A DNA stretch of 64,000 nucleotides, taken from Squalus acanthias. Lineage: Eukaryota. The notes beneath the pieces were generated by a model. It saw only the letters and a program-made list of their open reading frames with translations. It was not told the DNA's origin and did not search any database. How positions within the stretch are numbered: position 1 is the stretch's first letter; each line of letters opens with the position of its first letter. The position numbers and the translations under genes are program-made. Shown here one piece after another: positions 1 to 64,000 of the stretch. The DNA is taken from contig CM059431.1 in NCBI GenBank assembly GCA_030390025.1, positions 125,614,001 through 125,678,000 of the forward strand, in the 5' to 3' direction.

Positions 1-1297
1 GCAAATTCGGCTGCCCTCAAAAGTTTGTCACCATCCTCCGCCAGCTTCACGAGGACATGCAAGCCGTGATCCTGACCAACGGTTCCACCACAGACCTAAT
101 TCACGTACGAACTGGAGTCAAGCGAGGCTGTGTCATCGCACCAACGCTCTTCTCGATCTTCCTTGCTGCAATGCTCCATCTCACCCTCAGTAAGCTGCCC
201 GCTGGAGTGGAGATAATTTACAGAACAAACGGGAAACTGTTCAACCTCCGTCGCCTCCAGACCAGATCCAAGGTCGTCCCATCCTCTGTCGTCGAATTAC
301 AGTATGCAGACAACGCTTGCGTCTGCGCTCACTCGGAGGTCGAACTCTAAACCATCGTCAACACCTTCACCGAAGCATACGAGAGCATGGGCCTTATACT
401 AAACATCCGTTATACAAAGGTCCTCTCCCAACCTGCCCCCGCCACTCAGTACTGCCCCCCGATTATCAAAATCCACGACAAGGCCTTGGACAACGTGGAC
501 CACTTTCCATACCTCGGGAGCCTACTGTCAACAAGGGCGGACGTCGACGACGAAGTCCAACACCGTCTTCAGTGTGCCAGTGCAGCCTTCGGTCGCCTGA
601 GGAAGAGAGTGTTTGAAGACCAGGACCTCAAACCCGGCACCAAGCTCATGGTCTACAGAGCAGTAGTGATTCCCGCCCTGCTGTATGCCTCAGAGACATG
701 GACCATGTACAGCAGGCACCTCAAAGCACTGGAGAGGTACCACCAATGCTGCCTCCGCAAGATCCTGCAAATCCATTGGCAGGATAGGCGCACCAACATT
801 AGTGTTCTCGCTCAGGCCAACATCCCCAGCATCGAAGCTTTGACCACGCTCGATCAGCTCCAATGGACGGGTCACATTGTCCGCATGCCCGATACGAGAC
901 TCCCAAAACAAGCGCTCTACTCGGAGCTCCGGCACGGCAAGAGAGCCCCAGGTGGGCAGAGGAAACGCTTCAAGGACACCCTCAAAGCCTCCTTGAAAAA
1001 GTGTAACAGCCCCACTGACACCTGGGAATCCCTGGCCCAAGACCGCACAAAGTGGAGGAGAAGCATCCGGGAAGGCGCCGAACACCTCGAGTCTCTTCGC
1101 CAGGAGCAAGCGGAAGCCAAGCGCAGGCAGCGCAAGGAGCGCACGACAACCCAAGCACTCCCACTCGCCTGCTCCTTCAACCACCGTCTGCCCCACCTGT
1201 GACAGAGACTGTAGGTCCCGCTTTGGACTCATCAGTCACCTGCGAACTCATTTTTAATGTGGAAGCAAGTCATCCTCGGTTCCGAGGGACTGCCTAA
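1..1297 (+). mobile_element. RTE-clade non-LTR retrotransposon, 3' part (RT C-terminus, C2H2-like tail, short 3' UTR); degraded
   Basis: ORFs 57-350 and 387-1202 contain GVKRGCVIAPTLF, QYADN, FPYLGS, LLYASETWT and GHIVRMPDTRLPKQ, typical of RTE RT; internal stop at 348-350. Confidence 0.9.
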
Positions 1298-2301
1298 GAA
1301 GGAAGCATGGGGAAGCCCGCTATCCTAGCAAAGCCACATGTGCCTTCACACTGTTTGTCCCGGGTCATGGGGAAAGATATGTAGTGCCTTCTCTTTTTGT
1401 ACAGAGCATTTGTCACCTCCCGGATGCAGCAATGGACAGCGAACTGGGATATATTCATTATATCCCCAGTTGAAGCCTGGAAGGAACCACTGGCATTGAA
1501 ATTCAGAGCCACCGTTAACTTCACTGCCACCGACAGAGATGTCCTGGTCCTGAGCTGAGGCTACAGATCTGGTTGCAGGAGGTGGCAGAGCTCAGTGACC
1601 ACCTCCTTGCTGAAGCGCAGCCTTATGAAACACTACTCCTCAGACAAATGAATGTAGGAGAATTGCTCCTGGAATACCCTGGGAGGGTAAGGTCTCCTGT
1701 GCAGAGCCCTGTTGGCCCTCCTCCCTCTGGCCACGTTTGTCACTCTATCTCTGCGCCTCTGCTGCTTCCGAAGGTGAAGCTGAGGGATGATGCCCCGAGT
1801 TAATACAGCCTCCATAAAATCTTCTAAATGTGCTAAATATGAAGCTCAGATAAATAGGAACCTCAAAAGTGGTGCTGAGGACCAAAACTCCTTAGGACAG
1901 CGTTAAATCTCTCCAGACGTCTCTCTCCCTCTCAACCTGCGTATACCAAAATTTTGCCGACAAGAAAAAGCAGGACGCGCCTGCCTTTAAATAGCGCTCC
2001 CCTAGCCCATTCCTGGCTTAAAAACGTCCCCCTCTACCTGTCGTTCCTAACGGCAGGCACTAAGGCAGGGGGCGCCAATCAATTCCCGGTCCGGGGCACT
2101 ACTGGGGCATTGCACACATGCATGATGTCACGATCTGCTGGTGCAGGAGATCCTCGCAGTAGTGTTTAGCGCCACCGCAAAACAACAGGTCAATTTCGCG
2201 AGCGGCGCTAAAATCGCCGCGCTCAGGCACTATGTTGCTAGCGCCCCGCTAGTGCCCCCCGGAGGCGCTAATGGGAGGTGCCAACCAACCGAATTTGTCC
2301 C
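1298..2301 (-). mobile_element. PIF/Harbinger DNA transposon fragment (HARBI1-like transposase N-part plus one terminal inverted repeat)
   Basis: AVKLTVALNFNASGSFQ...ISQFAVHCCIREVTNALY...GFARIAGFP (ORF 1294-1530); RRRPYPPRVF motif; end CCGAATTTGTCCC resembles other TIRs in the window. Confidence 0.8.
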
Positions 2302-2422
2302 ACTTTATATTTATATTTATCTCTAATTTTGTTTGCCTGACAAGATTCAGTAGTGAATATACCTTTGTAAGTGTATACGTGGATTATGTTTTTTATTCTG
2401 CCAATTGTGCTATCATCTTAAA

Positions 2423-2914
2423 TAAGAACATAAGAACATAAGAAATAGGAGCAGGAGTAGGCCAATCGGCCCCTCGAGCCTGCTCCGCCATTCAATAAGA
2501 TCATGGCTGATCTGATCCTAACCGCCAATCTACTATCTATCACAGAACCATCTCCTGCATCTAACAGAATTGCACACACGAAATAGGAGCAGAATCAGGC
2601 TACACAGTCCCTGGGCCCGCTCCACTACCCACAGGGCCATGACCGATCCGAACCTAGACTCATGTCCAAATTCCTGCCCGCTCCCCGTAACCCTTAATGC
2701 CCTTTACTTCTAGGAAACTGTCTATTTCTGTTTTAAATTTAATTAATGTTGTAGCTTCTACAGCTTTTTGTGGCAGCATATTCCATGGACCTACCACCCT
2801 CTGAGTGAAGTAGTTCCTCCTCATCTCAGTTTTGAAAGAGCAGCCCCTTATTCTAAGACTATGTCCCCTAGTTCTCGTCTCACCCGTCATCGGGAACATC
2901 CTCCCCGCATCCAC
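2423..2914 (-). mobile_element. CR1 (HER1-like) LINE 3' end, separated from its body (28589-29848) by the provirus
   Basis: DAGRMFP...TRGHSLRI...YFTQRVV; (TTCTTATG)n tail; colinear with the uninterrupted copy at 60405-61987. Confidence 0.95.
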
Positions 2915-4591
2915 TGTAAGGGATTCTGACCCTGCGTGTCTCGCAGCCTGTGAGATTCACGCGGCTCTGTGCAGCCTGTTTGTCAGTGCGGGTCTAGGCC
3001 TTGTTGCCTGTTCTGGTCTCCAGCCAGTCTGGGAACACTAGACACACCTGTGAGTGGTTCGAATCACTCTCCCTTACGGTTCTAGACACTGGACTTAGAT
3101 GCGAGAGCAGTAATGGAGATGAAACTCATGTAGACTCGGTTTGAATGGTACGAAATGGAAAATCTTTATTGCATGATACTTAAGATTATGAAATACATGT
3201 CATAAGCACAGATTAATGACAGTACAATCTTACAAACAGTTATATAGTCGATCTTAGGGAAACGAGGAACGAACGGCACAAAGTAAATAGGGGCACACAT
3301 TACAAATATCCTTAATCCTTAAACCCTCCCCTATCAATATCTATCCTAAACTAGATTCGTAGGATTTCGAGACTCATGCTCACCACTCGTGATAACTCGG
3401 AGAAATTCCGAATAGCTGATCGGATGTTTTTCACCGCAGCACCCACGTGTCGGTCAGGAGATCTCCTGGTCCCACTTGTTTACTTGCTTCTGCTGCTCCG
3501 GCTAGCAGGCTGGACCGTCTGCTGTGATGAAGACCTGTGTTGGTTGGTTTAACAGGTACTCTTCGAGCACAGTTGTCGATATCGTCGATACGATATGTTT
3601 CGTTACAAGTTCGAAGAAGTCTTCCTGGCGAGGAAAACTTGGATAATCGACCTACAGGCGCGGTCGGGATTTACTGACCGTGGCGATGGATATGGTCTTC
3701 CTCTCTTCTCATCTCATCTCATCTCATCTCATCTCATCTCGGGCCTTCGGTTCCGCTGCCAGTTACCAACATAGGTCTTCGTTACGCGACACGAGGTAGA
3801 TCCGAACGGATCAGAAAGTTCAACAGTCTTTTCAGAAGAGGCAACAGACAAGCAGGAGCGAGCCCAACTACGAGTACACAGGAGCAGCCACGAGGTTTAC
3901 GAATCGATCGGATAAGAGCACAGGAGCAGCCACGATGATAAGAGCAGCAAGAGCAAGAGAGAGAATGGACGGTTTGGAGCCTGCAATTATAGTGCAAAAT
4001 CTTCCGTTTCCCGCCCAACTATAATGTCCATTCTTTTGTTTAGGGTTTGGCGCTCAAATGTCTTGTATGGGTGATCTCCGTTCTTAATGGGTTTCGGGGC
4101 TACTCGTAAATGTCTGAGTACCTGTTAATATTTCTCCCATTGTTAAATCGGTCGGTGTTCTCCCTGGAGGGGTTTGGGGCTTCCAAGTGTCCTGTATAAC
4201 TACCTGCTAACGGCTCTCTCATCGTAGAGTCGTTGGGATTTTACATATTAATGTCTTTTGGATGGGCCCTTGATTACTCGGTACAATGGCTTTCCTTTGT
4301 ACCTGGGAGACCGATTTCAGTATCTATGTGTATACTGCAAACCCATAATGTCTCGTGTATTATCTTCACTGTGCTGAATCTTAATCGATCTTGCACAAAT
4401 GTTTATTGGAACGCCATCTTGTCTGCCTGTTGAAAAGTCTAGAATGTTCTGTCACGAGGTGCGGCGGCCATTTTACAGGCTGCTTGTGTCCACTTTAAAC
4501 CTGCCAGCATTCTACTGAAATAAAAGTTGTTTGAACGAAACTCTGTGTTTTCTCCTTATTAATAAAATCGCGATATATTGCGAATTCTACA
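2915..4591 (-). repeat. 3' LTR of the outer provirus (1677 bp)
   Basis: Minus strand reads TGTAGAATTC...CCCTTACA; direct repeat of 26912-28588; preceded by the polypurine tract. Confidence 0.97.
3165..3170 (-). terminator. Putative polyadenylation signal AATAAA in the LTR
   Basis: AATAAAGATTT context is present in all four LTRs and in the diverged solo LTR (58298-58303). Confidence 0.65.
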
Positions 4592-4603
4592 GTCCCTCCT
4601 GTT
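4592..4603 (-). promoter_or_regulatory. Polypurine tract of the outer provirus (inner copy at 12641-12652)
   Basis: AACAGGAGGGAC immediately before the TGT of the 3' LTR. Confidence 0.85.
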
Positions 4604-5042
4604 GATGCGAATAACTCCGCTTATCGTATCAAAAATCATAGTGGTGAGCAATATTATCTCGATTTCTCTCCGAATCCAGTAAATTAATCCCATAATTTTA
4701 ACTTAGCTAGGGTCTCTGTGTCGTCCTCATTTCCCAAGAAAATTACATTTTATATCACCGTAGGCATTATTTGCCCTTAAACTTACACCACTTGTTTTCC
4801 TTCCCGGCGTAACCAGGCCGATGCCTCTCGTATCACCTGTATATTCATCTTTTATTCAGGGAAAGGAAAAACAAAACCCAAAACCAAACAATCATTTTTA
4901 ACTGTAACACCATCACCAAAATAAATCAACACCAACTCTTAAAACATGTCGAGTTCCCAACGTATTTACAATCTCTGAAAATCTTATATGAGTACAAACT
5001 TCCGCGGCGCACGCGGCGAGCGGGAGTGACGCCATTTTCCGA

Positions 5043-7396
5043 TTACACGGTGCTCTCATCGTGCACGCGCACGTAACGTTCTCGCCACTCTCCCGTGTTT
5101 TCATGCTTGGTGAGGCGTTTGTCTCTTTTACAATGTACGACCAATAGGTACACTACAATGAAAACTTGGCATACGACTAAAATGTGGGAGGCTATTCTGA
5201 TCCATGAAGGTACTTCAATATTGGTGAACAGATTCCACCACGGTGGAACTACTATATCCAGAATGTCTGTTCCTATTTCGACAGTTTTCTGCTCTAATGT
5301 ATAAAAATGTTTCTGTGACACCGCGACGGCTTTCAAAAGCTTGGTGAGGTGTTCAGGGAGAGGGGGAATGAGGTATCCAAAATGCGCGACGAATCGCTGC
5401 AAGTCGGTGAAATTCTCTTTTACTGTGAGATGAACAGTGGATGGTTCAGGGATTGGGATAATTCGCTGTTGTGCTACTTGAACTTCCGCCCTGGGTTTAA
5501 AACAGAAACTGCTGTCACTCACCGGACACCGGCTACGGTTTCCATGCTGGTAGTGTTGCGCTGCAGTGGTAACACAATATGTTCCACCCCCGATGTATGC
5601 TACCTGCGGAGGCACATGATCTTGTGCCATTGCCTCCATGGTGCAATTCATGGACTTGGCGCCAGCCGTTCTGAACCCGCACTGTGGAGTTAAAAAGGCA
5701 TTCAAGTGCTGGGGGCACAGTATTATGTGTGCTCCCCTGCCACGACAACCAGAGAGATCTGTACCTGTCATCGTTTGCTCCCAGCGGATGACGTAAGGTG
5801 GAACCACTGCATAACGAATGTGGGCTCCCCCCTGAATGACACCAATGTTCTCTACCCGATACACCGGGGCGGGCTTTGCTGTGTCGCCCAAAACCGGCAT
5901 ACGTAAAACTATACCCATGATGGTATGGTTTGATCGTCCACAGTCCACGGGGACTGGGTATGCTTCTGAAGCTAGCCTGAGCTGGCACGGGCTTAATGCG
6001 TTCTGAAAAGGGTGGAGCGCCCGCAGGTGTTTGTTACTTATCCAGGACGGAACCAAACCTTGTTTTAAATCCTCCAAATTACTGCGGCCCTCGCCCAGTA
6101 ACCACGCCCCGTAAAGCACGCACACCTCGTTCTGCGCAGCTTGATCGGATGCATTCCGATCTTCCCTAATCAGGGCATTTACCGTCTTTGCATGTTTCTC
6201 CAACTCTGCTATAATTTCCTTTAAATGGAGGGTCATGGCTTGGTCCTCGTGTAGACCCGACCCTACCACTTTATTCTCATCTGTTAGAATGTCCTTTAAT
6301 TGTGTCTTTAAACCATTAATCTGGGTCTGCAGCTCCACACTGTCTAGAGCGTTGACCACAGATGTACCTGTGTTAAAAGCAGTGAACGCATCGTTCACCA
6401 AACCCCTTCTTTGCCTCCCTACTTGATCCAAAACTTCCTGTGGTGCGGTGTACAAACTTGTTTTATCAATTTCCGCGAAATCGAATTCGTAAAATTGTCT
6501 GAACATCTTGGTCAACAGGACCTGGTACAACTGTTCCGTCTTTTTGGGGCACCACACTGGTAACCGCACCTCAGTGAGATTTAAAATCACCGAGGCCACC
6601 GCGTAATGTACCCCCTGAAATAGTATCTGGTCTGTGGGGACCAGTACCAAACCATTCCCGGGTCCCTTACTAGTTTTAGGGCACCCTCCTTCCTCAGCTA
6701 GAACCACCGGAATCGTGGGCGGGGCTTTGCGTGGGCGCGTAATGAGCTCAGTGGCATTTACTGGGATCGGGGAGAATGGGGCTCCGCACCCCCTGGTGCT
6801 CGCATCCCACCTCATCCCCTGTCCGTTATCCTGCCATTGATTAATAAAAAAAATATGGAGATGCCTTTGGGGCAAACGTACTTTGACCCCCACATACATA
6901 CATAAATTCCCTCATCCGGTTCCCACCATTTGTCCCAACAGACTTTCACTTGTCCGTCTGTCCCCGTAATTGTCCAATGGGTATTATTACCCAGTCGTTC
7001 CCACTCGACCGAAGAGTTCCTCATATTTTTGCTCAGCTTCCGCAGCCACCACCATCGGCTCAATGGGACATTCCCACTACAAGTCAAACAAATCCGTTTG
7101 CCGACGGTGACGCTGATCCTGGGTGCGATGATCCTCACTTTGGGGCACAGTAAAGAAGTCTCTTGGTAGGCAAACCCCGATGTGCTGGAATACTCCGTTG
7201 AGTTCGTTCCCAGCCATCCTGGCCACCTTCCCTTGTGGAAATAGGTGCTGGTCTCCTCTGCCTCCCGTCTTCCGGTCCCATCCACCGCGATGGGGGCCGT
7301 GTCCCCGGAACATCCAAACACCACGACATCCTTGGTGCGGCCTCGATAGGCCAATCCACATCCGATTGCCACGAGCAATACTAGAATTCGTTCCAT
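5043..7396 (-). pseudogene. env: env of the outer provirus; +2 frameshift in a homopolymer run near 6846-6853
   Basis: Signal peptide MERILVLLVAIGCGLA, Ig-like segment, furin site RQRR followed by GLVNDAF, heptad repeat, Cys-rich region, C-terminal TM; A8 run versus A6 in the inner copy. Confidence 0.9.
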
Positions 7397-7709
7397 CCTT
7401 CCTTGGTTCCTGTGATCAGATAGAATGAGGTAGCCAGCCTCGCAAGAGTCTCTGGCTTCTGTGAAGGGTGAGCGGGTCCCCTGACCTCGCCTCACGTAAA
7501 CTTCCACGTTTGCTGTATAAACTTTTCACTAAACCTATCTTTAAAACTCCCATCATTTTATCGTTTTCTGTTAAAAACACTACAAACTTAACCTTATTAA
7601 AACTATAAACTTAACCTTGAACTATTAACTTAAAACTTAACCTTGAACTATAAACTTAAAACTTAAAACTTATTACTATACAGTGCCGCCCGTTCTCAGG
7701 GCGGCCCCT

Positions 7710-10700
7710 TTAAATTCTGAGAAGGCTGCTGCGAGCTCTTCCCGACGGTGGGAGGGCACTGACCCTTCCCTCTGATCTGCCGCAGCCTGTTACTGCTGCG
7801 ATGTGGCCGGTCTGTATCTGGGTTATCTTAACCTTAAATTTCCGCCTTGGGGCAGTCTGGGGACATGACCACATCCTCCTGGGCTGGGGTTCTCTACTTG
7901 ACCTACGGGGAGTTGCTATGGGCGGGGTTTCCGTGACGGACGGACCGGGTTCCGAGACTTCCATCGGGATGACCTGGGGTTCCATCACAGTCGCTGGCTC
8001 CGCCTCCGCTGACTCCGCCTCCCTAACCTCGGGGCTGGCAGTTCGTGGCTCCGCCCTGCTCGGCCCAGCAGGCGGCCCTTCACTCGTGATCTCTGCCTCC
8101 CCTGAGGACTGGACGTTCAAAGCGGGCGGCCACATCTCTGGGAGCCACACCGGTACTCTCTGTGCTCCCATAGCGGCTGGCCCTGCCTCCTCTAGCTCCT
8201 CCCTCCTGTCTTCGGGACCTGCAGCTCGTGTGTCCACCCTGTGTGGATCTCTACCTGCAGCCCCCGTCACCTCCATATCGTAAAAGGGACCGTTCCTCCG
8301 AAACCACCCGTCGTCATCACTATCCTCATCTGCACTATCCTCATCTGACCCGGGTACACCTGAATTCTTCCTCATCTAACCCCCAATTCCAGAAAAACGC
8401 TGCATGATCGTCCGGGATGTCCCTTCCCCTGATGCAAGCTGCTATGCCTGCCTGTGTGCCTTGTGGTCCTACCTGGGGCTGTGCTTTCCCATTGGCGGGA
8501 TTTACCCCTGTAGTTTTCCCCTGCACACCTGGCTGGTACAGTTTGCATTGGTTTATGTGGAACCACTTAGTGCGCCGTGGTACTTTTACGGCGTAAACCA
8601 TGGGACTCGCCTTGTCTACAATGTTGTAGGGTCCCATATACAGTGGTTCCAGACTCCCTACTCTGGCGTAATTTCTGACCATGACCTGGTCTCCTACTTC
8701 CCACTCCCGCGTTTTGCGGGGTTCCATCAACAAGCGATTGCCCTGATGCTGCCTTCCCATGTTCCCAGCCGCCTGCTCATAAACTTGCTTCAGGCGCTCC
8801 AAGAGAGTCTGGGCGAACTTGTCCCTGCTTATCTCCTGGAGCTGACCCTCAGTGAGCACCGGGGCTAGCACATGGGTGGGGGTTCGCATGAGCCTGCCGG
8901 TCATTACCTCGTGCGGGGAGTACCCCGTACTTTTTGACTGACTGGCCCGAACCCCCATGAGGACTAAAGGCAGAACTTCCGCCCATTTTTGGGGCGAGTT
9001 CCTAGTCTCTTTCCTCAATTTCTCCTTCAGGGTCCGGTTCATACGTTCAACAATCCCGGATGACTGGGGATTGTGTGCTACGTGCCACTTCCCTTCAATG
9101 CCCAAAAGCATGAGGGTGGTCTGCATCACCTGGCCGGTGAAATGACTCCCTTGGTCTGACTCCACAAAACGGGGGAGTCCCCACCGCGAGAACACTTCCC
9201 GGACCAAGATTTTTGCTGTACCCAGTGCCGTAGCTGTTCGACAAGGGAAGGCTTCCACCCACTTGGAAAACACATCCACCAGGACGAGGCAGTACTTATA
9301 ACCTCCCTGGGTGGTGGGCAGGGGTCCTATATAGTCGATCTGTATCGACTGCCATGGTCCCTCTACCCTTCTTACATGTCCCATGGGCACCTTCCTTTTC
9401 TGGGGGTCTGGGTTGTTTGCAGCGCACACAAGACAGTTTGCGCAGAACTCGCGGACTTGTTCCCTGAGCCCTGGCCACCATCCCGCTTGCTCTACCCGTT
9501 GCCAGGTAACCTCGGGCCCGGGGTGCCCTGCCCCTGGTCCCTCGTGAGCCAACTGGAGGAATTCCCTCCTGTGCTGCTGCGGCACAACCCACTGCTCCTC
9601 GCGGAACAGCATGCCTTCCTTAACTGAGAGGGTTGCCGTACTGTACGGACCTTCTACCTGCCTCCCCTCAGCAATCGTTTTTAGGACTGCTTTTCGGGCG
9701 GGATCCTGGGCTTGGACGGTCTTAAGGTCTAGGGGCAATGCTACCCTGGGGTTCCCGGGATTCCCGTCCCCGCCTCGGACCGCTGCTATGGGTCCGGTCC
9801 TATAGGGGTTCCAGAAAGTGCCGTCGCGGGCACCCTCCCTGGCTAGCGCATCCGCCTGCCGGTTGCCCTCCCCACGGGGCTCTGTGGAGGAGTGAGCTTT
9901 CACCTTATGGATGAAAATCTCTCCTTCCTCCCCTACTGCTGCTGCTAAGATCTTTTCCAGCAAGGGCTTCACCGTTAAAGGTCGCCCGTCCGCGGAGGTG
10001 TATCCGCGGCGGGACCAAATGGCCAGGTATTCCGTACACGAATTGCAGGTGAACATACTGTCCGAGCAAATCGTGTATGGGGTTGGAAAAATGTCTGGGT
10101 GGGTCACAACGTACACCACGGCAGACAGCTCAGCCTGCTGCGCGCTCATGGTGCTAGGGAGCTTGATCGCCAGGGCAAGGTCTGCCGCAGGGTCATAAAC
10201 TCCACACCCTGTGAGTCGCTCGCCAGCAGATACTGTGCTAGACCCATCAACATAAATCTCGCGCCCAGTGGGATGTATCCCGGCCCGTAAACCTATGTTG
10301 ACGTCCCACACCCCTTCCACCGAACACCGGTGGGCTGTACCGGGGTATACCAGATTGGCCGCAAGCCTTGGCTCGCAAAGACCTTTTACTCTAAGATCCA
10401 ACTGGGAGAGAAGAAGGGTCCAACGCGCAATGCGTGCGCTGCTTACGGTCCCGTCTTTAATCCTCCCATCCAGAAGCATCTTAGTTGGTGTGTGATGTGT
10501 GAGGAGAGTGATGGGAGAGAGCCCTGTGAAGATCGCTGATCTTTTCACAGCCCAATGCGTGGCTAAAAGGTGCCTTTCGCAATTGGAGAAACTTCTCTCC
10601 ACATCCGTTAATACCCTGGATGAATAGACAACCGGCCTCAGCTTGCCGTGACGCTCTTGGAGCAGCACGGCGCTTAAGCTGTCTCCGCTGGCAGCTACCT

Positions 10701-10911
10701 CCAGGAAAAACTCCTTCCCCCCATCTATGGCCCCTAAGGCTGGCGCGGTCTGCAGATCCCTTTTTAACTTCTCGAAGGCTGCTTGGCAGCCCTCGTCCCA
10801 AAGCCACTCCACCCCCTTATGGAGGAGTCGGAGGAGCGGCGCTGCTGTGGCCGCATAATCTTCGATAAAATCCCTGCAGTAACCGGTCAGTCCCAAGAAG
10901 GACCTCACACC
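7710..10911 (-). pseudogene. pol: 3' half of the outer pol (RT thumb, tether, RNase H, integrase, C-terminal extension with a 1-nt indel near 8355)
   Basis: RSFLGLTGYCR, YVDGSS...AQQAEL...SDS...GNRQAD, HHCC, IDYIG/SDQG/VERMN, GPY; interrupted at 10911 by the inner provirus. Confidence 0.95.
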
Positions 10912-12640
10912 TGTAAGGGATTCCTGACCCTGCGTGTCTCGCAGCCTGTGAGATTCACGCGGCTCTGTGCAGCCTGTATGTCAGTGCGGGTCTAGGCCTG
11001 GTTGCCTGTTCTGGTCTCCAGCCAGTCTGGGAACACTAGACACACCTGTGAGTGGTTCGAATCACTCTCCCTTACGGTTCTAGACACTGGACTTAGATGC
11101 GAGAGCAGTAATGGAGATAAAACTCATGTAGACTTGGTTTGAATGGTACGAAATGGAAAATCTTTATTGCATGATACTTAAAATTATGAAATACATGTCA
11201 TAAGCACAGATTAATGACAGTACAATCTTACAAACAGTTATATAGTCGATCTTAGGGAAACGAGGAACGAACGGCACAAAGTAAATAGGGGCACACATTA
11301 CAAATATCCTTAACCCTTAAACCCTCCCCTATCAATATCTATCCTAAACTAGCTTCGTAGGATCTCGAGACTCATGCTCACCACTCGTGATAACTCGGAG
11401 AAATTCCGAATAGCTGATCGGATGTTTTTCACCGCAGCACCCACGTGTCGGTCAGGAGATCTCCTGGTCCCACTTGTTTACTTGCTTCTGCTGCTCCGGC
11501 TAGTAGGCTGGACCGTCTGCTGTGATGAAGATCTCTGTTGGTTGGTTTCACGTACCAGTCAACACTTAAGAGAATAATCTCTCGGTGTCCGTCATGAGGA
11601 TCTGCCCTGATGGGTTTCACAGATCAGTCAATATCACAAAGGAGAATCTTCCGGGGTCCGTTCTTTAAAGTTCAAAGAAGTCTTCCTGGCAAGGAGAAAC
11701 TTGGCTGATCGACCTACAGGCGCGGTCGGGATTTACTGACCGTGGCGATGGATATGGTCTTCCTCTCTTCTCCTCTCATCTCATCTCATCTCATCTCATC
11801 TCGGGCCTTTGGTTCCGCTGCCAGTTACCAACATAGGTCTTCGTTACGCGACACGAGGTAGATCCGAACGGATCAGAAAGTTCAACAGTCTTTTCAGAAG
11901 AGGCAACGGGCAAGCAGAAGCCCAACTACGAGTACACAGGAGCAGCCACGAGGTTACGAATCGACCGGATAAAACACAGGAGCAAGCGAGCGAATGCAAG
12001 AGCAAGAAAGAGAATGGACGGTTTGGAGCCTGCAATTATAGTGCAAAAATCTTCCGTTTCCCGCCCAACTATAATGTCCATTCTTTTTTTTAGGGTTTGG
12101 CGCCCAAATGTCTTGTATGGGTGATCTCCGTTCTTAATGGGTTTCGGGGCTACTCATAAATGTCTGAGTGCCTGTTAATATTTCTCCCATTGTTAAATCG
12201 GTCGGTGTTCTCCCTGGAGGGGTTTGGGGCTTCCAAGTGTCCTGTATAACTACCTACTAACGGCTCTCTCATCGTAGAGTCGTTGGGATTTACATATTAA
12301 TGTCTTTTGGATGGGCCCTTGATTACTCGGTACAATGACTTTCCTTTGTACCTGGGAGACCGATTCCAGTATCTATGTTTATACTGCAAACCCATAATGT
12401 CTCGTGTATTATCTTCACTGTGCTGAATCGTAATCGATCTTGCACAAATGTTTATTGGAACGCCATCTTGTCTGCCTGTTGAAAAGTCTAGAATGTTCTG
12501 TCACGAGGTGCGGCGGCCATTTTACAGGCTGCTTGTGTCCAATTTAAACCTGCCAGCATTCTGCTGAAATAAAAGCTGTTTGAACGAAACTTTGTGTTCT
12601 CTCCTCATTAATCAAATCGCGATATATTGCGAATTCTACA
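10912..12640 (-). repeat. 3' LTR of the inner provirus (1729 bp)
   Basis: TG...CA ends; direct repeat of 22067-23795 with at least two substitutions seen by eye. Confidence 0.97.
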
Positions 12641-13087
12641 GTCCCTCCTGTTGATGCGAATAACTCCGCTTATCGCATCAAAAATCATAGTGGTGAGCAA
12701 TATTATCTCGATTTCTCTCCGAATCCAGTAAATTAATCCCATAATTTTTAACTTAGCTAGGGTCTCTGTGTCGTCCTTATTTCCCAAGAAAATCACATTT
12801 TATATCACCGTAGGCATTATTTGCCCTTAAACTTACACCACTTGTTTTCCTTCCCGGCGTAACCAGGCCGATACCTCTCGTATCACCTGTATATTTGTCT
12901 TTTATTCAGGGAAAGGAAAAAAAAAAACAAAACCCAAAACCAAACAATCAACACCATCACCAAAATAATCAAAACCCCAACTCTTAAAACATGTCGAGTT
13001 CCCAACGTATTTACAATCTCTGAAAATCTTATATGAGTACAAACTTCCGCGGCGCACGCGGCGAGCGGGAGTGACGCCATTTTCCGA

Positions 13088-15435
13088 TTACACGGTGCTC
13101 TCATCGTGCACGCGCACGTAACGTTCTCGCCACTCTCCCGTGTTTTCATGCTTGGTGAGGCGTTTGTCTCTTTTACAATGTATGACCAATAGGTACACTA
13201 CAATAAACACTTGACATACGACTAAAATGTGGGAGGCTATTCTGATCCATGAAGGCACTTCAATATTAGTGAACAGATTCCACCACGGTGGAACTACTAT
13301 GTCCAAAATGTCTGTTCCTATTTCGACAGTTTTCTGCTCTAATGTATAAAAATGTTTCTGTGATACCGCGACGGCTTTCAGAAGTTTGGTTAAGTGTTCA
13401 GGGAGAGGGGGAATGAGGTATCCAAAATGCGCGACAAATCGCTGCAAGTCGGTGAAATTCTCTTTTACTGTGAGATGAACAGTGGATGGTTCAGGGATTG
13501 GGATAATTCGCTGTTGTGCTACTTGAACTTCAGCCCTGGGTTTAAAACAGAAACTGCTGTCACTCACCGGACACCGGCTACGGTTTCCATGCTGGTAGTG
13601 TTGCGCTGCAGTGGTAACACAATATGTTCCACCCCCGATGTATGCTACCTGCGGAGGCACATGATCTTGTGCCATTGCCTCCATGGTGCAATTCATGGAC
13701 TTGGCGCCAGCCGTTCTGAACCCGCACTGTGGTGTTAAAAAGGCATTCAAGTGCTGGGGGCACAGTATTATGTGTGCTCCCCTGCCACGACAACCAGAGA
13801 GATCCGTACCTGTCATCGTTTGCTCCCAGCGGATGACGTAAGGTGGAACCGCTGCATAACGAATGTGGGCTCCCCCCTGAATGACACCAATGTTCTCTAC
13901 CCGATATACCGGGGCGGGCTTTGCTGTGTCGCCCAAAACCGGCATGCGTAATACTATTCCCATAATAGTATGGTTTGATCGTCCGCAGTCCACGGGGACT
14001 GGGTAAGCTTCTGAAGCTAGCCTGAGCTGGCACGGACTTAATGCGTTCTGAAAAGGGTGGAGCGCCCGTAGGTGTTTGTTACTTATCCAGGACGGAACCA
14101 AACCTTGTTTTAAATCCTCCAAATTACTGCGGCCCTCGCCCAGTAACCACGCCCCGTAAAGCACGCACACCTCGTTCTGCGCAGCTTGATCGGATGCATT
14201 CCGATCTTCCCTGATCAGGGCATTTACCGTACGCGCATGTTTCTCCAGCTCTGCTATAATTTCCTTTAAATGGAGAGTCATGGCTTGGTCCTCGTGTAGA
14301 CCTGACCCTACCACTTTATTCTCATCTGTTAGAATGTCTTTTAACTGTGTTTTTAAACCATTAATCTGGGTCTGCAGCTCCACACTGTCTAGAGCGTTGA
14401 CCACAGATGTCCCTGTGTTAAAAGCAGTGAACGCATCGTTCACCAAACCCCTTCTTTGCCTCCCTACTTGATCCAAAACTTCCTGCGGTGCGGTGTACAA
14501 ACTTGTCTTATCAATTTCTGCAAAATCAAACTCGTAAAATTGTCTGAACATCTTGGTCAACAGGACCTGATACAACTGTTCCGTCTTTTTGGGGCACCAC
14601 TCTGGTAACCGTACCTCAGTGAGATTTAAAATCACCGAGGCCACCGCGTAATGTACCCCCTGAAAGAGTATCTGGTCTGTGGGGACCAGTACCAAACCAT
14701 TCCCGGGTCCCTTACTAGTTTTAGGGCACCCTTCTTCCTCAGCTAGAACCACCGGAATCGTGGGCGGGGCTTTGCGTGGGCGCGTAATGAGCTCAGTGGC
14801 ATTTACTGGGATCGGGGAGAATGGGGCTCCGCACCCCCTGGTGCTCGCATCCCACCTCATCCCCTGTCCGTTATCCTGCCATTGATTAATAAAAAATATG
14901 GAGATGCCTTTGGGGCAAACGTACTTTGACCCCCACATACATACATAAATTCCCTCATCCGGTTCCCACCATTTGTCCCAACAGACTTTCACTTGTCCGT
15001 CTGTCCCCGTAATTGTCCGATGGGTATTATTACCCAGTCGTTCCCACTCGACCGAAGAGTTTCTCATAGTTTTGCTCAGCTTTCGCAGCCACCACCATCG
15101 GCTCAATGGGACCTTCCCACTACAAGTCAAACAAATCCGTTTGCCGACGGTGACGCTGATCCTGGGTGCGATGATCCTTTGGGGCACAGTAAAGAAGTCT
15201 CTTGGTAGGCAAACCCCGATGTGCTGGAATACTCCATTGAGTTCGTTCCCAGCCATCCTGGCCACCTTCCCTTGTGGAAATAGGTGCTGGTCCCCTCTGC
15301 CTTCCGTCTTCCGGTCCCATCCACCGCGATGGGGGCCGTGTCCCCGGAACATCCAAACACCACGACATCCTTGGTGTGGCCTCGATAGGCCAATCCACAT
15401 CCGATTGCCACGAGCAATACTAGAATTCGTTCCAT
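13088..15435 (-). pseudogene. env: env of the inner provirus; 4-nt deletion near 15177 disconnects the signal peptide
   Basis: ATG of MERILVLL at 15435; ATCCT----TTGGGG versus ATCCTCACTTTGGGG in the outer copy; the rest is open to the stop at 13088. Confidence 0.9.
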
Positions 15436-15726
15436 CCTTCCTTGGTTCCTGTGATCAGATAGAATGAGGTAGCCAGCCTCGCAAGAGTCTCTGGCTTTTG
15501 TGAAGGGTGAGCGGGTCCCCTGACCTCGCCTCACGTAAACTTCAACGTTTGCTGAATAAACTTCCTCTAAACCTAACCTTAAAAACTCCCATCATTTATC
15601 GTTTTCTGTTAAAAACACTACAAACTTAGCCTTATTAAAACTATAAACTTATTCTTAACCTTAAACTATAAACTTAAAACTTAACCTTGTTACTATACAG
15701 TGCCGCCCGTTCTCAGGGCGGCCCCT

Positions 15727-18700
15727 TTAAATTCTGAGAAGGCTGCTGCGAGCTCTTCCCGACGGTGGGAGGGCGCTGACCCTTCCCTCTGATCTGCCGC
15801 AGCCTGTTGCTGCGCTGACCCTTCCCTCTGATCTGCCGCAGCCTGTTACTGCTGCGATGTGGCCGGTCTGTACCCGGGTTATCTTAACCTGAAGTCTACG
15901 CCTTGGGGCAGTCTGGGGACATGACCACATCCTCCTGGGCTGGGGTTCTCTACTTGACCTACGGGGAGTTGCTATGGGCGGGGGTTCCGTGACGGACGGA
16001 CCGGGTTCCGAGACCTCCAACGGGATGACCTGGGGTTCCATCACAGTCGCCGGCTCCGCCTCCGCTGACTCCGCCTCCCTAACCTCGGGGCTTGCAGTTC
16101 GTGGCTCCGCCCTGCTCGGCCCAGCAAGCGGCCCTTCACTCGTGATCTCTGCCTCCCCTGAGGACTGGACGTTCAAAGCGGGCGGCCACATCTCTGGGAG
16201 CCACATCGGTACTCTCTGTGCTCCTATAGCGGCTGGCCCTGCCTCCTCTAGCTCCTCCCTCCTGTCCTCGGGACCTGCAGCTTGTGTGTCCACCCTGTGT
16301 GGATCTCTACCTATAGGCCCCATTCCCCCCAGACCGTTCCTCAGGAACCACCCGTCATCATCACTATGCTCATCTGCACTATCCTCATCTGACCAGGGTA
16401 CCCTGGGTTCTTCCTCATCTAACCCCCAACTCCAGAAAAACGCTGCATGATCGTCCGGGATGTCCCTTCCCCTGATGCAAGCTGCTATGCCTGCCTGTGT
16501 GCCTTGTGGTCCTACCTGGGGCTGTGCTTTCCCATTGGCGGGATTTACCCCTGTAGTTTTCCCCTGCGCACCCGGCTGGTACAGCTTGCATTGGTTTATG
16601 TGGAACCACTTAGTGCGCCGAGGTACTTTTACGGCGTAAACCATGGGACTCGCCTTGTCTACAATGTTGTAGGGTCCCATATACAGTGGTTCCAGACTCC
16701 CTACTCTGGCGTAGTTTCTGACCATGACCTGGTCTCCTACTTCCCACTCCCGCGTTTTGCGGGGTTCCAGCAATAAGCGATTGCCCTGATGCTGCCTTCC
16801 CATGTTCCCAGCCGCCTGCTCATAAACTTGCTTCAGGCGCTCCAAGAGAGTCTGGGCGAACTTGTCCCTGCTTATCTCTTGGAGCTGACCCTCAGTGAGC
16901 ACCGGGGCTAGCACATGGGTGGGGGTTCGCATGAGCCTGCCGGTCATTACCTCGTGCGGGGAGTACCCCGTACTTATTGACTGACTGGCCCGGACCCCCA
17001 TGAGGACTAAAGGCAGAACTTCCGCCCATTTTTGGGGCGAGTTCCTAGTCTCTTTCCTCAATTTCTCCTTCAGGGTCCGGTTCATACGTTCAACAATCCC
17101 GGATGACTGGGGATTGTGTGCTACGTGCCACTTCCCTTCAATGCCCAAAAGCATGAGGGTGTTCTGCATCACCTGGCCGGTGAAATGACTCCCTTGGTCT
17201 GACTCCACAAAACGGGGGAGTCCCCACCGCGAGAACACTTCCCGGACCAAGATTTTTGCTGTACCCAGTGCCGTAGCTGTTCGACAAGGGAAGGCTTCCA
17301 CCCACTTGGAAAACACATCCACCAGGACGAGGCAGTACTTATAACCTCCCTGGGTGGTGGGCAGGGGTCCTATATAGTCGATCTGTATCGACTGCCATGG
17401 TCCCTCTACCCTTCTTACGTGTCCCATGGGCACCTTCCTTTTCTGGGGGTCTGGGTTGTTTGCAGCGCACACAAGACAGTTTGCACAGAACTCGCGGACT
17501 TGTTCCCTGAGCCCTGGCCACCATCCCGCTTGCTCTACCCGTTGCCAGGTAACCTCGGGCCCGGGGTGCCCTGCCCCTGGTCCCTCGTGAGCCAACTGGA
17601 GGAATTCCCTCCTGTGCTGCTGCGGCACAACCCACTGCTCCTCGCGGAACAGCATGCCTTCCTTAACGGAGAGGGTTGCCGTACTGTACGGACCTTCTAC
17701 CTGCCTCCCCTCAGCAATCGTTTTTAGGACTGCTTTTAGGGCGGGATCCTGGGCTTGGACGGTCTTGAGGTCTAGGGGCAATGCTACCCTGGTGTTCCCG
17801 GTATTCCCGTCCCCGCCTCGGACCGCTGCTATGGGTCCGGTCCTGTAGGGGTTCCAGAAAGTGCCGTCGCGGGCACCCTCCCTGGCTAGCGCATCCGCCT
17901 GCCGGTTGCCCTCCCCACGGGGCTCTGTGGAGGAGTGAGCTTTCACCTTATGGATGAAAATCTCTCCTTCCTCCCCTACTGCTGCTGCTAAGATCTTTTC
18001 CAGCAAGGGCTTCACCGTTAAAGGTCGCCCGTCCGCGGAGGTGTATCCGCGGCGGGACCAAATGGCCAGGTATTCCGTACACGAATTGCAGGTGAACATA
18101 CTGTCCGAGCAAATCGTGTATGGGGTTGGGAAAATGTCTGGGTGGGTCACAACGTACACCACGGCAGACAGCTCAGCCTGCTGCGCGCTCATGGTGCTAG
18201 GGAGCTTGATCGCCAGGGCAAGGTCTGCCGCAGGGTCATAAACTCCACACCCTGTGAGTCGCTCGCCAGCAGACACTGTGCTAGACCCATCAACATAAAT
18301 CTCGCGCCCAGTGGGATGTATCCCGGCCCGTAAACCTATGTTGACGTCCCACACCCCTTCCACCGAACACCGGTGGGCTGTACCGGGGTATACCAAATTG
18401 GCCGCAAGCCTGGGCTCGCAAAGACCTTTTACTCTAAGATCCAACTGGGAGAGAAGAAGGGTCCAACGCGCAATGCGTGCGCTGCTTACGGTCCCGTCTT
18501 TAATCCTCCCATCCAGAAGCATCTTAGTTGGTGTGTGATGTGTGAGGAGAGTGATGGGAGAGAGCCCTGTGAAGATCGCTGATCTTTTCACAGCCCAATG
18601 CGTGGCTAAAAGGTGCCTTTCGCAATTGGAGAAACTTCTCTCCACATCCGTTAATACCCTGGATGAATAGACAACCGGCCTCAGCTTGCCGTGACGCTCT

Positions 18701-20250
18701 TGGAGCAGCACGGCGCTTAAGCTGTCTCCGCTGGCAGCTACCTCCAGGAAAAACTCCTTCCCCCCATCTATGGCCCCTAAGGCTGGCGCGGTCTGCAGAT
18801 CCCTTTTTAACTTCTCGAAGGCTGCTTGGCAGCCCTCGTCCCAAAGCCACTCCACCCCCTTATGGAGGAGTCGGAGGAGCGGCGCCGCTGTGGCCGCATA
18901 ATCTTCGATAAAATCCCTGCAGTAACCGGTCAGTCCCAAGAAGGACCTCACACCCCTTACGTTGTTGGGAATCGGTAATTCTTGCACCGACTCCCTCCTT
19001 GCTTTGTCTATGGCTCTTTCCCCAGCGCGTATGGTCAGTCCCAGGAATTTTACTTCCCGCTGACCGATACGTGCTTTCTTAGGATTTATTTTAAAACCCT
19101 TTCTCGCTAACAGTTCCAATAACTCGTCCAGTAGTGGTCCGTGCTCCTCCCTTGAGTCCGTAAATAGGAGCAAATCATCCACATACTGTACTATCTGATT
19201 GGGCTGACTAAACTCCCTTAAACTTCCTGCCATACACTGATGAAAAATACTGGGGCTATTGTGGAAACCCTGTGGCAGACAGTTCCACGTGTACTGTTGC
19301 CCTTTGAAAGTAAAGGCAAACTTGTACTGGTCCTCTCGCCGCAGCGGGATGGACCAAAAACCGTTCGAGATATCCAGCACCGTGAACGTGGTCGCGGACG
19401 CTGGGATGCTCCCTATTAGGTCAGCAACTGCTGCTACTGTGGGCGCGCAGGCGGGAATGTTACTGTTAAGGACTCTGTAGTCCACCGTGGCTCTCCACGA
19501 ATTATCCGGCTTCCTAACCGGCCATAATGGGGAGTTCACGTGTGTGGCTATCGGCCTTAACACGCCCTGCTGCACCAAGGAAGACATTGCTGTCTCCATA
19601 TCGGGTTCTGCTTCTTTGGGGAAGTTATACTGCTTTTGGGGTCGGGTCATGGGGTCCCCATCTACGCTGACCTCAAACCCGACCACTCTCCCACAATCGT
19701 GCTTGTGGGTTGCAAACGCGTGCATATTATCTGACACGTACGTTTGCATGTCCGTTGGGACATCTGCGACCATAAGCCTGAGGTCGTAGCCTCCGGATGG
19801 CTGTACGGTACACAGGACCCCTGTTTCTTCCTCCCCCGGAATCACTATTACCTCGCCTTTTTCACCTTTAGCCCCCCAGAGACAGTGATTTCTGAGGTCC
19901 ACGAGGATCCCGTGTCCCGCTAGGAGATCGGACCCGAGAATACCTCTTCCACCCCCCTTTTGCCATGCCATCAGTATACACTTCCACTTAAGGCGAAGTG
20001 TTCCTAAACGAATGGATAGCGGAAGGGAAAACGTGCCAGCCTGTTCTTTTCCTGTGAACCCTGCCAACGTGAATGGGACCTTGGTAGATAGCGGCGAGTC
20101 AAAAGGGTCATCTGTATGGATTATGGTGCAAGAAGCTCCCGTGTCCAACAAATAACTGCCCTTCTGTTTCTCTACCTCCATCTCCACCACAGGTCGCCTC
20201 CACGCATCATAGCTAAGCGGACACAGGTAGACGGGCTGTGCTGGTTCTAG
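15727..20250 (-). CDS. pol: Pol polyprotein (PR-RT-tether-RNase H-IN plus a long acidic/Pro-rich tail), in frame with gag after one UGA
   Basis: LLDTGAS/ILGSD protease; LDISNGFW, LPQGFHNSP, YVDD RT; degenerate first RNase H (LEVAASG); second RNase H (YVDGSS); HHCC-DDE-GPY integrase; no internal stops. Confidence 0.96.
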   Translation of the reverse strand, partial: LEPAQPVYLCPLSYDAWRRPVVEMEVEKQKGSYLLDTGASCTIIHTDDPFDSPLSTKVPFTLAGFTGKEQAGTFSLPLSIRLGTLRLKWKCILMAWQKGGGRGILGSDLLAGHGILVDLRNHCLWGAKGEKGEVIVIPGEEETGVLCTVQPSGGYDLRLMVADVPTDMQTYVSDNMHAFATHKHDCGRVVGFEVSVDGDPMTRPQKQYNFPKEAEPDMETAMSSLVQQGVLRPIATHVNSPLWPVRKPDNSWRATVDYRVLNSNIPACAPTVAAVADLIGSIPASATTFTVLDISNGFWSIPLRREDQYKFAFTFKGQQYTWNCLPQGFHNSPSIFHQCMAGSLREFSQPNQIVQYVDDLLLFTDSREEHGPLLDELLELLARKGFKINPKKARIGQREVKFLGLTIRAGERAIDKARRESVQELPIPNNVRGVRSFLGLTGYCRDFIEDYAATAAPLLRLLHKGVEWLWDEGCQAAFEKLKRDLQTAPALGAIDGGKEFFLEVAASGDSLSAVLLQERHGKLRPVVYSSRVLTDVERSFSNCERHLLATHWAVKRSAIFTGLSPITLLTHHTPTKMLLDGRIKDGTVSSARIARWTLLLSQLDLRVKGLCEPRLAANLVYPGTAHRCSVEGVWDVNIGLRAGIHPTGREIYVDGSSTVSAGERLTGCGVYDPAADLALAIKLPSTMSAQQAELSAVVYVVTHPDIFPTPYTICSDSMFTCNSCTEYLAIWSRRGYTSADGRPLTVKPLLEKILAAAVGEEGEIFIHKVKAHSSTEPRGEGNRQADALAREGARDGTFWNPYRTGPIAAVRGGDGNTGNTRVALPLDLKTVQAQDPALKAVLKTIAEGRQVEGPYSTATLSVKEGMLFREEQWVVPQQHRREFLQLAHEGPGAGHPGPEVTWQRVEQAGWWPGLREQVREFCANCLVCAANNPDPQKRKVPMGHVRRVEGPWQSIQIDYIGPLPTTQGGYKYCLVLVDVFSKWVEAFPCRTATALGTAKILVREVFSRWGLPRFVESDQGSHFTGQVMQNTLMLLGIEGKWHVAHNPQSSGIVERMNRTLKEKLRKETRNSPQKWAEVLPLVLMGVRASQSISTGYSPHEVMTGRLMRTPTHVLAPVLTEGQLQEISRDKFAQTLLERLKQVYEQAAGNMGRQHQGNRLLLEPRKTREWEVGDQVMVRNYARVGSLEPLYMGPYNIVDKASPMVYAVKVPRRTKWFHINQCKLYQPGAQGKTTGVNPANGKAQPQVGPQGTQAGIAACIRGRDIPDDHAAFFWSWGLDEEEPRVPWSDEDSADEHSDDDGWFLRNGLGGMGPIGRDPHRVDTQAAGPEDRREELEEAGPAAIGAQRVPMWLPEMWPPALNVQSSGEAEITSEGPLAGPSRAEPRTASPEVREAESAEAEPATVMEPQVIPLEVSEPGPSVTEPPPIATPRRSSREPQPRRMWSCPQTAPRRRLQVKITRVQTGHIAAVTGCGRSEGRVSAATGCGRSEGRVSALPPSGRARSSLLRI

Positions 20251-22062
20251 TCATGGGGCACTATTAGACGGTCCTGCGGCACCTACGGGGCCGGTTGCGA
20301 CCGCCACCTGTCCACGCGCATTCAAGACTAGCTTGCGCATGGCTCCTAACACTGCTTCGAGGTCGTCGGGAGGGGTGGGTGCCTTGGCTTCCTTAGCCGG
20401 GACAGGCGCCTGGGCTCGGACCGCGGGATTTTTATCCTTGGAATCCTTCCAAGGGTTCCTGCAATGCTTGCGCCAGTGCCCTGTCTTCCCACACCCGTAA
20501 CAAGCATTACCTGCCTGTGGGGCGCGATTACCCTCCTGATGCCACTCTCTTTGATACGGGGCTGCGGGTCGTACCTCATGTATTCTTCCCTTAAAGGGAC
20601 GTGTCGTCATACCCCTTATATTACGATAACCTAACGTGAGTCGATTCAAGACCGACTCTTCCGTAAGGTTGAGGTCATTGGGATCAAACCATGCTTTTGC
20701 CTGCTCTCTAACGGCTGGTAAACTGTTGGCTATTATGCACCTAAGCCAATGAGTTAAAGCGGCGCCTTCCACATCTTCGCGCTCGGGCGCACCTAGACAG
20801 CTGCGCTCATATACTGGCCACAGCCTGTCGGCAAAAACCTTCGGGGGTTCTCCCTCCATCTGCACTGTCTGTCCCACTCTAGCAAACGGACCTCCGTCGT
20901 TCGCCCCCAACACTTCTAGGACCTCATTCTTTAATTCCTCATAACTCTTGTTTCCCCTCTTGCTCTCGCCTGAGAGACACTGAAGGACCGAGCTGTCTAA
21001 TGAGAACAGCAGCATTTTTGCTGTCTCCCCATCATCGCAGCCGTTAATGGCTGCGGCTTGCTCAACTTCTCTGAAATGTACGGAAGGGTCGTCTATCTCG
21101 GTCAGCTTCCGTACGTGATTTATCATAGCTCTCAGCTGATGTGAACTGTGAGGCAACACCAGCTGTCCGAGGAGATCCCCCGGTTCTTCCCCACCGTTTC
21201 TGCTTGGGCCCCTTTTAATACCCGTTACTGGATACAGCGATCCCTTTTCTACTTCCTTTTCAATGGGCTCTTTTGTTTCTTCCATTGCTTCCTCCCTAAC
21301 CCAGGTTTCTGAATAGCTGGGTGGCGCGGAGGGCGCAGTGGCTACTACTTCTTCTGCTTTACTTGGTGGGGATTTTCTAAATCTCTCATTTACTAGCGGC
21401 TGGTGCGCCGACGGATTGATAAGGCACACCATGCCGTTCGCATTGTTCACGGCCTTTTTGAGGTTCTCTATCTCCCTTTGGCAGGCGCTATGGTCGGCTC
21501 CCTGAAACTTATCCTCAAGGGCCAACTTATATGCCGACCTAACCCCCATTAAGCTCTCTTCTTGAGTTCTTATCTGGGCAGCTTGGCGGTTACATCTTTC
21601 CTTTAACCTGCTCTCATTCAATTTTGCCTCAGTGACCTGGCACTCGAGATAATCTATCCTTGTTTTAAGGTGACTGGAGACTTCCTGGCTTTCCTGGTGT
21701 AACTCATTTAAATTCTTAATGAGCACCTCCCCTCCAGAAACCTTCTCCTCCATTTCTCCCTCTAAATGACTGATTCGAGCTACTAGCGCTGTAATGGTCT
21801 GGTTTGAAATCTGAACCTGCCTTTTGTAGCACATAAGCCAGACTGCTTTCTCAAGTGTCTTTCTATGTTCTTTACTATCTGTCCACCTTTCAGCTGCCTC
21901 TAGTGGGCTCTTATCCGCTAACAATTCACTTATCCATTTCTTAGTTAGATTAACCTTTCCAAACACATAATCCGCTATCTTTTCCTGCATAACATTTCGT
22001 ACAGTCATTCCAAAATCTAACACACTACCCTCTCGCTGCCAGTGTCCTGCCGCGGTCGCCAT
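20251..22062 (-). CDS. gag: Gag polyprotein, 603 aa (inner provirus)
   Basis: Coiled-coil-like N-half, PSAPPSY late motif, capsid-like helical region, single CCHC knuckle CYGCGKTGHWRKHC; first ATG at 22062. Confidence 0.93.
   Translation of the reverse strand: MATAAGHWQREGSVLDFGMTVRNVMQEKIADYVFGKVNLTKKWISELLADKSPLEAAERWTDSKEHRKTLEKAVWLMCYKRQVQISNQTITALVARISHLEGEMEEKVSGGEVLIKNLNELHQESQEVSSHLKTRIDYLECQVTEAKLNESRLKERCNRQAAQIRTQEESLMGVRSAYKLALEDKFQGADHSACQREIENLKKAVNNANGMVCLINPSAHQPLVNERFRKSPPSKAEEVVATAPSAPPSYSETWVREEAMEETKEPIEKEVEKGSLYPVTGIKRGPSRNGGEEPGDLLGQLVLPHSSHQLRAMINHVRKLTEIDDPSVHFREVEQAAAINGCDDGETAKMLLFSLDSSVLQCLSGESKRGNKSYEELKNEVLEVLGANDGGPFARVGQTVQMEGEPPKVFADRLWPVYERSCLGAPEREDVEGAALTHWLRCIIANSLPAVREQAKAWFDPNDLNLTEESVLNRLTLGYRNIRGMTTRPFKGRIHEVRPAAPYQREWHQEGNRAPQAGNACYGCGKTGHWRKHCRNPWKDSKDKNPAVRAQAPVPAKEAKAPTPPDDLEAVLGAMRKLVLNARGQVAVATGPVGAAGPSNSAP
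22044..22061 (-). promoter_or_regulatory. Primer-binding site of the inner provirus, tRNA-Ser-like
   Basis: TGGCGACCGCGGCAGGAC, 5 nt after the LTR-terminal CA; TGGCG...GCAGGA resembles the complement of vertebrate tRNA-Ser 3' ends (recalled, not searched). Confidence 0.7.
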
Positions 22063-22066
22063 TTTC

Positions 22067-23795
22067 TGTAAGGGATTCCTGACCCTGCGTGTCTCGCAGC
22101 CTGTGAGATTCACGCGGCTCTGTGCAGCCTGTATGTCAGTGCGGGTCTAGGCCTGGTTGCCTGTTCTGGTCTCCAGCCAGTCTGGGAACACTAGACACAC
22201 CTGTGAGTGGTTCGAATCACTCTCCCTTACGGTTCTAGACACTGGACTTAGATGCGAGAGCAGTAATGGAGATAAAACTCATGTAGACTTGGTTTGAATG
22301 GTACGAAATGGAAAATCTTTATTGCATGATACTTAAAATTATGAAATACATGTCATAAGCACAGATTAATGACAGTACAATCTTACAAACAGTTATATAG
22401 TCGATCTTAGGGAAACGAGGAACGAACGGCACAAAGTAAATAGGGGCACACATTACAAATATCCTTAACCCTTAAACCCTCCCCTATCAATATCTATCCT
22501 AAACTAGCTTCGTAGGATCTCGAGACTCATGCTCACCACTCGTGATAACTCGGAGAAATTCCGAATAGCTGATCGGATGTTTTTCACCGCAGCACCCACG
22601 TGTCGGTCAGGAGATCTCCTGGTCCCACTTGTTTACTTGCTTCTGCTGCTCTGGCTAGTAGGCTGGACCGTCTGCTGTGATGAAGATCTCTGTTGGTTGG
22701 TTTCACGTACCAGTCAACACTTAAGAGAATAATCTCTCGGTGTCCGTCATGAGGATCTGCCCTGATGGGTTTCACAGATCAGTCAATATCACAAAGGAGA
22801 ATCTTCCGGGGTCCGTTCTTTAAAGTTCAAAGAAGTCTTCCTGGCAAGGAGAAACTTGGCTGATCGACCTACAGGCGCGGTCGGGATTTACTGACCGTGG
22901 CGATGGATATGGTCTTCCTCTCTTCTCCTCTCATCTCATCTCATCTCATCTCATCTCGGGCCTTTGGTTCCGCTGCCAGTTACCAACATAGGTCTTCGTT
23001 ACGCGACACGAGGTAGATCCGAACGGATCAGAAAGTTCAACAGTCTTTTCAGAAGAGGCAACGGGCAAGCAGAAGCCCAACTACGAGTACACAGGAGCAG
23101 CCACGAGGTTACGAATCGACCGGATAAAACACAGGAGCAAGCGAGCGAATGCAAGAGCAAGAAAGAGAATGGACGGTTTGGAGCCTGCAATTATAGTGCA
23201 AAAATCTTCCGTTTCCCGCCCAACTATAATGTCCATTCTTTTTTTTAGGGTTTGGCGCCCAAATGTCTTGTATGGGTGATCTCCGTTCTTAATGGGTTTC
23301 GGGGCTACTCATAAATGTCTGAGTGCCTGTTAATATTTCTCCCATTGTTAAATCGGTCGGTGTTCTCCCTGGAGGGGTTTGGGGCTTCCAAGTGTCCTGT
23401 ATAACTACCTGCTAACGGCTCTCTCATCGTAGAGTCGTTGGGATTTACATATTAATGTCTTTTGGATGGGCCCTTGATTACTCGGTACAATGACTTTCCT
23501 TTGTACCTGGGAGACCGATTCCAGTATCTATGTTTATACTGCAAACCCATAATGTCTCGTGTATTATCTTCACTGTGCTGAATCGTAATCGATCTTGCAC
23601 AAATGTTTATTGGAACGCCATCTTGTCTGCCTGTTGAAAAGTCTAGAATGTTCTGTCACGAGGTGCGGCGGCCATTTTACAGGCTGCTTGTGTCCAATTT
23701 AAACCTGCCAGCATTCTGCTGAAATAAAAGCTGTTTGAACGAAACTTTGTGTTCTCTCCTCATTAATCAAATCGCGATATATTGCGAATTCTACA
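22067..23795 (-). repeat. 5' LTR of the inner provirus (1729 bp)
   Basis: Direct repeat of 10912-12640, followed by PBS and gag. Confidence 0.97.
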
Positions 23796-25095
23796 CACCC
23801 CTTACGTTGTTGGGAATCGGTAATTCTTGCACCGACTCCCTCCTTGCTTTGTCTATGGCTCTTTCCCCAGCGCGTATGGTCAGTCCCAGGAATTTTACTT
23901 CCCGCTGACCGATACGTGCTTTCTTAGGGTTTATTTTAAAACCCTTTCTCGCTAACAGCTCCAATAACTCGTCCAGTAGTGGTCCGTGCTCCTCCCTTGA
24001 GTCCGTAAATAGGAGCAAATCATCCACATACTGTACTATCTGATTGGGCTGACTAAACTCCTTTAAACTTCCTGCCATACACTGATGAAAAATACTGGGG
24101 CTATTGTGGAAACCCTGTGGCAGACAGTTCCATGTGTACTGTTGTCCTTTGAAAGTAAAGGCAAACTTGTACTGGTCCTCTCGCCGCAGCGGGATGGACC
24201 AAAAACCGTTCGAGATATCCAGCACCGTGAACGTGGTCGCGGACGCTGGGATGCTCCCTATTAGGTCAGCAACTGCTGCTACTGTGGGCGCGCAGGCGGG
24301 AATGTTACTGTTAAGGACTCTGTAGTCCACCGTGGCCCTCCACGAATTATCCGGCTTCCTAACCGGCCATAATGGGGAGTTCACGTGTGTGGCTATTGGC
24401 CTCAACACGCCCTGCTGCACCAGGGAGGACATTGCTGTCTCCATATCGGGTTCTGCTTCTTTGGGGAAGTTATACTGCTTTTGGGGTCGGGTCATGGGGT
24501 CCCCATCTACGCTGACCTCAAACCCGACCACTCTCCCACAATCGTGCTTGTGGGTTGCAAACGCGTGCATATTATCTGACACGTACGTTTGCATGTCCGT
24601 TGGGACATCTGCGACCATAAGCCTGAGGTCGTAGCCTCCGGATGGCTGTACGGTACACAGGACCCCTGTTTCTTCCTCCCCCGGAATCACTACTACCTCG
24701 CCTTTTTCACCTTTAGCCCCCCAGAGACAGTGATTTCTGAGGTCCACGAGGATCCCGTGTCCCGCTAGGAGATCGGACCCGAGAATACCTCTTCCACCCC
24801 CCTTTTGCCATGCCATCAGTATACACTTCCACTTAAGGCGAAGTGTTCCTAAACGAATGGATAGCGGAAGGGAAAACGTGCCAGCCTGTTCTTTTCCTGT
24901 GAACCCTGCTAACGTGAATGGGACCTTGGTAGATAGCGGCGAGTCAAAAGGGTTATCTGTATGGATTATGGTGCAAGAAGCTCCCGTGTCCAACAAATAA
25001 CTACCCTTCTGTTTCTCTACCTCCATCTCCACCACAGGTCGCCTCCACGCATCATAGCTAAGCGGACACAGGTAGACGGGCTGCGCTGGTTCTAG
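23796..25095 (-). pseudogene. pol: 5' half of the outer pol (protease and RT palm), cut by the nested insertion
   Basis: LLDTGAS, YVDD; ends at NNVRGV and continues as RSFLG at 10908. Confidence 0.95.
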
Positions 25096-26907
25096 TCATG
25101 GGGTACTATTAGACGGTCCTGCGGCACCTACGGGGCCGGTTGCGACCGCCACCTGTCCACGCGCATTCAAGACCAGCTTGCGCATGGCTCCTAACACTGC
25201 TTCGAGGTCGTCGGGAGGGGTGGGTGCCTTGGCTTCCTTAGCCGGGACAGGCGCCTGGGCTCGGACCGCGGGATTTTTATCCTTGGAATCCTTCCAAGGG
25301 TTCCTGCAATGCTTGCGCCAGTGCCCTGTCTTCCCACACCCGTAACAAGCATTACTTGCCTGTGGGGCGCGATTACCCTCCTGATGCCACTCTCTTTGAT
25401 ATGGGGCTGCGGGTCGTACCTCATGTACTCTTCCCTTAAGGGGACGTGTTGCCATACCCCTTATATTGCGATAACCTAACGTGAGTCGATTCAAGACCGA
25501 CTCTTCCGTAATGTTGGGGTCATTGGGATCAAACCATGCTTTTGCCTGCTCTCTGACGGCTGGTAAACTGTTGGCTATTATGCACCTAAGCCAATGAGTT
25601 AAAGCTAAGCCTTCCACATCTTCGCGCTCGGGCGCACCTAGACAGCTGCGCTCATATACTGGCCACAGCCTGTCGGCAAAAACCTTCGGGGGTTCTCCCT
25701 CCATCTGCACTGTCTGTCCCACTCTAGCAAACGGACCTTCGTCGTTCGCCCCCAACACTTCCAGGACCTCATTCTTTAATTCCTCATAACTCTTGGTTCC
25801 CCTCTTGCTCTCGCCTGAGAGACACTGAAGGACCGAGCTGTCTAATGAGAACAGCAGCATTTTTGCTGTTTCCCCATCATCGCAGCCGTTAATGGCTGCG
25901 GCTTGCTCAACTTCTCTGAAATGTACGGAAGGGTCGTCTGCCTCGGTCAGCTTCCGTACGTGATTTATCATAGCTCTCAGCTGATGTGAACTGTGAGGCA
26001 ACACCAGCTGTCCGAGGAGATCCCCCGGTTCTTCCCCACCGTTTCTGCTTGGGCCCCTTTTAATACCCGTTACTGGATACAACGATCCCTTTCCTACTTC
26101 TTTTTCAATGGGCTCTTTTGTTTCTTCCATTGCTTCCTCCCTAACCCAGGTTTCTGAATAGCTGGGTGGCGCGGAGGGCGCAGTGGCTACTACTTCTTCT
26201 GCTTTACTTGGTGGGGATTTTCTAAATCTCTCATTTACTAGCGGCTGGTGCGCCGACGGATTGATAAGGCACACCATGCCGTTCGCATTGTTCACGGCCT
26301 TTTTGAGGTGCTCTATCTCCCTTTGGCAGGCGCTATGATCGGCTCCCTGAAACTTATCCTCAAGGGCCAACTTATATGCCGCCCTAACCCCCGTCAAGCT
26401 CTCTTCTTGAGTTCTTATCTGGGCAGCTTGGCGGTTACATCTTTCCTTTAACCTGCTCTCATTCAATTTTGCCTCAGTGACCTGGCACTCGAGATAATCT
26501 ATCCTTGTTTTAAGGTGACTGGAGACTTCCTGGCTTTCTTGGTGTAACTCATTTAAATTCTTAATGAGCACCTCCCCTCCAGAAACCTTCTCCTCCATCT
26601 CTCCCTCTAAATGACTGATTCGAGCTACTAGCGCTGTAATGGTCTGGTTGGAAATCTGAACCTGCCTTTTGTAACACATAAGCCAGACTGCTTTCTCAAG
26701 TGTCCTTTTATGTTCTTTACTATCTGTCCACCTTTCAGCTGCCTCTAGTGGGCTCTTATCCGCTAACAATTCACTTATCCATTTCTTAGTTAGATTAACC
26801 TTTCCAAACACATAATCTGCTATCTTTTCCTGCATAACATTTCGTACAGTCATTCCAAAATCTAACACACTACCCTCTCGCTGCCAGTGTCCTGCCGCGG
26901 TCGCCAT
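25096..26907 (-). CDS. gag: Gag polyprotein, 603 aa (outer provirus), intact
   Basis: Near-identical to the inner Gag; CCHC knuckle; ends in TGA-CTAG. Confidence 0.93.
   Translation of the reverse strand: MATAAGHWQREGSVLDFGMTVRNVMQEKIADYVFGKVNLTKKWISELLADKSPLEAAERWTDSKEHKRTLEKAVWLMCYKRQVQISNQTITALVARISHLEGEMEEKVSGGEVLIKNLNELHQESQEVSSHLKTRIDYLECQVTEAKLNESRLKERCNRQAAQIRTQEESLTGVRAAYKLALEDKFQGADHSACQREIEHLKKAVNNANGMVCLINPSAHQPLVNERFRKSPPSKAEEVVATAPSAPPSYSETWVREEAMEETKEPIEKEVGKGSLYPVTGIKRGPSRNGGEEPGDLLGQLVLPHSSHQLRAMINHVRKLTEADDPSVHFREVEQAAAINGCDDGETAKMLLFSLDSSVLQCLSGESKRGTKSYEELKNEVLEVLGANDEGPFARVGQTVQMEGEPPKVFADRLWPVYERSCLGAPEREDVEGLALTHWLRCIIANSLPAVREQAKAWFDPNDPNITEESVLNRLTLGYRNIRGMATRPLKGRVHEVRPAAPYQREWHQEGNRAPQASNACYGCGKTGHWRKHCRNPWKDSKDKNPAVRAQAPVPAKEAKAPTPPDDLEAVLGAMRKLVLNARGQVAVATGPVGAAGPSNSTP
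26889..26906 (-). promoter_or_regulatory. Primer-binding site of the outer provirus
   Basis: TGGCGACCGCGGCAGGAC after the LTR-terminal CA and a GAAAA spacer. Confidence 0.7.
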
Positions 26908-26911
26908 TTTC

Positions 26912-28588
26912 TGTAAGGGATTCTGACCCTGCGTGTCTCGCAGCCTGTGAGATTCACGCGGCTCTGTGCAGCCTGTTTGTCAGTGCGGGTCTAGGCCTTG
27001 TTGCCTGTTCTGGTCTCCAGCCAGTCTGGGAACACTAGACACACCTGTGAGTGGTTCGAATCACTCTCCCTTACGGTTCTAGACACTGGACTTAGATGCG
27101 AGAGCAGTAATGGAGATGAAACTCATGTAGACTCGGTTTGAATGGTACGAAATGGAAAATCTTTATTGCATGATACTTAAGATTATGAAATACATGTCAT
27201 AAGCACAGATTAATGACAGTACAATCTTACAAACAGTTATATAGTCGATCTTAGGGAAACGAGGAACGAACGGCACAAAGTAAATAGGGGCACACATTAC
27301 AAATATCCTTAATCCTTAAACCCTCCCCTATCAATATCTATCCTAAACTAGATTCGTAGGATTTCGAGACTCATGCTCACCACTCGTGATAACTCGGAGA
27401 AATTCCGAATAGCTGATCGGATGTTTTTCACCGCAGCACCCACGTGTCGGTCAGGAGATCTCCTGGTCCCACTTGTTTACTTGCTTCTGCTGCTCCGGCT
27501 AGCAGGCTGGACCGTCTGCTGTGATGAAGACCTGTGTTGGTTGGTTTAACAGGTACTCTTCGAGCACAGTTGTCGATATCGTCGATACGATATGTTTCGT
27601 TACAAGTTCGAAGAAGTCTTCCTGGCGAGGAAAACTTGGATAATCGACCTACAGGCGCGGTCGGGATTTACTGACCGTGGCGATGGATATGGTCTTCCTC
27701 TCTTCTCATCTCATCTCATCTCATCTCATCTCATCTCGGGCCTTCGGTTCCGCTGCCAGTTACCAACATAGGTCTTCGTTACGCGACACGAGGTAGATCC
27801 GAACGGATCAGAAAGTTCAACAGTCTTTTCAGAAGAGGCAACAGACAAGCAGGAGCGAGCCCAACTACGAGTACACAGGAGCAGCCACGAGGTTTACGAA
27901 TCGATCGGATAAGAGCACAGGAGCAGCCACGATGATAAGAGCAGCAAGAGCAAGAGAGAGAATGGACGGTTTGGAGCCTGCAATTATAGTGCAAAATCTT
28001 CCGTTTCCCGCCCAACTATAATGTCCATTCTTTTGTTTAGGGTTTGGCGCTCAAATGTCTTGTATGGGTGATCTCCGTTCTTAATGGGTTTCGGGGCTAC
28101 TCGTAAATGTCTGAGTACCTGTTAATATTTCTCCCATTGTTAAATCGGTCGGTGTTCTCCCTGGAGGGGTTTGGGGCTTCCAAGTGTCCTGTATAACTAC
28201 CTGCTAACGGCTCTCTCATCGTAGAGTCGTTGGGATTTTACATATTAATGTCTTTTGGATGGGCCCTTGATTACTCGGTACAATGGCTTTCCTTTGTACC
28301 TGGGAGACCGATTTCAGTATCTATGTGTATACTGCAAACCCATAATGTCTCGTGTATTATCTTCACTGTGCTGAATCTTAATCGATCTTGCACAAATGTT
28401 TATTGGAACGCCATCTTGTCTGCCTGTTGAAAAGTCTAGAATGTTCTGTCACGAGGTGCGGCGGCCATTTTACAGGCTGCTTGTGTCCACTTTAAACCTG
28501 CCAGCATTCTACTGAAATAAAAGTTGTTTGAACGAAACTCTGTGTTTTCTCCTTATTAATAAAATCGCGATATATTGCGAATTCTACA
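26912..28588 (-). repeat. 5' LTR of the outer provirus (1677 bp)
   Basis: Same length as 2915-4591; no differences noticed in the parts compared by eye. Confidence 0.97.
27983..27988 (-). promoter_or_regulatory. Putative TATA box of the 5' LTR
   Basis: GCACTATAA is shared with the solo LTR (~58867-58875); an initiator-like CATTCT lies ~25 nt downstream. Confidence 0.5.
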
Positions 28589-29848
28589 CACCCGATCCAA
28601 CCCCTTCACAATCTTATATGTTTCAATAAGATCGCCTCTCATTCTTCTGAACTCCAATGAGTAGAGTCCCAATCTACCCAACCTCTCCTCATATGACCAC
28701 CCCCTCATCCCCGGGATTAACCGAGTGAACCTTTTTTGCACTGCCTCGAGAGCAAGGATGTCTTTCCTTAAGTAAGGACACCAAAACTGTATGCAGTATT
28801 CCAGGTGCGGTCTCACCAATACCTTGTACAACTGAAGCAATACCTCCCTATTTTTATATTCTATCCCCCTAGCAATGAAAGCCAACATTCCATTTGCCTT
28901 CTTAATCACTTGCTGCACCTGCATACTAACCTTTTGAGTTTCGTGCACCAGGACCCCCAGATCCCTTTGCACTTCAGTACTCTCCAGTTTCTTGCCATTA
29001 AGATAATAAATTGCTCTAGGATTTTTCCTGCCAAAGTGCATCACCTCACACTTTCCAGTGTTGTATTCCATCTGCCAAATCTCTGCCCACTTACTTAGCC
29101 TGTCTATGTCCCCTTGCAGGTTTTTTATGTCCTCCTCACTCACTACTTTCCCTCCCATCTTTGTATCATCTGCAAATTTTGATATGTTACACTTGGTCCC
29201 TTCCTCCAAATCGTTAATATAGATTGTGAAGAGTTGGGGACCCAGCACTGACCCCTGTGGAACACCACTAGTTACTGATTGCCAGTCTGAGAATGAACCA
29301 TTTATCCCAACTCTTTGCTTTCTGTTAGATAGCCAATCCTCTATCCATGCCAGAATATTACCCCCAATCCCGTGATTTTTTACCTTAAGCAATAATCTTT
29401 TGTGTGGCACCTTGTCAAATGCCTTTTGGAAGTCTAAATACACTACGTCCACTGGTTCCCCTTTATCCACTCTATATGTTACTTCCTCAAAGAACTCCAG
29501 CAAATTTGTCAAACATGACTTCCCCTTCGTAAAACCATGCTGACTTTGTCCTATTAAATTATGATTATCCAAATGTCCTGTTACTGTTTCCTTAATAATG
29601 GACTCCAAAATTTTACCTACCACAGATGTTAGGCTAACCGGTCTATAGTTACCAGCCTTCTGTCTACTGCCCTTTTTAAATAAGGGTGTTACATTAGCAG
29701 TTTTCCAGTCTGCCGGGACCTTAGCGGAATCCAGGGAGTTTTGAAAAATTATTACCAATGCATCTACAATCCCTACCGCCACTTCCTTCAAGACTCTAGG
29801 ATGTAAGCCATCAGGTCCAGGTGATTTATCCGCCTTGAGTCCCATTAT
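28589..29848 (-). mobile_element. 5'-truncated CR1 (HER1-like) LINE body, RT domain, open frame
   Basis: [46 protein letters not shown]. Confidence 0.97.
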
Positions 29849-30664
29849 GTTTAATTTTAAATGAGAACTCGAGCTTACCATTCTAAGATTAAAAATGTTA
29901 ATAATAAATCAATAACAGTTTTCATGCTGAGTCTATAATAGGCAATTATGTATATCATGAAAGTGGCCTTGAAACTACTTAATTTCAGATGATATAACCT
30001 GAGGCTAATTGAAGTCATTGTTACATCCTAAGTCACCTTCTCTAGAAACACAAACAAAGACAAATGTTTTTTTTTTTTAAATATACAGGCTTGGATTTTC
30101 TGCCAAACTTCTGTTCATTTTGGGGTGGATTAGAGTGGTAAACAGAGTAAAATGGGTTCTTAGTAGCTACCGCCTTACATCTGCCAAACAAAATCTGCAC
30201 CTGAATTATCATCTCAAAAAAAGCACTTGTCCCTGTTAAGACCTGCCGGAATCCCGCTTCACCTCATAGAAATTGGGTCAGCAGAGGCGTGTTGAATCCC
30301 TCCAATCCATCTTCCTCAACTCCAGCCCCAAACCCAGCACAAATCATTATGTGCTAGGTATCCTTGAGGCAGGTAACACATTAAGGAGGCTATTTTTGTG
30401 TGGTTTTACTGAAGGTTGGTGTTATTTTAGAGTAGAATTTGGACAGCATCCGATAGCAAGTAGGATTCTGGTGGCTCATATTGACGGTGTGCCAGAACGA
30501 TCGTTATCGTTAAATTGAGTATTGTTGCACCTGTTTTACTCCTGTAAAATTGGTGAAATAACGTTGAATTTATGCCTCTTTCCTTGCATGTCAATCTCTT
30601 TAGTATTCTGAATGTTCATTCAAGACTTTTGCTGCAAATTTCATTTAGCTCTGCTCTAATGCTC

Positions 30665-31380
30665 AACTTCATTACCATCGCCGAATCCCCCACCATCAAC
30701 ATCTTGGGGGGTAACCATTGACCAGAAACTTAATTGGACCACCCACATAAATACTGTGGCAACAAGAGCAGGTCAGAGGCTAGGTATTCTGCAGCGAGTG
30801 TCTCACCTCCTGACTCCGCAAAGCCTTTCCACCATCTACAAGGCACAAGTCAGGCGTGTGATGGAATACTCTCCATTTGCCTGGATGAGTGCAGCTCCAA
30901 CAACACTCAAGAAGCTCGACACCATCCAGGACAAAGTAGCCCACTTGATTGGCACTCCATCCACCACCTTAAACATTCACTCCCTCCACCACCGGCGTAC
31001 CGTGGCTGCAGTGTGTATCATCTAAAAGATGCACTGCAGCAACTCACCAAGGCTTCTTTAGCAGCACCTCCCAAACCAGCGACCTCTTCCACCTAGAAGG
31101 ACAAGGGCAGCAGACGCATGGGAACACCACCACCTCCAAGTTCCCATCCAAGTCACACACCATCCTGAATTGGAAATATATCACCGATCCTTCAGGTCGC
31201 TGGGTCAAAATCCTGGAACTCCCTACCTAACAGCACTGTGGGAGTACCTTCACCACACGAACTGCAGCGGTTCAAGAAGGCGGCTCACCACCACCTTCTC
31301 AAGGGCAATTAGGGATGGGCAATAAATGCTGGCCTTGCCAGCGACGCCCACATCCCATAAACGAATAAAAACAAAAATAA
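30665..31380 (+). mobile_element. L2/CR1-superfamily LINE 3' fragment
   Basis: RAGQRLGIL...IYKAQVRRVMEYSP.AW...LDTIQ; ends GCCTTGCCAGCGACGCCCACATCCC followed by an A-rich tail. Confidence 0.75.
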
Positions 31381-31429
31381 GTACAGGTTAGCAATAGGAC
31401 CATGGATTTCCCAATTGCAATTGCACTAT

Positions 31430-32003
31430 TCTTATGCTATGAAGAGAAGGAGGATGAGGACATGAATGAGGCAAGATTGGAGGCTCTTAGTGTCAGGCTT
31501 CGCAGAAGGGATCTCTTCCTTATGCACTCATACCCATACACCAGGGTCTAAAGGCCTAAAAGGTTTTACTTAGACTTTTATGACTGTCAGTGCTTCAAAA
31601 GATTGTGCTTCCACTGGGATGGTATTAAAGAAATAAGTCAGTTGCTGGCTGAAGACCTGAAGCTTACTTCTACCAGTAGAACAGCATTGTCAGTACCACT
31701 CAAGGTGACCAGTGCCCTGAACTTCTTTATGTTCAGATGCTTGCAAGCAGGTGCAGGTGACCTTTGCCACTTTAGTCAGGCAGCTGCTCACCATTGCATG
31801 AAACAGGTCATTGATGCCCTATTCAGGAGGGCTGCACAATTTATATCCTGTTCAATGGAAGCACACAAATAAAGAGAGTTATTGAGTTTTACAGACTAGC
31901 AGGATTCCCACAAGTACAAAGAACAATTGATAAAACCAAGGTCGCACACAAAGCTCCATATGATAACCCCATCAAACGGGAACGGTCTACATTCTATTAA
32001 TGT
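31430..32003 (+). mobile_element. Degraded Harbinger transposase, 5' part; resumes near 36370-36662 after nested inserts
   Basis: VPLKVTSALNFF...AGDLCHFSQAAAHHCMKQVIDALF; downstream TIGILKS.FMCL..SGG near 36601. Confidence 0.65.
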
Positions 32004-33995
32004 AGAGACATAGTAGGGATTACTGAGACATGGCTACAGAAAAATCAGGACTGGGAATTAAACATTGCAGGGTATAACATATTTCGAAAAGATAGAGAGG
32101 GGAAAAGGGGAGGTGCAGTAGCTGTACTTATTGGGGATAACATAATGGCAGTAGAAAAAAGTGACGCAGCTATCAGCAAGACAAAAATAGAATCCACGTG
32201 GATAGAGATAAAAGATAATAAAGGATTAATCATACTAATAGGGGTAGTCTACAGACCAGGAAGGGAAGTGGAGGAAGAAATATGCAGATAAATTAGGAAA
32301 ATGAGTAAAAAAAAAAAAATGGGGGATTTCAACTACCCACATATTAATTGGACAGAAGAGGTAGGTAAAGGGGATAAGGGAATGGAGATCTTACAATGTA
32401 TACAGGACTCCTTTCTAACCCAATATGTAAAAAGCTTAATAAGGGAGGATTCACTATTGGATCTATTAATGGGGAATGAACCAGAGCAGATAGAGAAGTA
32501 AAAGTAGGGGAACATCTAGATAATAGTGACCATAATATAAGGGGTTTTAAGATAATAATTGAGAAGGACATAGGTATGACAAAGACCAAGGTAATAGATT
32601 GGAGAAATTATCCACCAGAGGACTGGCAGATAGCTAACGTGATATCTATATTTAAGAAGGGAGATAGAACATGTCCAGGGAACTATAGGCCAGTCAGCTT
32701 AACATTGCTGGTAGGAAAAATAATGGAATCCCTACTAAAGGAGAACATAGAAGAACATCTAGAAATGAAAAATTATAATAATAAATAGTCAGCATGGATT
32801 TCAAAAGGGAAAGTCTTGCTTGACCAACCTTATTGAATTTTTTGAAGAGGTAACAGAGAGAGTAGACAAGGGTAATCTCGTAGATGTAATTTATCTAGAT
32901 TTTCAAAAGGCCTTCGATAAGGTACCATATAATAGACTAATGAATAAGGTCAGGGAATGCGGAATCAAGGGATAAGTAGCAGAATGGATAGCTAGCTGGC
33001 TTCAAGACAGAAAGCAGAGAGTAGGGGTAAAGGGTAGCTACTCAGAGTGACAGAAGGTGGGAAGTGGTGTTCCACAAGGATCAGTGCTGGGACCACTGTT
33101 GTTCACAATTTATATTAATGATTTAGACCTTGGAATCAAAAACACAATTTCTAAATTTGCAGATGACACCAAATTGGGGGGATAGCCAATACTGAGGAGG
33201 ACTGCAACAAATTACAAGACATTAATAAACTTGCAGAATGGGCATATAGTTGGCAAATGAAATTCAACATAGATAAATGTGAGGTATTACATTTTGGTAA
33301 GAAAAATAGGGAGGTCACATATTACTTGGAAAATAAGAATCTAAATGGGCTAGAGGACCAAAGGGATCTAGGAGTACAAATGCACAAATCACTAAAAGTA
33401 TCGACACAGGTTAACATAAAAAAAAGCAAATCAAGCACTAGGGTTTATTTCTGGAGGGATAGAATTGAAAAGTAGTGAAGTTATGCTAAACTTGTATTGA
33501 ACCCTGGTTAGACCACACTTAGAGTACTGTGTGCAATTCTGGTCGAAATATTATAAATAGGATGTGGAGGCACTGGAGAGGATGCAGAGAGGATTTACAA
33601 GGATGATACCAGAAATGCGAGGGTACACCTATCAGGAAAGGATGAACAGGCTGGGTCTCTTTTCTCTTGAAAAGAGAAGGCTAAGGGGTGACCTAATAGA
33701 GGTCTTTAAAATTATGAAAGGTTTTGATAGCTTAGATACAGAGAGAGTGTTTCCACTTGTGGGGAAGAGAAAAACTAGAAGCCATCAATATAAGATAGTT
33801 AGCAAAAAATCAAATAGGCAATTCAAGAAACTTCTTTACCCAGAGAGTGGTGAGAATGTGGAACTCACTACCACAGGGAATGGTTGAAGCGAATAGTATA
33901 GATGCATTTAAGAGGTGGTTAGATAAGCATATGAGGGAGAAGGGAAAAGAGGGTTATGCTGATAGGATTAGATGAGGAAAGATGGGAGGAGCCTC
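32004..33995 (+). mobile_element. Degraded CR1 LINE (endonuclease remnant, internal deletion, RT and 3' end); tail resumes at 36160-36230
   Basis: GITETWL, MGDFNYP, LLDLL, GNYRPVSLT, KFADD, RLRGDLIEVFK; multiple stops. Confidence 0.9.
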
Positions 33996-36159
33996 TGTGA
34001 AGGAATACGCCCTATTCAGAAAAATACACCATCCTATGAAAGAATTCTGACTTTATTAAACATGACGAACTGGGCTTGGAAATCTGAAAGCCTCAACAAT
34101 CAAAAGCTGTAAACGGCATACAGACTTTTGAGATAAGATAAGTTGTTGACACTGAAACAAAAGCCCTATTGAAGCAGAGGGTTAGAGCTTCCAGAAAGTC
34201 TGCAGCTTGGAAAAAAGACAATACCATACCCAGTTAAAGGTGTCTTAAACCAACACTTTGAAATGAAACACAGAAGATTAAAGAAACATATGCCTTCATA
34301 AATATGACATCAAATGAAACATGAAGACACGAGTCTGAATACAACCAACTGAGGTAACTAAGAAGACAATGGTGCATCCGGTCGAGGTGTTCTAAATGCA
34401 AAAGATACAAACAGGAGACTTTGATAAAAATGACATCAAATAGAACCACTGCCATCACATTGTTTTTGTGTTAAACTTGGAACACCTAGGAGACACGAAG
34501 TCTGTGTTGCAACCAGCTAAGGTGACTTAAGAATTGAATAGAAGACCTTCGTGAGAATGACATCAAATAGATACATCCGTTACAACCGTTTTTTATGATG
34601 AACTTGAAACACCTAGAGGAGAGACACGAGTCTGAAAGCTAAAAGCTGAACTAACTGTAAGAATAGAAGGGGTCAACAGAAAAATTACTAGAGATAATTA
34701 GCTTACATCAGCAGAAAACTTCAAAGGATATACCACTGAGAAAGAGTATAAATATAGAACTTTCAAATAGGAAGATAGAATTTGCTGGAAGGGGCAAAGC
34801 AATTCTTAGCTTCAGAGGCAATCTCTGTAAGTTTTCAACTCTCTGGGCTGGATTTTGAATCACCCATGGAGTCGGGTTTGGAGGCGTGTGGGGGGTTAAA
34901 TTTGCGGGGTCGGGGGTCCCGACCCCATCCCGACTCCATCCCGCCTCCACGCAATTTTGACAAAATCAGTCGCGGGGTTCCCGACTCCGTCCCGCCTCCA
35001 AGAGGCGGGAGAGGCCATTAAAGCCCTTAACAAGCCCTAAATTGGCTCTGTAATGCCATTTTGAAATGTTTTAGCTAGTTTAACCCTTTTCTGACATGAA
35101 GTACGCCTGGTGTGAAACACTCCAGTGAAACCTGGCAGGAGCACAAGTGGATAGCTGACTATGAGCTGCAGGTCCACTATTACAACGGAGATGTGATGAA
35201 GGTAGTAGTAGTATTAGGTCTGAAAGTCGCCTCTGATGCTGCTGCATTGAATGTGTTCAGAGACTGCCTGGCCTTTACTGTGAGAGGACTTGGATGCAAA
35301 AAAATTCTCATTCTCTCTCTCTCTCTCTCTCCCCACCCGCTATTTTTGCATCCAGGTCCACTCACATCTAAAGCAAGCCACGCAGGTCCTCTCTCACCAA
35401 CAGTCTCTGAGACTAGGCAGTCAGCAATGATGACATCATCAGAGGCGACTTTCAGACTGAAAACACTAATTAGTTCATGGGTTCCCACATGCTGGAACTC
35501 AATTGCCCAATTAAGTGAAAATTGCATCATTCATCCACATTAATCTGGAGTCGGGGGGGAACCACGAAATGCGGATGACATGACCCCAATCCGACCCCAA
35601 GACAAAATCCAGCCCTTTGAGTCTCGGGGATCAAGGTATTTGATTTTGGTGGATATCCTGGAATAAGACTAAGTAAGAAATGTAAAAATGTAACGAAGTT
35701 AAGATTTGAGAATAAGGATCTCTGATGATAAGAATTGTAAGCTTTTTGTTTTTGGAATTGTTAAAGTTGCGATTGAATCACCAACTGTAATTACATGTCG
35801 GTTGTTTAATAAATATATTTTTATTAGAATTGTCTCACATAGTACTTCTGTATCAAACTCGCAAACTCAATTTCTGTACACTCTTTGGTGAGGAGTTGCA
35901 GAATTCTGGGGGAGTTTTCCGGACCCTCATAATATCCGGAAGGTTACAGTCTAGCTAAACTTATTAAAAGTGCTATCTGGAGGATGGTAACATCTTCAGG
36001 TCATTCCTTTCCTTTAGGGAGAGATAGTCTGGACCTTTAGACCCAATTAAGCATCTTTAGGATTCGGCTACCTCTAACTTTAGTTGAAGGTGAACGTCTG
36101 GGGAATGCGCCTGATCCGGGGTAGCCCGAAAAGGGCTAGGACTAGTAATAATCCTTTCA
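33996..36159. repeat. Candidate solo LTR of an unrelated family (~1.4 kb plus a nested MITE)
   Basis: TGTGAAGGA...TCCTTTCA ends; flanks CCTC/GCTC; interrupts a CR1 3' UTR; internal direct repeats, TATAAATA and AATAAA. Confidence 0.5.
34845..35615. mobile_element. Non-autonomous Harbinger-type MITE
   Basis: Perfect 13-bp TIR GGGCTGGATTTTG / CAAAATCCAGCCC; flanks TCT/TTT. Confidence 0.75.
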
Positions 36160-36663
36160 GCTCAAGTGCAGCATAAACATAGACTGGTTGGGCCAAATGG
36201 CCTGTTGCTCTGCCGTATATCCTATGTAATGTTCAGTTATTGTGTGATGCCAGTTACCTTATTCTGAAATAACAACAGCAAATGCTGGAAACACTTTGCA
36301 ACACAATGTTTCCAGCATTTTCTGTTGTTATTTCAGATTTCCAGCATGCGCAGTATTTTGCTATTGTCCCTTATTCTGAACCTTAGTGATGGATACCCAG
36401 GAAGCTGCCATGATATGTTCATCATGTGACAATCCATCATCCCAGTTATTATGACTCAGAGCAATGTATCTGGATGGTTCATTGGTGATCAAGTCAGTCC
36501 CCTGCAGTCATGGCTGATGAATCTAGTCAGACTTCTCTAGGCAAAGGGGAACAACAAATACAGTAAGGCCTATATCATTACAAGGAGTGTCATTCAGCAC
36601 ACCATAGGAATTCTCAAGTCTAATTTTATGTGTCTAGCTGAATCTGGTGGAGCCTACAATATT

Positions 36664-37110
36664 GGCCCAGATATTCCGATCCCTACGTGTGGGTACGCGC
36701 TGTGTACCCGCCCGTAGGGACATCGAAAATGCCGGTTTCAGGCATGCACAGCGCATGCGCTGAAAACCGGCAATTCCAATCTGTCAAGAATGGTCTTGAC
36801 AGATCCTCCGGCTGCCCTGGAGAGGGGCCTCTGCGGGCGGATAGTTCCGCTTTTTGTAGACCCTCCGCCCACAGAAAACTCTTACAATTCTTACGCCTGG
36901 TGTATGAAGGGAGATTCCCTTCTTTGATTGGCTCCCCATGGCCCACGTGATCCCAGGGACGCTGCGAACTACATGCGCCTCTGGGATACGTGGGCCCTGC
37001 ACACTTGCAGTTTGGAGAGGCCCAGGAGCGGAAGCGTGTGCGTCCCGGAAGTCCTCAGGTAGATTTTTCCAGATCGGGAGGCCTGCGATCGGAAAATAAG
37101 GGCCATTATT
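36664..37110. mobile_element. Partial MITE related to 44728-45425, inverted orientation
   Basis: GGCCCAGATATTCCG terminus and shared internal blocks (CCGGTTTCAGGCATG, TGATCCCAGGGACGC). Confidence 0.6.
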
Positions 37111-37494
37111 TTAATGAAGAAAGATTTGCTGCTTCCGGAAGTTGAATTCTCCGAACAGCTTGAGCAGGGTGCATATGAAGGAGAGGGTGTGGGACAGGAT
37201 AGCCAACACCCAGGGCAAGGAGGGCACAATTGATAGTCCAGTGTTTCCACTAAAAAAGTCAGTCCCCCTACACCCTTACAAAGTTGCTCACTGTCAAAGA
37301 CATCTCACAAGTTCCTTCATCAGACAGAAATCTATATTTCCGTTACCATCATCCTAACCATCAAAAGTTGAAAGCATACACAGAAAGTAACTCAGAATTC
37401 TATGTGCCCAAGCCATGTTTACGTCACACAACATATTCTCCCAACAGTGCCAGAAATTCCAATCACCCTATCCAATTCTACTTCTTAACATCAT

Positions 37495-40400
37495 GGCCGC
37501 GAATTTAATGGAGGAGGCGGGTTGGGCGGGTTCTGGTCCCGCTGCCGGTTTCAGCTGCTCCCCAATCTAGATTTTCAGGTAAGTGGGCTCATTAAGCCCA
37601 CAGTGTGCGCTATCCAGCCCAATGAGTGGGAGCGGGTCTGCTGCTCGCCTCTGCTGACATCACTCATTCAGTTGTTTTTAAAGGGCTCCATGTAGCCTTA
37701 GCTTCTCATTTCCTTTCTGCTGCTCTGGGAATCGTCCAGCTCATTATGACTGCTGCAAGGGCAAAGGCTTCTCCAAGGTTTGCTGAAGACTCCCTCCAAG
37801 CTCTTGTGGAGGGAGTAAGTAGGGCGCAGGGACATTCTATTCCCTCGTGATGGCCGGAGTAAGCCTCCTCAGCAAACAAAGGCAGCCTGGCTGTGAATTG
37901 CTGAGGGGGTCAGCGCTAGGTCAGTTTGCTTACGCACATGGGTCCAGTGCCAAAAACGCTTCAATGATCTTCTGCGATCATCAAAAGTGAGTATCACATC
38001 ACACTTTACTTCAATCTGCTTCCCTTCTCTTCTCATCACCAGCACTCTGCATTGTCAGCCTGCTCCTCCACATCCCACCTTAACTTTACTTCCCTTACAC
38101 CCTTACCTATCCCTCTCTCTCTATGTACAGATTCACTTCACCATCCTACTACGTACCCCTCACACTTGCTCTCACTGTTATGCATTGACAACAACTAACA
38201 ACGCACAGGGAGGCCCCTTCCTCTTGGCACCTCACTCCATCTTGGCCTCCCTCTAAGCTTCTATGTTATGGATTCTTCACACTCACGCCATCAATCTCGA
38301 TGAAACTCAACTAGTGTCCGTCCTTGCAGAAAAAGATAGCCCACAATAAGAGGAGAGAGTGAAGACAGGAGGAGGGCCACCATCCCTTGCGACATTGACT
38401 AGCGCTAAGGAGGCTGCTCAGGAGATCATGGGAGTTGGCGAGGAGCTGGAAGTGGGGGATGGAGAGACGGGAGCATTAGATGAAGCTGGTGACAGAATCG
38501 ATTTTAAACCCTCTAATTTAGATTTCATGATTGGCTGAAATGGCAAATGAAGTTCACAGAGATTGACTTTTGATCATCTGCTCAATAGGATATTTCTGCT
38601 ACCTAAATATCAGATGTCTAACTCATGCCTTTACTCTCCCACAGGACCATTGAGAGCCCCCATCCCTACTGTCCAGGAGGAAGAGGAAGACGAATCCTCA
38701 GAGGAGTCTGCAGCCTCTGAGGGCGCAGCGTCACCAGAACTCAGCGCACCCAGCACCAGCGCAGAGACTCACACCTCAGTGGGTCCATCACCACATAGAG
38801 TAGTGTTGTCACCTGGTGTATCACAGCTCACAAGTGAGCATCAGCAGATGGTGGAGACAGTGACAGCAGAGGAGAGTCCTTGTCGGAGATCGCAGGACTC
38901 TCCTAGATCTGCTCAGCTGTATGCAGACGCTGTGCGTCTGGGGCCATCCAGAAAGAGAGCAGTGTTGGAACTTCAGCAACAAGTGCAGGAGTCTCTGACA
39001 GGTTTTGCATCCACGGTAACTGCAAGTGTGCAGAGAATGGAGGAGTCCATCTCAAACATGAGCACTGCCATGGTGGAGGCAATGGCGCATGAACGTGCCG
39101 CCATGGAGAGGTTGGCAACCTCCTTGAGGACATAACTCGCCAGACTCAACAGCGCATGGTGACTCTTATAAATAGATGGTCTGCTATGGAGGATAGATGG
39201 GCATCTATTGAGGAGAGACACTAGAGGTACATGGACGTCCCCATTATGAGGACTGTCAGTACAGAGACAGGTCCTAATGGCCCCACTGATGTGCAGCAAG
39301 GTACTCTCCAGCCACTTGCTAACAGTGAAGTGCGGGTGACCCATGAGAGGGATGTTGGTGATCAACAACAAGGAAGTGTGGGCTCCTCTCCAAGCGCTCA
39401 CACGACCATGCCACTGTGGAGCCCTCGGTCAGTGCCCCAGATTCGGCACCCAACTGAGATGGCCGTCTCAGCCCCTGCACAGCCGCAGGAAGAGCAGACT
39501 GTTACGGAGCTCTCCCAGGCTCCCAAACCCAGAGGACACCCGCCAAAGGTCTCTAAGCAGGCGCAGCATCAAAGTGAGCAAGGTGTCACTACATCTGCTG
39601 AAGCCACAGGGGAAGCACCACGTGGAAGCACGCGTAAGAGGAAGTTAACACACAAATAGTCACAAGGATAGTCACTTGGGTGTTTTATTGTGTGAAAAAT
39701 TACCACTTGTCATCCAGATTGTGATTGCATTAAACAAAAGTGATGGCAAAGATTTGAGAAATAGAAGTTGCACAGTGAGGGCTCAGGGCTATTTGCATTT
39801 GTAATGATGGTGGTGAGAGTGATAGGAAAGCACCGTTTATTGGACAGATGATCTATGGCATGTTAAGAAGCTCATCTTGACATTCATCTCCATCTGCCAG
39901 CCACCTGTGGTTGAAGCATAAGCTTACGCGAATCTGGCATGGATGAGTGCAACCCTTGCCTGACACCCAGCAATGTGGTTGCTTGCTGCTGTGATGCCTT
40001 TGACAGCTACGGGTAAGGAGTGTCCACACGCTCCTCTGGGCTCCAGGTGTTGGTGCAGCAATGTGCAGATGTCAGCGACTACCTCTCGCGAAAGTCTCAG
40101 CCTTCTTTGGCACTGCTGCTCAGTCATGTTGAGGAAGCTCATCCTCAGTCTGTAAACCCTGTGTTGGGGGTATCTCCTGCGGTGAGGTGCAGCCCTGCGC
40201 TGACGCCCTCTGCCCTGTACATCATCAGGTGGCTGAGGAGAAGGTTGGCGCTCCTGCTGTTGGTGCTGCTGCTGTGCCTGGTTGTGCTGCTGCCGCGGCT
40301 GCTCTTCTCCGAATCTGACGACCAGGGTGAGAGGCTATAAATGGTTCCCAATCCGCTGGTATATATCTCAGTCAAGGAATAGAGATTGTTTGCGCTCAGA

Positions 40401-40891
40401 CAAAGTGGCCAGAGGGTTTTCCAAGGAGGTCACACTGCAGATGGATTTCAGCTTGAACACTCACAAGATCAGTAGAGCTGATAAATGTTTGCCAAAACCT
40501 CAAAGCACTAAGTTGTGGCATCTGAAAGTATGAGATGTTGCAGGACCACTTTTAAGCTGCTCGAGCAGCTGTCAACAATTCAGGTCCTCGCTAAACCCGG
40601 CACAATGCAGCTGGCGTGTTTGTCGGACGAAGGGCAGCACGCAGAAAAAGCTGCAAAATCACAACAGGCAGTTAAAATAAGATTAACAAGACAGTTGACA
40701 AGCTGTTAACTGCCTTAAGTGCCTCTCCTGCTGTTTGGTGTCAGGTCAGATCGGGACTCGTTGACCCAACACTTGTCAAAGTAACGTGGTGGCTGGATGG
40801 CGGCGGGTTCGCAACCTACCGTCAATCATTTAGATTTTCGCTACCGACCCGCCTCCAAACCCGTCCTCTGAGTGCCACCTAATTCCCGGCC
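37495..40891. mobile_element. PIF/Harbinger element with a convergent Myb/SANT-like gene (+) and a deleted transposase (-)
   Basis: TIR GGCCGCGAATT / AATTCCCGGCC with 3-bp TSD CAT; PRFAEDSLQALVEGV...QC.KRFNDL on +; [25 protein letters not shown]...LPVAVK on -. Confidence 0.8.
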
Positions 40892-41114
40892 CATATCTAC
40901 CTTTTGTGCCAACTAACTTACTTGTTCGTGTTCCTAATCTACAACTCCTATGAGATGCTCCCTGAGTGAGATGAGGTTGAGAGGTGGATGGTTGGGATGG
41001 TCCCTGGAGTTTTAGAGGCCTGAGGTGATCCTCATCTCAGGGAAGCAGCTCTCCCAGAGGGCAGATTTTCTCTTGCAGTGGCAAAGTCATCCACTTTGGA
41101 CTTTAGAAAGATAG

Positions 41115-41861
41115 ATCAGAGTATTTTCTAAATGGCAAGAAGCTAGAAACTGTGGAGGAGCAGAGAGATTTAGTTACAGAAATCACTGAAATATAGTGGG
41201 CAGGTACAGAAATAATTTTAAAAGCTAATGGAAAGTTTGCTTTTACTTCAAGAGGTCTGGAATATAAAGGGATGGATGTTGTTACAGTTACATAAAGCTC
41301 TGGTTAGATCCCATTTAGAATACTGCATTCAGTTCTGGGCACTGTACCTTGGGAAGGATATATTGGCCTTGGAGGGGGTGCAGCGCAGATTCACTAGAAT
41401 GATACCGGGGCTAAAGGGTTAAATCTTGAGGACCGATTGCATAGACTAGGCTTGTATTCTCTTGATTAAGAAGATTAAGGGGTGTTGTAATTGTTGTGTT
41501 AAAGATAATTAAAGGAGTTAATAGGGTAGATAGAGAGAAACTATTTCCCCTGATGGGGAGTCCAGAACAAGGGCGCACAACTTTAAAATTAGAGCTAGTT
41601 CATTCTGAGGTGATGTCAGGAAGCACTTATTCACACAAAGGTTAGTGGAAATCTGGAACTCTGTTCCCCCACAAAACTGTTGAGACTAGGTCAATTGAAA
41701 ATTTAAAAACTGAGATTGATAGATTTTGGTAGGTAAGGATATTAACGTTATGGAACCAAGGTGTGTAAATGGTGCTAAAGTACAGATCAGCCATGATCTA
41801 ATTGAATGGTGAAGCAGGCTTGAGGGGGTGAATGACCTACTCTTATTTCTATGTTCCTATG
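41115..41861 (+). mobile_element. CR1 LINE 3' fragment, degraded
   Basis: [13 protein letters not shown]...[18 protein letters not shown] tail. Confidence 0.85.
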
Positions 41862-43704
41862 TGCTGGCCCATATCTGAACCTCCCTCAATTGTAGGCAGT
41901 GAAGTGGACCTTAAGCAGGCCCAATGCCACTCTCGATAGAGAAACAATAGCATCTGCGTCCACTTCTTGCAGCCCACCAGTACTGTGTACAGGCTTAGTG
42001 GAACTACTGGTCAGTAATAATATAGATCAAAACTTGCCAACCAAGTCTTGGAAGCTCTGTGCAAGGATAACCGTCAAGGTATCTATTGAAGCAGTAGTAC
42101 TGGCACTCTGAAAGCCACTAATGTCTTTAATAACTGTTCCTGGTGTCTTGATGCTGCAGATATCTCTTAGGCTGTCAGAGTCTCCAAGCTATTCTACACA
42201 AAGCAGAAAACTTCCAAAATGTGTTACAGATGCTGGTGGTATCCATCCTCCCAAACATAGACCTACCTATAAGATTGAAAGTTTGATCAGAGCACTAATT
42301 AGTGTGACCAGATCAATCTCCAACATGTTTTTCAGGCTTTTCATTGCAAGTGCAAAACAGCCAATGATACATGTCAGTGGCCCAATGGAGTGTGTGTACC
42401 AAAGTGAGATATCTCATCAGTTCACAGCATGAGGAGTAATATTGTCAAGGATCAGGCATTCCTCCATTAGACTTTTAAACAGAATTCTTACTATAGTTGC
42501 AGCATTTGAAAGTAGCTACTCATTTATTTCAATCATAACCTGCCACTCACCATGGGGGTGGGAAATTATTGCCAATAATGAAAACTCATAGCATGCATGC
42601 ACATATTGATACTTTAATTCTTGTTTATAAATACTGTATTGTTTGTGGATTCAAACAAAAAAGACTGAATTGGAATAATTCATGTTTTAATAGAGCTGAT
42701 AAAGTATTTGACATCTGGAATTCAATTTGGCATTTACTGAGCAATAATTTCAGCACAGGATTAAATGATGACTTGAAGCAATGTATGATCTTATCCATTT
42801 TACCCCCTTCCTTCCATTTCACCAAAAGAGTGGGGATACAATGCAATGTTCAAACATTGTGCTATTAATCACTGTAATCTTAACAGGTATTGACTATATT
42901 TTACTATCATGCTCCATTTGCCACAAAGTGACTTGAGAAAATATATTTTTTAAGTTTTTTTTTTCTGAATGCATCAATATGAATTTTATTAAACTGTAAT
43001 TGCTGAGAAGTGTATTTTACCATTAAAATTGGTATTTATCTTTATCCAATAGCTAAAGTCCAAATTGTGAAATGCAATTATCCTTTGTCTAGCATAGAGC
43101 ACAATTGGGGTATATTTTCCTCCATTTGCTACTGTTGGTAAAAAGGCCGCATGACTATTAAGTGGGTTTCCATGCAGCTAAAATTATTCTTGGGTAACAT
43201 ACATAAATGCTAGAACTATGGCAACTTAGGCACTGGCAGGATAAAGAGCTATATCTGTCCCACTCTGTAGTTTTTTGGCAGGGGTTATGTCCTCCTTCCT
43301 CCTCCACCCTCCCAGTCTAAATCCTCTCAGCTTTTTATACATGTTCGCACCTCTGTGTGTCAATTATTTCTTTAACCTTAATTTCCTGATGTGGAAGATC
43401 TGCCATAAAGTTCAAAAGTAACTGGGATAACTCAAAGAGTAAAATGCTAACCAGTGTCTTTTTTCATTCTTGGAAATGGGCGTCACTGGCAAAGCCAACA
43501 TTTATTGCCCATCCCTAGTTGCCCTGAGTATGATACAATGGAATGGCTTAATTCAGAGGGCAGTTAAGAATCAACCAAGTTCCTTCCCTAAAGAACATTA
43601 TGATCCAGTTGGGTTTTTACAACAATCTGATAGCTTTTTTACTGATTCCAAGGGGACCAGAAAAACTAAGCCAATGGACAAAGGATGACATAGATAAATG
43701 CAAG

Positions 43705-44135
43705 AAAGAAAAGACTTGCATTTATATAGCGCCTTTCACGACCACCGGACGTCCCAAAGCACTTTACAAGCAATGAAGTACTTTTGAAGTGTAGTCACTG
43801 CTGTGATGTAGGAAACGCGGCAGCCAATTTGTACACAGCAAACTCCTATAAACAGCAACGCAATAATGACCAAATAATCTGTTTTTTGTTATGTTGATTG
43901 AGGGATAAATATTGGGCAGGACACCGGGGATAGCTCCCATGCTCTTCTTCGAATTAGTGCCATAGTATCGTTTACATTCACCTGAGAGAGCAGACGGGGC
44001 CTCGGTTTAACGTCTCATCCAAAAGACGGCACCTCCGACAATGCAGTACTGCACTGGAATGTCAGCCTAGATTTTTTTTGTGTTCAAGTCTCTGACTGAG
44101 TGGCAAGGGTGCTACCAACTGAGCCACAGCTGACA
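43705..44135 (-). mobile_element. tRNA-derived SINE, DeuSINE/SacSINE1-like
   Basis: Head GTGGCTCAGTTGGTAGC (A box); tail GGCGCTATATAAATGCAAGTC followed by TTTC repeats. Confidence 0.65.
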
Positions 44136-44375
44136 AAAAGATACAAGGTCAAAGAAATCAAATTATGAAGACTGTAATTTAAATTGTAACAAGCTTGAGA
44201 TAAGAGAGCAGGAGAGAAATCTCGAGGTTTTGCTGGATAGGTTGGTAAAATCATCAGTTCGCAGGTAATCAAGAAATTAAATGTTGGGGTGTATAGCTAA
44301 GGGTATAAATTATAAGTTAAAGGAGATGATGTTGAAGGTGTATCTGGCCCTGGTGAGGCTACATCTGGAGTACTC

Positions 44376-45530
44376 GAGAAACAGCACCTCATCTTTCGAT
44401 TAGGCACTTTACAGCCTTCTGGACTCAACACTGAGTTCAACAATTTCAGACCATAACCTCTGCCCTATTTTTTCACATGGCAGCTGTTGATGATTCTGCC
44501 ATCCCCATTTACACCTCTTCTAGACGCATCTTTTGTTTCTTAACTTGTCCTATTATCATCTCCTTTTGCTTTGTACTATCATACCATTTGTCATTTAATC
44601 TCTCCTGCCTTCCACCCTATCACAGACCTTCCCCTCCCCCCCCTTCCCCTGCCCCTGCACGTGCTCAAAATCTGTTACATCTCTGACTTTTTCCAGTTTT
44701 GATGAATGGTCATCGACTTGAAACATTGGGCCGGATTTTCCGATCGGAGGCTTCCTGCATGCTGATGTCTCCGATATGGAAAAATCTACGAACTTACCTG
44801 CTGGCTCCGTAGGTCCCGAGACTTCCGATCCTGGGCCTCTGCTCTACGAAATGTGCAGAGGCCCAGGTATCCCAGGGGTGCAGGCAGTTCGCAAGCGTCC
44901 CTGGGATCACTTGGGCCATGGGGAACCATTCAAAGAAGGGGATCCCCCTTCACACTCTTGACAGGTCTCTCCGCTTCGATCTGTCAAAAGTATGAATGGG
45001 GATCACTCAAAAAACACATCGAAACATTAAATAATATATTTTTTTAAATCACATATTTAAAATTAGTTAAAATTACATTAAATTAAATATTTTAAACAAA
45101 AATTGAATTTTCTGAAAAAAGTAATTAAAGAGTTTTACGGGGCTTAAAAATAAACTTACCTTTTTTAAAAGTCTTATGTCTGCTTTTACCAGGCATAAGA
45201 TTTTTAAAGGATTTCAGCGGGCGGAGGTTCTACATAAAGCGGAACTCTCCACCCGCAGAGGTCCCTTTCCCAGATAGGCAGATGACCTGTCAAGATAATT
45301 CTTGACAGATTGGAAGTGTCGGTTTCCAGCGCATGCGCTTCACATGCCTGAAACCGGCACTTGCGAGGCCACTATGGGTGCGTACACACTTCGTACCCAC
45401 CCGTGGGGGTCGGAAAATATGGGCCAATAACTCTGTTTCTCTTTCCACATATGCTGCCTAACCTGCTGAGTATTTCCAGCATTTTCTGTTTTTATTTCAG
45501 ATTTCCAGCATCCGCAGTATTTTGCTTTTG
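44376..45530 (+). mobile_element. Penelope-like element 3' remnant, split by a MITE
   Basis: QHLIFRLGTLQPSGLN (GIY-YIG C-terminus), pyrimidine-rich UTR, TGATGA...GAAAC motif, GCTGAGTATTTCCAGCA end. Confidence 0.7.
44728..45425. mobile_element. Harbinger-type MITE
   Basis: Imperfect TIR GGGCCGGATTTTCCGA / TCGGAAAATATGGGCC; flanks ATT/AAT. Confidence 0.7.
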
Positions 45531-45769
45531 TCTGGAGTACTATGATCAGTTTTGGTCTCCATATTACAATAAAGATTCAGAATTATTGGAGGGAGTCCAG
45601 AGAGAGTTGTAAGGCTGATTCCTGAACTAGAAGGGCTAAGTTAAGAAGAAAGATTGTCGACCATGGGACTTTACTCCCTGAAAATGAAAAGGATTAGCAT
45701 AGTTATGGAAACAATCAAACGTGCAAATACTTAACTGGAGGAGGGCTAAATTCAGTGAGTTGAAAGGGG

Positions 45770-47753
45770 ATTGCACAAATTAGGGTTGTACTCCCTGGAA
45801 TTTAGAAGGTTAAAGAGTGATTTGATCGATATTAAGGGGAACAGATAGGGTAGATAGAGAAAAACTATTTCCGCTGGTTGGGGATTCTAGGACTAGGGGG
45901 CATAGTCTAAAAATTAGAGCCAGACCTTTCAGGAGTGAAGTTAGGAAACACTTATACACACAAAGGGTGGTAGAAGTTTGGAACTCTCTTCTGCAAATGG
46001 CAATTAATGCTAGATCAACTGTTAATTTTAAATCTGAGATTGATAGATTTTTGTTAATCAAAGGTATGAAGGGATATGGGGCAAAGGTGAGTATATGGAG
46101 TTAGGTCGCAGATCAGCCATGATCTCACTGAATGGCGGAACAGGCTCAAGGGGCTAAACTCCTGTTCCTAGTTTCCTATGTTCCTATGTTCCTATCTGGC
46201 CCAGGCGGATTGCAATCAAAGATGGGCAGGTAAAATGGTAAATGAGCAATAGGAGGCCTTCAAAAAGGAGATAGTTATGGTACAGACTAGACACTTTCCC
46301 ATGAGGGGAGAAAGGAAGGGTATCCAAAGCTAGAGCTCCCTGGGTGACATTGGACATATACCACTGTTCCTTTATCATCACTTGGTCAAAATCCTGAAAT
46401 TCCCTACCTAACATCATTGTGGGAGCACCATCACCACAGTCCAATATACAGATTAAAATGGAACAGAAAAAGGATGTGTATGATAAATGTCAGGCTCATA
46501 ATACAGTAGACAACCAAACTGAATAAAGAAAGTACAACGGAGAATGGTAAAAGGAATTAAATGGGGCAAAGAGAGTGTATGAGATGTAACATAAAAGGGA
46601 ACACAAAATCTTATATAAACATATAAATAGCATAAGGTTAGTCAAAGGAAGGGTGGGACCGATTAGGGAACAAAAAGGAAATCTTCTTGTGGAGGCAGAG
46701 AGCATGGCTGAGGTCCTAAATGAGTACTTTGCATCTGCCTTCACTAAAGAAGAGAATTCTACAAATGTAACAGTAAAGGAGGAGGTAGTAGAGAAATTTG
46801 ATCGGATAAAAATAGATAAAGAGGAGGTACTTAAAGCGTTGGCAGCGCTCAAAGTAAAAAGTCATCCAGTCTGCGTGGGATGCATCCTAGGTTGCTGAGG
46901 GAAGGAAGTAAGGGTGGAGATAACGGGGCCTCTGGCTACAATCTTCCAATCCTCCTTAGATATGGAAGTAGTGTGTGAGGATTGCAGGATTCAAAAGTTA
47001 CACCCCTGTTCAAAAAAGGAGAAAGGGATAAACCCAGTAACTGCAGCTCAGTCAGCATAACTTTGGTGGTGGGGAAACTTTTAGAGTAATCCGAGACAAA
47101 ATTAATTGGCACTTGGAAAAATACGGATTAATAAATGACAGCCAGCAAGAATTTGTTAAAGACAAATTTTATCTGATTAACTTGATTGAGGTCTTTGATG
47201 AAGTAATGGAGAGGGTTGATGTGTATATAAACTTTCAAAAGGTGTTTGATAAAGTGCTACATAATAAACTTGTCAGCAGAATTGAAGCTCATTGGACTCA
47301 AGGTTGAGAGTCGTGGTGAAGGGTTGTTTTGTAGATTGGAGGGAAGTATTCAGTGGTGTCCCCCAGGGGTCAGTATTCAGACCACTGATCTTTTTGATAT
47401 ATATTAATGACCTGGACTTGGGTATACAGGGCATAATTTCAAATTTTGCAGATGACTCGCAACTCGGAAAGGTAGGAACCAGTAAGGAGGATAGTAACAG
47501 AATTCAGGAGGACATAGACAGACACATGGGCAGACACATGGCAGATACAATTTTACACAGAGAAGTGTGCAGTGATGCATTTTGGTAGGAAAAATGAAGA
47601 GAGACAATATAAACAAAATTTTACCATTTTAAAGGGGTTATAGGAATGGAGAGATCTGGTGATGTATGTATACAAGTCTGTGAAGGTAGCAGGACGAGTT
47701 GAGAAGTTTGTTAAAAAGGCATACAGAACCTTTGGCTTTATAAACAGTTGCAT
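45770..47753 (+). mobile_element. Cluster of degraded CR1 fragments
   Basis: TRGHSLKI plus a TTCCTATG tail at 45770-46193; MAEVLNEYFASAFT and GVPQGSV at 46440-47753. Confidence 0.8.
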
Positions 47754-47754
47754 A

Positions 47755-49360
47755 GTCCGGAATATTTATCTGCCAATGCACTGGGAGTGGGAGTGGGGGG
47801 GGGGGGGGTTCCGGTTGCATGCAGGAAACCCGGAAGTAGCTGCTGCGCGTCTGTCACTGGCTAACTCATCCATTGCATTTGCATCTGACTTCTGGGTTTA
47901 CCGACCAATTAGCGCAAGCGGGCATGATGATGGCATGCATGGGTCTATTTCAGCTGAGGTATTTAAAGGAACACTTCAAAGATAACAGTTGAAGGATTGT
48001 GGAAGTGGGAGAAATATATCAAGCACTATAGAATGGAGTTTCAGCATTCAAAGGCTGTGCCTCGCTTCAGCGATGCGGCCCTAGACCTCATGCTGCGTGG
48101 TGTAAGGGTCCGCAGGGAGATTTTATGCCCTGTTGACGGAAGGAAGAAGCCAGCTTCACTGACCAAGAAGGCACGGCTGGAGATAGCAGAGGAGGTGAGC
48201 AGCAGGAGTGTGGTGCCACACTCCTGGATACCGTGTAGGAAGCGGTTTAATGACCTATTGAGGGCAGATAAGGTGAGTACAATGCCACATTCAACTACAT
48301 CCTGATATACGTGTCACCGCAACCCCCTCACTCTGCCTTCCCAAGCCTACTCCTGCATATCACTCCTCACAACAACGTACCTTGCAGGTGCACCCATCCC
48401 TCCTTGGCTATGCACTTCCTCACATCTCCATCTGACCATCCACCACTGACACTCACCCTCATCTTAATGCAATATCATGCCTCTTCCTCATAGTCACCCT
48501 CAACAGATGTTTCACTCATTCCATGGCTCTCACTCAAGGGTCTCTGGTTTCCCTCCTTGCAAAAGAGAGCACAGAGCACTAGGGAGAGGCAGAGAACCGG
48601 AGGTGGCCCTCCAGTCATTGCCACGCTGACTGCAGCAAAGGAGGATGCTCTTGAGATAACCAGAGTGTCGGCGTACCTGGAAATTTGAGATGGAGAAATG
48701 GGGACATCCCAGCTACTTGGTGACAGAATTAAATATCACACAGCCACATGGCATACAACAGTCACTCATGTTGACTTGATGTCAGCAGCCAGTGAAATAT
48801 GATCATATGCACAATATTAACTTAAAACATTCTTACTATGACAGTTCTAATTCATGGGGGATAAGCTCATGGCTGCCACGAGAGTTGCCAGTGTCACCAG
48901 CAGCTCGGGTTAACAGCCGCTAAACATGGACAAAGCACTACCAAGAAAACATTTTTAGACTCCCCCACCCCACCCAACCCACATGCCCCTCACTCACCTA
49001 CCAACAATCTGTACCAATCACGAGATACATCTCCCATTTTTAGCCTCACCTCACCCCCTTGGAGGAGACATTGCAAGCTATTCTTGGCAGGGGCACAGCG
49101 GGGCTGAAAGGAAACAAGATGCTGGTATCCTCGTACGTTATCCTCCTTCTGGCATGTACCTCTTGCTTTCTCGCCCTCCCCTCACAACTCCACCCTTGTG
49201 CCTTCCTCATTTCACACACCCAAGAAATGCAGCCTACCCAGTCAGTGGTTGACCAAGAAGAGGTAGAGAAGAGAGAAGAAGAAGAAGAAGAAACACCATC
49301 ACTTGATTTGACACTCCCAGCCACCAGCTCCTCAAGGGCGACCAGCAAGGTCACTTACTA
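47755..49360 (+). mobile_element. Harbinger element remnant with a Myb/SANT-like DNA-binding exon
   Basis: PRFSDAALDLML...IAEEVSSRS...W..CRKRFNDL followed by a GTGAGT donor. Confidence 0.7.
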
Positions 49361-49849
49361 GCATAAGAACATAAGAATTAGGAGCAGGAGTAGGCCATAC
49401 AGCCCTTCGAGCCTGCTCCACCATTCAGTAAGACCTTGTGTGTTTTTTGATCTCAACTCTACTTTCCTGCTCGATCCCCATATCCCTTGATTCTCCTAGA
49501 GTCCAAAAATCTATCTATCTCAGCCTTGAATATACTCAACAACTCAGTATCCACAGCCCTTTCAGGTAGAGAATTCCAAAGATTCACAACCCTAATTTGC
49601 AGTGTCCCCACTGAAAGTCAGCAGCCTTCCACCAGCCATGCTGCAGCCACTGGGGTAGCACTGCTTGCCATCAGTAGGATAGGCAAAGGCAGACATAAAA
49701 AAGTCACTAAGAGAATGCATAAGGGTGATGAGTTGATTTTTTGATGTCATATTGGATGGATAGATGTATAAAGTTGGATTGGAAAGTTTGCTTTGTGGTG
49801 TCTTTTATTTAAGCATCGTGGCCAAGAGGATACTGTGGTGGTCAGTAAC

Positions 49850-50660
49850 AGAGGGAAGGTAAGGTATGGGGCTAATGTTGAAAAGGGAATTGAGGTTGTG
49901 GTCACTGGGATCACAGGCGGATGATTCCATCCCGGATATCCCCATCAGAAAGGGGCTGTCTGGGTTGCATGCTTCCTTCTGCTTCCTCTTCGTCTCCTTC
50001 CTCCACTTCTGCGTCTTCCTCTTCTGTGTCTTTCTCATCCCTCTACAAGAGGATGCTGTAAATCTGAAATGACAACATAAATTGCTGGAAATACTCAGCA
50101 GGTCAGGCAACATCTTGACCTGAGACGTGAACTCAGTTTTTCTCTCTCCACGGATGTTGCCTGACCTGCTGAGTATTTGCAGCATTTCCTTTCTTCTCAG
50201 AGGCCATCCTTTACCATTCGAGGCCTTGCAAGCATGCAGCAGCACTTCTTACACACATAAAAAAACTTTTAACATCAATTGCAGCAAGTCACTACTTCAA
50301 TAAAATCAAAAAATTGCAGTCCAAAAGCTTAAATGCAAACTTAACTGAAAGAAGTGTGTGTCCCTTTAAGAGGTGCTGACAGCGCCTCTGTCAGTCTGCT
50401 TGCACGATGGGTTTACCTGGCGTGCTTAGGACCCAGCACTGAACTCCGCGCTAGGGTCGAAGCTCACCGTGTTGACGTTAATTCGGAGTTGCACACCCAC
50501 TGATGTCACCACTCCTCCATTTTTCTTTGCAGGGCAATACTACTTAACAGCAACACTACCAGGACTTCAAAAATGGAGGACACTGCAGGACCTACCACTA
50601 GCGGGCGGAAGAGTGGTGGCTGCTTTCTCGACATTAGGCTTGCTAACAGGTGGCGCAAAC
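49850..50660 (-). repeat. Dispersed repeat (Harbinger-derived?) carrying a Penelope-derived inverted repeat; second copy at 53700-54540
   Basis: Colinear with 53700-54540; GAA-rich block; long inverted repeat at 50083-50184. Confidence 0.6.
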
Positions 50661-51978
50661 TATGCGAATTTCTATGCCACTATCTTAAAATTGGAGCTGG
50701 GCCATTTACGAGTGAAATCAGGAAACACTTTTTCACAGAAAGGGCAGTGGAAATTAGAACTCGCTCCCCCAAGGGGCTCTGCCAGCTGGGTGAATTCAGA
50801 TTCTCAAGACTGAGATCAATAGGTTATTATTGGGTAAGGATATCATGGGATATGAAGAAAAGACAGGTAGATGGAGGTGAGGAACAGATCAGCCATAATC
50901 TGTTTCAATGTGGAACAAGCTCGAGCGGCTGACCGTCTACTATTTCTATATCACTGTCATGAGGTCACCTGTATTACTCTACACATAACATTAATTGGAA
51001 TGTTATCGCTATACCACAGCCATAAACTCTTCATTAAACTATTGCAGACTGAATGGATTTACAACTAACACAAAGCTGCCACCCGATTTCCTTGCATTAT
51101 GGGCCAGATTTTCTGATTCTGATTAAAATAGGTTCGTGCAGGCTCAAGTCTTGGACGCACCCAACTCTTACCATGGTGGATTGGAGGGGGGTGGGGGGCG
51201 ATGTGTCCAATTTTCTAATATAAGCGTCACCCCTTATTTTGACTTGGCTACACAGGAGCTAGGCCTGCAGCACACTTCGCTGGGGATTGGAAAATTGGCC
51301 ACTATTTGCCTGTTCCACTCCTAACAGGCAATTTGTGCAATTTTTCTCGGATTCCAACCAAGTTTTGTAGATGCTGTATATAATGATAAACTCAATGATT
51401 ACCTTGGAACTTAATTAGCCGCTATAGAAAACACAGAAATCTATTTGCTCCGATTCTTTATAAATTGCAACAGCAAAACAATTATGTGACTTGCATTTCT
51501 TTCCAAAGGAGAATGGTATCACTTTATGAATTGAAATACCGGCAGATACATACCAACTGTCAATGTTTTTGTTGAATGAGATTCTGAAAGAATCATTACT
51601 GATTTCAATTTTCTCAGTCTCCATTATGAAGAGACAAGGCATCATAAAATGAGCTCGATAAAATCTGGAAGAGTAACAGATGAATTTAATTCAAAAAACA
51701 AAACACAGAAAATGCTACAAACACTCCACAGCATCTGTGGAGAGAGAAAGATAGGGTTGATATTTCAGGTCAATCCTTTTGTCAGGACAGAAAAATTAAA
51801 TATTGTTTTTTAATCATTCGTGGGGTGTGGGCATCATTGGTAAGGCTGACTTTCATTGCCCATCCCAAATTGCCCTGAGAAGATGGTGCTGGGTCAACTG
51901 ATGACTTACTAGTTCACTGCAGAGGGCAGATAAGAGTCAGCCATGTTGGTGTGGGACTGGAGTCACATATAGGCCAGA

Positions 51979-52440
51979 CATAAGAACATAAGAAATAGGA
52001 ACTGGAGTAGGAAATTTGGCCCTTCGAGCCTGCTCCACCATTCAACTAGATCATGGATGATCTTCTACCTCGACACCACCTTCCCGCACTATCGCCTTAT
52101 CCCTTAATTCCCTTAGTTCCTAAAAATGTACTGACCTCTGTCTTGAATATACTCAATGACTCAGCATCCACATCTCTCTGGGGTAGAGAATTCCAAAGAT
52201 TCACAACTCTTTGAGTGAAGAAATTTCTCCTCATCTCAGTCCTAAATGGCCTACTCCTTATTTTTGAGACTGTAACTCCATGTTCTAGATTCCCCAGCCA
52301 GGGGAAACATTTTCCCAACATTAACCCTGTCAAGCCCCTTAAGAACTATATATGTTTCAATTACATCACCTCTCTGCAGCCTCTTTGCGCGCTCCTCACA
52401 GCTTACTTTCCCACCTAACTTTGTATCATCAGCAAACTGG
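51979..52440 (-). mobile_element. CR1 LINE 3' fragment with an internal deletion
   Basis: [36 protein letters not shown] tail. Confidence 0.85.
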
Positions 52441-52900
52441 TAAGTACGGCAGTTTCCTTCCCTGAGGACATTCATGATCCATTAGGGTGTATACGACAAT
52501 CCAGCACCTTCATGGTCTATTTTACTGATACCAGCACTTTTTTTCCCAAGTTTTTTTTAAACTGAATTCAAATTCTCAAACTACTCTGGTGCAATTTGAA
52601 CTCACCATCGCTGGATTATTAGTTCAGCCTCTGAATTGATAGTCTAGTAACATCACTGCTATACCACCATTCCCTTCTTAAATATGAATAAGTGTAAATA
52701 TTTCACATTGGAAGCAAGATGGATGATGTGTAGCTAAGGACAAAATTGAAAGAAATCTGAAGATGCTGATAGATGGGACGATTAACATGGCCAGTCACAG
52801 TGGAGTAAGAATCAATCAAACAATTACGGAATAATGACCTATGTTGCTAAGTAAGAGGATCCCATACAGCACTGTACAATGCACTGGTCAGACACTTTTA

Positions 52901-53641
52901 GGGGAAGAAATTGGGTTGTTTGTGCCTCTCGTTACCGGGGCGCGCTGATGGGACACAAATCCCCGAGCGCCCGGGCACGGCACCGCTAACTCCTCCTGCG
53001 GAATTCAGCAGGAGGTTAGCTGTAGCGGTCGCCGGCAGCACCCCACGCGCTACACCGCCGGCGATGACATCATCGCCGTGTGCAACGCCCCGCATGCGCC
53101 CCAGCTGCAAACTTCCCTTGTGCTCCCTGACCTATCGCTGGACGATATGTCTGACAGCACCAGGGGGCGTTGTTGCAGCAGCGGCGACGGTCGTTAAAGG
53201 GCAGGTGTCAGACGGCTATTTTTATTTTGGCCGACTGCCCACACCTGTCCCCTTTCCCTTTTTTACGCGGAGTGCTGGCCGCGATTGCACAGCCCGGCCC
53301 TCCTCTTGAGGGCTGGGCTGTTTCCACGGCACCCCGCTCCCCGGTGGTCTAGCAGGGCCCCAGTGCGCGCAGCTCTAGGCCCCTCCCCTTTAATCAGGGG
53401 AGGAAGTCTGCAATGATGCAGCGCTATGTGTCGCCGCTTGTGGCGCGGCTGCACGTAGCGCCGCCAACTTCAGTAGTAGCGCCCCAGGAAGGAGGTGGAG
53501 TGTTTCCAGTAGCGCCCCACCTCCTGCTTGGAGCACTACTACTGAATTTACAGTGGAGGGGCGCTAACTTTTTCATGGCGCTAAAATTAGCGCCCCGGCA
53601 ACGTTAGCACCCCAAAAGGGGCGCCACCAAATTTTTCCCCC
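52901..53641. mobile_element. GC-rich Harbinger/Tourist-type MITE
   Basis: TIR GGGGAAGAAATTGG / CCAAATTTTTCCCCC with TTA TSD on both sides. Confidence 0.8.
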
Positions 53642-53699
53642 TTAGTCTTTTGTCCAGTTTTCATCACTCAAGCCATGGAGGTGGTGCCCAATTAAAATT

Positions 53700-54545
53700 A
53701 ATGGGTTAATGCTTCTATTAAGGTGTGAGACTAATGGGACTGCAGGCGAATGACTCCATCCCGATATCCTGGCCAGAAAGGGGCTGTCTGGGTTGCACCC
53801 TTCCTTCTGCTTCCCCTTCTTCGGCACTCTCCTCTTTGGCTTTCCTCCACTTCGACTTCCTTCTCTTTTGCTTCCTCCTCTTCAGTTTCTTCCTCTTCTG
53901 CTTTTTCCTCTTCTGCACCTTCCTCTTCCCTCTGTGAGCAGATGCTATAAATATGAAATGACAGCATAAAATGCTGGAAATACTCAGTAGGTCAGGCAGC
54001 ATCTTGACCTGAGACGTGAACTCTGTTTCTCTCTCCACGGATGTTGCCTGACCTGCGGATTATTTGCCGCTTTTTCAGTCTTCTCAGAGGCCTTCCTTTA
54101 CCATCCGACTCCTTGCCAGCATCCAGCAGCACTCCCTACACACTTTAAAGAAATTTGACATCTATTGCAGCAAGCCACTACTTCAGTAAAATCAAAAAAA
54201 AACAGTCCAAAAGCTTAAATGCGAACTTACCTGAAAGATGTGTGTGACCCTTTAAGAGCTCTGTGAGTCTGCTTGTATGCTGGGTTTACTTAGCGAGCTT
54301 AGGACCCAGTGCTGAACTCAGCGCAAAGGTTCAAGTTTGTTATGGTGACGTTAAGTCAGTGTTGCACGCCGACTGATGTCACCGCTCCCTCATTTTAATT
54401 TACAGGGCGATGGATGTTATCGGCAGCGCTGCCGGGCCTGGGAAAATGGAGGATGCCGCGGGACCCACCACCAACTGGCGCAAGAGCACCGGCCACCCTC
54501 TTTTCGCGAAATTTTTGCGATAATGGTTTGCCCCCAAATTTTTAG
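53700..54545 (-). repeat. Second copy of the 49850-50660 repeat
   Basis: Shared sequence throughout, including the hairpin at 53971-54070. Confidence 0.6.
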
Positions 54546-57031
54546 CCCATTTTGTTTCATCTCCCATAGGCCCATCACGTGTCCCACAGGAGGTGGTGCC
54601 AGAGGAGGAAGATGACTCCTCAGAGCTAACTCTGAGGGTGCACCATCACAGAACTCATGCCCACCATGCACCAGCGCAGATACACACATGTCGGTGGGAG
54701 CAGCAAGACAGATAGTTGTGTTGTCACCTGGTGTCGCACACATCGCACGTGAGCAAGAGTAGATGGTGGAGACCGGGACAGCAGTGGAGAGTTCCCATCG
54801 GAGGGTGCAGGACGCTCTTAGCTCTGCTCAGCTGGACGCAGGTGCTGAACCTCGGAGGCTGTCGACAAAGAGGATTATTCTGGAGCAGCATTCAAAAAAT
54901 GTGTGAGGTTCTGGCAGGATTTCCAGCCACACTTGCAGAGCGAGTGTAAGAGTCCGTCTCAATCATAAGTGGCATGATGTCGCAGGCCTCAGCTATGATG
55001 TGTTTGTCCATGGAAAGAGTGGCCACCTACATGGAGCATCAAGTACAGCAGTCAAACAAGTGCATGCTGGCCCTCACCAATGGCTTGCACACTCTGAATT
55101 CACCTTAACTGGAATAGACCTAGCCTTGTGCGTTGAGCGCCCCACTGATGTGTAGCAAAGTGCTCTCCATCTCATTGCCAGCAGATAAATGGGGGTGGGC
55201 CATGATAGGGAAGATGGAGAAGGGGGACATAGAATTGGGGACTCTGCTTAAAGAGCTTCCATTTCTCACCCATTGCCCCCTACACCAACACCCCCACCAC
55301 CCCTCCCACCCCCAGTCAGTGCCCCACATGCTGTCTCAGATCACAATGGCCGAGTCTGCCCCTGCACAGGTGCAGCAATCTTTGGTGGGCCCTTACGGGC
55401 TCCAAAACCCAGAGGACATCGGCCAAGAGCATCTCAGCAGTCAGAGCAGCAATGTGAGCAGCCTTTACCTCTGCTGAAGCCACAGAGGTTGCACCACGTA
55501 GGAGTTGGAGGAAAAGGAAGATGTAAGATTAGTAGTTGCACAAGGGTATGCACATGCGTGTGTTAGAAATGTTACAGTAATGGGATAATGTAGAAGTTTT
55601 GAGCCACATATAAAATTATTTCTTTGCACCACTTTCCAGTCTTACCCATTTTTGCCTGCAGCCTGCCAACTGGCCTTCTCACTTCTGATGAATGGTAAGA
55701 CAAGACTTAAATCTGAGCAATGGGTGTCTGTGGAAGGGATGCTTTGTAGATTGCAGGACTGCTTTGTGTTGGGGGATGGGCGGGGTGCAAGTGGGTGCAG
55801 CACGTGGCTGCCAGATGGAAATAGTGGCGCAACCTAACTGAATCTTGTCATGATGAGTATGTCCCGGGCAGCCTGGGCAGCAATATGAGCTGCTGCTCAT
55901 GCCATGGCCACATGATGTCCCTCCTCCTCCTCTTCATCTTCCTCCTCTGAAGAGGCAATGAGCTCTGTGCCTTGATCCTCCTGCAGCTCCAGTCCTCACT
56001 GCTGCGCTGTTGTACACAGCGCAGCAAACCATGATCATCCTGGAGACACTAGCTGGTGCGTATTGAAGGGCACCTCCAGATCTGTCGAGGCACCTGAAGC
56101 ACATCTTCAGCATCCTGATTGCTTGCTCAAGGACACATCTTGTCATCATATGGCTTCGATTTTAGCCACTGGTAATGTGCGTCCACCAGGTCCACTTGGC
56201 AGCATGTCATGTTATAGCAGGGTGCAAATATCTGCTATAACCTGACGTGATAGCCTGAGCCTTCTGATGCACTGGTGTTCAGACATGTCCAGGAAGCTGA
56301 TCCTCTGGCTATATACCCTGTGTTGTGGGTATCGCCTCCTGCGAGCTGCACCTCTGTGCTCATCCCTCTCTTCTGTGGAGCGACAGGTCTGTGAGGAGAA
56401 GCTGCTCCTGCTGGAGCTGTTGCTGCTGGGGCTCATCTTGGTCCTCATCTGAGGCCAAAGGTGAAACCGTAAAAGCAGCACCCATGCTGATCTGATATAT
56501 GACAGGTGCAAAGTGGAGATCAGATGCACAATCCTCCAATGTAGTGAAAGTCAACTCCAAAGTTGTAGAAACCACTTCCAAAGTTGTAAAAATCACCTGC
56601 AAAGTGCTGAAAGCAAACTCTCAGAACAAGTGCTGTGAGCAAAAGCCTTTCACCTGCAAGGAAGCAGGTGTGAGGTCTCAGTATTATGGGATTTTTGGCC
56701 TGTCATTTGTTTAGCCCCCAACAATTGTCGCTGCGCTGTCATCTTGCTTTCACTGGCGAGGTCCAGAAACCCCGGAAAACCCGTGCACCCACAGTGAAAG
56801 TTGAAAACCCCTGTAAAAAAGTATTTAATCACCTCTTAACTACTTTTGAATAGCTTTAAATTGGTAACTCGCCTCTCCCGAGAGGGTTTCTCGCTCGCAT
56901 CCGAAATCATTTGAGTGAAATGCGGAAGTCGGCGGAATGGAGCAAGCTTCCTGACGCGCTGTCAATTTCAGCGCATTTAACCACCCACCCGTTCCCAAAT
57001 TCACTCACTCTTTGCTGTTAGAATCCCCCCC
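54546..57031. mobile_element. Harbinger element right part (Myb-gene 3' exon on +, deleted transposase on -)
   Basis: TRCVLEQAIRMLKMCFRCLDRSGGALQY and [31 protein letters not shown] on -; + part similar to 38640-39660. Confidence 0.75.
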
Positions 57032-57102
57032 TATACAGTACAAAAGAAAGGAAGTTGTGCTAAACCTTTATAAATCACTGCTTAGGCCCCAGCTGGCGTA
57101 TT

Positions 57103-57904
57103 GGGAGGAATTTTAACCCCAAAAAATGGGTGGGTTGGGGTCGTGTGGGAGGCTAAAGAGTTAAAAAAAACCCTTCAACCGCTCACTTCGGTTTTAACGG
57201 AGGCGGGATAGTGGGTGGGCAGCCAACCAACTCTGGCTGGCCAGGTTTCCCAGATCTCGGGGAACCCGCCAGCTAAAGGGAGGCGAATTTGTTGGATTCA
57301 GGAGGTAAGTGCCTTTCCACTTACCTGCTGGATCCATCATCCTTGCCTCGTCAATCCCCCATGATCGGACACCCCCCGACCCTTCCGATCTCCCGCTGAG
57401 GCCTCGGATCTGCCCCCCTGAAGCCTCCGATCTGCCCGAGGCCTCCAATCTGCCCCCGAGGCCTCTGATCTCCCCCTCTGGCCCTGATCACCCTCTGGCC
57501 TCCCCACTCCTGTCTTGCTCCTCTTCCGGCCTCTCCCCTCCCTCCCTGATCCTCCAGCCCCGATCCTCCTCCAGCCTTCCACCTCCAGCCCTGATCCTCC
57601 TCCAGCCCCAATCCTCCAACCCCGAGCCTCCTCCAGCCTCTGACTCCCACCATCCCTCCCTCCTTCCTCTCTGCAGTCTGTTGCCTGAGGCCTACCCACC
57701 TGGCAGCCAGCAAGCCTCTCCATCTGACTGGCTGCGGGTGGGAATCAGTGCTTTTAAATGCTAATCAGGCTTTGCCGTTAAATTAAGCAAGGCCTGGGGG
57801 AAACCTGTTCCCCCATGTTACCTGGTGGCTTTCTAGCACCCCCCACCCTCATCCTCATCCCCCACCCCCTGCTCCCTACTCGCCTCCAAATTAAAATTCA
57901 ATCC
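57103..57904. mobile_element. Harbinger-type MITE with a C-rich low-complexity core
   Basis: GGGAGGAATTTTAA / TTAAAATTCAATCC termini with ATT TSD; removing it restores the CR1 sequence. Confidence 0.7.
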
Positions 57905-58082
57905 ATTGTGTCCAATTCTGGATACCACACTTTAAGAAGGATGTCAAGCCTTTGGAGAGGGTACAGAGGAGATTTTCTAGAATGGTACCAGGGATGGAAG
58001 ACTTCAGTTGGGTGGAGAGACCAGAGAAGCTGTAGTTGTTCTCCTTAGACCAGAGAAGGTAAAGTGGAGATTTAATAGGTAT

Positions 58083-59485
58083 TGTAAGGGGTTCGGTTCG
58101 GGGTGCTTGTGCGGGGTTAGGCCTTCGTTGCCTAATACTATTGCTTGCTCTGGTCTCCGGCCAGCCTTGTTGCAATAAGCACCTGTGAGTGGTTCGACCC
58201 ACTCGCCCTTACGGTTCTAACACTGGACTTAGGTGCGAGAGCAGTAATGCAGAGAAAAACTCAAATAGACCCGGTTGAATAGTACGAAATGGAAATCTTT
58301 ATTGCATAGCGTCCAAAATCATGAAGTACATGTCATAGGCACAAATTAATGACAGTACAAGTATACATACATTCATAAAACTTGGTCTAGGGTAATGAGG
58401 AACGCACGGCACATCGTAAAAAGGGGAACACATTATATTTATCCTTAATAAAACTACCCGCCCCTATCAATACCTACACTAATCTAGATTTGTAGGATCG
58501 AGGAAACATGCTCACCACTCGTGATACTTCGGAGAATTTTAAAGTAAGGCACTCGGCTTGTTTCGCTGCAGTTCCTGACTGTCACGTGTTTGAAGGGGTC
58601 TCTGTACCCCACTTGTTTATCTTCGCTGCTCCGGCAAGCAGGCTGGGCTCCCCGTTGTCATGAAGAACTCGACAGTGCTCGGCCACGGTTGTAGAAGTCC
58701 AGAGAGACAATCAAAAGCTCACCAGTCAAGCGAGTCCATGAAGCGGCAAGCGACTAAGAGTTCAGCAGTCATCAGCCAGATAAGAGAATAATAAGCAAGA
58801 GTTCAGCCCGAGTCAAAAGTCGAATCAAGAGAATAAGCCCCTTGATGGACATTTGTTCACTATAGTTATAGTGCTGTGTTCCCTTATCTCCCGCTCAAAT
58901 CTTAATGTTTGTCCTTTGTGTAATACTGGTGCACAAACTTCTCAGTATGGGGTGATTCTTGTTTGTAATGGGTTTCAGTGACACTTGTAACTGGCCAAAT
59001 ACCCGTTAATGTTTCTCCCATTGTGGAACCGGCTGGGAGCTTCCCTGGTGGTGTTTTGGGGGCCTCCGAAATATTTGTGTAAGCACCCGCGAATGGCTCT
59101 CTCATTGTAGAGCTGCGGGGAATTTGCGTATTGATGTCTTTTGGATGGGCCTCTGATTGCCCAGTACAATAGTCCTTACTTGTACATGGAAAATGATTCC
59201 AGCACTTATATCTTTGCTATTGTGTCGAATGCAGTCAGGTTGCATCCTGTCTTTACCAATGTTGGCTGCGTATTAACCAATCTTATACTGAAATGTTTAT
59301 TCGAACGCCACCTTGTCTGCCCACTGAAAATTCTGGAAGCTGCTGCCACGAGGCACGGCAGCCATTTTACAGGCTTCTTGTGTCCGTTTTGAAACATGAC
59401 AGCATTTCGCTGAAATAAAACTACTTGACCGAAACTGTATCTCTCTCTCGTTATTTTTGAATCGCGATAATTTGCGAATTTTACA
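58083..59485 (-). repeat. Solo LTR (1403 bp) of a diverged relative of the nested retroviruses
   Basis: TGTAAGGG...GCGAATTTTACA; perfect 4-bp TSD GTAT; many shared blocks (CACCTGTGAGTGGTTCGA, CATGCTCACCACTCGTGATA, GGCCATTTTACAGGCT-like). Confidence 0.93.
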
Positions 59486-60404
59486 GTATGTTCAAAATCA
59501 GGAAGGGTTTTGATAGAGTAAGCAAGGAGCAACTGTTTCCAGTGGCAGAAGGGTCAGTATTCAGAGGACGCAGATTTAAGGTCATTGGCAAAAGAACCAG
59601 AAGCGAGATGAGGAGGTTTCTTTTACACGGTGAGTTGTTATGATCTGGAATGCGCTGCCTGACAGGGTGATGGTAGAAGATTCAATAATAACCTTCAGAA
59701 AGTAACTGGATAAATACTTGAAGGGGAAAATTTGCAGGACTATGGGGAAAGGGCAGGGAATGGGACTGATTGGATAGCTCTTTCAGAGAGCTGGCACAGG
59801 CACGATGGGCCGAATGACCTCATTCTGTGCTGTAATATTCTATGATGAGGGGGACAATAAGGATGTTGAAGGTTTACGTTGATATTGAAAATCTGGATCC
59901 AGGAAAGTTAGTCTGTCAGTTGCAGGATTTGAAGATGTAGGGATAAAGTTTTAACTTAAAGATGTCAATAGAAAATAAGTAATTTAGATAACTTTTTTCA
60001 GTAAGATGATGATAAAATTGTGAAACAGAAAATCATGACAGATCTTATAAAAGAACTAGGTGACGTACTGTGGTAAAGTGGACACAGTGCTATTCATTTC
60101 AAAATCAAGGAAAACAACCTGATAGGAGATGTGGAAAGATAGACTAGATGGAGCAGTGGTCTTCACTATTTAAATCATTACTATGTTCCTACTACGATAC
60201 GATTATTTGAATGAAAATAAAAATAATGTTCTAAGTCTGGAATGTCCATGGGAGTTCTCTGGGGTTAGATTGGGAGAACCCTGCAGCAATCCATTATCTT
60301 ATCATTCCCATTCTTTTTTAAACATATATTTAATTGATATTAGTTGCACTTTGGTACTCTATTGTACATGCAATGCTCTTCAAAAATTTTAATTCATTTG
60401 TTGC

Positions 60405-61987
60405 TTTAAAAAGGGCAGTAGACAGAAGGCTGGTAACTATAGACCGGTTAGCCTAACATCTGTGGTAGGTAAAATTTTGGAGTCCATTATTAAGGAAACA
60501 GTAACAGGACATTTGGATAATCATAATTTAATAGGACAAAGTCAGCATGGTTTTACGAAGGGGAAGTCATGTTTGACAAATTTGCTGGAGTTCTTTGAGG
60601 AAGTAACATATAGAGTGGATAAAGGGGAACCAGTGGACGTAGTGTATTTAGACTTCCAAAAGGCATTTGACAAGGTGCCACACAAAAGATTATTGCTTAA
60701 GGTAAAAAATCACGGGATTGGGGGTAATATTCTGGCATGGATAGAGGATTGGCTATCTAACAGAAAGCAAAGAGTTGGGATAAATGGTTCATTCTCAGAC
60801 TGGCAATCAGTAACTAGTGGTGTTCCACAGGGGTCAGTGCTGGGTCCCCAACTCTTCACAATCTATATTAACGATTTGGAGGAAGGGACCAAGTGTAACA
60901 TATCAAAATTTGCAGATGATACAAAGATGGGAGGGAAAGTAGTGAGTGAGGAGGACATAAAAAACCTGCAAGGGGACATAGACAGGCTAAGTAAGTGGGC
61001 AGAGATTTGGCAGATGGAATACAACACTGGAAAGTGTGAGGTGATGCACTTTGGCAGGAAAAATCCTAGAGCAATTTATTATCTTAATGGCAAGAAACTG
61101 GAGAGTACTGAAGTGCAAAGGGATCTGGGGGTCCTGGTGCACGAAACTCAAAAGGTTAGTATGCAGGTGCAGCAAGTGATTAAGAAGGCAAATGGAATGT
61201 TGGCTTTCATTGCTAGGGGGATAGAATATAAAAATAGGGAGGTATTGCTTCAGTTGTACAAGGTATTGGTGAGACCGCACCTGGAATACTGCATACAGTT
61301 TTGGTGTCCTTACTTAAGGAAAGACATCCTTGCTCTCGAGGCAGTGCAAAAAAGGTTCACTCGGTTAATCCCGGGGATGAGGGGGTGGTCATATGAGGAG
61401 AGGTTGGGTAGATTGGGACTCTACTCATTGGAGTTCAGAAGAATGAGAGGCGATCTTATTGAAACATATAAGATTGTGAAGGGGTTGGATCGGGTGGATG
61501 CGGGGAGGATGTTCCCGATGACGGGTGAGACGAGAACTAGGGGACATAGTCTTAGAATAAGGGGCTGCTCTTTCAAAACTGAGATGAGGAGGAACTACTT
61601 CACTCAGAGGGTGATAGGTCCATGGAATATGCTGCCACAAAAAGCTGTAGAAGCTACAACATTAATTAAATTTAAAACAGAAATAGACAGTTTCCTAGAA
61701 GTAAAGGGCATTAAGGGTTACGGGGAGCGGGCAGGAATTTGGACATGAGTCTAGGTTCGGATCGGTCATGGCCCTGTGGGTAGTGGAGCGGGCCCAGGGA
61801 CTGTGTAGCCTGATTCTGCTCCTATTTTGTGTGTGCAATTCTGTTAGATGCAGGAGATGGTTCTGTGATAGATAGTAGATTGGCGGTTAGGATCAGATCA
61901 GCCATGATCTTATTGAATGGCGGAGCAGGCTCGAGGGGCCGATTGGCCTACTCCTGCTCCTATTTCTTATGTTCTTATGTTCTTATG
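60405..61987 (+). mobile_element. Young 5'-truncated CR1 (HER1-like) LINE with an open RT frame (60462-61748)
   Basis: 428 aa ORF with all RT motifs; almost identical to the split copy at 2423-2914 plus 28589-29848. Confidence 0.97.
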
Positions 61988-64000
61988 TACATGTGAGCTT
62001 TAAAACGTTAAAATGCTTTTCTTCAAGTGATAAAGACATTAAAGTATTGATTGCTTTGAAGATGTAGAAATGAATGATGAAGGTGTTTGGAACATTGTAT
62101 CATTTTGGCATACAGGTACGAGAAATTATTTCAATTGGACACAGAGAGCTGTAAATTGAGATTAGTTTTCTCATAACTGAACATTTTATGCCAATATAAA
62201 CATTGAATTACAGAACCTTTGCCTTTTATGAAGAAGTATGCTTCTAAATGAAGTATGCTTCCAAATGTAGTACTTTATTAAATAAGTAGTCTTTCATTGA
62301 ATAATTGTTCACGATGGTTCACAAATATTGTTTGTTTTATTTTAATACTGTAAAAATATCTCCATGAAGATGCATTTGTACCTGATTGTATAAACAAAAT
62401 GGCGGTAAATACCAACAGTCTGTTCTTGGGCCATATTTTGTGTTTCAGGCCTTTTACTTGCTTGCGGAGGTTTATCTTGTGACATGTAGTCTCTATGTGA
62501 ATAAAAGCACCCTGTTCAGATTCCATTATTGAAAAGTCTACTCAGCAGAATATTCTCTAAATTAGTTTATGGGTAAGCCTGAAGGATGATTTTGATTGGG
62601 TGAGACTATTATAAGACCCATGACAGACACTCAATCTCAGAACATTTTATTGTTCAGAGGTGCTGCTGTTAAATGAGCTGAATCACAAACAGTAGAAAAC
62701 GCATTTAAAAATGGAGCCAATATAAACATGCCTGGATCCTAAAGGCAATGAAAAGTTATAAAATTTGTACTTGTACAGCTCAGTTCATGCTATAAATATC
62801 CCTGGTGTATAAAACTTATGGATTAAATTATTGCACAATGCAATTTCAATGTGAAATTTTGCTCTCTGCTATATTAAACAAAGGCATTAACCTGTTTAAA
62901 ACAACTGGCTTTACATCTTCATTAAAACAGCACAAAATAAAGTCATGCAAGTGTGTTAATGTGTTTGTCAGCAATATCATATAACACAATTTTACCCCAA
63001 AAGAATCAAGCATCCCTTCTTATTGTTATCTGAATGCAAAAAAACAATGTAACACTGCCATAGACAAGCATTTAGCAATATATACTCATGCAGCAATCAA
63101 TATCCCAATGTGAGCAGAACAAGAGTTAGATTATGCCATATAGACACTTCCTTTTCACTCCTGATTATGACGATAATTAGATTATTTTATTAAAATACCA
63201 TTCAGTTACTTCAGAATCTTCTCTTTTATTGTTACACAAAATATATTAAGCATTGCAGTGACATACACTCAAGTCCTTGAAAACATTTGCAAATATGATT
63301 GGCCAATAATCAATGTTTTAAATTTTCTCTAAGTTTAATGGAGTGAGTCTTTGTGTTCAAAATCCCTGCTGCCCTTATTGTGAGATATTCCTCTGGGACT
63401 TTGCCAACACTCATAACTGTGTCAACTATTGATTCGCACTTTTGATGCACATGATTCACTGGGATAGCAGGAAGAGACAGAGATAAATAAATCTTTATTT
63501 CTCCCTTTATTCTGATGAATTGCAAGCATTTAAAACAATAAGGCAAAATCAATGAATAGATAGCAGAATGGAGAGTATTGGAAATGCTGTTTTTGGTACA
63601 CAAATAGCTGAGCAGTAATCTGTTGACAATTACGTAAAAGTCTTGTCATTATGAGGCCTACTTTTAGTGGATGCAAAAATCATTTAATGAATCCATTACC
63701 GCCAAGATAATTTCATCCCAGTTACACTCCTCCCATTTTATTAACATTGTCAATGGAAATTTCAGTCATCTAATCAAATGTTAACTGAATTTATACAAAT
63801 GTAATATGTAAGTGGGTCACTTGGCCAATGGAAATGACATAACTTATGACTGGTGGCAAGAAACATGCAAAAGTGGATGTAGAAATGACACGAGAGACCT
63901 GTTTCTTTCAGATGGTAATTGCACACATATGAAACAGAGCAATAGATGTTTTTCCTTGCACCAAAGGTATTCAATCCACAACCGTTAAAAAGTTGCTCTT

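Follow-up and report, generated by a model that had tools for sequence, protein, structure and literature searches.

A probable immunoglobulin-like segment ahead of an F-like fusion protein in the Env of lokiretrovirus-like elements of Squalus acanthias

The window analysed here is a 64,000-nucleotide stretch of the genome of the cartilaginous fish Squalus acanthias, in which two endogenous retroviruses (ERVs), one nested in the other, each carry an env copy on the minus strand (Table 1). The reverse transcriptase of the inner provirus matched those of Ty3, gammaretroviruses and foamy virus about equally well among PDB sequences (E 1e-58 to 1e-72), and a Pfam scan of the putative gag frame upstream of pol returned no match. 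Between pol and the 3' LTR, the coding content consists of one env frame, with no second candidate for an attachment gene. Three features, namely the LTR-gag-pol-env-LTR order, the presence of a tether in addition to RNase H (dual RNase H), and an Env that is related by fold to the F proteins of Mononegavirales and not to canonical retroviral Env, lead us to class the source of this Env as a lokiretrovirus-like endogenous retrovirus of cartilaginous fish. Envs of this type are very abundant in the Squalus acanthias genome, with more than 15,000 candidates at a first look.

Table 1. Proviral features located in the window, with the evidence used to delimit them
Feature	Positions	Strand	Basis or remarks
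Outer provirus, 3' LTR	2914..4596	-	identical to 26911-28593 at 1681/1683 bases
Outer env, leader Met to stop	5043..7396	-	two frames: 6812-7525 and 5043-6911
Outer Ig-like segment, Env residues 84-183	6848..7147	-	open; translation; Pfam Ig_3 match
Inner provirus, 3' LTR	10911..12661	-	limits from alignment to partner 22066-23817 (1742/1751 aligned bases identical); repeat families
Inner env	13088..15435	-	leader and residues 1-85 (15181-15435) out of frame with the remainder
Inner F-like body, residue about 238 to end	13091..14728	-	AlphaFold2, Foldseek, VIA; coordinates by codon count
Inner Ig-like segment, Env residues 88-190	14870..15178	-	open, in frame with all downstream Env
Inner pol: protease, RT, tether (RNase H-like), RNase H, integrase	15727..20250	-	Pfam; PDB sequence matches
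Inner putative gag	20251..22146	-	open frame immediately upstream of pol; one stop between
Inner provirus, 5' LTR	22066..23817	-	repeat families and LTR-pair alignment
Outer provirus, 5' LTR	26911..28593	-	repeat families and alignment to 2914..4596

Both env genes in the window are broken, at different sites that each flank the Ig-like segment. The outer gene is split over two frames because the length of a T-run differs from that in open copies, and its frame is lost just after residue 183, immediately downstream of the segment; stop-free translation of 6848-7396 on the minus strand yields a hydrophobic leader plus 183 residues, including ...ISVTVGKRICLTC...RWWWLRK...WTITGTDGQVKV...EPDEGIYVCMWG.... 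In the inner gene, a 4-base gap relative to open copies places the leader and residues 1-85 in a different frame from the main one (13088-15454, open over 788 codons), with the break lying between residues 85 and 88. Compared with the open copy used for residue numbering, the inner segment is 98% and the outer 97% identical in a 15-row alignment. The original prediction had marked positions 6885-7135, corresponding to Env residues about 88-171 by codon count, as an Ig V-like domain present in both env copies, and we indeed found an Ig-patterned segment of about 100 residues open in each. It had also placed the segment directly behind the signal peptide, which was incorrect, as a conserved stretch of 66 residues (18-83) intervenes. 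The order in Env is therefore leader, conserved stretch, Ig-like segment, Pro-rich linker and F-like body, the last two as anticipated and the F-likeness now confirmed by fold.

The evidence for an F-like body comes from structure comparison. AlphaFold2 modelled the full-length Env with pLDDT of 80-94 over residues 240-310 and 420-650, and Foldseek found 243 solved structures similar at E <= 0.001, with hPIV3 F (1.6e-11), RSV, Langya and NDV F at the head. With VIA, scores rose to Z 12.9 and 224 of 1000 chains had Z >= 8; the 50 matches listed were without exception F proteins, most top rows aligning Env 243/245 to about 651 onto F 25-38 to about 431-463; chain 1ztm_B reached Z 12.9 at an rmsd of 18.2 over 329 residues, and 8dmj_A reached Z 12.3 at 5.3 over 291. 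The body comprises an F2-like part, an RQRR site, a fusion peptide, a long heptad helix A, a beta-rich head, a heptad helix B and a membrane anchor. The AlphaFold2 model places helices at 332-444 and 680-711, a beta-rich region at 477-645 and a C-terminal helix at 730-779, and the RQRR at 325-328, followed by the hydrophobic GLVNDAFTAF..., is the predicted cleavage site and fusion peptide.

Sequence similarity between this Env and F is low (7-15% identity). None of 40 clade members matched Pfam PF00523 (Fusion_gly) at E <= 10, one of the 40 matched Baculo_F (E 0.0011), and a phmmer search of PDB sequences with the inner Env gave no match at E <= 1. A profile of the Env clade, searched against PDB sequences, retrieved no F protein, only weak matches to a coronavirus spike HR2-anchor (0.02) and a HERV-K chain (0.044). 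Because neither PF00523 nor the profile search recovered F, we call the Env F-like by fold and not a member of the sequence family; as modelled, its body is a class I fusion protein of the paramyxovirus/pneumovirus F kind. Since Env 244-651 matches F from the mature N-terminus onward, residues 18-243, the Ig-like segment among them, represent an add-on preceding an entire F ectodomain. The possibility that the Ig-like segment is Ig-like domain II of F itself was rejected, as the alignment to F begins at residue about 244, past the segment.

The Ig-like segment is found in three or more ERV families of the Squalus acanthias genome and in several species of elasmobranch, including elements of a skate and a sawshark, and its Cys, Trp and G-x-Y-x-C positions are retained in relatives 48-74% identical at other loci and in other species. 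Between families, amino-acid identity is 59-77% for the segment, as compared with 45-55% for the linker and 52-61% for residues 18-83, and dN/dS is 0.08-0.16 for the segment (from the 4 of 7 family pairs with unsaturated dS) versus 0.26-0.61 for the linker. These comparisons indicate that the segment genuinely codes for a conserved portion of Env under purifying selection, and a chance pattern in non-coding DNA was rejected on the cross-family conservation and the low dN/dS. The segment varies less than its flanks, which would be uncommon in a receptor-binding domain of a retrovirus.

When examining the residues expected of an Ig domain, we found that Cys106 (B strand) and Cys167 (F strand) are 61 residues apart, within the range of about 55-75 typical of these domains. 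Cys106 is invariant in all 15 alignment rows; Cys167 is replaced by Tyr at one locus (L023), and one fragment stops short of the position. Trp117, likewise present in 15 of 15 rows, aligns with the C-strand Trp of CRTAM and falls within the expected 10-15 residues after the B-strand Cys, and the D-x-G-x-Y-x-C motif of the F strand is present as D161-E-G-I-Y-V-C167, with G-x-Y-x-C retained in relatives and D, E or Q preceding it. The segment also departs from canonical Ig domains in having extra Cys at 103 (itself invariant in 15 of 15 rows), 153 and 175 and a Trp cluster (WWW / WDKWW).

Searches with the segment point in the same direction at modest scores. The best match of a segment profile in the PDB is the Ig-V domain of CRTAM, with E-values of 0.0096/0.018 for a profile of 7 sequences and 0.0078/0.015 for one of 15, the latter having IgSF proteins in just 3 of 10 rows. 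The CRTAM alignment spans profile positions 8-99 of 107 and holds the B-strand Cys, the C-strand Trp and D-E-G-x-Y-x-C in register. Ig_3, with a best E of 0.0085, is the sole Ig family matched in Pfam, and of the 40 members of the Env clade that were scanned, 3 match it; the outer segment alone (6860-7150, minus strand) gives E 0.02 and 15.8 bits, and over all scans the matches range from E 0.0085 to 0.58 and from 11 to 17 bits, below the cut-off of 30. Language-model features of the segment are nearest to clusters of Ig families (score 0.91), the ten best Pfam-carrying matches all belonging to one family or clan, as is also the case for a third of shuffled proteins; a 53%-identical relative gives Ig families again, more weakly (0.83-0.87). 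Comparison by hhalign with a profile built from 30 V segments of host antigen receptors gave a probability of 1%. The claim that this is an Ig domain is supported by its hallmark residues and their register with CRTAM, and the Ig_3 match in Pfam, although to an Ig family, falls short of the cut-off.

We modelled the segment in two independent AlphaFold2 runs, one of the full-length Env and the other of residues 1-235 with 11 sequences (mean pLDDT 37). Both place seven strands alike at about 87-97, 101-107, 115-121, 132-135, 141-146, 149-155 and 164-169, at low confidence (pLDDT about 50-66 in the best blocks of both runs), and a G strand is absent from these low-confidence models. For the N-terminal model, Foldseek found 0 matches at E <= 0.001 (best E 0.034), the rows at E >= 0.034 bearing the titles and chain labels of nanobodies or antibody variable domains. 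The best VIA score was Z 5.2, and an unbiased VIA scan of 48,161 chains peaked at about 5.0, not above noise, with phage-tail beta-sandwiches ranking alongside Ig domains among the top rows. The seven strands have an Ig-compatible number and spacing, but at this confidence and with weak fold matches (Z <= 5.2) the beta-sandwich and its B-F disulfide, between Cys106 and Cys167, are putative.

With every Ig-family sequence match marginal (E 0.008-0.5), low-confidence models, a fold scan in which phage-tail sandwiches accompany Ig domains at Z of about 5 at best, and the non-canonical Cys and Trp residues, one may ask whether this is a beta-rich domain of another fold, in which the Cys/Trp/DxGxYxC pattern arose by coincidence within a Cys- and Trp-rich viral glycoprotein. 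We regard this as unlikely, given that the profile search of the PDB, Pfam and language-model features all indicate Ig families and no other, that the CRTAM alignment covers the whole domain with the three hallmark positions in register, and that the strand count and spacing of both models suit an Ig sandwich. The segment probably adopts an Ig fold of V/I type, about 100 residues long (Env 84-186).

The original prediction further described the domain as captured from the host, which the searches do not establish. When the whole Env was searched exhaustively with phmmer, 50 of 1.84 billion representatives matched at E <= 0.001, and those inspected or looked up by name included no stand-alone host IgSF protein; the 8 that cover the add-on are N-terminal pieces of Env, three of them in gene models that run on into unrelated sequence. 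A profile search among longer proteins produced 6 Env fragments and no host donor. Several observations would suit capture from a host IgSF gene: V/I-type Ig domains built on this Cys-Trp-Cys core are characteristic of proteins on animal cell surfaces, CRTAM as the best solved match is a vertebrate adhesion or immune receptor, and the different V-like modules of different lineages (see below) could reflect repeated captures. A recent event of this kind is nonetheless highly improbable, for besides the searches yielding no such protein, the domain is old within the virus group, being spread over the families and species described above with saturated synonymous divergence. Any capture must therefore long predate these proviruses.

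Members of the clade also occur in coelacanth and frogs, and their Envs differ at the N-terminus. Envs of a shark and a frog have unrelated N-terminal modules that are likewise V-like, and further Envs have a Cys-rich module in some cases and none in others; in P0041, the mature chain begins at the F-like body, without an add-on. The modules of different lineages are not demonstrably homologous, because hhalign gave a probability of <1% each when the segment profile was compared with the N-terminal regions of P0017, P0023, P0038 and P0052, and these four modules, which aligned poorly in MAFFT, were left out of the segment alignment. Against the PDB, the P0052 module had no Ig match and that of P0038 had matches at E >= 0.17 only. 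As other Envs of the clade carry V-like modules, such a module is not peculiar to the Squalus element. The suggestion that the architecture is new therefore stands in one respect, in that the accessible text of publications on these Envs was found to mention no immunoglobulin domain, but not in another, as V-like modules occur elsewhere in the clade and one Env bearing such a module is auto-named ‘Ig-like domain-containing protein’ in UniRef. A broader and tentative idea, which we consider possible but doubtful, is that the F-type Envs of retroviruses in sharks, rays, coelacanth and frogs bear at their N-terminus a cassette open to exchange, often IgSF V-like, that replaces the attachment protein in cis; lineages would have swapped modules or re-acquired them from host receptors of the CRTAM/nectin type, with entry through mimicry of an adhesion partner.

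For the Squalus Env, a sequence of events can be proposed. The leader would be removed first, the precursor would then be cleaved at RQRR, ahead of the hydrophobic fusion peptide, and the N-terminal fragment, made up of the add-on and the F2-like part, would remain joined to the F1-like fragment; both the cleavage and the linkage of the subunits are predicted. The Ig-like domain would act as a cell-binding module in cis, standing in for the separate attachment protein of paramyxoviruses. Whether the domain itself binds a receptor we judge to be evenly balanced. We lean somewhat further towards the overall arrangement, in which an Ig-like (V/I) domain is the core of an N-terminal add-on of about 225 residues (18-243) before a complete F-like body and acts as the cell-binding module.

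The segment could instead be Ig-like with another task, such as a prefusion cap or clamp, a glycan-bearing shield or an immune-modulating decoy, with binding elsewhere, for example through residues 18-83 or the F-like head. The strong purifying selection speaks for this, since a segment more conserved than its flanks is more readily understood as structural than as an interface in an arms race; residues 18-83 are conserved as well and offer a possible alternative binding site, and pneumovirus F can mediate attachment alone. Set against these points, the same position is occupied by unrelated modules or left empty in sister lineages, and a module that is swapped or missing across lineages is expected of a host-interaction cassette, not of an integral clamp; the single env frame, without another attachment-gene candidate, also argues against it. 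We consequently hold a non-receptor role to be a lesser possibility, and prefer the cell-binding module.

An add-on placed before a complete F body offers a concrete and testable answer to the question of how a retrovirus can manage with an F-type fusion protein as its only Env. The clade provides a natural comparison set in which an F body is combined with different heads and, if both the Ig fold and the receptor role are true, the Squalus Env would exemplify an attachment function fused to an F-type fusion machine and not kept apart from it.

Lokiretroviruses have been described as LTR-gag-pol-env elements with dual RNase H (Wang and Han 2020, PMC7947760), whose Env has a signal peptide, basic cleavage site, fusion peptide, coiled coil and membrane anchor and, in the text accessible, resembles Mononegavirales F. 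The Squalus Env and its element share this layout, the dual RNase H, the parts from signal peptide to anchor and the resemblance to F. The Env model in the accessible text of that paper has no named N-terminal domain, and the word ‘immunoglobulin’ is absent from it, whereas the Squalus Env has the Ig-like add-on; similarity to F was seen there through Pfam PF00523 and here by fold only. The hosts in its abstract include lobe-finned fishes and amphibians but not cartilaginous fishes, and its main text contains neither ‘cartilaginous’ nor ‘shark’ (PMC7947760). The Squalus Env extends the range of F-type Envs to cartilaginous fishes.

Among known fusion proteins, the F of paramyxoviruses and pneumoviruses (hPIV3 1ztm, RSV, Langya, NDV, Nipah) has the same order of parts and superposes on Env 244-651, but begins right behind the signal peptide, where the Squalus Env has its extra residues. 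The genes for F belong to RNA viruses, and binding and triggering of paramyxovirus F usually depend on a separate attachment partner; the F-like Env of Squalus is encoded by a retroelement with one env frame only. For the Ig-like segment, the best profile matches are the N-terminal Ig-V domain of CRTAM (4h5s, 3rbg) and nectin-like and IgLON/DIP adhesion domains, with the whole domain in register; at E-values of only 0.008-0.02 no donor relationship can be claimed, and the viral domain differs by its three extra Cys and its Trp cluster. Other viral glycoproteins, gammaretroviral SU for instance, contain Ig-like receptor-binding cores, and pox-, herpes- and adenoviruses have taken up IgSF genes. 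In these cases too, an Ig-type sandwich in a virus surface or secreted protein meets host molecules; those Ig cores are part of a canonical SU or are separate genes, whereas the Squalus module is fused ahead of an F-type fusion protein.

The Ig-like segment lies on the minus strand of the window, in the env gene of an endogenous retrovirus that is present twice. Repeat analysis and pairwise alignment showed the two proviruses to be nested rather than tandem, with the inner one (10911-23817) sitting within the pol gene of the outer one, which resumes at ~23791. Because the two LTRs of each pair are almost identical, both insertions look very young. The inner element has the order LTR, 631-codon gag-like frame, 1507-codon pol (protease, RT, RNase H-like tether, RNase H and integrase), env and second LTR. 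Its pol product (P0008) runs on for ~280 residues beyond the integrase SH3-like part (residues ~1225-1507; window ~15727-16575, minus strand), in a Pro-, Glu- and Ser-rich extension without family match that ends in a short direct repeat of ~19 residues. A further open frame of 450 codons (28556-29908, minus strand) encodes a reverse-transcriptase domain (Pfam RVT_1, E 1.9e-31). It shares the final bases of the aligned outer 5' LTR and extends away from that LTR, and is probably another retroelement adjoining the nest.

As originally predicted, the segment occurs in both env copies and is open in each. The predicted interval corresponds to Env residues ~88-171, numbered after P0007, a naturally open env frame at another locus of the same genome (836 codons, 783 from the Met ahead of the leader). 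The outer copy (6848-7396, minus strand) translates to the hydrophobic leader plus 183 residues that include the predicted motifs, and the inner segment falls inside an open 788-codon frame. Neither env is intact: relative to the open copy elsewhere in the genome, the outer env differs in length in a T-run just past residue 183, and the inner env has a 4-base gap between residues 85 and 88, which puts its leader out of frame. Among ten loci retrieved from this genome (L001-L010), the first ~86 residues are in another frame than the remainder in eight, including the inner copy, and the frame changes near residue 100 in the other two, in a sample biased by the inner-copy Env query, which carried the same frame break. 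This suggests that copies with a broken env leader have multiplied in the genome as a sub-family.

Features of the nested proviruses and of their Env (residues in P0007 numbering)
Feature	Env residues	Window coordinates	Remarks
Outer LTRs		2914-4596 and 26911-28593	1681/1683 bases identical
Inner LTRs		10911-12661 and 22066-23817	1742/1751 identical
Leader	1-17
Conserved segment	18-83	outer 7148-7345, inner 15181-15384	minus strand
Ig-like segment	84-186	inner 14870-15178	minus strand
Linker	187-243		N-glycosylation sequon and Pro-rich stretch
F-like body	from ~244
RQRR	325-328		in F-like body; then hydrophobic Gly-led peptide
Very long helix	332-444		in F-like body
Beta-rich head	~477-645		in F-like body
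Second helix	680-711		in F-like body
C-terminal helix	730-779		in F-like body; includes hydrophobic anchor

The F-like nature of the Env body emerges from its fold. By sequence, none of 40 Env-clade members matched Pfam PF00523, one matched Baculo_F (E 0.0011), and a search of PDB sequences with a clade profile brought up no F protein. A full-length AlphaFold2 model (49-row alignment; mean pLDDT 60.5, with 85-92 over residues 240-310 and 80-94 over 420-650) gave 243 Foldseek matches in the PDB at E <= 0.001, led by the F proteins of hPIV3 (1.6e-11), RSV, Langya henipavirus and NDV. VIA-align scored 224 of 1000 chains at Z >= 8 (best 12.9), and the best 50 of the 1000 were all paramyxovirus or pneumovirus F. 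The modeled fold thus identifies the Env body as F-like, bearing out this part of the original prediction. In most of the rows listed by VIA, model residues 243/245 to ~651 align to F residues 25-38 to ~431-463. As this alignment begins at the start of mature F, the model places residues 18-243, here called the add-on, outside the F ectodomain, as an addition ahead of a complete one. We considered whether the Ig-like segment could be F's own Ig-like domain II and rejected this, given that the F alignment starts at about residue 244, past the segment. The Pro-rich linker follows the segment as predicted, but the signal peptide does not directly precede it: the conserved residues 18-83 intervene, with a near-invariant G-R-W-P-G-W-L-G-S-N-S-T stretch and two Cys, for which neither a family match nor a confident model was obtained.

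The segment itself, predicted to be an Ig V/I-set domain, carries the hallmarks Cys106, Trp117 and D161-x-G-x-Y-x-C167, with 61 residues separating Cys106 and Cys167. When segment profiles were compared with PDB sequences, the solved Ig-V domain of CRTAM ranked first with both 7 sequences (E 0.0096 and 0.018) and 15 (E 0.0078 and 0.015), in an alignment that covers positions 8-99 of the 107 in the profile and brings the three hallmarks into register; IgSF adhesion molecules filled 7 of 9 rows with the smaller profile, and IgSF only 3 of 10 with the larger. Ig_3 was the sole Ig family matched in Pfam, at E-values (0.0085 to 0.58) that fall short of the Pfam cut-off. Ig families were also the nearest clusters by language-model features (0.91), a measure by which a third of shuffled proteins likewise reach ten of ten hits in one clan. 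Two separate AlphaFold2 runs placed seven strands alike, with segment pLDDT of ~50-66 at best, and nearly all Foldseek matches of the weak N-terminal model were antibody variable domains or nanobodies, none at E <= 0.001. The best VIA Z for this model was 5.2, and 5.0 in an unbiased scan of 48,161 chains, where phage-tail sandwiches rank alongside titin, obscurin and antibody domains; such Z-scores are within noise. An hhalign comparison with a profile of 30 V segments from the host's own antigen-receptor loci gave a probability of 1%. Setting the hallmarks and the CRTAM register against the missed Pfam cut-off, low pLDDT and low Z, we consider it quite likely that the segment has an Ig fold.

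When 1.84 billion representatives were searched exhaustively with phmmer, 50 hits reached E <= 0.001, and 18 of the 23 looked up had named sources (six sharks, a skate, coelacanth and three frogs). In the shark public gene models P0005, P0006, P0013 and P0044, Env pieces are joined with Niban 1-like, cadherin-related 5-like, zinc-finger protein and fbxo15 genes of the host, and these models are probably chimeric annotations spanning ERV insertions. Distant full-length clade members align with the Env only from residue ~221-237 on. Ahead of this point, P0041 has no add-on, P0016 and P0027 have a Cys-rich module, and P0017 (bamboo shark), P0023 and P0052 (frogs) and P0038 have 140-180 residues with Ig-like motifs. 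Against the PDB, the P0017 module, from a protein that UniRef names 'Ig-like domain-containing protein', matched antibody VH and butyrophilin domains (best E 0.0039, 70 rows), and 34 of the 35 rows for the P0023 module were antibody VH (best E 0.0036). The P0038 module gave weak rows, most of them IgSF (E >= 0.17; Pfam V-set 0.045), and that of P0052 no Ig hit among PDB sequences. Within this Env clade, V-like modules also occur in P0017 and P0023, with a Cys-rich module or none in others. Since hhalign gave a probability below 1% between the window's segment and each of the P0017, P0023, P0038 and P0052 modules, leaving no detectable similarity, the slot ahead of the F body is variable, often holding a V-like module, and would reflect either the divergence of a single ancient domain past recognizable similarity or repeated exchange.

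Closer relatives retain the whole add-on with its Ig-like segment: proteins, annotated or not, of the skate Rhinoraja longicauda (73-74% segment identity), the sawshark Pristiophorus japonicus (65%), three further protein fragments (48-60%) and at least two more ERV families of the same genome (54-65%), several copies of which have open full-length env frames. This Env type is extremely abundant in the genome, which yielded 15,690 first-look candidates, and all 57 places scored were 88-100% identical. All 15 alignment rows keep Cys103, Cys106 and Trp117, and the segment is more conserved than its flanks. Nei-Gojobori dN/dS between families, computable in 4 of 7 pairs (dS being saturated in the other 3), was 0.08-0.16 for the segment, 0.11-0.18 for residues 18-83 and 0.26-0.61 for the linker; the head gave 0.07-0.08 in the three pairs with family 1 and 0.34 for the F2/F2b pair. 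The segment was under purifying selection while these viruses diversified. Strong conservation of the module also fits well with a structural or shielding role for the add-on, the main rival to one in host interaction, but its replacement in sister lineages favours host interaction.

No host donor of the predicted captured domain came to light. The phmmer hits that were inspected or checked by name included no stand-alone host IgSF protein, the 8 covering the add-on being Env N-terminal pieces (3 of them in gene models continuing into unrelated sequence), and a profile search among longer proteins returned only 6 Env fragments. Similarity at the level of CRTAM (E about 0.01) would not point to a source gene. 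Capture from a host is a reasonable general idea, and recent capture is unlikely because the domain is widespread and synonymous divergence between families is saturated.

In the accessible text of four lokiretrovirus papers (PMC7947760, PMC9040795, PMC13524379 and PMC13709493) the word 'immunoglobulin' is absent. As far as its available text goes, the 2020 survey (PMC7947760) does not name cartilaginous fishes as hosts in its abstract or main text, and its supplement includes shark genomes among those screened. Literature searches for an endogenous retrovirus Env with an Ig-like domain and paramyxovirus F, shark or AlphaFold found nothing relevant.

As with its origin, a function for the add-on can be inferred. 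The element encodes one env frame and no other glycoprotein. Its F-like Env body is complete, and within the Env only the add-on has no equivalent in F. In the simplest reading, the Ig-like domain would form the folded core of the add-on, and the add-on would supply cell binding in cis and may also trigger the F-like machine in cis; an analogy to F suggests that the precursor is cut at RQRR and its two fragments stay linked. Ig-like cores occur in other viral glycoproteins. This Env, of lokiretrovirus type and F-like with an N-terminal head that is probably of the IgSF kind, is relevant to both paramyxovirus entry and retrovirus origins.

Follow-up and report, generated by a model that had tools for sequence, protein, structure and literature searches.

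A young, probably SnRV-clade endogenous retrovirus with a predicted F-protein-like envelope, nested in another copy of its own family

We find that the provirus at positions 10912-23795 of the window (the whole 64,000-nucleotide stretch of Squalus acanthias DNA that was analysed) is probably, at a probability of about 0.8, an endogenous member of the Retroviridae from the clade of snakehead retrovirus (SnRV) that inserted recently into pol of an older family member. This clade, called 'Huo' (Xu et al. 2018, PMC6001957), was known before from cartilaginous fish, amphibians and other vertebrates (PMC6001957, PMC4422223) and contains CmiERV lineage I of the elephant shark (Han 2015, PMC4422223); the provirus is a new, strikingly active member of it. 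The ends of the provirus, and the copy that surrounds it, are as follows:

10912-23795, minus strand: whole provirus, 12,884 bp
10908-10911, unstranded: target-site duplication CACC, left copy (identical 4 bases at both ends)
23796-23799, unstranded: target-site duplication CACC, right copy (identical 4 bases at both ends)
10912-12640, minus strand: 3' LTR (element sense), 1,729 bp, TG..CA ends
22067-23795, minus strand: 5' LTR (element sense), from sequence comparison of the LTR pair
12641-12652, minus strand: polypurine tract, a purine-rich run adjoining the first TG of the LTR, read from the sequence
22044-22061, minus strand: primer-binding site, pairing with the 3' end of the host's tRNA-Arg(TCG)
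2915-10911, minus strand: outer copy, 3' part, with LTR 2915-4591, env, and pol as far as the insertion point
23796-28588, minus strand: outer copy, 5' part, with remaining pol, open gag and 5' LTR 26911-28588

The provirus thus has the features of Retroviridae proviruses: that is, LTRs with TG..CA ends, a short target-site duplication, a tRNA primer-binding site and a polypurine tract. At the uninterrupted equivalent site in the element's own pol (about 18949-18954), CACC is present once. The LTRs carry, in element sense, TATATAA at LTR position 1397 and AATAAA at position 1473. The tRNA 3'-end pattern has 435 matches in the genome vs. 0 for a control pattern, and ARAGORN reports tRNA-Arg(tcg) at all three loci scanned. 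The gag ATG overlaps the primer-binding site. The surrounding copy, of the same family, is 95.8-97.8% identical to the nested copy, has an env break at a different place and a frame-shifted pol tail, and shows 0 differences in 1,678 positions between its LTRs; no clean 4 bp duplication was found for it, its flanks sharing only 3 bases by comparison with a paralogous LINE copy. This nesting was absent from the observations of the original prediction. Because the LTR pair of the provirus shows 2 differences in 1,730 positions compared, and because the provirus is nested in another young copy, we conclude that it is very young, and the earlier description of it as near-intact and very young stands.

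The gag and pol genes have the following parts:

20254-22062, minus strand: gag, 603 aa, open
21322-21333, minus strand: PSAP sequence motif in gag
21313-21324, minus strand: PPSY sequence motif in gag
20461-20502, minus strand: single CCHC knuckle in gag, a sequence motif
20251-20253, minus strand: gag stop TGA, followed by CTA, in frame with pol (read-through arrangement)
15730-20250, minus strand: pol, 1,507 aa, open
19918-20202, minus strand: PR (Pfam)
19030-19518, minus strand: RT (Pfam)
18445-18843, minus strand: tether (degenerate RNase H; Pfam RT_RNaseH_2/RT_RNaseH, E 2e-21)
17872-18303, minus strand: RNase H (Pfam RNase_H, E 2.1e-19)
17110-17628, minus strand: IN (Pfam)
16579-16707, minus strand: SH3-like domain of pol (Pfam)
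15730-16548, minus strand: pol tail, 273 aa, of no known family, without a match in the reference set

The length of the provirus and the absence of stops from gag and pol agree with the prediction of a 12.9 kb element with both genes open. The predicted YVDD of RT is at pol residue 356, and the predicted dual RNase H is present, with the tether preceding RNase H. A dual RNase H of this kind, tether plus RNase H, is common to all retroviruses. With gag, pro-pol containing RT, tether, added RNase H and integrase, and env, the gene set of the Retroviridae is complete. Gag has a long N-terminal coiled coil. In the Gag model (pLDDT 49), the segment 304-391 resembles capsid domains of PEG10, dArc1 and copia (Z 8.4-7.7), though spurious coiled-coil matches reach the same Z, and Foldseek returns no match at E<=0.001; a capsid-like fold in Gag is hinted at by this low-confidence model.

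The RT places the provirus beside SnRV. In a maximum-likelihood tree of 49 RT+tether rows, the element and its relatives from shark/skate, frog and coelacanth form a clade (98/86), and this clade is sister to SnRV (97/87), which lies on a long branch (1.4) and to which overall Pol identity is only 32%. The SnRV row of the tree is a genome of 10,688 nt, the length stated for SnRV GenBank U26458.1 in a passage of PMC12193657, and in its RT every letter agrees with the SnRV row of the PMC7947760 supplement. Searches with the RT core (phmmer) give, outside the element's own clade, 222 bits for SnRV, 180 for foamy virus, 177 for gammaretrovirus and 122 for Ty3/gypsy. In the alignments of the PMC7947760 supplement, the only rows with the RT words LPQGFH and LDISNGFWS are those of SnRV, three for each word. 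The closest env, pol and gag relatives of the element (50-87% identity) are, among those named, from skate, sawshark and sharks, which makes a cartilaginous-fish host probable, as the prediction had it. The retroviruses, including this element, are split from 11 Ty3/gypsy rows at 100/100, which places the RT outside the Metaviridae and, with the added RNase H, speaks against an env-bearing Ty3/gypsy element (errantivirus-like, Odin).

The original prediction had made the provirus lokiretrovirus-like. Lokiretroviruses are a lineage sister to all other retroviruses and are recognised by where their RT falls, by a dual RNase H, by an F-like Env and by an integrase of the GIN1 kind. We regard an assignment to them as very improbable. 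It draws on the dual RNase H and the F-like predicted Env fold, on the integrase, which scores best against the Ty3/gypsy type and shares SD.GSHFT and PQSSG.VER with lokiretroviral IN rows, and on hosts, in that frog and coelacanth, which harbour relatives of the element, also carry lokiretroviruses. Lokiretroviruses (PMC7947760) likewise combine dual RNase H with an F-type Env that is anchored in the membrane and has a basic cleavage site, a fusion peptide and a coiled coil, and in some hosts they, too, have very young copies; their integrase is Ty3/gypsy-like (GIN1-like), and that of the provirus may be so as well. However, lokiretroviral RTs read RCPFGY (71 occurrences in lokiretroviral sequences of the PMC7947760 supplement) where the provirus reads LPQGFH, and belong to another RT lineage; the provirus has no smc-like gene; and lokiretroviruses were recorded in 0 of the cartilaginous-fish genomes screened (PMC7947760 supplement). 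Since the tree was built without lokiretroviruses (and without epsilonretroviruses (WDSV/WEHV), fish foamy-like ERVs, and alpha- and deltaretroviruses), the exclusion rests on these motifs and on the published position of SnRV. The RT falls within neither Ty3/gypsy nor the spumaviruses, and the Env is F-like, as the prediction expected, yet the data favour a third lineage: the retroviral LPQGF motif of the RT, words matched in that supplement only by SnRV rows, and an RT clade sister to SnRV argue against the lokiretroviral assignment itself.

The integrase is not SnRV-like. In a comparison set without CGIN1 or lokiretroviral IN, and with its own clade left aside, it scores highest with Ty3/gypsy (187 bits), next with a class-I-like genome (180 bits), and only 129 bits with SnRV, and for this reason Pol may be a mosaic. 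The provirus resembles SnRV in several ways: SnRV, too, has gag and pol in one frame across a stop codon and a Gag with a coiled coil at its N terminus and a single CCHC knuckle, and in neither virus does Gag or Env match a Pfam family. The provirus differs from SnRV in having 1.7 kb LTRs and a copy number in the thousands, in an Env of about 783 aa from the ATG vs. a 1,134-aa frame, and in lacking the 3' accessory frame of SnRV; the primer-binding site of the provirus has 0 matches in SnRV at up to 3 mismatches.

A foamy-like element (a class III, spumavirus-related ERV of cartilaginous fish) would be a quite different placement, and one that we hold to be highly unlikely. Foamy-like ERVs are on record, by name, from sharks, frogs and coelacanth (PMC7947760 supplement), and an AU test of the clade joined to foamy viruses instead of SnRV gives p 0.051, so that this topology is not clearly rejected. 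In the free tree, however, the nine foamy RTs form a separate 100/100 clade, and Pfam Gag_spuma and Foamy_virus_ENV, which are present in 9/9 foamy genomes scanned, are absent here. The CCHC knuckle of Gag and the one-frame read-through into pol constitute an orthoretroviral, as opposed to foamy, expression pattern. The CoEFV row has the foamy motifs YVDDIY and LPQGFLNSPALF, whereas the element's coelacanth relative P0055 is without them. A class I ERV, whether epsilon-like or not, would belong to the kind most often met in fish and amphibians and would account for the equal gag-stop-pol read-through layout and the similar size (12.9 kb), and in searches of PDB sequences the best RT match is class I (MLV/XMRV RT, 2.4e-70), ahead of foamy PR-RT (2e-63 to 3e-58), Ty3 (4.4e-42) and HIV (about 1e-15). 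But the class I rows (five gamma, genomes of 10,207 nt and 10,305 nt, and four ERV proteins) form a separate 98/92 clade in a tree without WDSV/WEHV, and MLVIN_C and TLV_coat, present in class I genomes, are absent in the window. We consider a class I origin extremely unlikely.

The envelope comprises the following features:

13088-15435, minus strand: env, with ATG at 15435-15433, a signal-peptide-like start and stop at 13090-13088
14450-14461, minus strand: putative furin-type cleavage motif RQRR, Env residues 239-242
13454-14707, minus strand: Env core with predicted paramyxo/pneumovirus-F-like fold, model residues 157-574
13175-13249, minus strand: Env membrane anchor, residues 643-667, hydropathy maximum at 646-650

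There is one frame break about 85 codons into env (near 15,18x), followed by a 695-residue open stretch, and because of this break a full-length Env is impossible for this copy. The env stretch is 2,367 nt here vs. 2,371 nt in 35 of 40 top-ranking genomic copies, and the open frame is 788 aa here vs. at least 827 aa in 60 of 64 scored genomic copies, the 64 and 40 being the best of 12,729 and 3,853 candidates, respectively. With gag and pol open, coding capacity is thus short by a single env defect, as had been proposed. The expected Env motifs are also in place. Downstream of RQRR come a segment resembling a fusion peptide and a long helical stretch (helices 245-288 and 294-356 of the model), then a cysteine block (DLSGC...NC, residues 458-496) and, after the anchor, a 28-residue tail. 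No adjacent Cys pair was found in Env, which therefore lacks the CX6CC motif, in agreement with the prediction.

The AlphaFold model of Env (mean pLDDT 66, pTM 0.48; best modelled at 150-220 and 330-560) has the predicted domain arrangement of an F-type ectodomain. Foldseek gives 231 PDB matches at E<=0.001, all of them, among the matches listed, paramyxo/pneumovirus F, the best being hPIV3 F (E 1.3e-10). In VIA-align, the first 41 places all go to F proteins (Z 11.5-8.5), led by Nipah virus F (Z 11.5; 292 residues at rmsd 5.2), and foamy Envs reach Z 8.4 and 8.2. Matches in BFVD include mononegaviral glycoproteins, baculovirus F and F0, and the predicted Env structures of WEHV-1 (E 1.2e-12) and WDSV (E 3.9e-9). 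The order of elements is that of F proteins: a small N-terminal strand segment comes ahead of the furin-type site, and behind the site are the fusion peptide, a long heptad helix, a head rich in beta structure, a second helix and the anchor in the membrane. The results thus uphold, for a predicted model, the claim of an F-protein-like Env. The gene counterpart here sits in a retrovirus, sequence identity to F proteins is 9-15%, and the provirus Env has about 230 extra N-terminal residues with a possible role in receptor binding, whereas F proteins use a separate attachment protein. In this N-terminal region, modelled at pLDDT 28-64, there are leads to an Ig-like domain: weak Ig_3 or V-set matches in 2 of 40 members, a Fab light chain match at E 1.7 (Env phmmer vs. 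PDB sequences), and one Env relative entered in UniRef as 'Ig-like domain-containing'. As a further lead, the top score in the ESM Atlas (0.83) is to an unnamed chordate cluster.

The predicted likeness of Env to F proteins is at the level of fold, with no sequence match to PF00523 (F0). A search for PF00523 is negative for the Env of the provirus even at E 10, and for 22 Env relatives and 40 family members at 0.1, whereas Loki-Str Env matches it at 2.2e-7 (PMC7947760), a further point against a lokiretrovirus. The same applies to the distribution of Env relatives: an exhaustive search found 48, and of 10 looked up, those named are from sharks, frogs and coelacanth, with no ray-finned fish. 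One chimeric Env relative has a weak Baculo_F match (E 0.0011). Env searched directly against PDB sequences by phmmer gives nothing meaningful (best E 1.6); an Env profile has foamy virus gp130 as its top match among PDB sequences (E 0.0068), and hhalign gives 82.8% over 95 columns with foamy Env, both of which speak for the foamy-like placement. Foamy Env, F-like in solved structures (gp130; 8RM0, 8RM1; PMC11468914), shares the F-type core of the fusion machinery, but its leader-peptide architecture is absent from the provirus Env. With SnRV Env, hhalign gives 88.7% (E 2.6e-6, 270 columns) vs. only E 0.049 for pairwise BLASTP, and Env may be remotely homologous to SnRV Env.

Because foamy Env is also F-like, and because the Env model also matches the predicted WEHV-1/WDSV Envs, a match that counts as envelope evidence for an epsilon-like element, dual RNase H plus F-like Env is not exclusive to lokiretroviruses, and the combination is insufficient for an assignment to them; the SnRV-clade placement corrects that misassignment. 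By the Env model, the SnRV clade would be a third retroviral lineage with a paramyxovirus-F Env architecture, beyond lokiretroviruses and foamy viruses, and the BFVD matches hint at epsilonretroviruses as a fourth. A full-text search, judged by title, found no paper linking the Env of SnRV or walleye retroviruses to F proteins. The result bears on the origin of retroviral envelopes and on the subclasses of class I fusion proteins, for which a split into two has been proposed (PMC11468914).

The family is large and young. In the 3.7-Gb genome, LTR-internal junctions have 3,019 matches at the 5' side and 3,125 at the 3' side, with 0 for controls, corresponding to about 3,000 copies with internal sequence. 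LTR pairs diverge by 0-0.53% in nine of ten sampled copies, all from one contig, and all seven evaluable other copies have perfect 4-bp duplications. Of 84 junctions on the 5' side, 40 have a partner at the full-length distance and 12 at the pol-deleted distance, the latter a recurrent derivative in which gag and env frames stay open. The genome-wide copy search points to recent activity: with about 3,000 copies, near-identical LTR pairs and an env that is mostly open among the best-matching copies, the family looks recently and perhaps currently active. With about 3,000 junctions, of which some half are full-length going by the paired sample, the family is unusually large and young for an env-bearing retrovirus. 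It offers a natural setting in which to study how, in a genome that evolves slowly, an enveloped retrovirus attains the copy numbers of a retrotransposon.

Taking the standard retroviral cycle as a guide to expression, read-through, cleavage, fusion activity and mode of spread, we infer how an SnRV-clade element of this layout (in element sense, LTR, primer-binding site for tRNA-Arg(TCG), gag, TGA, pro-pol, env, polypurine tract, LTR) would work. Transcription would start in the 5' LTR, suppression of the TGA stop would yield Gag and Gag-Pol from one frame, tRNA-Arg would prime reverse transcription, and integrase would insert the DNA with a 4-bp duplication. Cleavage at RQRR would separate a receptor-binding N-terminal part of Env from a membrane-anchored fusion part, and since the core is predicted to have an F-type fold, it would be expected to rearrange about a long coiled coil at its centre and so bring about membrane fusion. 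The pol-less gag-env derivative would be mobilised in trans.

We suggest, tentatively and as less likely than not, that an F-type Env is ancestral to the early-branching retroviruses (SnRV clade, foamy viruses, lokiretroviruses and perhaps epsilonretroviruses), that the gamma- and beta-type Envs replaced it later, and that invasion of the germline through env-dependent reinfection is ongoing here. If so, this would be a living F-type-Env retrovirus with more than a thousand full-length copies plus pol-less gag-env riders. An alternative for the mode of spread, possible but in our view doubtful, is that the family spreads mainly as an intracellular retrotransposon, with env playing no part. A copy number in the thousands is more typical of retrotransposon-like ERVs than of infection, and the element has inserted into a copy of itself. 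Among the sequencing runs listed as containing the element, none is recorded as RNA; two runs presumed to be RNA cover all 30 bins and show no splice joints among those listed. Against this, env is open in 60 of the 64 scored copies, albeit a sample biased toward the best, the deletion derivative drops pol yet keeps gag and env open, and gag carries PSAP and PPSY budding motifs. Open env, a gag-env derivative and budding motifs are what would be expected if budding and entry still matter.

Comparison of the window with itself reveals four copies of one LTR (2914-4591, 10911-12640, 22066-23795, and 26911-28588). The features defined by these copies, all on the minus strand, are as follows.

10912-23795, minus strand: nested provirus (nested copy), 12,884 bp, TG..CA ends, with the inner LTR pair as boundaries
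22061-22044, minus strand: PBS of the nested copy, 18 nt, located by sequence five bases after the 5' LTR (element sense)
2915-10911 and 23796-28588, minus strand: outer copy, a provirus of the same family, 95.8-98.3% identical to the nested copy

The nested copy has the 4-bp duplication CACC on both flanks, has LTRs that differ at 2 of 1,730 positions compared, and has all of its genes on the minus strand. The gag ATG (22062) overlaps the PBS, a purine-rich tract adjoins the 3' LTR, and TATATAA and AATAAA lie ~76 nt apart near the LTR 3' end. The PBS complement combined with the T-loop consensus gives 435 matches in the host genome vs. 0 for a control pattern, and ARAGORN calls tRNA-Arg(TCG) at all three loci scanned among these matches. 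Host tRNA-Arg(TCG) genes, each paired with tRNA-Ser(GCT), recur every ~1,623 bp in long tandem arrays (loci L047-L051, contig C26, ~39.0-41.9 Mb). The nested copy is inserted in pol of the outer copy, at the equivalent of nested-copy positions 18949-18954. The LTR pair of the outer copy is identical (0 differences in 1,678), its env is broken elsewhere than that of the nested copy, and its pol tail is frame-shifted. The outer copy itself sits within a LINE-like reverse-transcriptase gene (flanks 2422-2914 and 28589-29680; 450-aa frame at 28556-29908), for which an inverted, uninterrupted paralogue 31 kb away (60405-61986; 99.6-100% identical) supplies the 'empty site'. Judged against the empty-site paralogue, the two flanks of the outer provirus have only 3 bases in common, the norm for the family being 4.

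The gag frame of the nested copy is open (603 aa) and encodes a protein with PSAP, PPSY, one CCHC knuckle, and, by prediction, a long coiled coil at the N terminus; it ends with TGA followed by CTA, and the same frame runs on into an open pol of 1,507 aa. Pfam identifies in Pol a retroviral protease, RVT_1 (3.4e-36), an RT-linked degenerate RNase H (2e-21), a second RNase_H (2.1e-19), integrase zinc and core domains, and, weakly, a Tf2-type SH3 domain. No Pfam family is found in Gag or Env at E<=0.01, and the structure model of Gag is poor. Env starts with a signal-peptide-like sequence (MERILVLLVAIGCGLA), changes frame ~85 codons in, and is then open for 695 residues. In this stretch, RQRR precedes a segment of mild hydrophobicity, a long helix and a second one lie on either side of a beta region rich in cysteines, and a membrane anchor with a 28-residue tail completes the protein; there are nine N-X-S/T sites, and CX6CC is absent. 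Frames, Pfam domains, and motifs bear out the gene layout of the original prediction (open gag and pol, two RNase H, RQRR, a Cys-rich region, a membrane anchor, no CX6CC), and the two LTR differences and the one env frame break agree with its description of the provirus as near-intact and recent. We conclude that, apart from one break, the retroviral gene set of the nested provirus is complete. The C-terminal 273 residues of pol (15730-16548) belong to no known family and match nothing in the retroviral and Ty3/gypsy reference set. The same pol tail is kept in a pol-deleted gag-env derivative of the family, as a 382-393-aa frame fused behind the gag stop (loci L072 and L073), and may serve a separate accessory function. 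Close to its end, the pol tail of the nested copy has a tandem duplication of 13 residues that is absent from the outer copy.

The original prediction also held that Env resembles the fusion (F) proteins of paramyxoviruses and pneumoviruses. We aligned the unaltered 695 open residues with 39 natural relatives and predicted the structure, obtaining a model of middling quality (mean pLDDT 66) whose well-modelled parts are residues 150-220 and 330-560. Foldseek returns 231 PDB matches at E<=0.001, and those listed are all paramyxovirus or pneumovirus F proteins, the best being hPIV3 F (E 1.3e-10). In VIA-align, ranks 1-41 are all F proteins, headed by post-fusion Nipah virus F (Z 11.5, rmsd 5.2, 292 residues, model range 157-574), and foamy virus Env occupies ranks 42 and 48 (Z 8.4 and 8.2). 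Among BFVD predicted viral structures, the top matches include glycoproteins of insect and fish mononegaviruses, WEHV-1 Env (1.2e-12), WDSV Env (3.9e-9), baculovirus F proteins, F0 proteins, and feline foamy virus gp130. The Pfam fusion glycoprotein F0 family, PF00523, was not found in the window Env or its scanned relatives. These matches, taken with the result for PF00523, indicate that the predicted likeness holds for fold and not for sequence, and we conclude that the F-like character of the nested provirus Env is supported at the level of the predicted fold. Because the WEHV-1 and WDSV models are among the best structural matches, the Env of these epsilonretroviruses may also be of F type; in the literature searched, we found no link between F proteins and the Env of walleye viruses or of viruses of the snakehead retrovirus (SnRV) type. 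The N-terminal part of the open stretch (residues 1-95; 14900-15175) carries an immunoglobulin-V-like pattern, VTVGKRICLTC ... W ... DEGIYVC, and SnRV Env has similar Y.CMW words; Ig matches occur in only 2 of 40 Env relatives, model confidence is low there, and support for an Ig-like region is weak.

The original prediction assigned the element to a lokiretrovirus-like lineage, lokiretroviruses being defined, in PMC7947760, by RT position, dual RNase H, F-like Env, and GIN1-like integrase. We looked up exact words of the window and its relatives in the accessible supplement of that paper, from which parts of data sets may be missing. There, the window RT words LDISNGFWS and LPQGFH each occur at least three times, in every case in SnRV rows, and lokiretroviral RTs have RCPFGY at the LPQGFH site (at least 71 occurrences). 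A degenerate DNA pattern for LDISNGFWS retrieved one viral contig (L013; 10,688 nt), which we take as SnRV; its RT is identical to the SnRV row of that accessible supplement, and its length equals that stated for the GenBank SnRV record in PMC12193657. Reference genomes were typed by Pfam (9 gamma, 9 foamy, 4 lenti, 5 beta, and two class-I-like, of 10,207 and 10,305 nt), and an RT-plus-tether maximum-likelihood tree (49 rows, 434 columns) was built with five of the nine gamma genomes and with named ERV and Ty3/gypsy proteins, its scope being retroviruses other than lokiretroviral, epsilonretroviral, and fish foamy-like sequences. The tree splits retroviruses from Ty3/gypsy at 100/100, groups the window RT with six relatives at 98/86 (an 87%-identical protein, three frog, one coelacanth, and one other), and places this clade as sister to SnRV, itself on a long branch, at 97/87. 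With RT words that match SnRV rows and not RCPFGY in the accessible supplement, and an RT clade sister to SnRV, lokiretrovirus identity is disfavoured. For the alternative of a clade with foamy viruses, the AU test gives a borderline p of 0.051; foamy motifs are present in the row for the coelacanth foamy virus and absent from the coelacanth relative of the element.

Membership of the SnRV clade accords with further likenesses: SnRV too has gag, stop, and pol in a single frame, and Gag and Env without any Pfam family. A profile of the Env family aligns with SnRV Env in 270 columns (88.7%, E 2.6e-6); with a foamy Env it aligns in 95 (82.8%). The Env relatives that carry a species name belong to a skate (76%), a sawshark (68%), three sharks, three frogs, and the coelacanth, and the top named Gag relative is from the same skate (50%). 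Three papers already record the SnRV clade from all vertebrate classes, including cartilaginous fish ('Huo', PMC6001957; CmiERV lineage I, PMC4422223; PMC12193657), and the accessible supplement of PMC7947760 records no lokiretrovirus in the cartilaginous fishes screened. A cartilaginous fish is the probable host, and the element is in all likelihood of a known kind, the SnRV-clade ERVs of cartilaginous fish. Outside the element's own clade, SnRV gives the best RT score (222 bits), but the integrase scores 187 bits with Ty3/gypsy, 180 with a class-I-like genome, and only 129 with SnRV, and therefore pol, judged by sequence, may be mosaic; PMC7947760 argues for mosaic pol in retroviruses in general.

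The genome-wide search proposed in the original prediction (3.71 Gb, 3,882 contigs) yielded ~3,000 junction matches: 3,019 for a 25-nt word at the 5' LTR/PBS junction with at most 1 mismatch and 3,125 for a word at the PPT/3' LTR junction, with 0 for each control. Pairing was done on 84 5' and 98 3' matches listed for the first 122 Mb of one contig; 40 of these 84 5' junctions pair at 9.25-9.44 kb (full length), 12 at ~6.03-6.09 kb, and 10 at other distances, and 22 are unpaired. Two fetched copies of the 6-kb form retain gag and the pol tail through env, are missing PR-RT-RNase H-IN, and have open frames (gag, 607 aa; env, 850 and 815 aa). We dated LTR pairs in ten copies taken in coordinate order from one contig (six full-length, four deleted): nine have 0 to 9 differences in 1,625-1,732 sites (0-0.53%), and the tenth has 97% identity and many gaps. 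Between these copies, LTRs are 87-98% identical and 1,625-1,735 long; since LTRs diverge between copies while pairs are near-identical, several subfamilies are young simultaneously. Perfect 4-bp target duplications flank seven of seven evaluable family copies. The best 64 of 12,729 env candidates, a best-scoring and hence biased rather than random sample, are all stop-free over residues 1-695, and 60 have frames of at least 827 aa (nested copy, 788 aa). The predicted 4-nt env deficit is likewise seen, 35 of the 40 best-scoring env DNA matches spanning 2,371 nt and the nested copy 2,367. With t = d/2u and 2 differences in 1,730, the nested copy would be ~0.26 Myr old at a mammalian rate and ~2.6 Myr old at the ten-fold slower elephant shark rate assumed by Han (PMC4422223). 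From 57% to 76% of the internal-region words sampled are present in 20 public runs (9 studies, six organism labels; none recorded as RNA), and in contigs of four public runs (three labels) each of the 30 bins of the internal region is covered at >=95%; together these indicate near-identical copies in several labelled organisms. A family of such size and youth appears to be new.

By analogy with the retroviral cycle, transcription would be driven by the LTR, suppression of the TGA would yield Gag-Pol, and tRNA-Arg would prime reverse transcription. By analogy also with F proteins, furin would cleave Env at RQRR, refolding of the F-type core would drive membrane fusion, and the ~230 N-terminal residues preceding that core are a candidate receptor-binding part. 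Late-domain motifs in Gag, env frames that are open, and a derivative that keeps gag and env are in keeping with spread by particles and re-entry, and the copy number fits intracellular amplification; we consider env-dependent spread somewhat the likelier.

Elsewhere in the window, 58141-58536 (400 bp) resembles part of the LTR at ~80% identity and is probably what remains of an older element related to the provirus family. Direct repeats unrelated to the provirus lie at 49362-50613 vs. 51979-54486 (230 and 640 bp, ~79% identity).

Follow-up and report, generated by a model that had tools for sequence, protein, structure and literature searches.

A UGA-CUAG stop codon between gag and pol of a young dogfish endogenous retrovirus: a likely case of type II readthrough

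The window analysed here, a stretch of 64,000 nt from Squalus acanthias (GCA_030390025.1, contig CM059431.1, positions 125,614,001 to 125,678,000), carries two nested proviruses on its minus strand, an inner one (10912-23795) lying inside pol of an outer one (2915-28588) (Table 1). Over 3758 nt around the gag-pol junction they are 98.3% identical, and their two junction copies are not independent. In the inner provirus, the gag ATG (22062) is situated 4 nt past the 5' LTR, within the primer-binding site, and one in-frame stop separates the 603-codon gag frame from a pol frame of 1507 codons. The initial annotation had proposed a 2111-aa in-frame Gag-Pol (603 + 1 + 1507), which holds for the inner copy but not for the outer one, because the nested insertion cuts the outer pol after 434 codons. 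The element is a young endogenous retrovirus and qualifies as a member of the Retroviridae, and its database matches indicate a cartilaginous fish as host; its reverse transcriptase (RT) matches that of MLV and of foamy viruses more strongly (E 1e-52 to 1e-60) than Ty3 (1e-41). Its Env had no sequence match in Pfam or PDB, while ESM Atlas feature matches (0.93-0.95) to Gypsy env, Baculo_F and Fusion_gly clusters offer a lead only.

Table 1. Features of the nested proviruses, with positions counted in the window.
Feature	Position	Strand	Basis
gag stop UGA, inner provirus, proposed readthrough codon	20251..20253	(-)	sequence
CUAG 3' context, type II / OPRL1-like leaky motif	20247..20250	(-)	sequence; motif function from PMC4132726
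UGA-CUAG junction, outer provirus	25092..25098	(-)	sequence
Extended stem-loop (predicted), from +10 to +216 past the stop, 9 unpaired bases before it	20035..20241	(-)	prediction only
Retropepsin fold (codons 10-120 counted from the stop), with its first in-frame Met at codon 24 (20181) and the catalytic Asp at codon 36 (20145)	19891..20223	(-)	model
gag, inner, 603 aa: coiled-coil region, capsid-like region, one CCHC knuckle	20254..22062	(-)	sequence
pol frame, inner, 1507 codons: protease, RT, tether, RNase H, integrase, long C-terminal tail	15727..20250	(-)	
env, inner, putatively F-like; splice-acceptor candidate 15448 and own ATG; frameshift near 15176 breaks the frame	13088..15435	(-)	
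5' LTR, inner, 1729 nt; 2 mismatches to its own 3' LTR	22067..23795	(-)	
3' LTR, inner	10912..12640	(-)	
gag, outer, 603 codons; protein 97% identical	25099..26907	(-)	
pol, outer, first 434 codons, then nested insertion; remainder ~7713-10911	23796..25095	(-)	
5' LTR, outer, 1677 nt; identical to its own 3' LTR	26912..28588	(-)	
3' LTR, outer	2915..4591	(-)	

In both proviruses gag ends in CCA-TGA-CTAG (TGACTAG at 20253-20247 and 25098-25092), just as the initial annotation had it, and translation returned the peptide it quoted after the stop. On the two strands of the window, CTA follows 16 of 2170 TGA triplets and CTAG four of 2170, two of these four being the junctions themselves; CTA accounts for 19 of the 2109 gag and pol codons. 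Type II readthrough (Beier-Grimm) is defined by UGACUA or UGACGG at the stop (PMC13517186), and both copies carry the former, followed by a coding frame that lacks a usable start of its own, as is likewise expected of this type. The stop is UGA-C, not the UAG-G of type III (gammaretroviral) readthrough. In mammalian reporters, according to PMC4132726, UGA-CUAG promotes readthrough and UGA-CUA alone yields 1.5%. A -1 frameshift at the junction was rejected, as 20150-20400 contains no slippery heptamer and neither of the other two frames is open.

The position of the stop is shared by relatives. A skate Gag of 50% identity has the same start Met and the same final residue as the Gag of the element, and two further Gags (51% and 44% identity) end within one residue of it. 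When a query spanning the stop was searched, none of the 26 matches covered both sides. Between inner and outer copy, we counted 12 synonymous and 3 non-synonymous changes in pol codons 1-432, compared to 15 and 17 in gag; pol is under purifying selection. Since Gags at 44-51% identity end alike to within one residue, no match spans the stop, and pol shows this 12:3 ratio, the gag stop appears to be programmed. No variant at the junction was seen among the 40 listed of 1281 variant rows (contigs of three organisms). Viral contigs yielded no relative, and the 53 loci from metagenome contigs are all distant, none being a family member; their readable junctions are of the gammaretrovirus type (UAG-GG), and in most such loci the catalytic Asp follows the stop at 27 codons, versus 36 in the element.

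An AlphaFold model of the protease (pLDDT 86; 13-row alignment) places the start of the enzyme close behind the stop. Residues 1-99 of HIV-1 protease align to codons 10-120 of this predicted structure (Z 10.8, rmsd 2.6), and because the alignment begins at codon 10, 14 protease residues would precede the first in-frame Met. Such a fold start argues against an mRNA for Pol alone. The Spumaretrovirinae pattern, a pol ATG before the protease on a spliced mRNA, is not seen here, as no in-frame ATG lies ahead of the protease N-terminus. Annotation is affected as well: database models of 'NYNRIN-like' Pol begin at a Met within the protease, whose N-terminus they hence miss.

As for RNA structure, for which folding of the downstream sequence had been suggested in the initial annotation, a long stem is indeed predicted, yet it stands out at some window sizes and not at others. 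With a window of 220 nt, a size picked after seeing the fold, the sequence after the stop forms a single long stem (-92 kcal/mol, z -5.9; outer copy z -5.8) that comes first among 28 windows of equal size when compared with a synonymous-codon null. With 80 nt the junction is only 39th of 234 windows and with 200 nt 8th of 93, and therefore the provirus seems structured in many places. An alternative local hairpin is predicted at about +7 to +67, and a crude stem search for an H-type pseudoknot, which in type III readthrough follows an 8-nt spacer, was run without a control and returned four possible pairings that share one 6-bp stem at +10. The four differences between the copies in the stem region comprise two changes from G-U to A-U, one position unpaired in both and one that gains a pair. 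A stimulatory 3' stem-loop 8-12 nt after the stop is a conditional feature of type II UGACUA signals (PMC13517186). On a scale that begins at the U of the stop, alphavirus-type stem-loops begin at +9 to +16 and span 126-177 nt, against +13 and ~207 nt for the one predicted here. By analogy with alphaviruses, the predicted stem-loop, which starts 10 nt after the stop, may boost the readthrough rate, for which we see about an even chance.

Taken together, the in-frame UGA-CUAG, the conserved Gag end, a protease whose start is placed ahead of the first Met, the purifying selection seen in pol and the recurrence of UGA-CUA in other retroviruses (see below) favour the initial proposal of UGA readthrough, and production of Gag-Pol by the type II mechanism is in our view likely. 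On the unspliced genomic RNA, most ribosomes would halt at UGA and release the 603-aa Gag. The CUAG behind the stop would weaken termination such that a near-cognate tRNA decodes UGA, probably in a few percent of cases, yielding the 2111-aa Gag-Pol, from which the protease, predicted to begin ~10 codons after the stop, would be cut. A point against this reading comes from Tca2, whose gag-UGA-pol junction gave no readthrough in a yeast reporter (PMC2194720).

Alternatively, pol might be expressed from a spliced RNA, in which a donor in the leader or gag is joined to an acceptor just after the stop to give either a foamy-style Pol or a Gag-Pol fusion devoid of the stop. Four AG sites between stop and first Met are candidate acceptors (+5, which is the AG of CUAG, +11, +16 and +39); CUAG contains a YAG, the +39 site has 74% upstream pyrimidines versus 68% for the env acceptor candidate, and splicing of SnRV is complex (PMC12193657). 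However, there is no in-frame ATG ahead of the N-terminal protease strand, the first ATGs past +39 are out of frame, and use of +39 would cost codons 7-13, a stretch that relatives conserve and that belongs to the modelled fold. Moreover, TGACTAAG in three of seven lokiretrovirus junctions shifts the AG by one base while UGA-CUA is kept, and no joint near the junction was found among 15 of 20 joints listed (contigs of uncertain RNA status). We therefore regard a spliced pol RNA as improbable.

Still less probable is a separate start of Pol at Met 24, whether through reinitiation, through internal entry or from a weak internal promoter. It would partly resemble Tca2, at whose junction a minor promoter was described (PMC2194720), and Met 24 itself sits in a good context, but the product would begin only 14 residues into the protease fold, and the codons preceding this Met are conserved. 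Besides, free Pol needs another way into particles, which counts against such a start. At the far end of the scale we place the notion that the stop arose by nonsense mutation in a formerly fused gag-pol and was copied passively by helper enzymes. Fused gag-pol is annotated in 10 of 24 lokiretrovirus consensuses, and a coelacanth gene model (P0007) of a related Pol fused to Gag has Gln at the stop position. Yet the Gag end is shared by relatives at 44-51% identity in other hosts, which largely refutes this explanation, pol is under purifying selection, and a chance stop has CTAG behind it in just 2 of 2168 cases in the window.

Related systems include retroviruses resembling SnRV. By hand count, the element's RT is identical to SnRV in about 70 of 138 alignment columns, to Loki-Ofa in 48 and to MuLV in 50, and SnRV and SnRV-like ERVs, including lineage I of elephant shark CmiERV, likewise have a gag stop in frame before pro. 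The SnRV stop is UAG-GGC (PMC13517186), whereas CmiERV-I has a UGA-C junction (TGA CAT G) with the protease Asp 44 codons on (by eye); its Env is gamma-type with an immunosuppressive-domain motif (by eye), whereas the element has a putatively F-like Env, 1.7-kb LTRs and a gag ATG inside the PBS. A tree of 57 rows, holding no SnRV, loki or foamy reference, placed the element at an open node beside amphibian and coelacanth 'NYNRIN-like' Pol and outside the gamma/epsilon-like rows. With lokiretroviruses (PMC7947760) it has in common a dual RNase H, a coiled-coil region before capsid, UGA-CUA at the gag end (seven consensuses) and, putatively, an F-like Env, while differing in its SnRV-like RT and from the 10 of 24 loki consensuses with fused gag-pol. 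An identity as lokiretrovirus was dropped, given the absence of loki RT motifs and ~35% identity to Loki-Ofa versus 51% to SnRV (by hand).

The initial annotation had contrasted UGA with the UAG of gamma- and epsilonretroviruses. This was incomplete, since UGA gag-pol stops are published for SSSV, ZFERV and RMEV (PMC13517186) and for XtERV-S (PMC8278194); what is unusual for a retroviral gag-pol junction is the UGA-CUA(G) context. In MoMLV, WDSV, SSSV, ZFERV and RMEV, as is proposed for the element, Gag-Pol comes from a single frame in which a leaky stop separates nucleocapsid from protease, but MoMLV uses UAG-GG and an H-type pseudoknot, and the contexts of the others with UGA are UGAAGA (SSSV), UGACGA (ZFERV) and UGAAGU (RMEV). 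Among retroviruses, readthrough has been measured only in gammaretroviruses; the 2026 review that compiles these contexts calls it unverified even in epsilonretroviruses and gives no UGACUA context for retroviruses (PMC13517186). In XtERV-S and class III frog ERVs, gag and pol are in frame across a TGA, for which the authors propose suppression (PMC8278194); XtERV-S and XlERV-S have TGA CAG G, and class III frog ERVs a serine PBS, a gamma-type TM and a dUTPase. UGA-CUA(G) itself is shared with alphaviruses (SINV, CHIKV, ONNV) and the vertebrate genes OPRL1, AQP4 and MDH1, where readthrough has been measured and controls nsP4 or a C-terminal extension, in contrast to the putative control of Gag-Pol here. 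Hence, the mechanism is a familiar one in retroviruses, and the signal one that to date has been catalogued in alphaviruses and host genes, not retroviruses.

Reading the published supplements by eye, we found gag to close with UGA-CUA, and pol to follow in the same frame, in all seven readable, stop-bearing lokiretrovirus consensuses (TGACTAG in Ofa, Cne, Pyo and Sau; TGACTAA in Bsp, Dcl and Lro). Outside this count stand the 10 fused consensuses, Ape (which begins inside pol), Aro, Bpe, Lca and Rca, as well as Tfu (protein X-L-S at the homologous spot) and Lch (TGACTAG near the pol start, out of frame). A bullfrog class III ERV likewise ends gag with TGA CTA G in frame with pol (by eye). The motif is unnamed in the main texts searched of the papers behind these supplements, and the main text on lokiretroviruses (Wang and Han 2021, PMC7947760) mentions neither readthrough nor stop codons. 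That UGA-CUA is widespread, from the SnRV-like shark ERV to lokiretroviruses and class III frog ERVs, is likely. Far more speculative, and in our judgement doubtful, is the full proposal that it represents an overlooked Gag-Pol route of deep-branching aquatic-vertebrate retroviruses and leaky UGA-C perhaps the ancestral retroviral switch; the ancestral part is bold because repeated convergence would account equally well for the 10 of 24 loki consensuses with fused gag-pol, the UAG-GGC of SnRV and the CAG/CAU variants. If true, UAG/pseudoknot readthrough, frameshifting and foamy splicing would derive from an ancestral leaky UGA-C. The element and the unremarked junctions of lokiretroviruses and frog ERVs offer short, testable signals that bear on how early retroviruses may have set their balance between Gag and Gag-Pol.

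At the end of gag, both proviruses carry TGACTAG, as stated in the initial annotation; the two are nested, and the motif lies on the minus strand (20253-20247 in the inner copy, 25098-25092 in the outer). The 2111-aa Gag-Pol frame described there also holds for the inner copy: 603 gag codons are followed by TGA and then by 1507 open codons. No slippery site was found at the junction, and a frameshift is not needed to reach pol. Within the window, CTAG directly follows TGA in 4 of 2170 cases, two of which are the gag-pol junctions, yet these count as one observation rather than two, their regions being 98.3% identical.

Junctions of other lineages were read by eye from published supplements. 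Ten of 24 lokiretrovirus consensuses are annotated as fused gag-pol and another seven fall outside the count; the seven in which an in-frame stop was read all have TGA CTA, followed by G (Ofa, Cne, Pyo, Sau) or A (Bsp, Dcl, Lro). Because these seven consensuses are mutually related, they do not represent independent events. Among class III ERVs, a defective one from bullfrog likewise has TGA CTA G, plus a second, duplicated stretch with TGA CTA A. XtERV-S and XlERV-S have TGA CAG G, the old SnRV-like CmiERV-I has TGA CAT G, and SnRV is given UAG GGC in the accessible part of a 2026 review (PMC13517186).

As to whether the stop is programmed, a skate Gag (50% identity) matches this Gag at both its start Met and its last residue, and two further Gags (51% and 44%) terminate no more than one residue away from that point. 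With a query spanning the stop (X at the stop), none of 26 matching proteins covered both sides. Over pol codons 1-432, numbered from the first after the gag TGA, the two copies show 12 synonymous differences against 3 non-synonymous ones. On the other hand, P0007, a coelacanth gene model of a related Pol, is fused with Gln in place of the stop, which counts against the stop being universal in the wider clade. There it reads Gln-Gly-Cys-Gln, to be compared with the TAG-GGG-TGT-CAG junction of a gammaretrovirus-type metagenome locus (L035:700-830); this hints at a gamma-type UAG context in the wider clade, with a switch of signal in the present lineage. Another such locus (L008:800-1200) has a sense codon at the customary gag stop position.

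In the pol frame, the first Met comes at codon 24, and the catalytic Asp follows at codon 36. In the predicted structure of codons 1-137 (pLDDT 86), codons 10-120 align with HIV-1 protease 1-99 (Z 10.8, rmsd 2.6), and the segment upstream of Met codon 24 is kept in relatives. Since the protease fold begins at codon 10 and this segment is conserved, translation must cross codons 10-23, which requires either readthrough or a splice landing at most ~30 nt from the stop. A splice acceptor just 3' of the stop is the unlikely route to pol, with candidate AG sites present at +5, +11 and +16 (nt after the stop) and also at +39, which has the best pyrimidine tract. The AG is displaced in TGACTAAG lokiretrovirus junctions, which is easier to reconcile with a readthrough motif than with a splice acceptor. 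According to the available part of PMC4132726, four mammalian genes owe their readthrough to UGA-CUAG, of which the first six bases are the invariant part, and UGA-CUA alone yields 1.5%. Of the UGA readthrough initially proposed, the sequence is confirmed, and Gag-Pol is probably made by this UGA-CUAG mechanism.

The 161 nt 3' of the stop are predicted to fold with z -3.7. The best predicted 220-nt fold, its length picked after the fold had been seen, reaches -92 kcal/mol (z -5.9 inner, -5.8 outer copy) and forms a single long stem spanning +10 to +216, preceded by 9 free bases. Against a synonymous-codon null, the 220-nt window ranks first of 28 equal windows; speaking against the structure, besides the choice of length, the junction ranks 39/234 at 80 nt and 8/93 at 200 nt. 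The chance that the predicted stem-loop has a role at the junction is about even.

Pol comprises protease, RT, tether, RNase H and integrase; its top match is a relative at 82%, followed by amphibian and coelacanth 'NYNRIN-like' proteins (44-45%), and Gag and Env matches come from skate, sawshark and catshark, which makes a cartilaginous fish the probable host. A hand count over 138 RT columns of the alignment printed in the lokiretrovirus supplement gave ~70 identities with SnRV, as against 48 with Loki-Ofa and 50 with MuLV. Our own Pol tree, whose rows contain no SnRV, loki or foamy references, leaves the element's node open. Env looks F-like from language-model features only, and our working label is an SnRV-like ERV with F-like Env and, by RT, not a lokiretrovirus. 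CmiERV-I, in contrast, has a gamma-type Env, a difference suggesting either that env was swapped or that the lineages are separate.

Four ~1.7-kb LTRs delimit the two proviruses, both very young with 0 (outer) and 2 (inner) LTR mismatches. The stretch 2915-28588 is a self-nested insertion, one provirus lying in pol of a 98%-identical one. Their target duplications are similar words: CACC for the inner provirus and, as judged by comparison with the paralogous empty site, CAC for the outer. Of the two non-LTR copies, one is the site filled by the outer provirus and the other is its empty counterpart, seen near 61494. Frameshifts break both env genes, and outer pol is broken as well. No gag, pol or env adjoins the diverged LTR-like copy, probably a solo LTR from an older subfamily. 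Given the motif positions in the LTR, R could have a length of ~70 or ~850 nt. The primer-binding site presumably resembles a tRNA-Arg PBS, and the Gag N-terminus MATxxG is common to the related proteins P0127 and P0148.

Features of the two proviruses and their surroundings
Feature	Position	Strand	Details
Inner provirus	10912-23795	-	LTRs differ at 2/1729 sites; inserted in pol of outer
Outer provirus	2915-28588	-	LTRs identical; inserted in RT-bearing non-LTR repeat
gag, inner	ATG at 22062	-	603 codons
gag ATG in primer-binding site	22044-22062; 26889-26907	-	4 nt past LTR
LTR, 1.7 kb	22067-23795	-	TATAA at LTR positions 258, 601, 1399; AATAAA at 185, 1473
Pol tail	15727-16550	-	acidic, proline-rich, ~270 aa, beyond integrase SH3 domain; short tandem repeat close to its end
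env	13088-15435 (inner); ~5043-7396 (outer)	-	frameshifts near 15176 (inner) and 6845 (outer)
RT-bearing non-LTR repeat copies	28589-29908; 60393-61989	inverted	99-100% identical
Diverged LTR-like copy	58141-59487		73-76% identity to proviral LTRs

Retroviruses are already known to read through a stop at the end of gag, UGA versions included: the accessible part of the 2026 review gives UGA gag-pol junctions for SSSV, ZFERV and RMEV and names CHIKV, SINV and PSIV as UGACUA examples, with no mention of 'loki' there (PMC13517186). Suppression of TGA is proposed, its context unnamed, in the available part of PMC8278194, and the portions at hand of PMC7947760 (text, supplement) and PMC9040795 mention neither readthrough nor stop codon. 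The literature searched, which excludes subscription papers, the original SnRV paper, a 2003 retrotransposon-recoding survey, repeat-database notes and bioRxiv supplements, yielded no report of UGA-CUA at a retroviral gag-pol junction. What appears to be new is that the stop has a type II context, that this context recurs in three deep lineages, and that the predicted stem resembles the alphavirus one.
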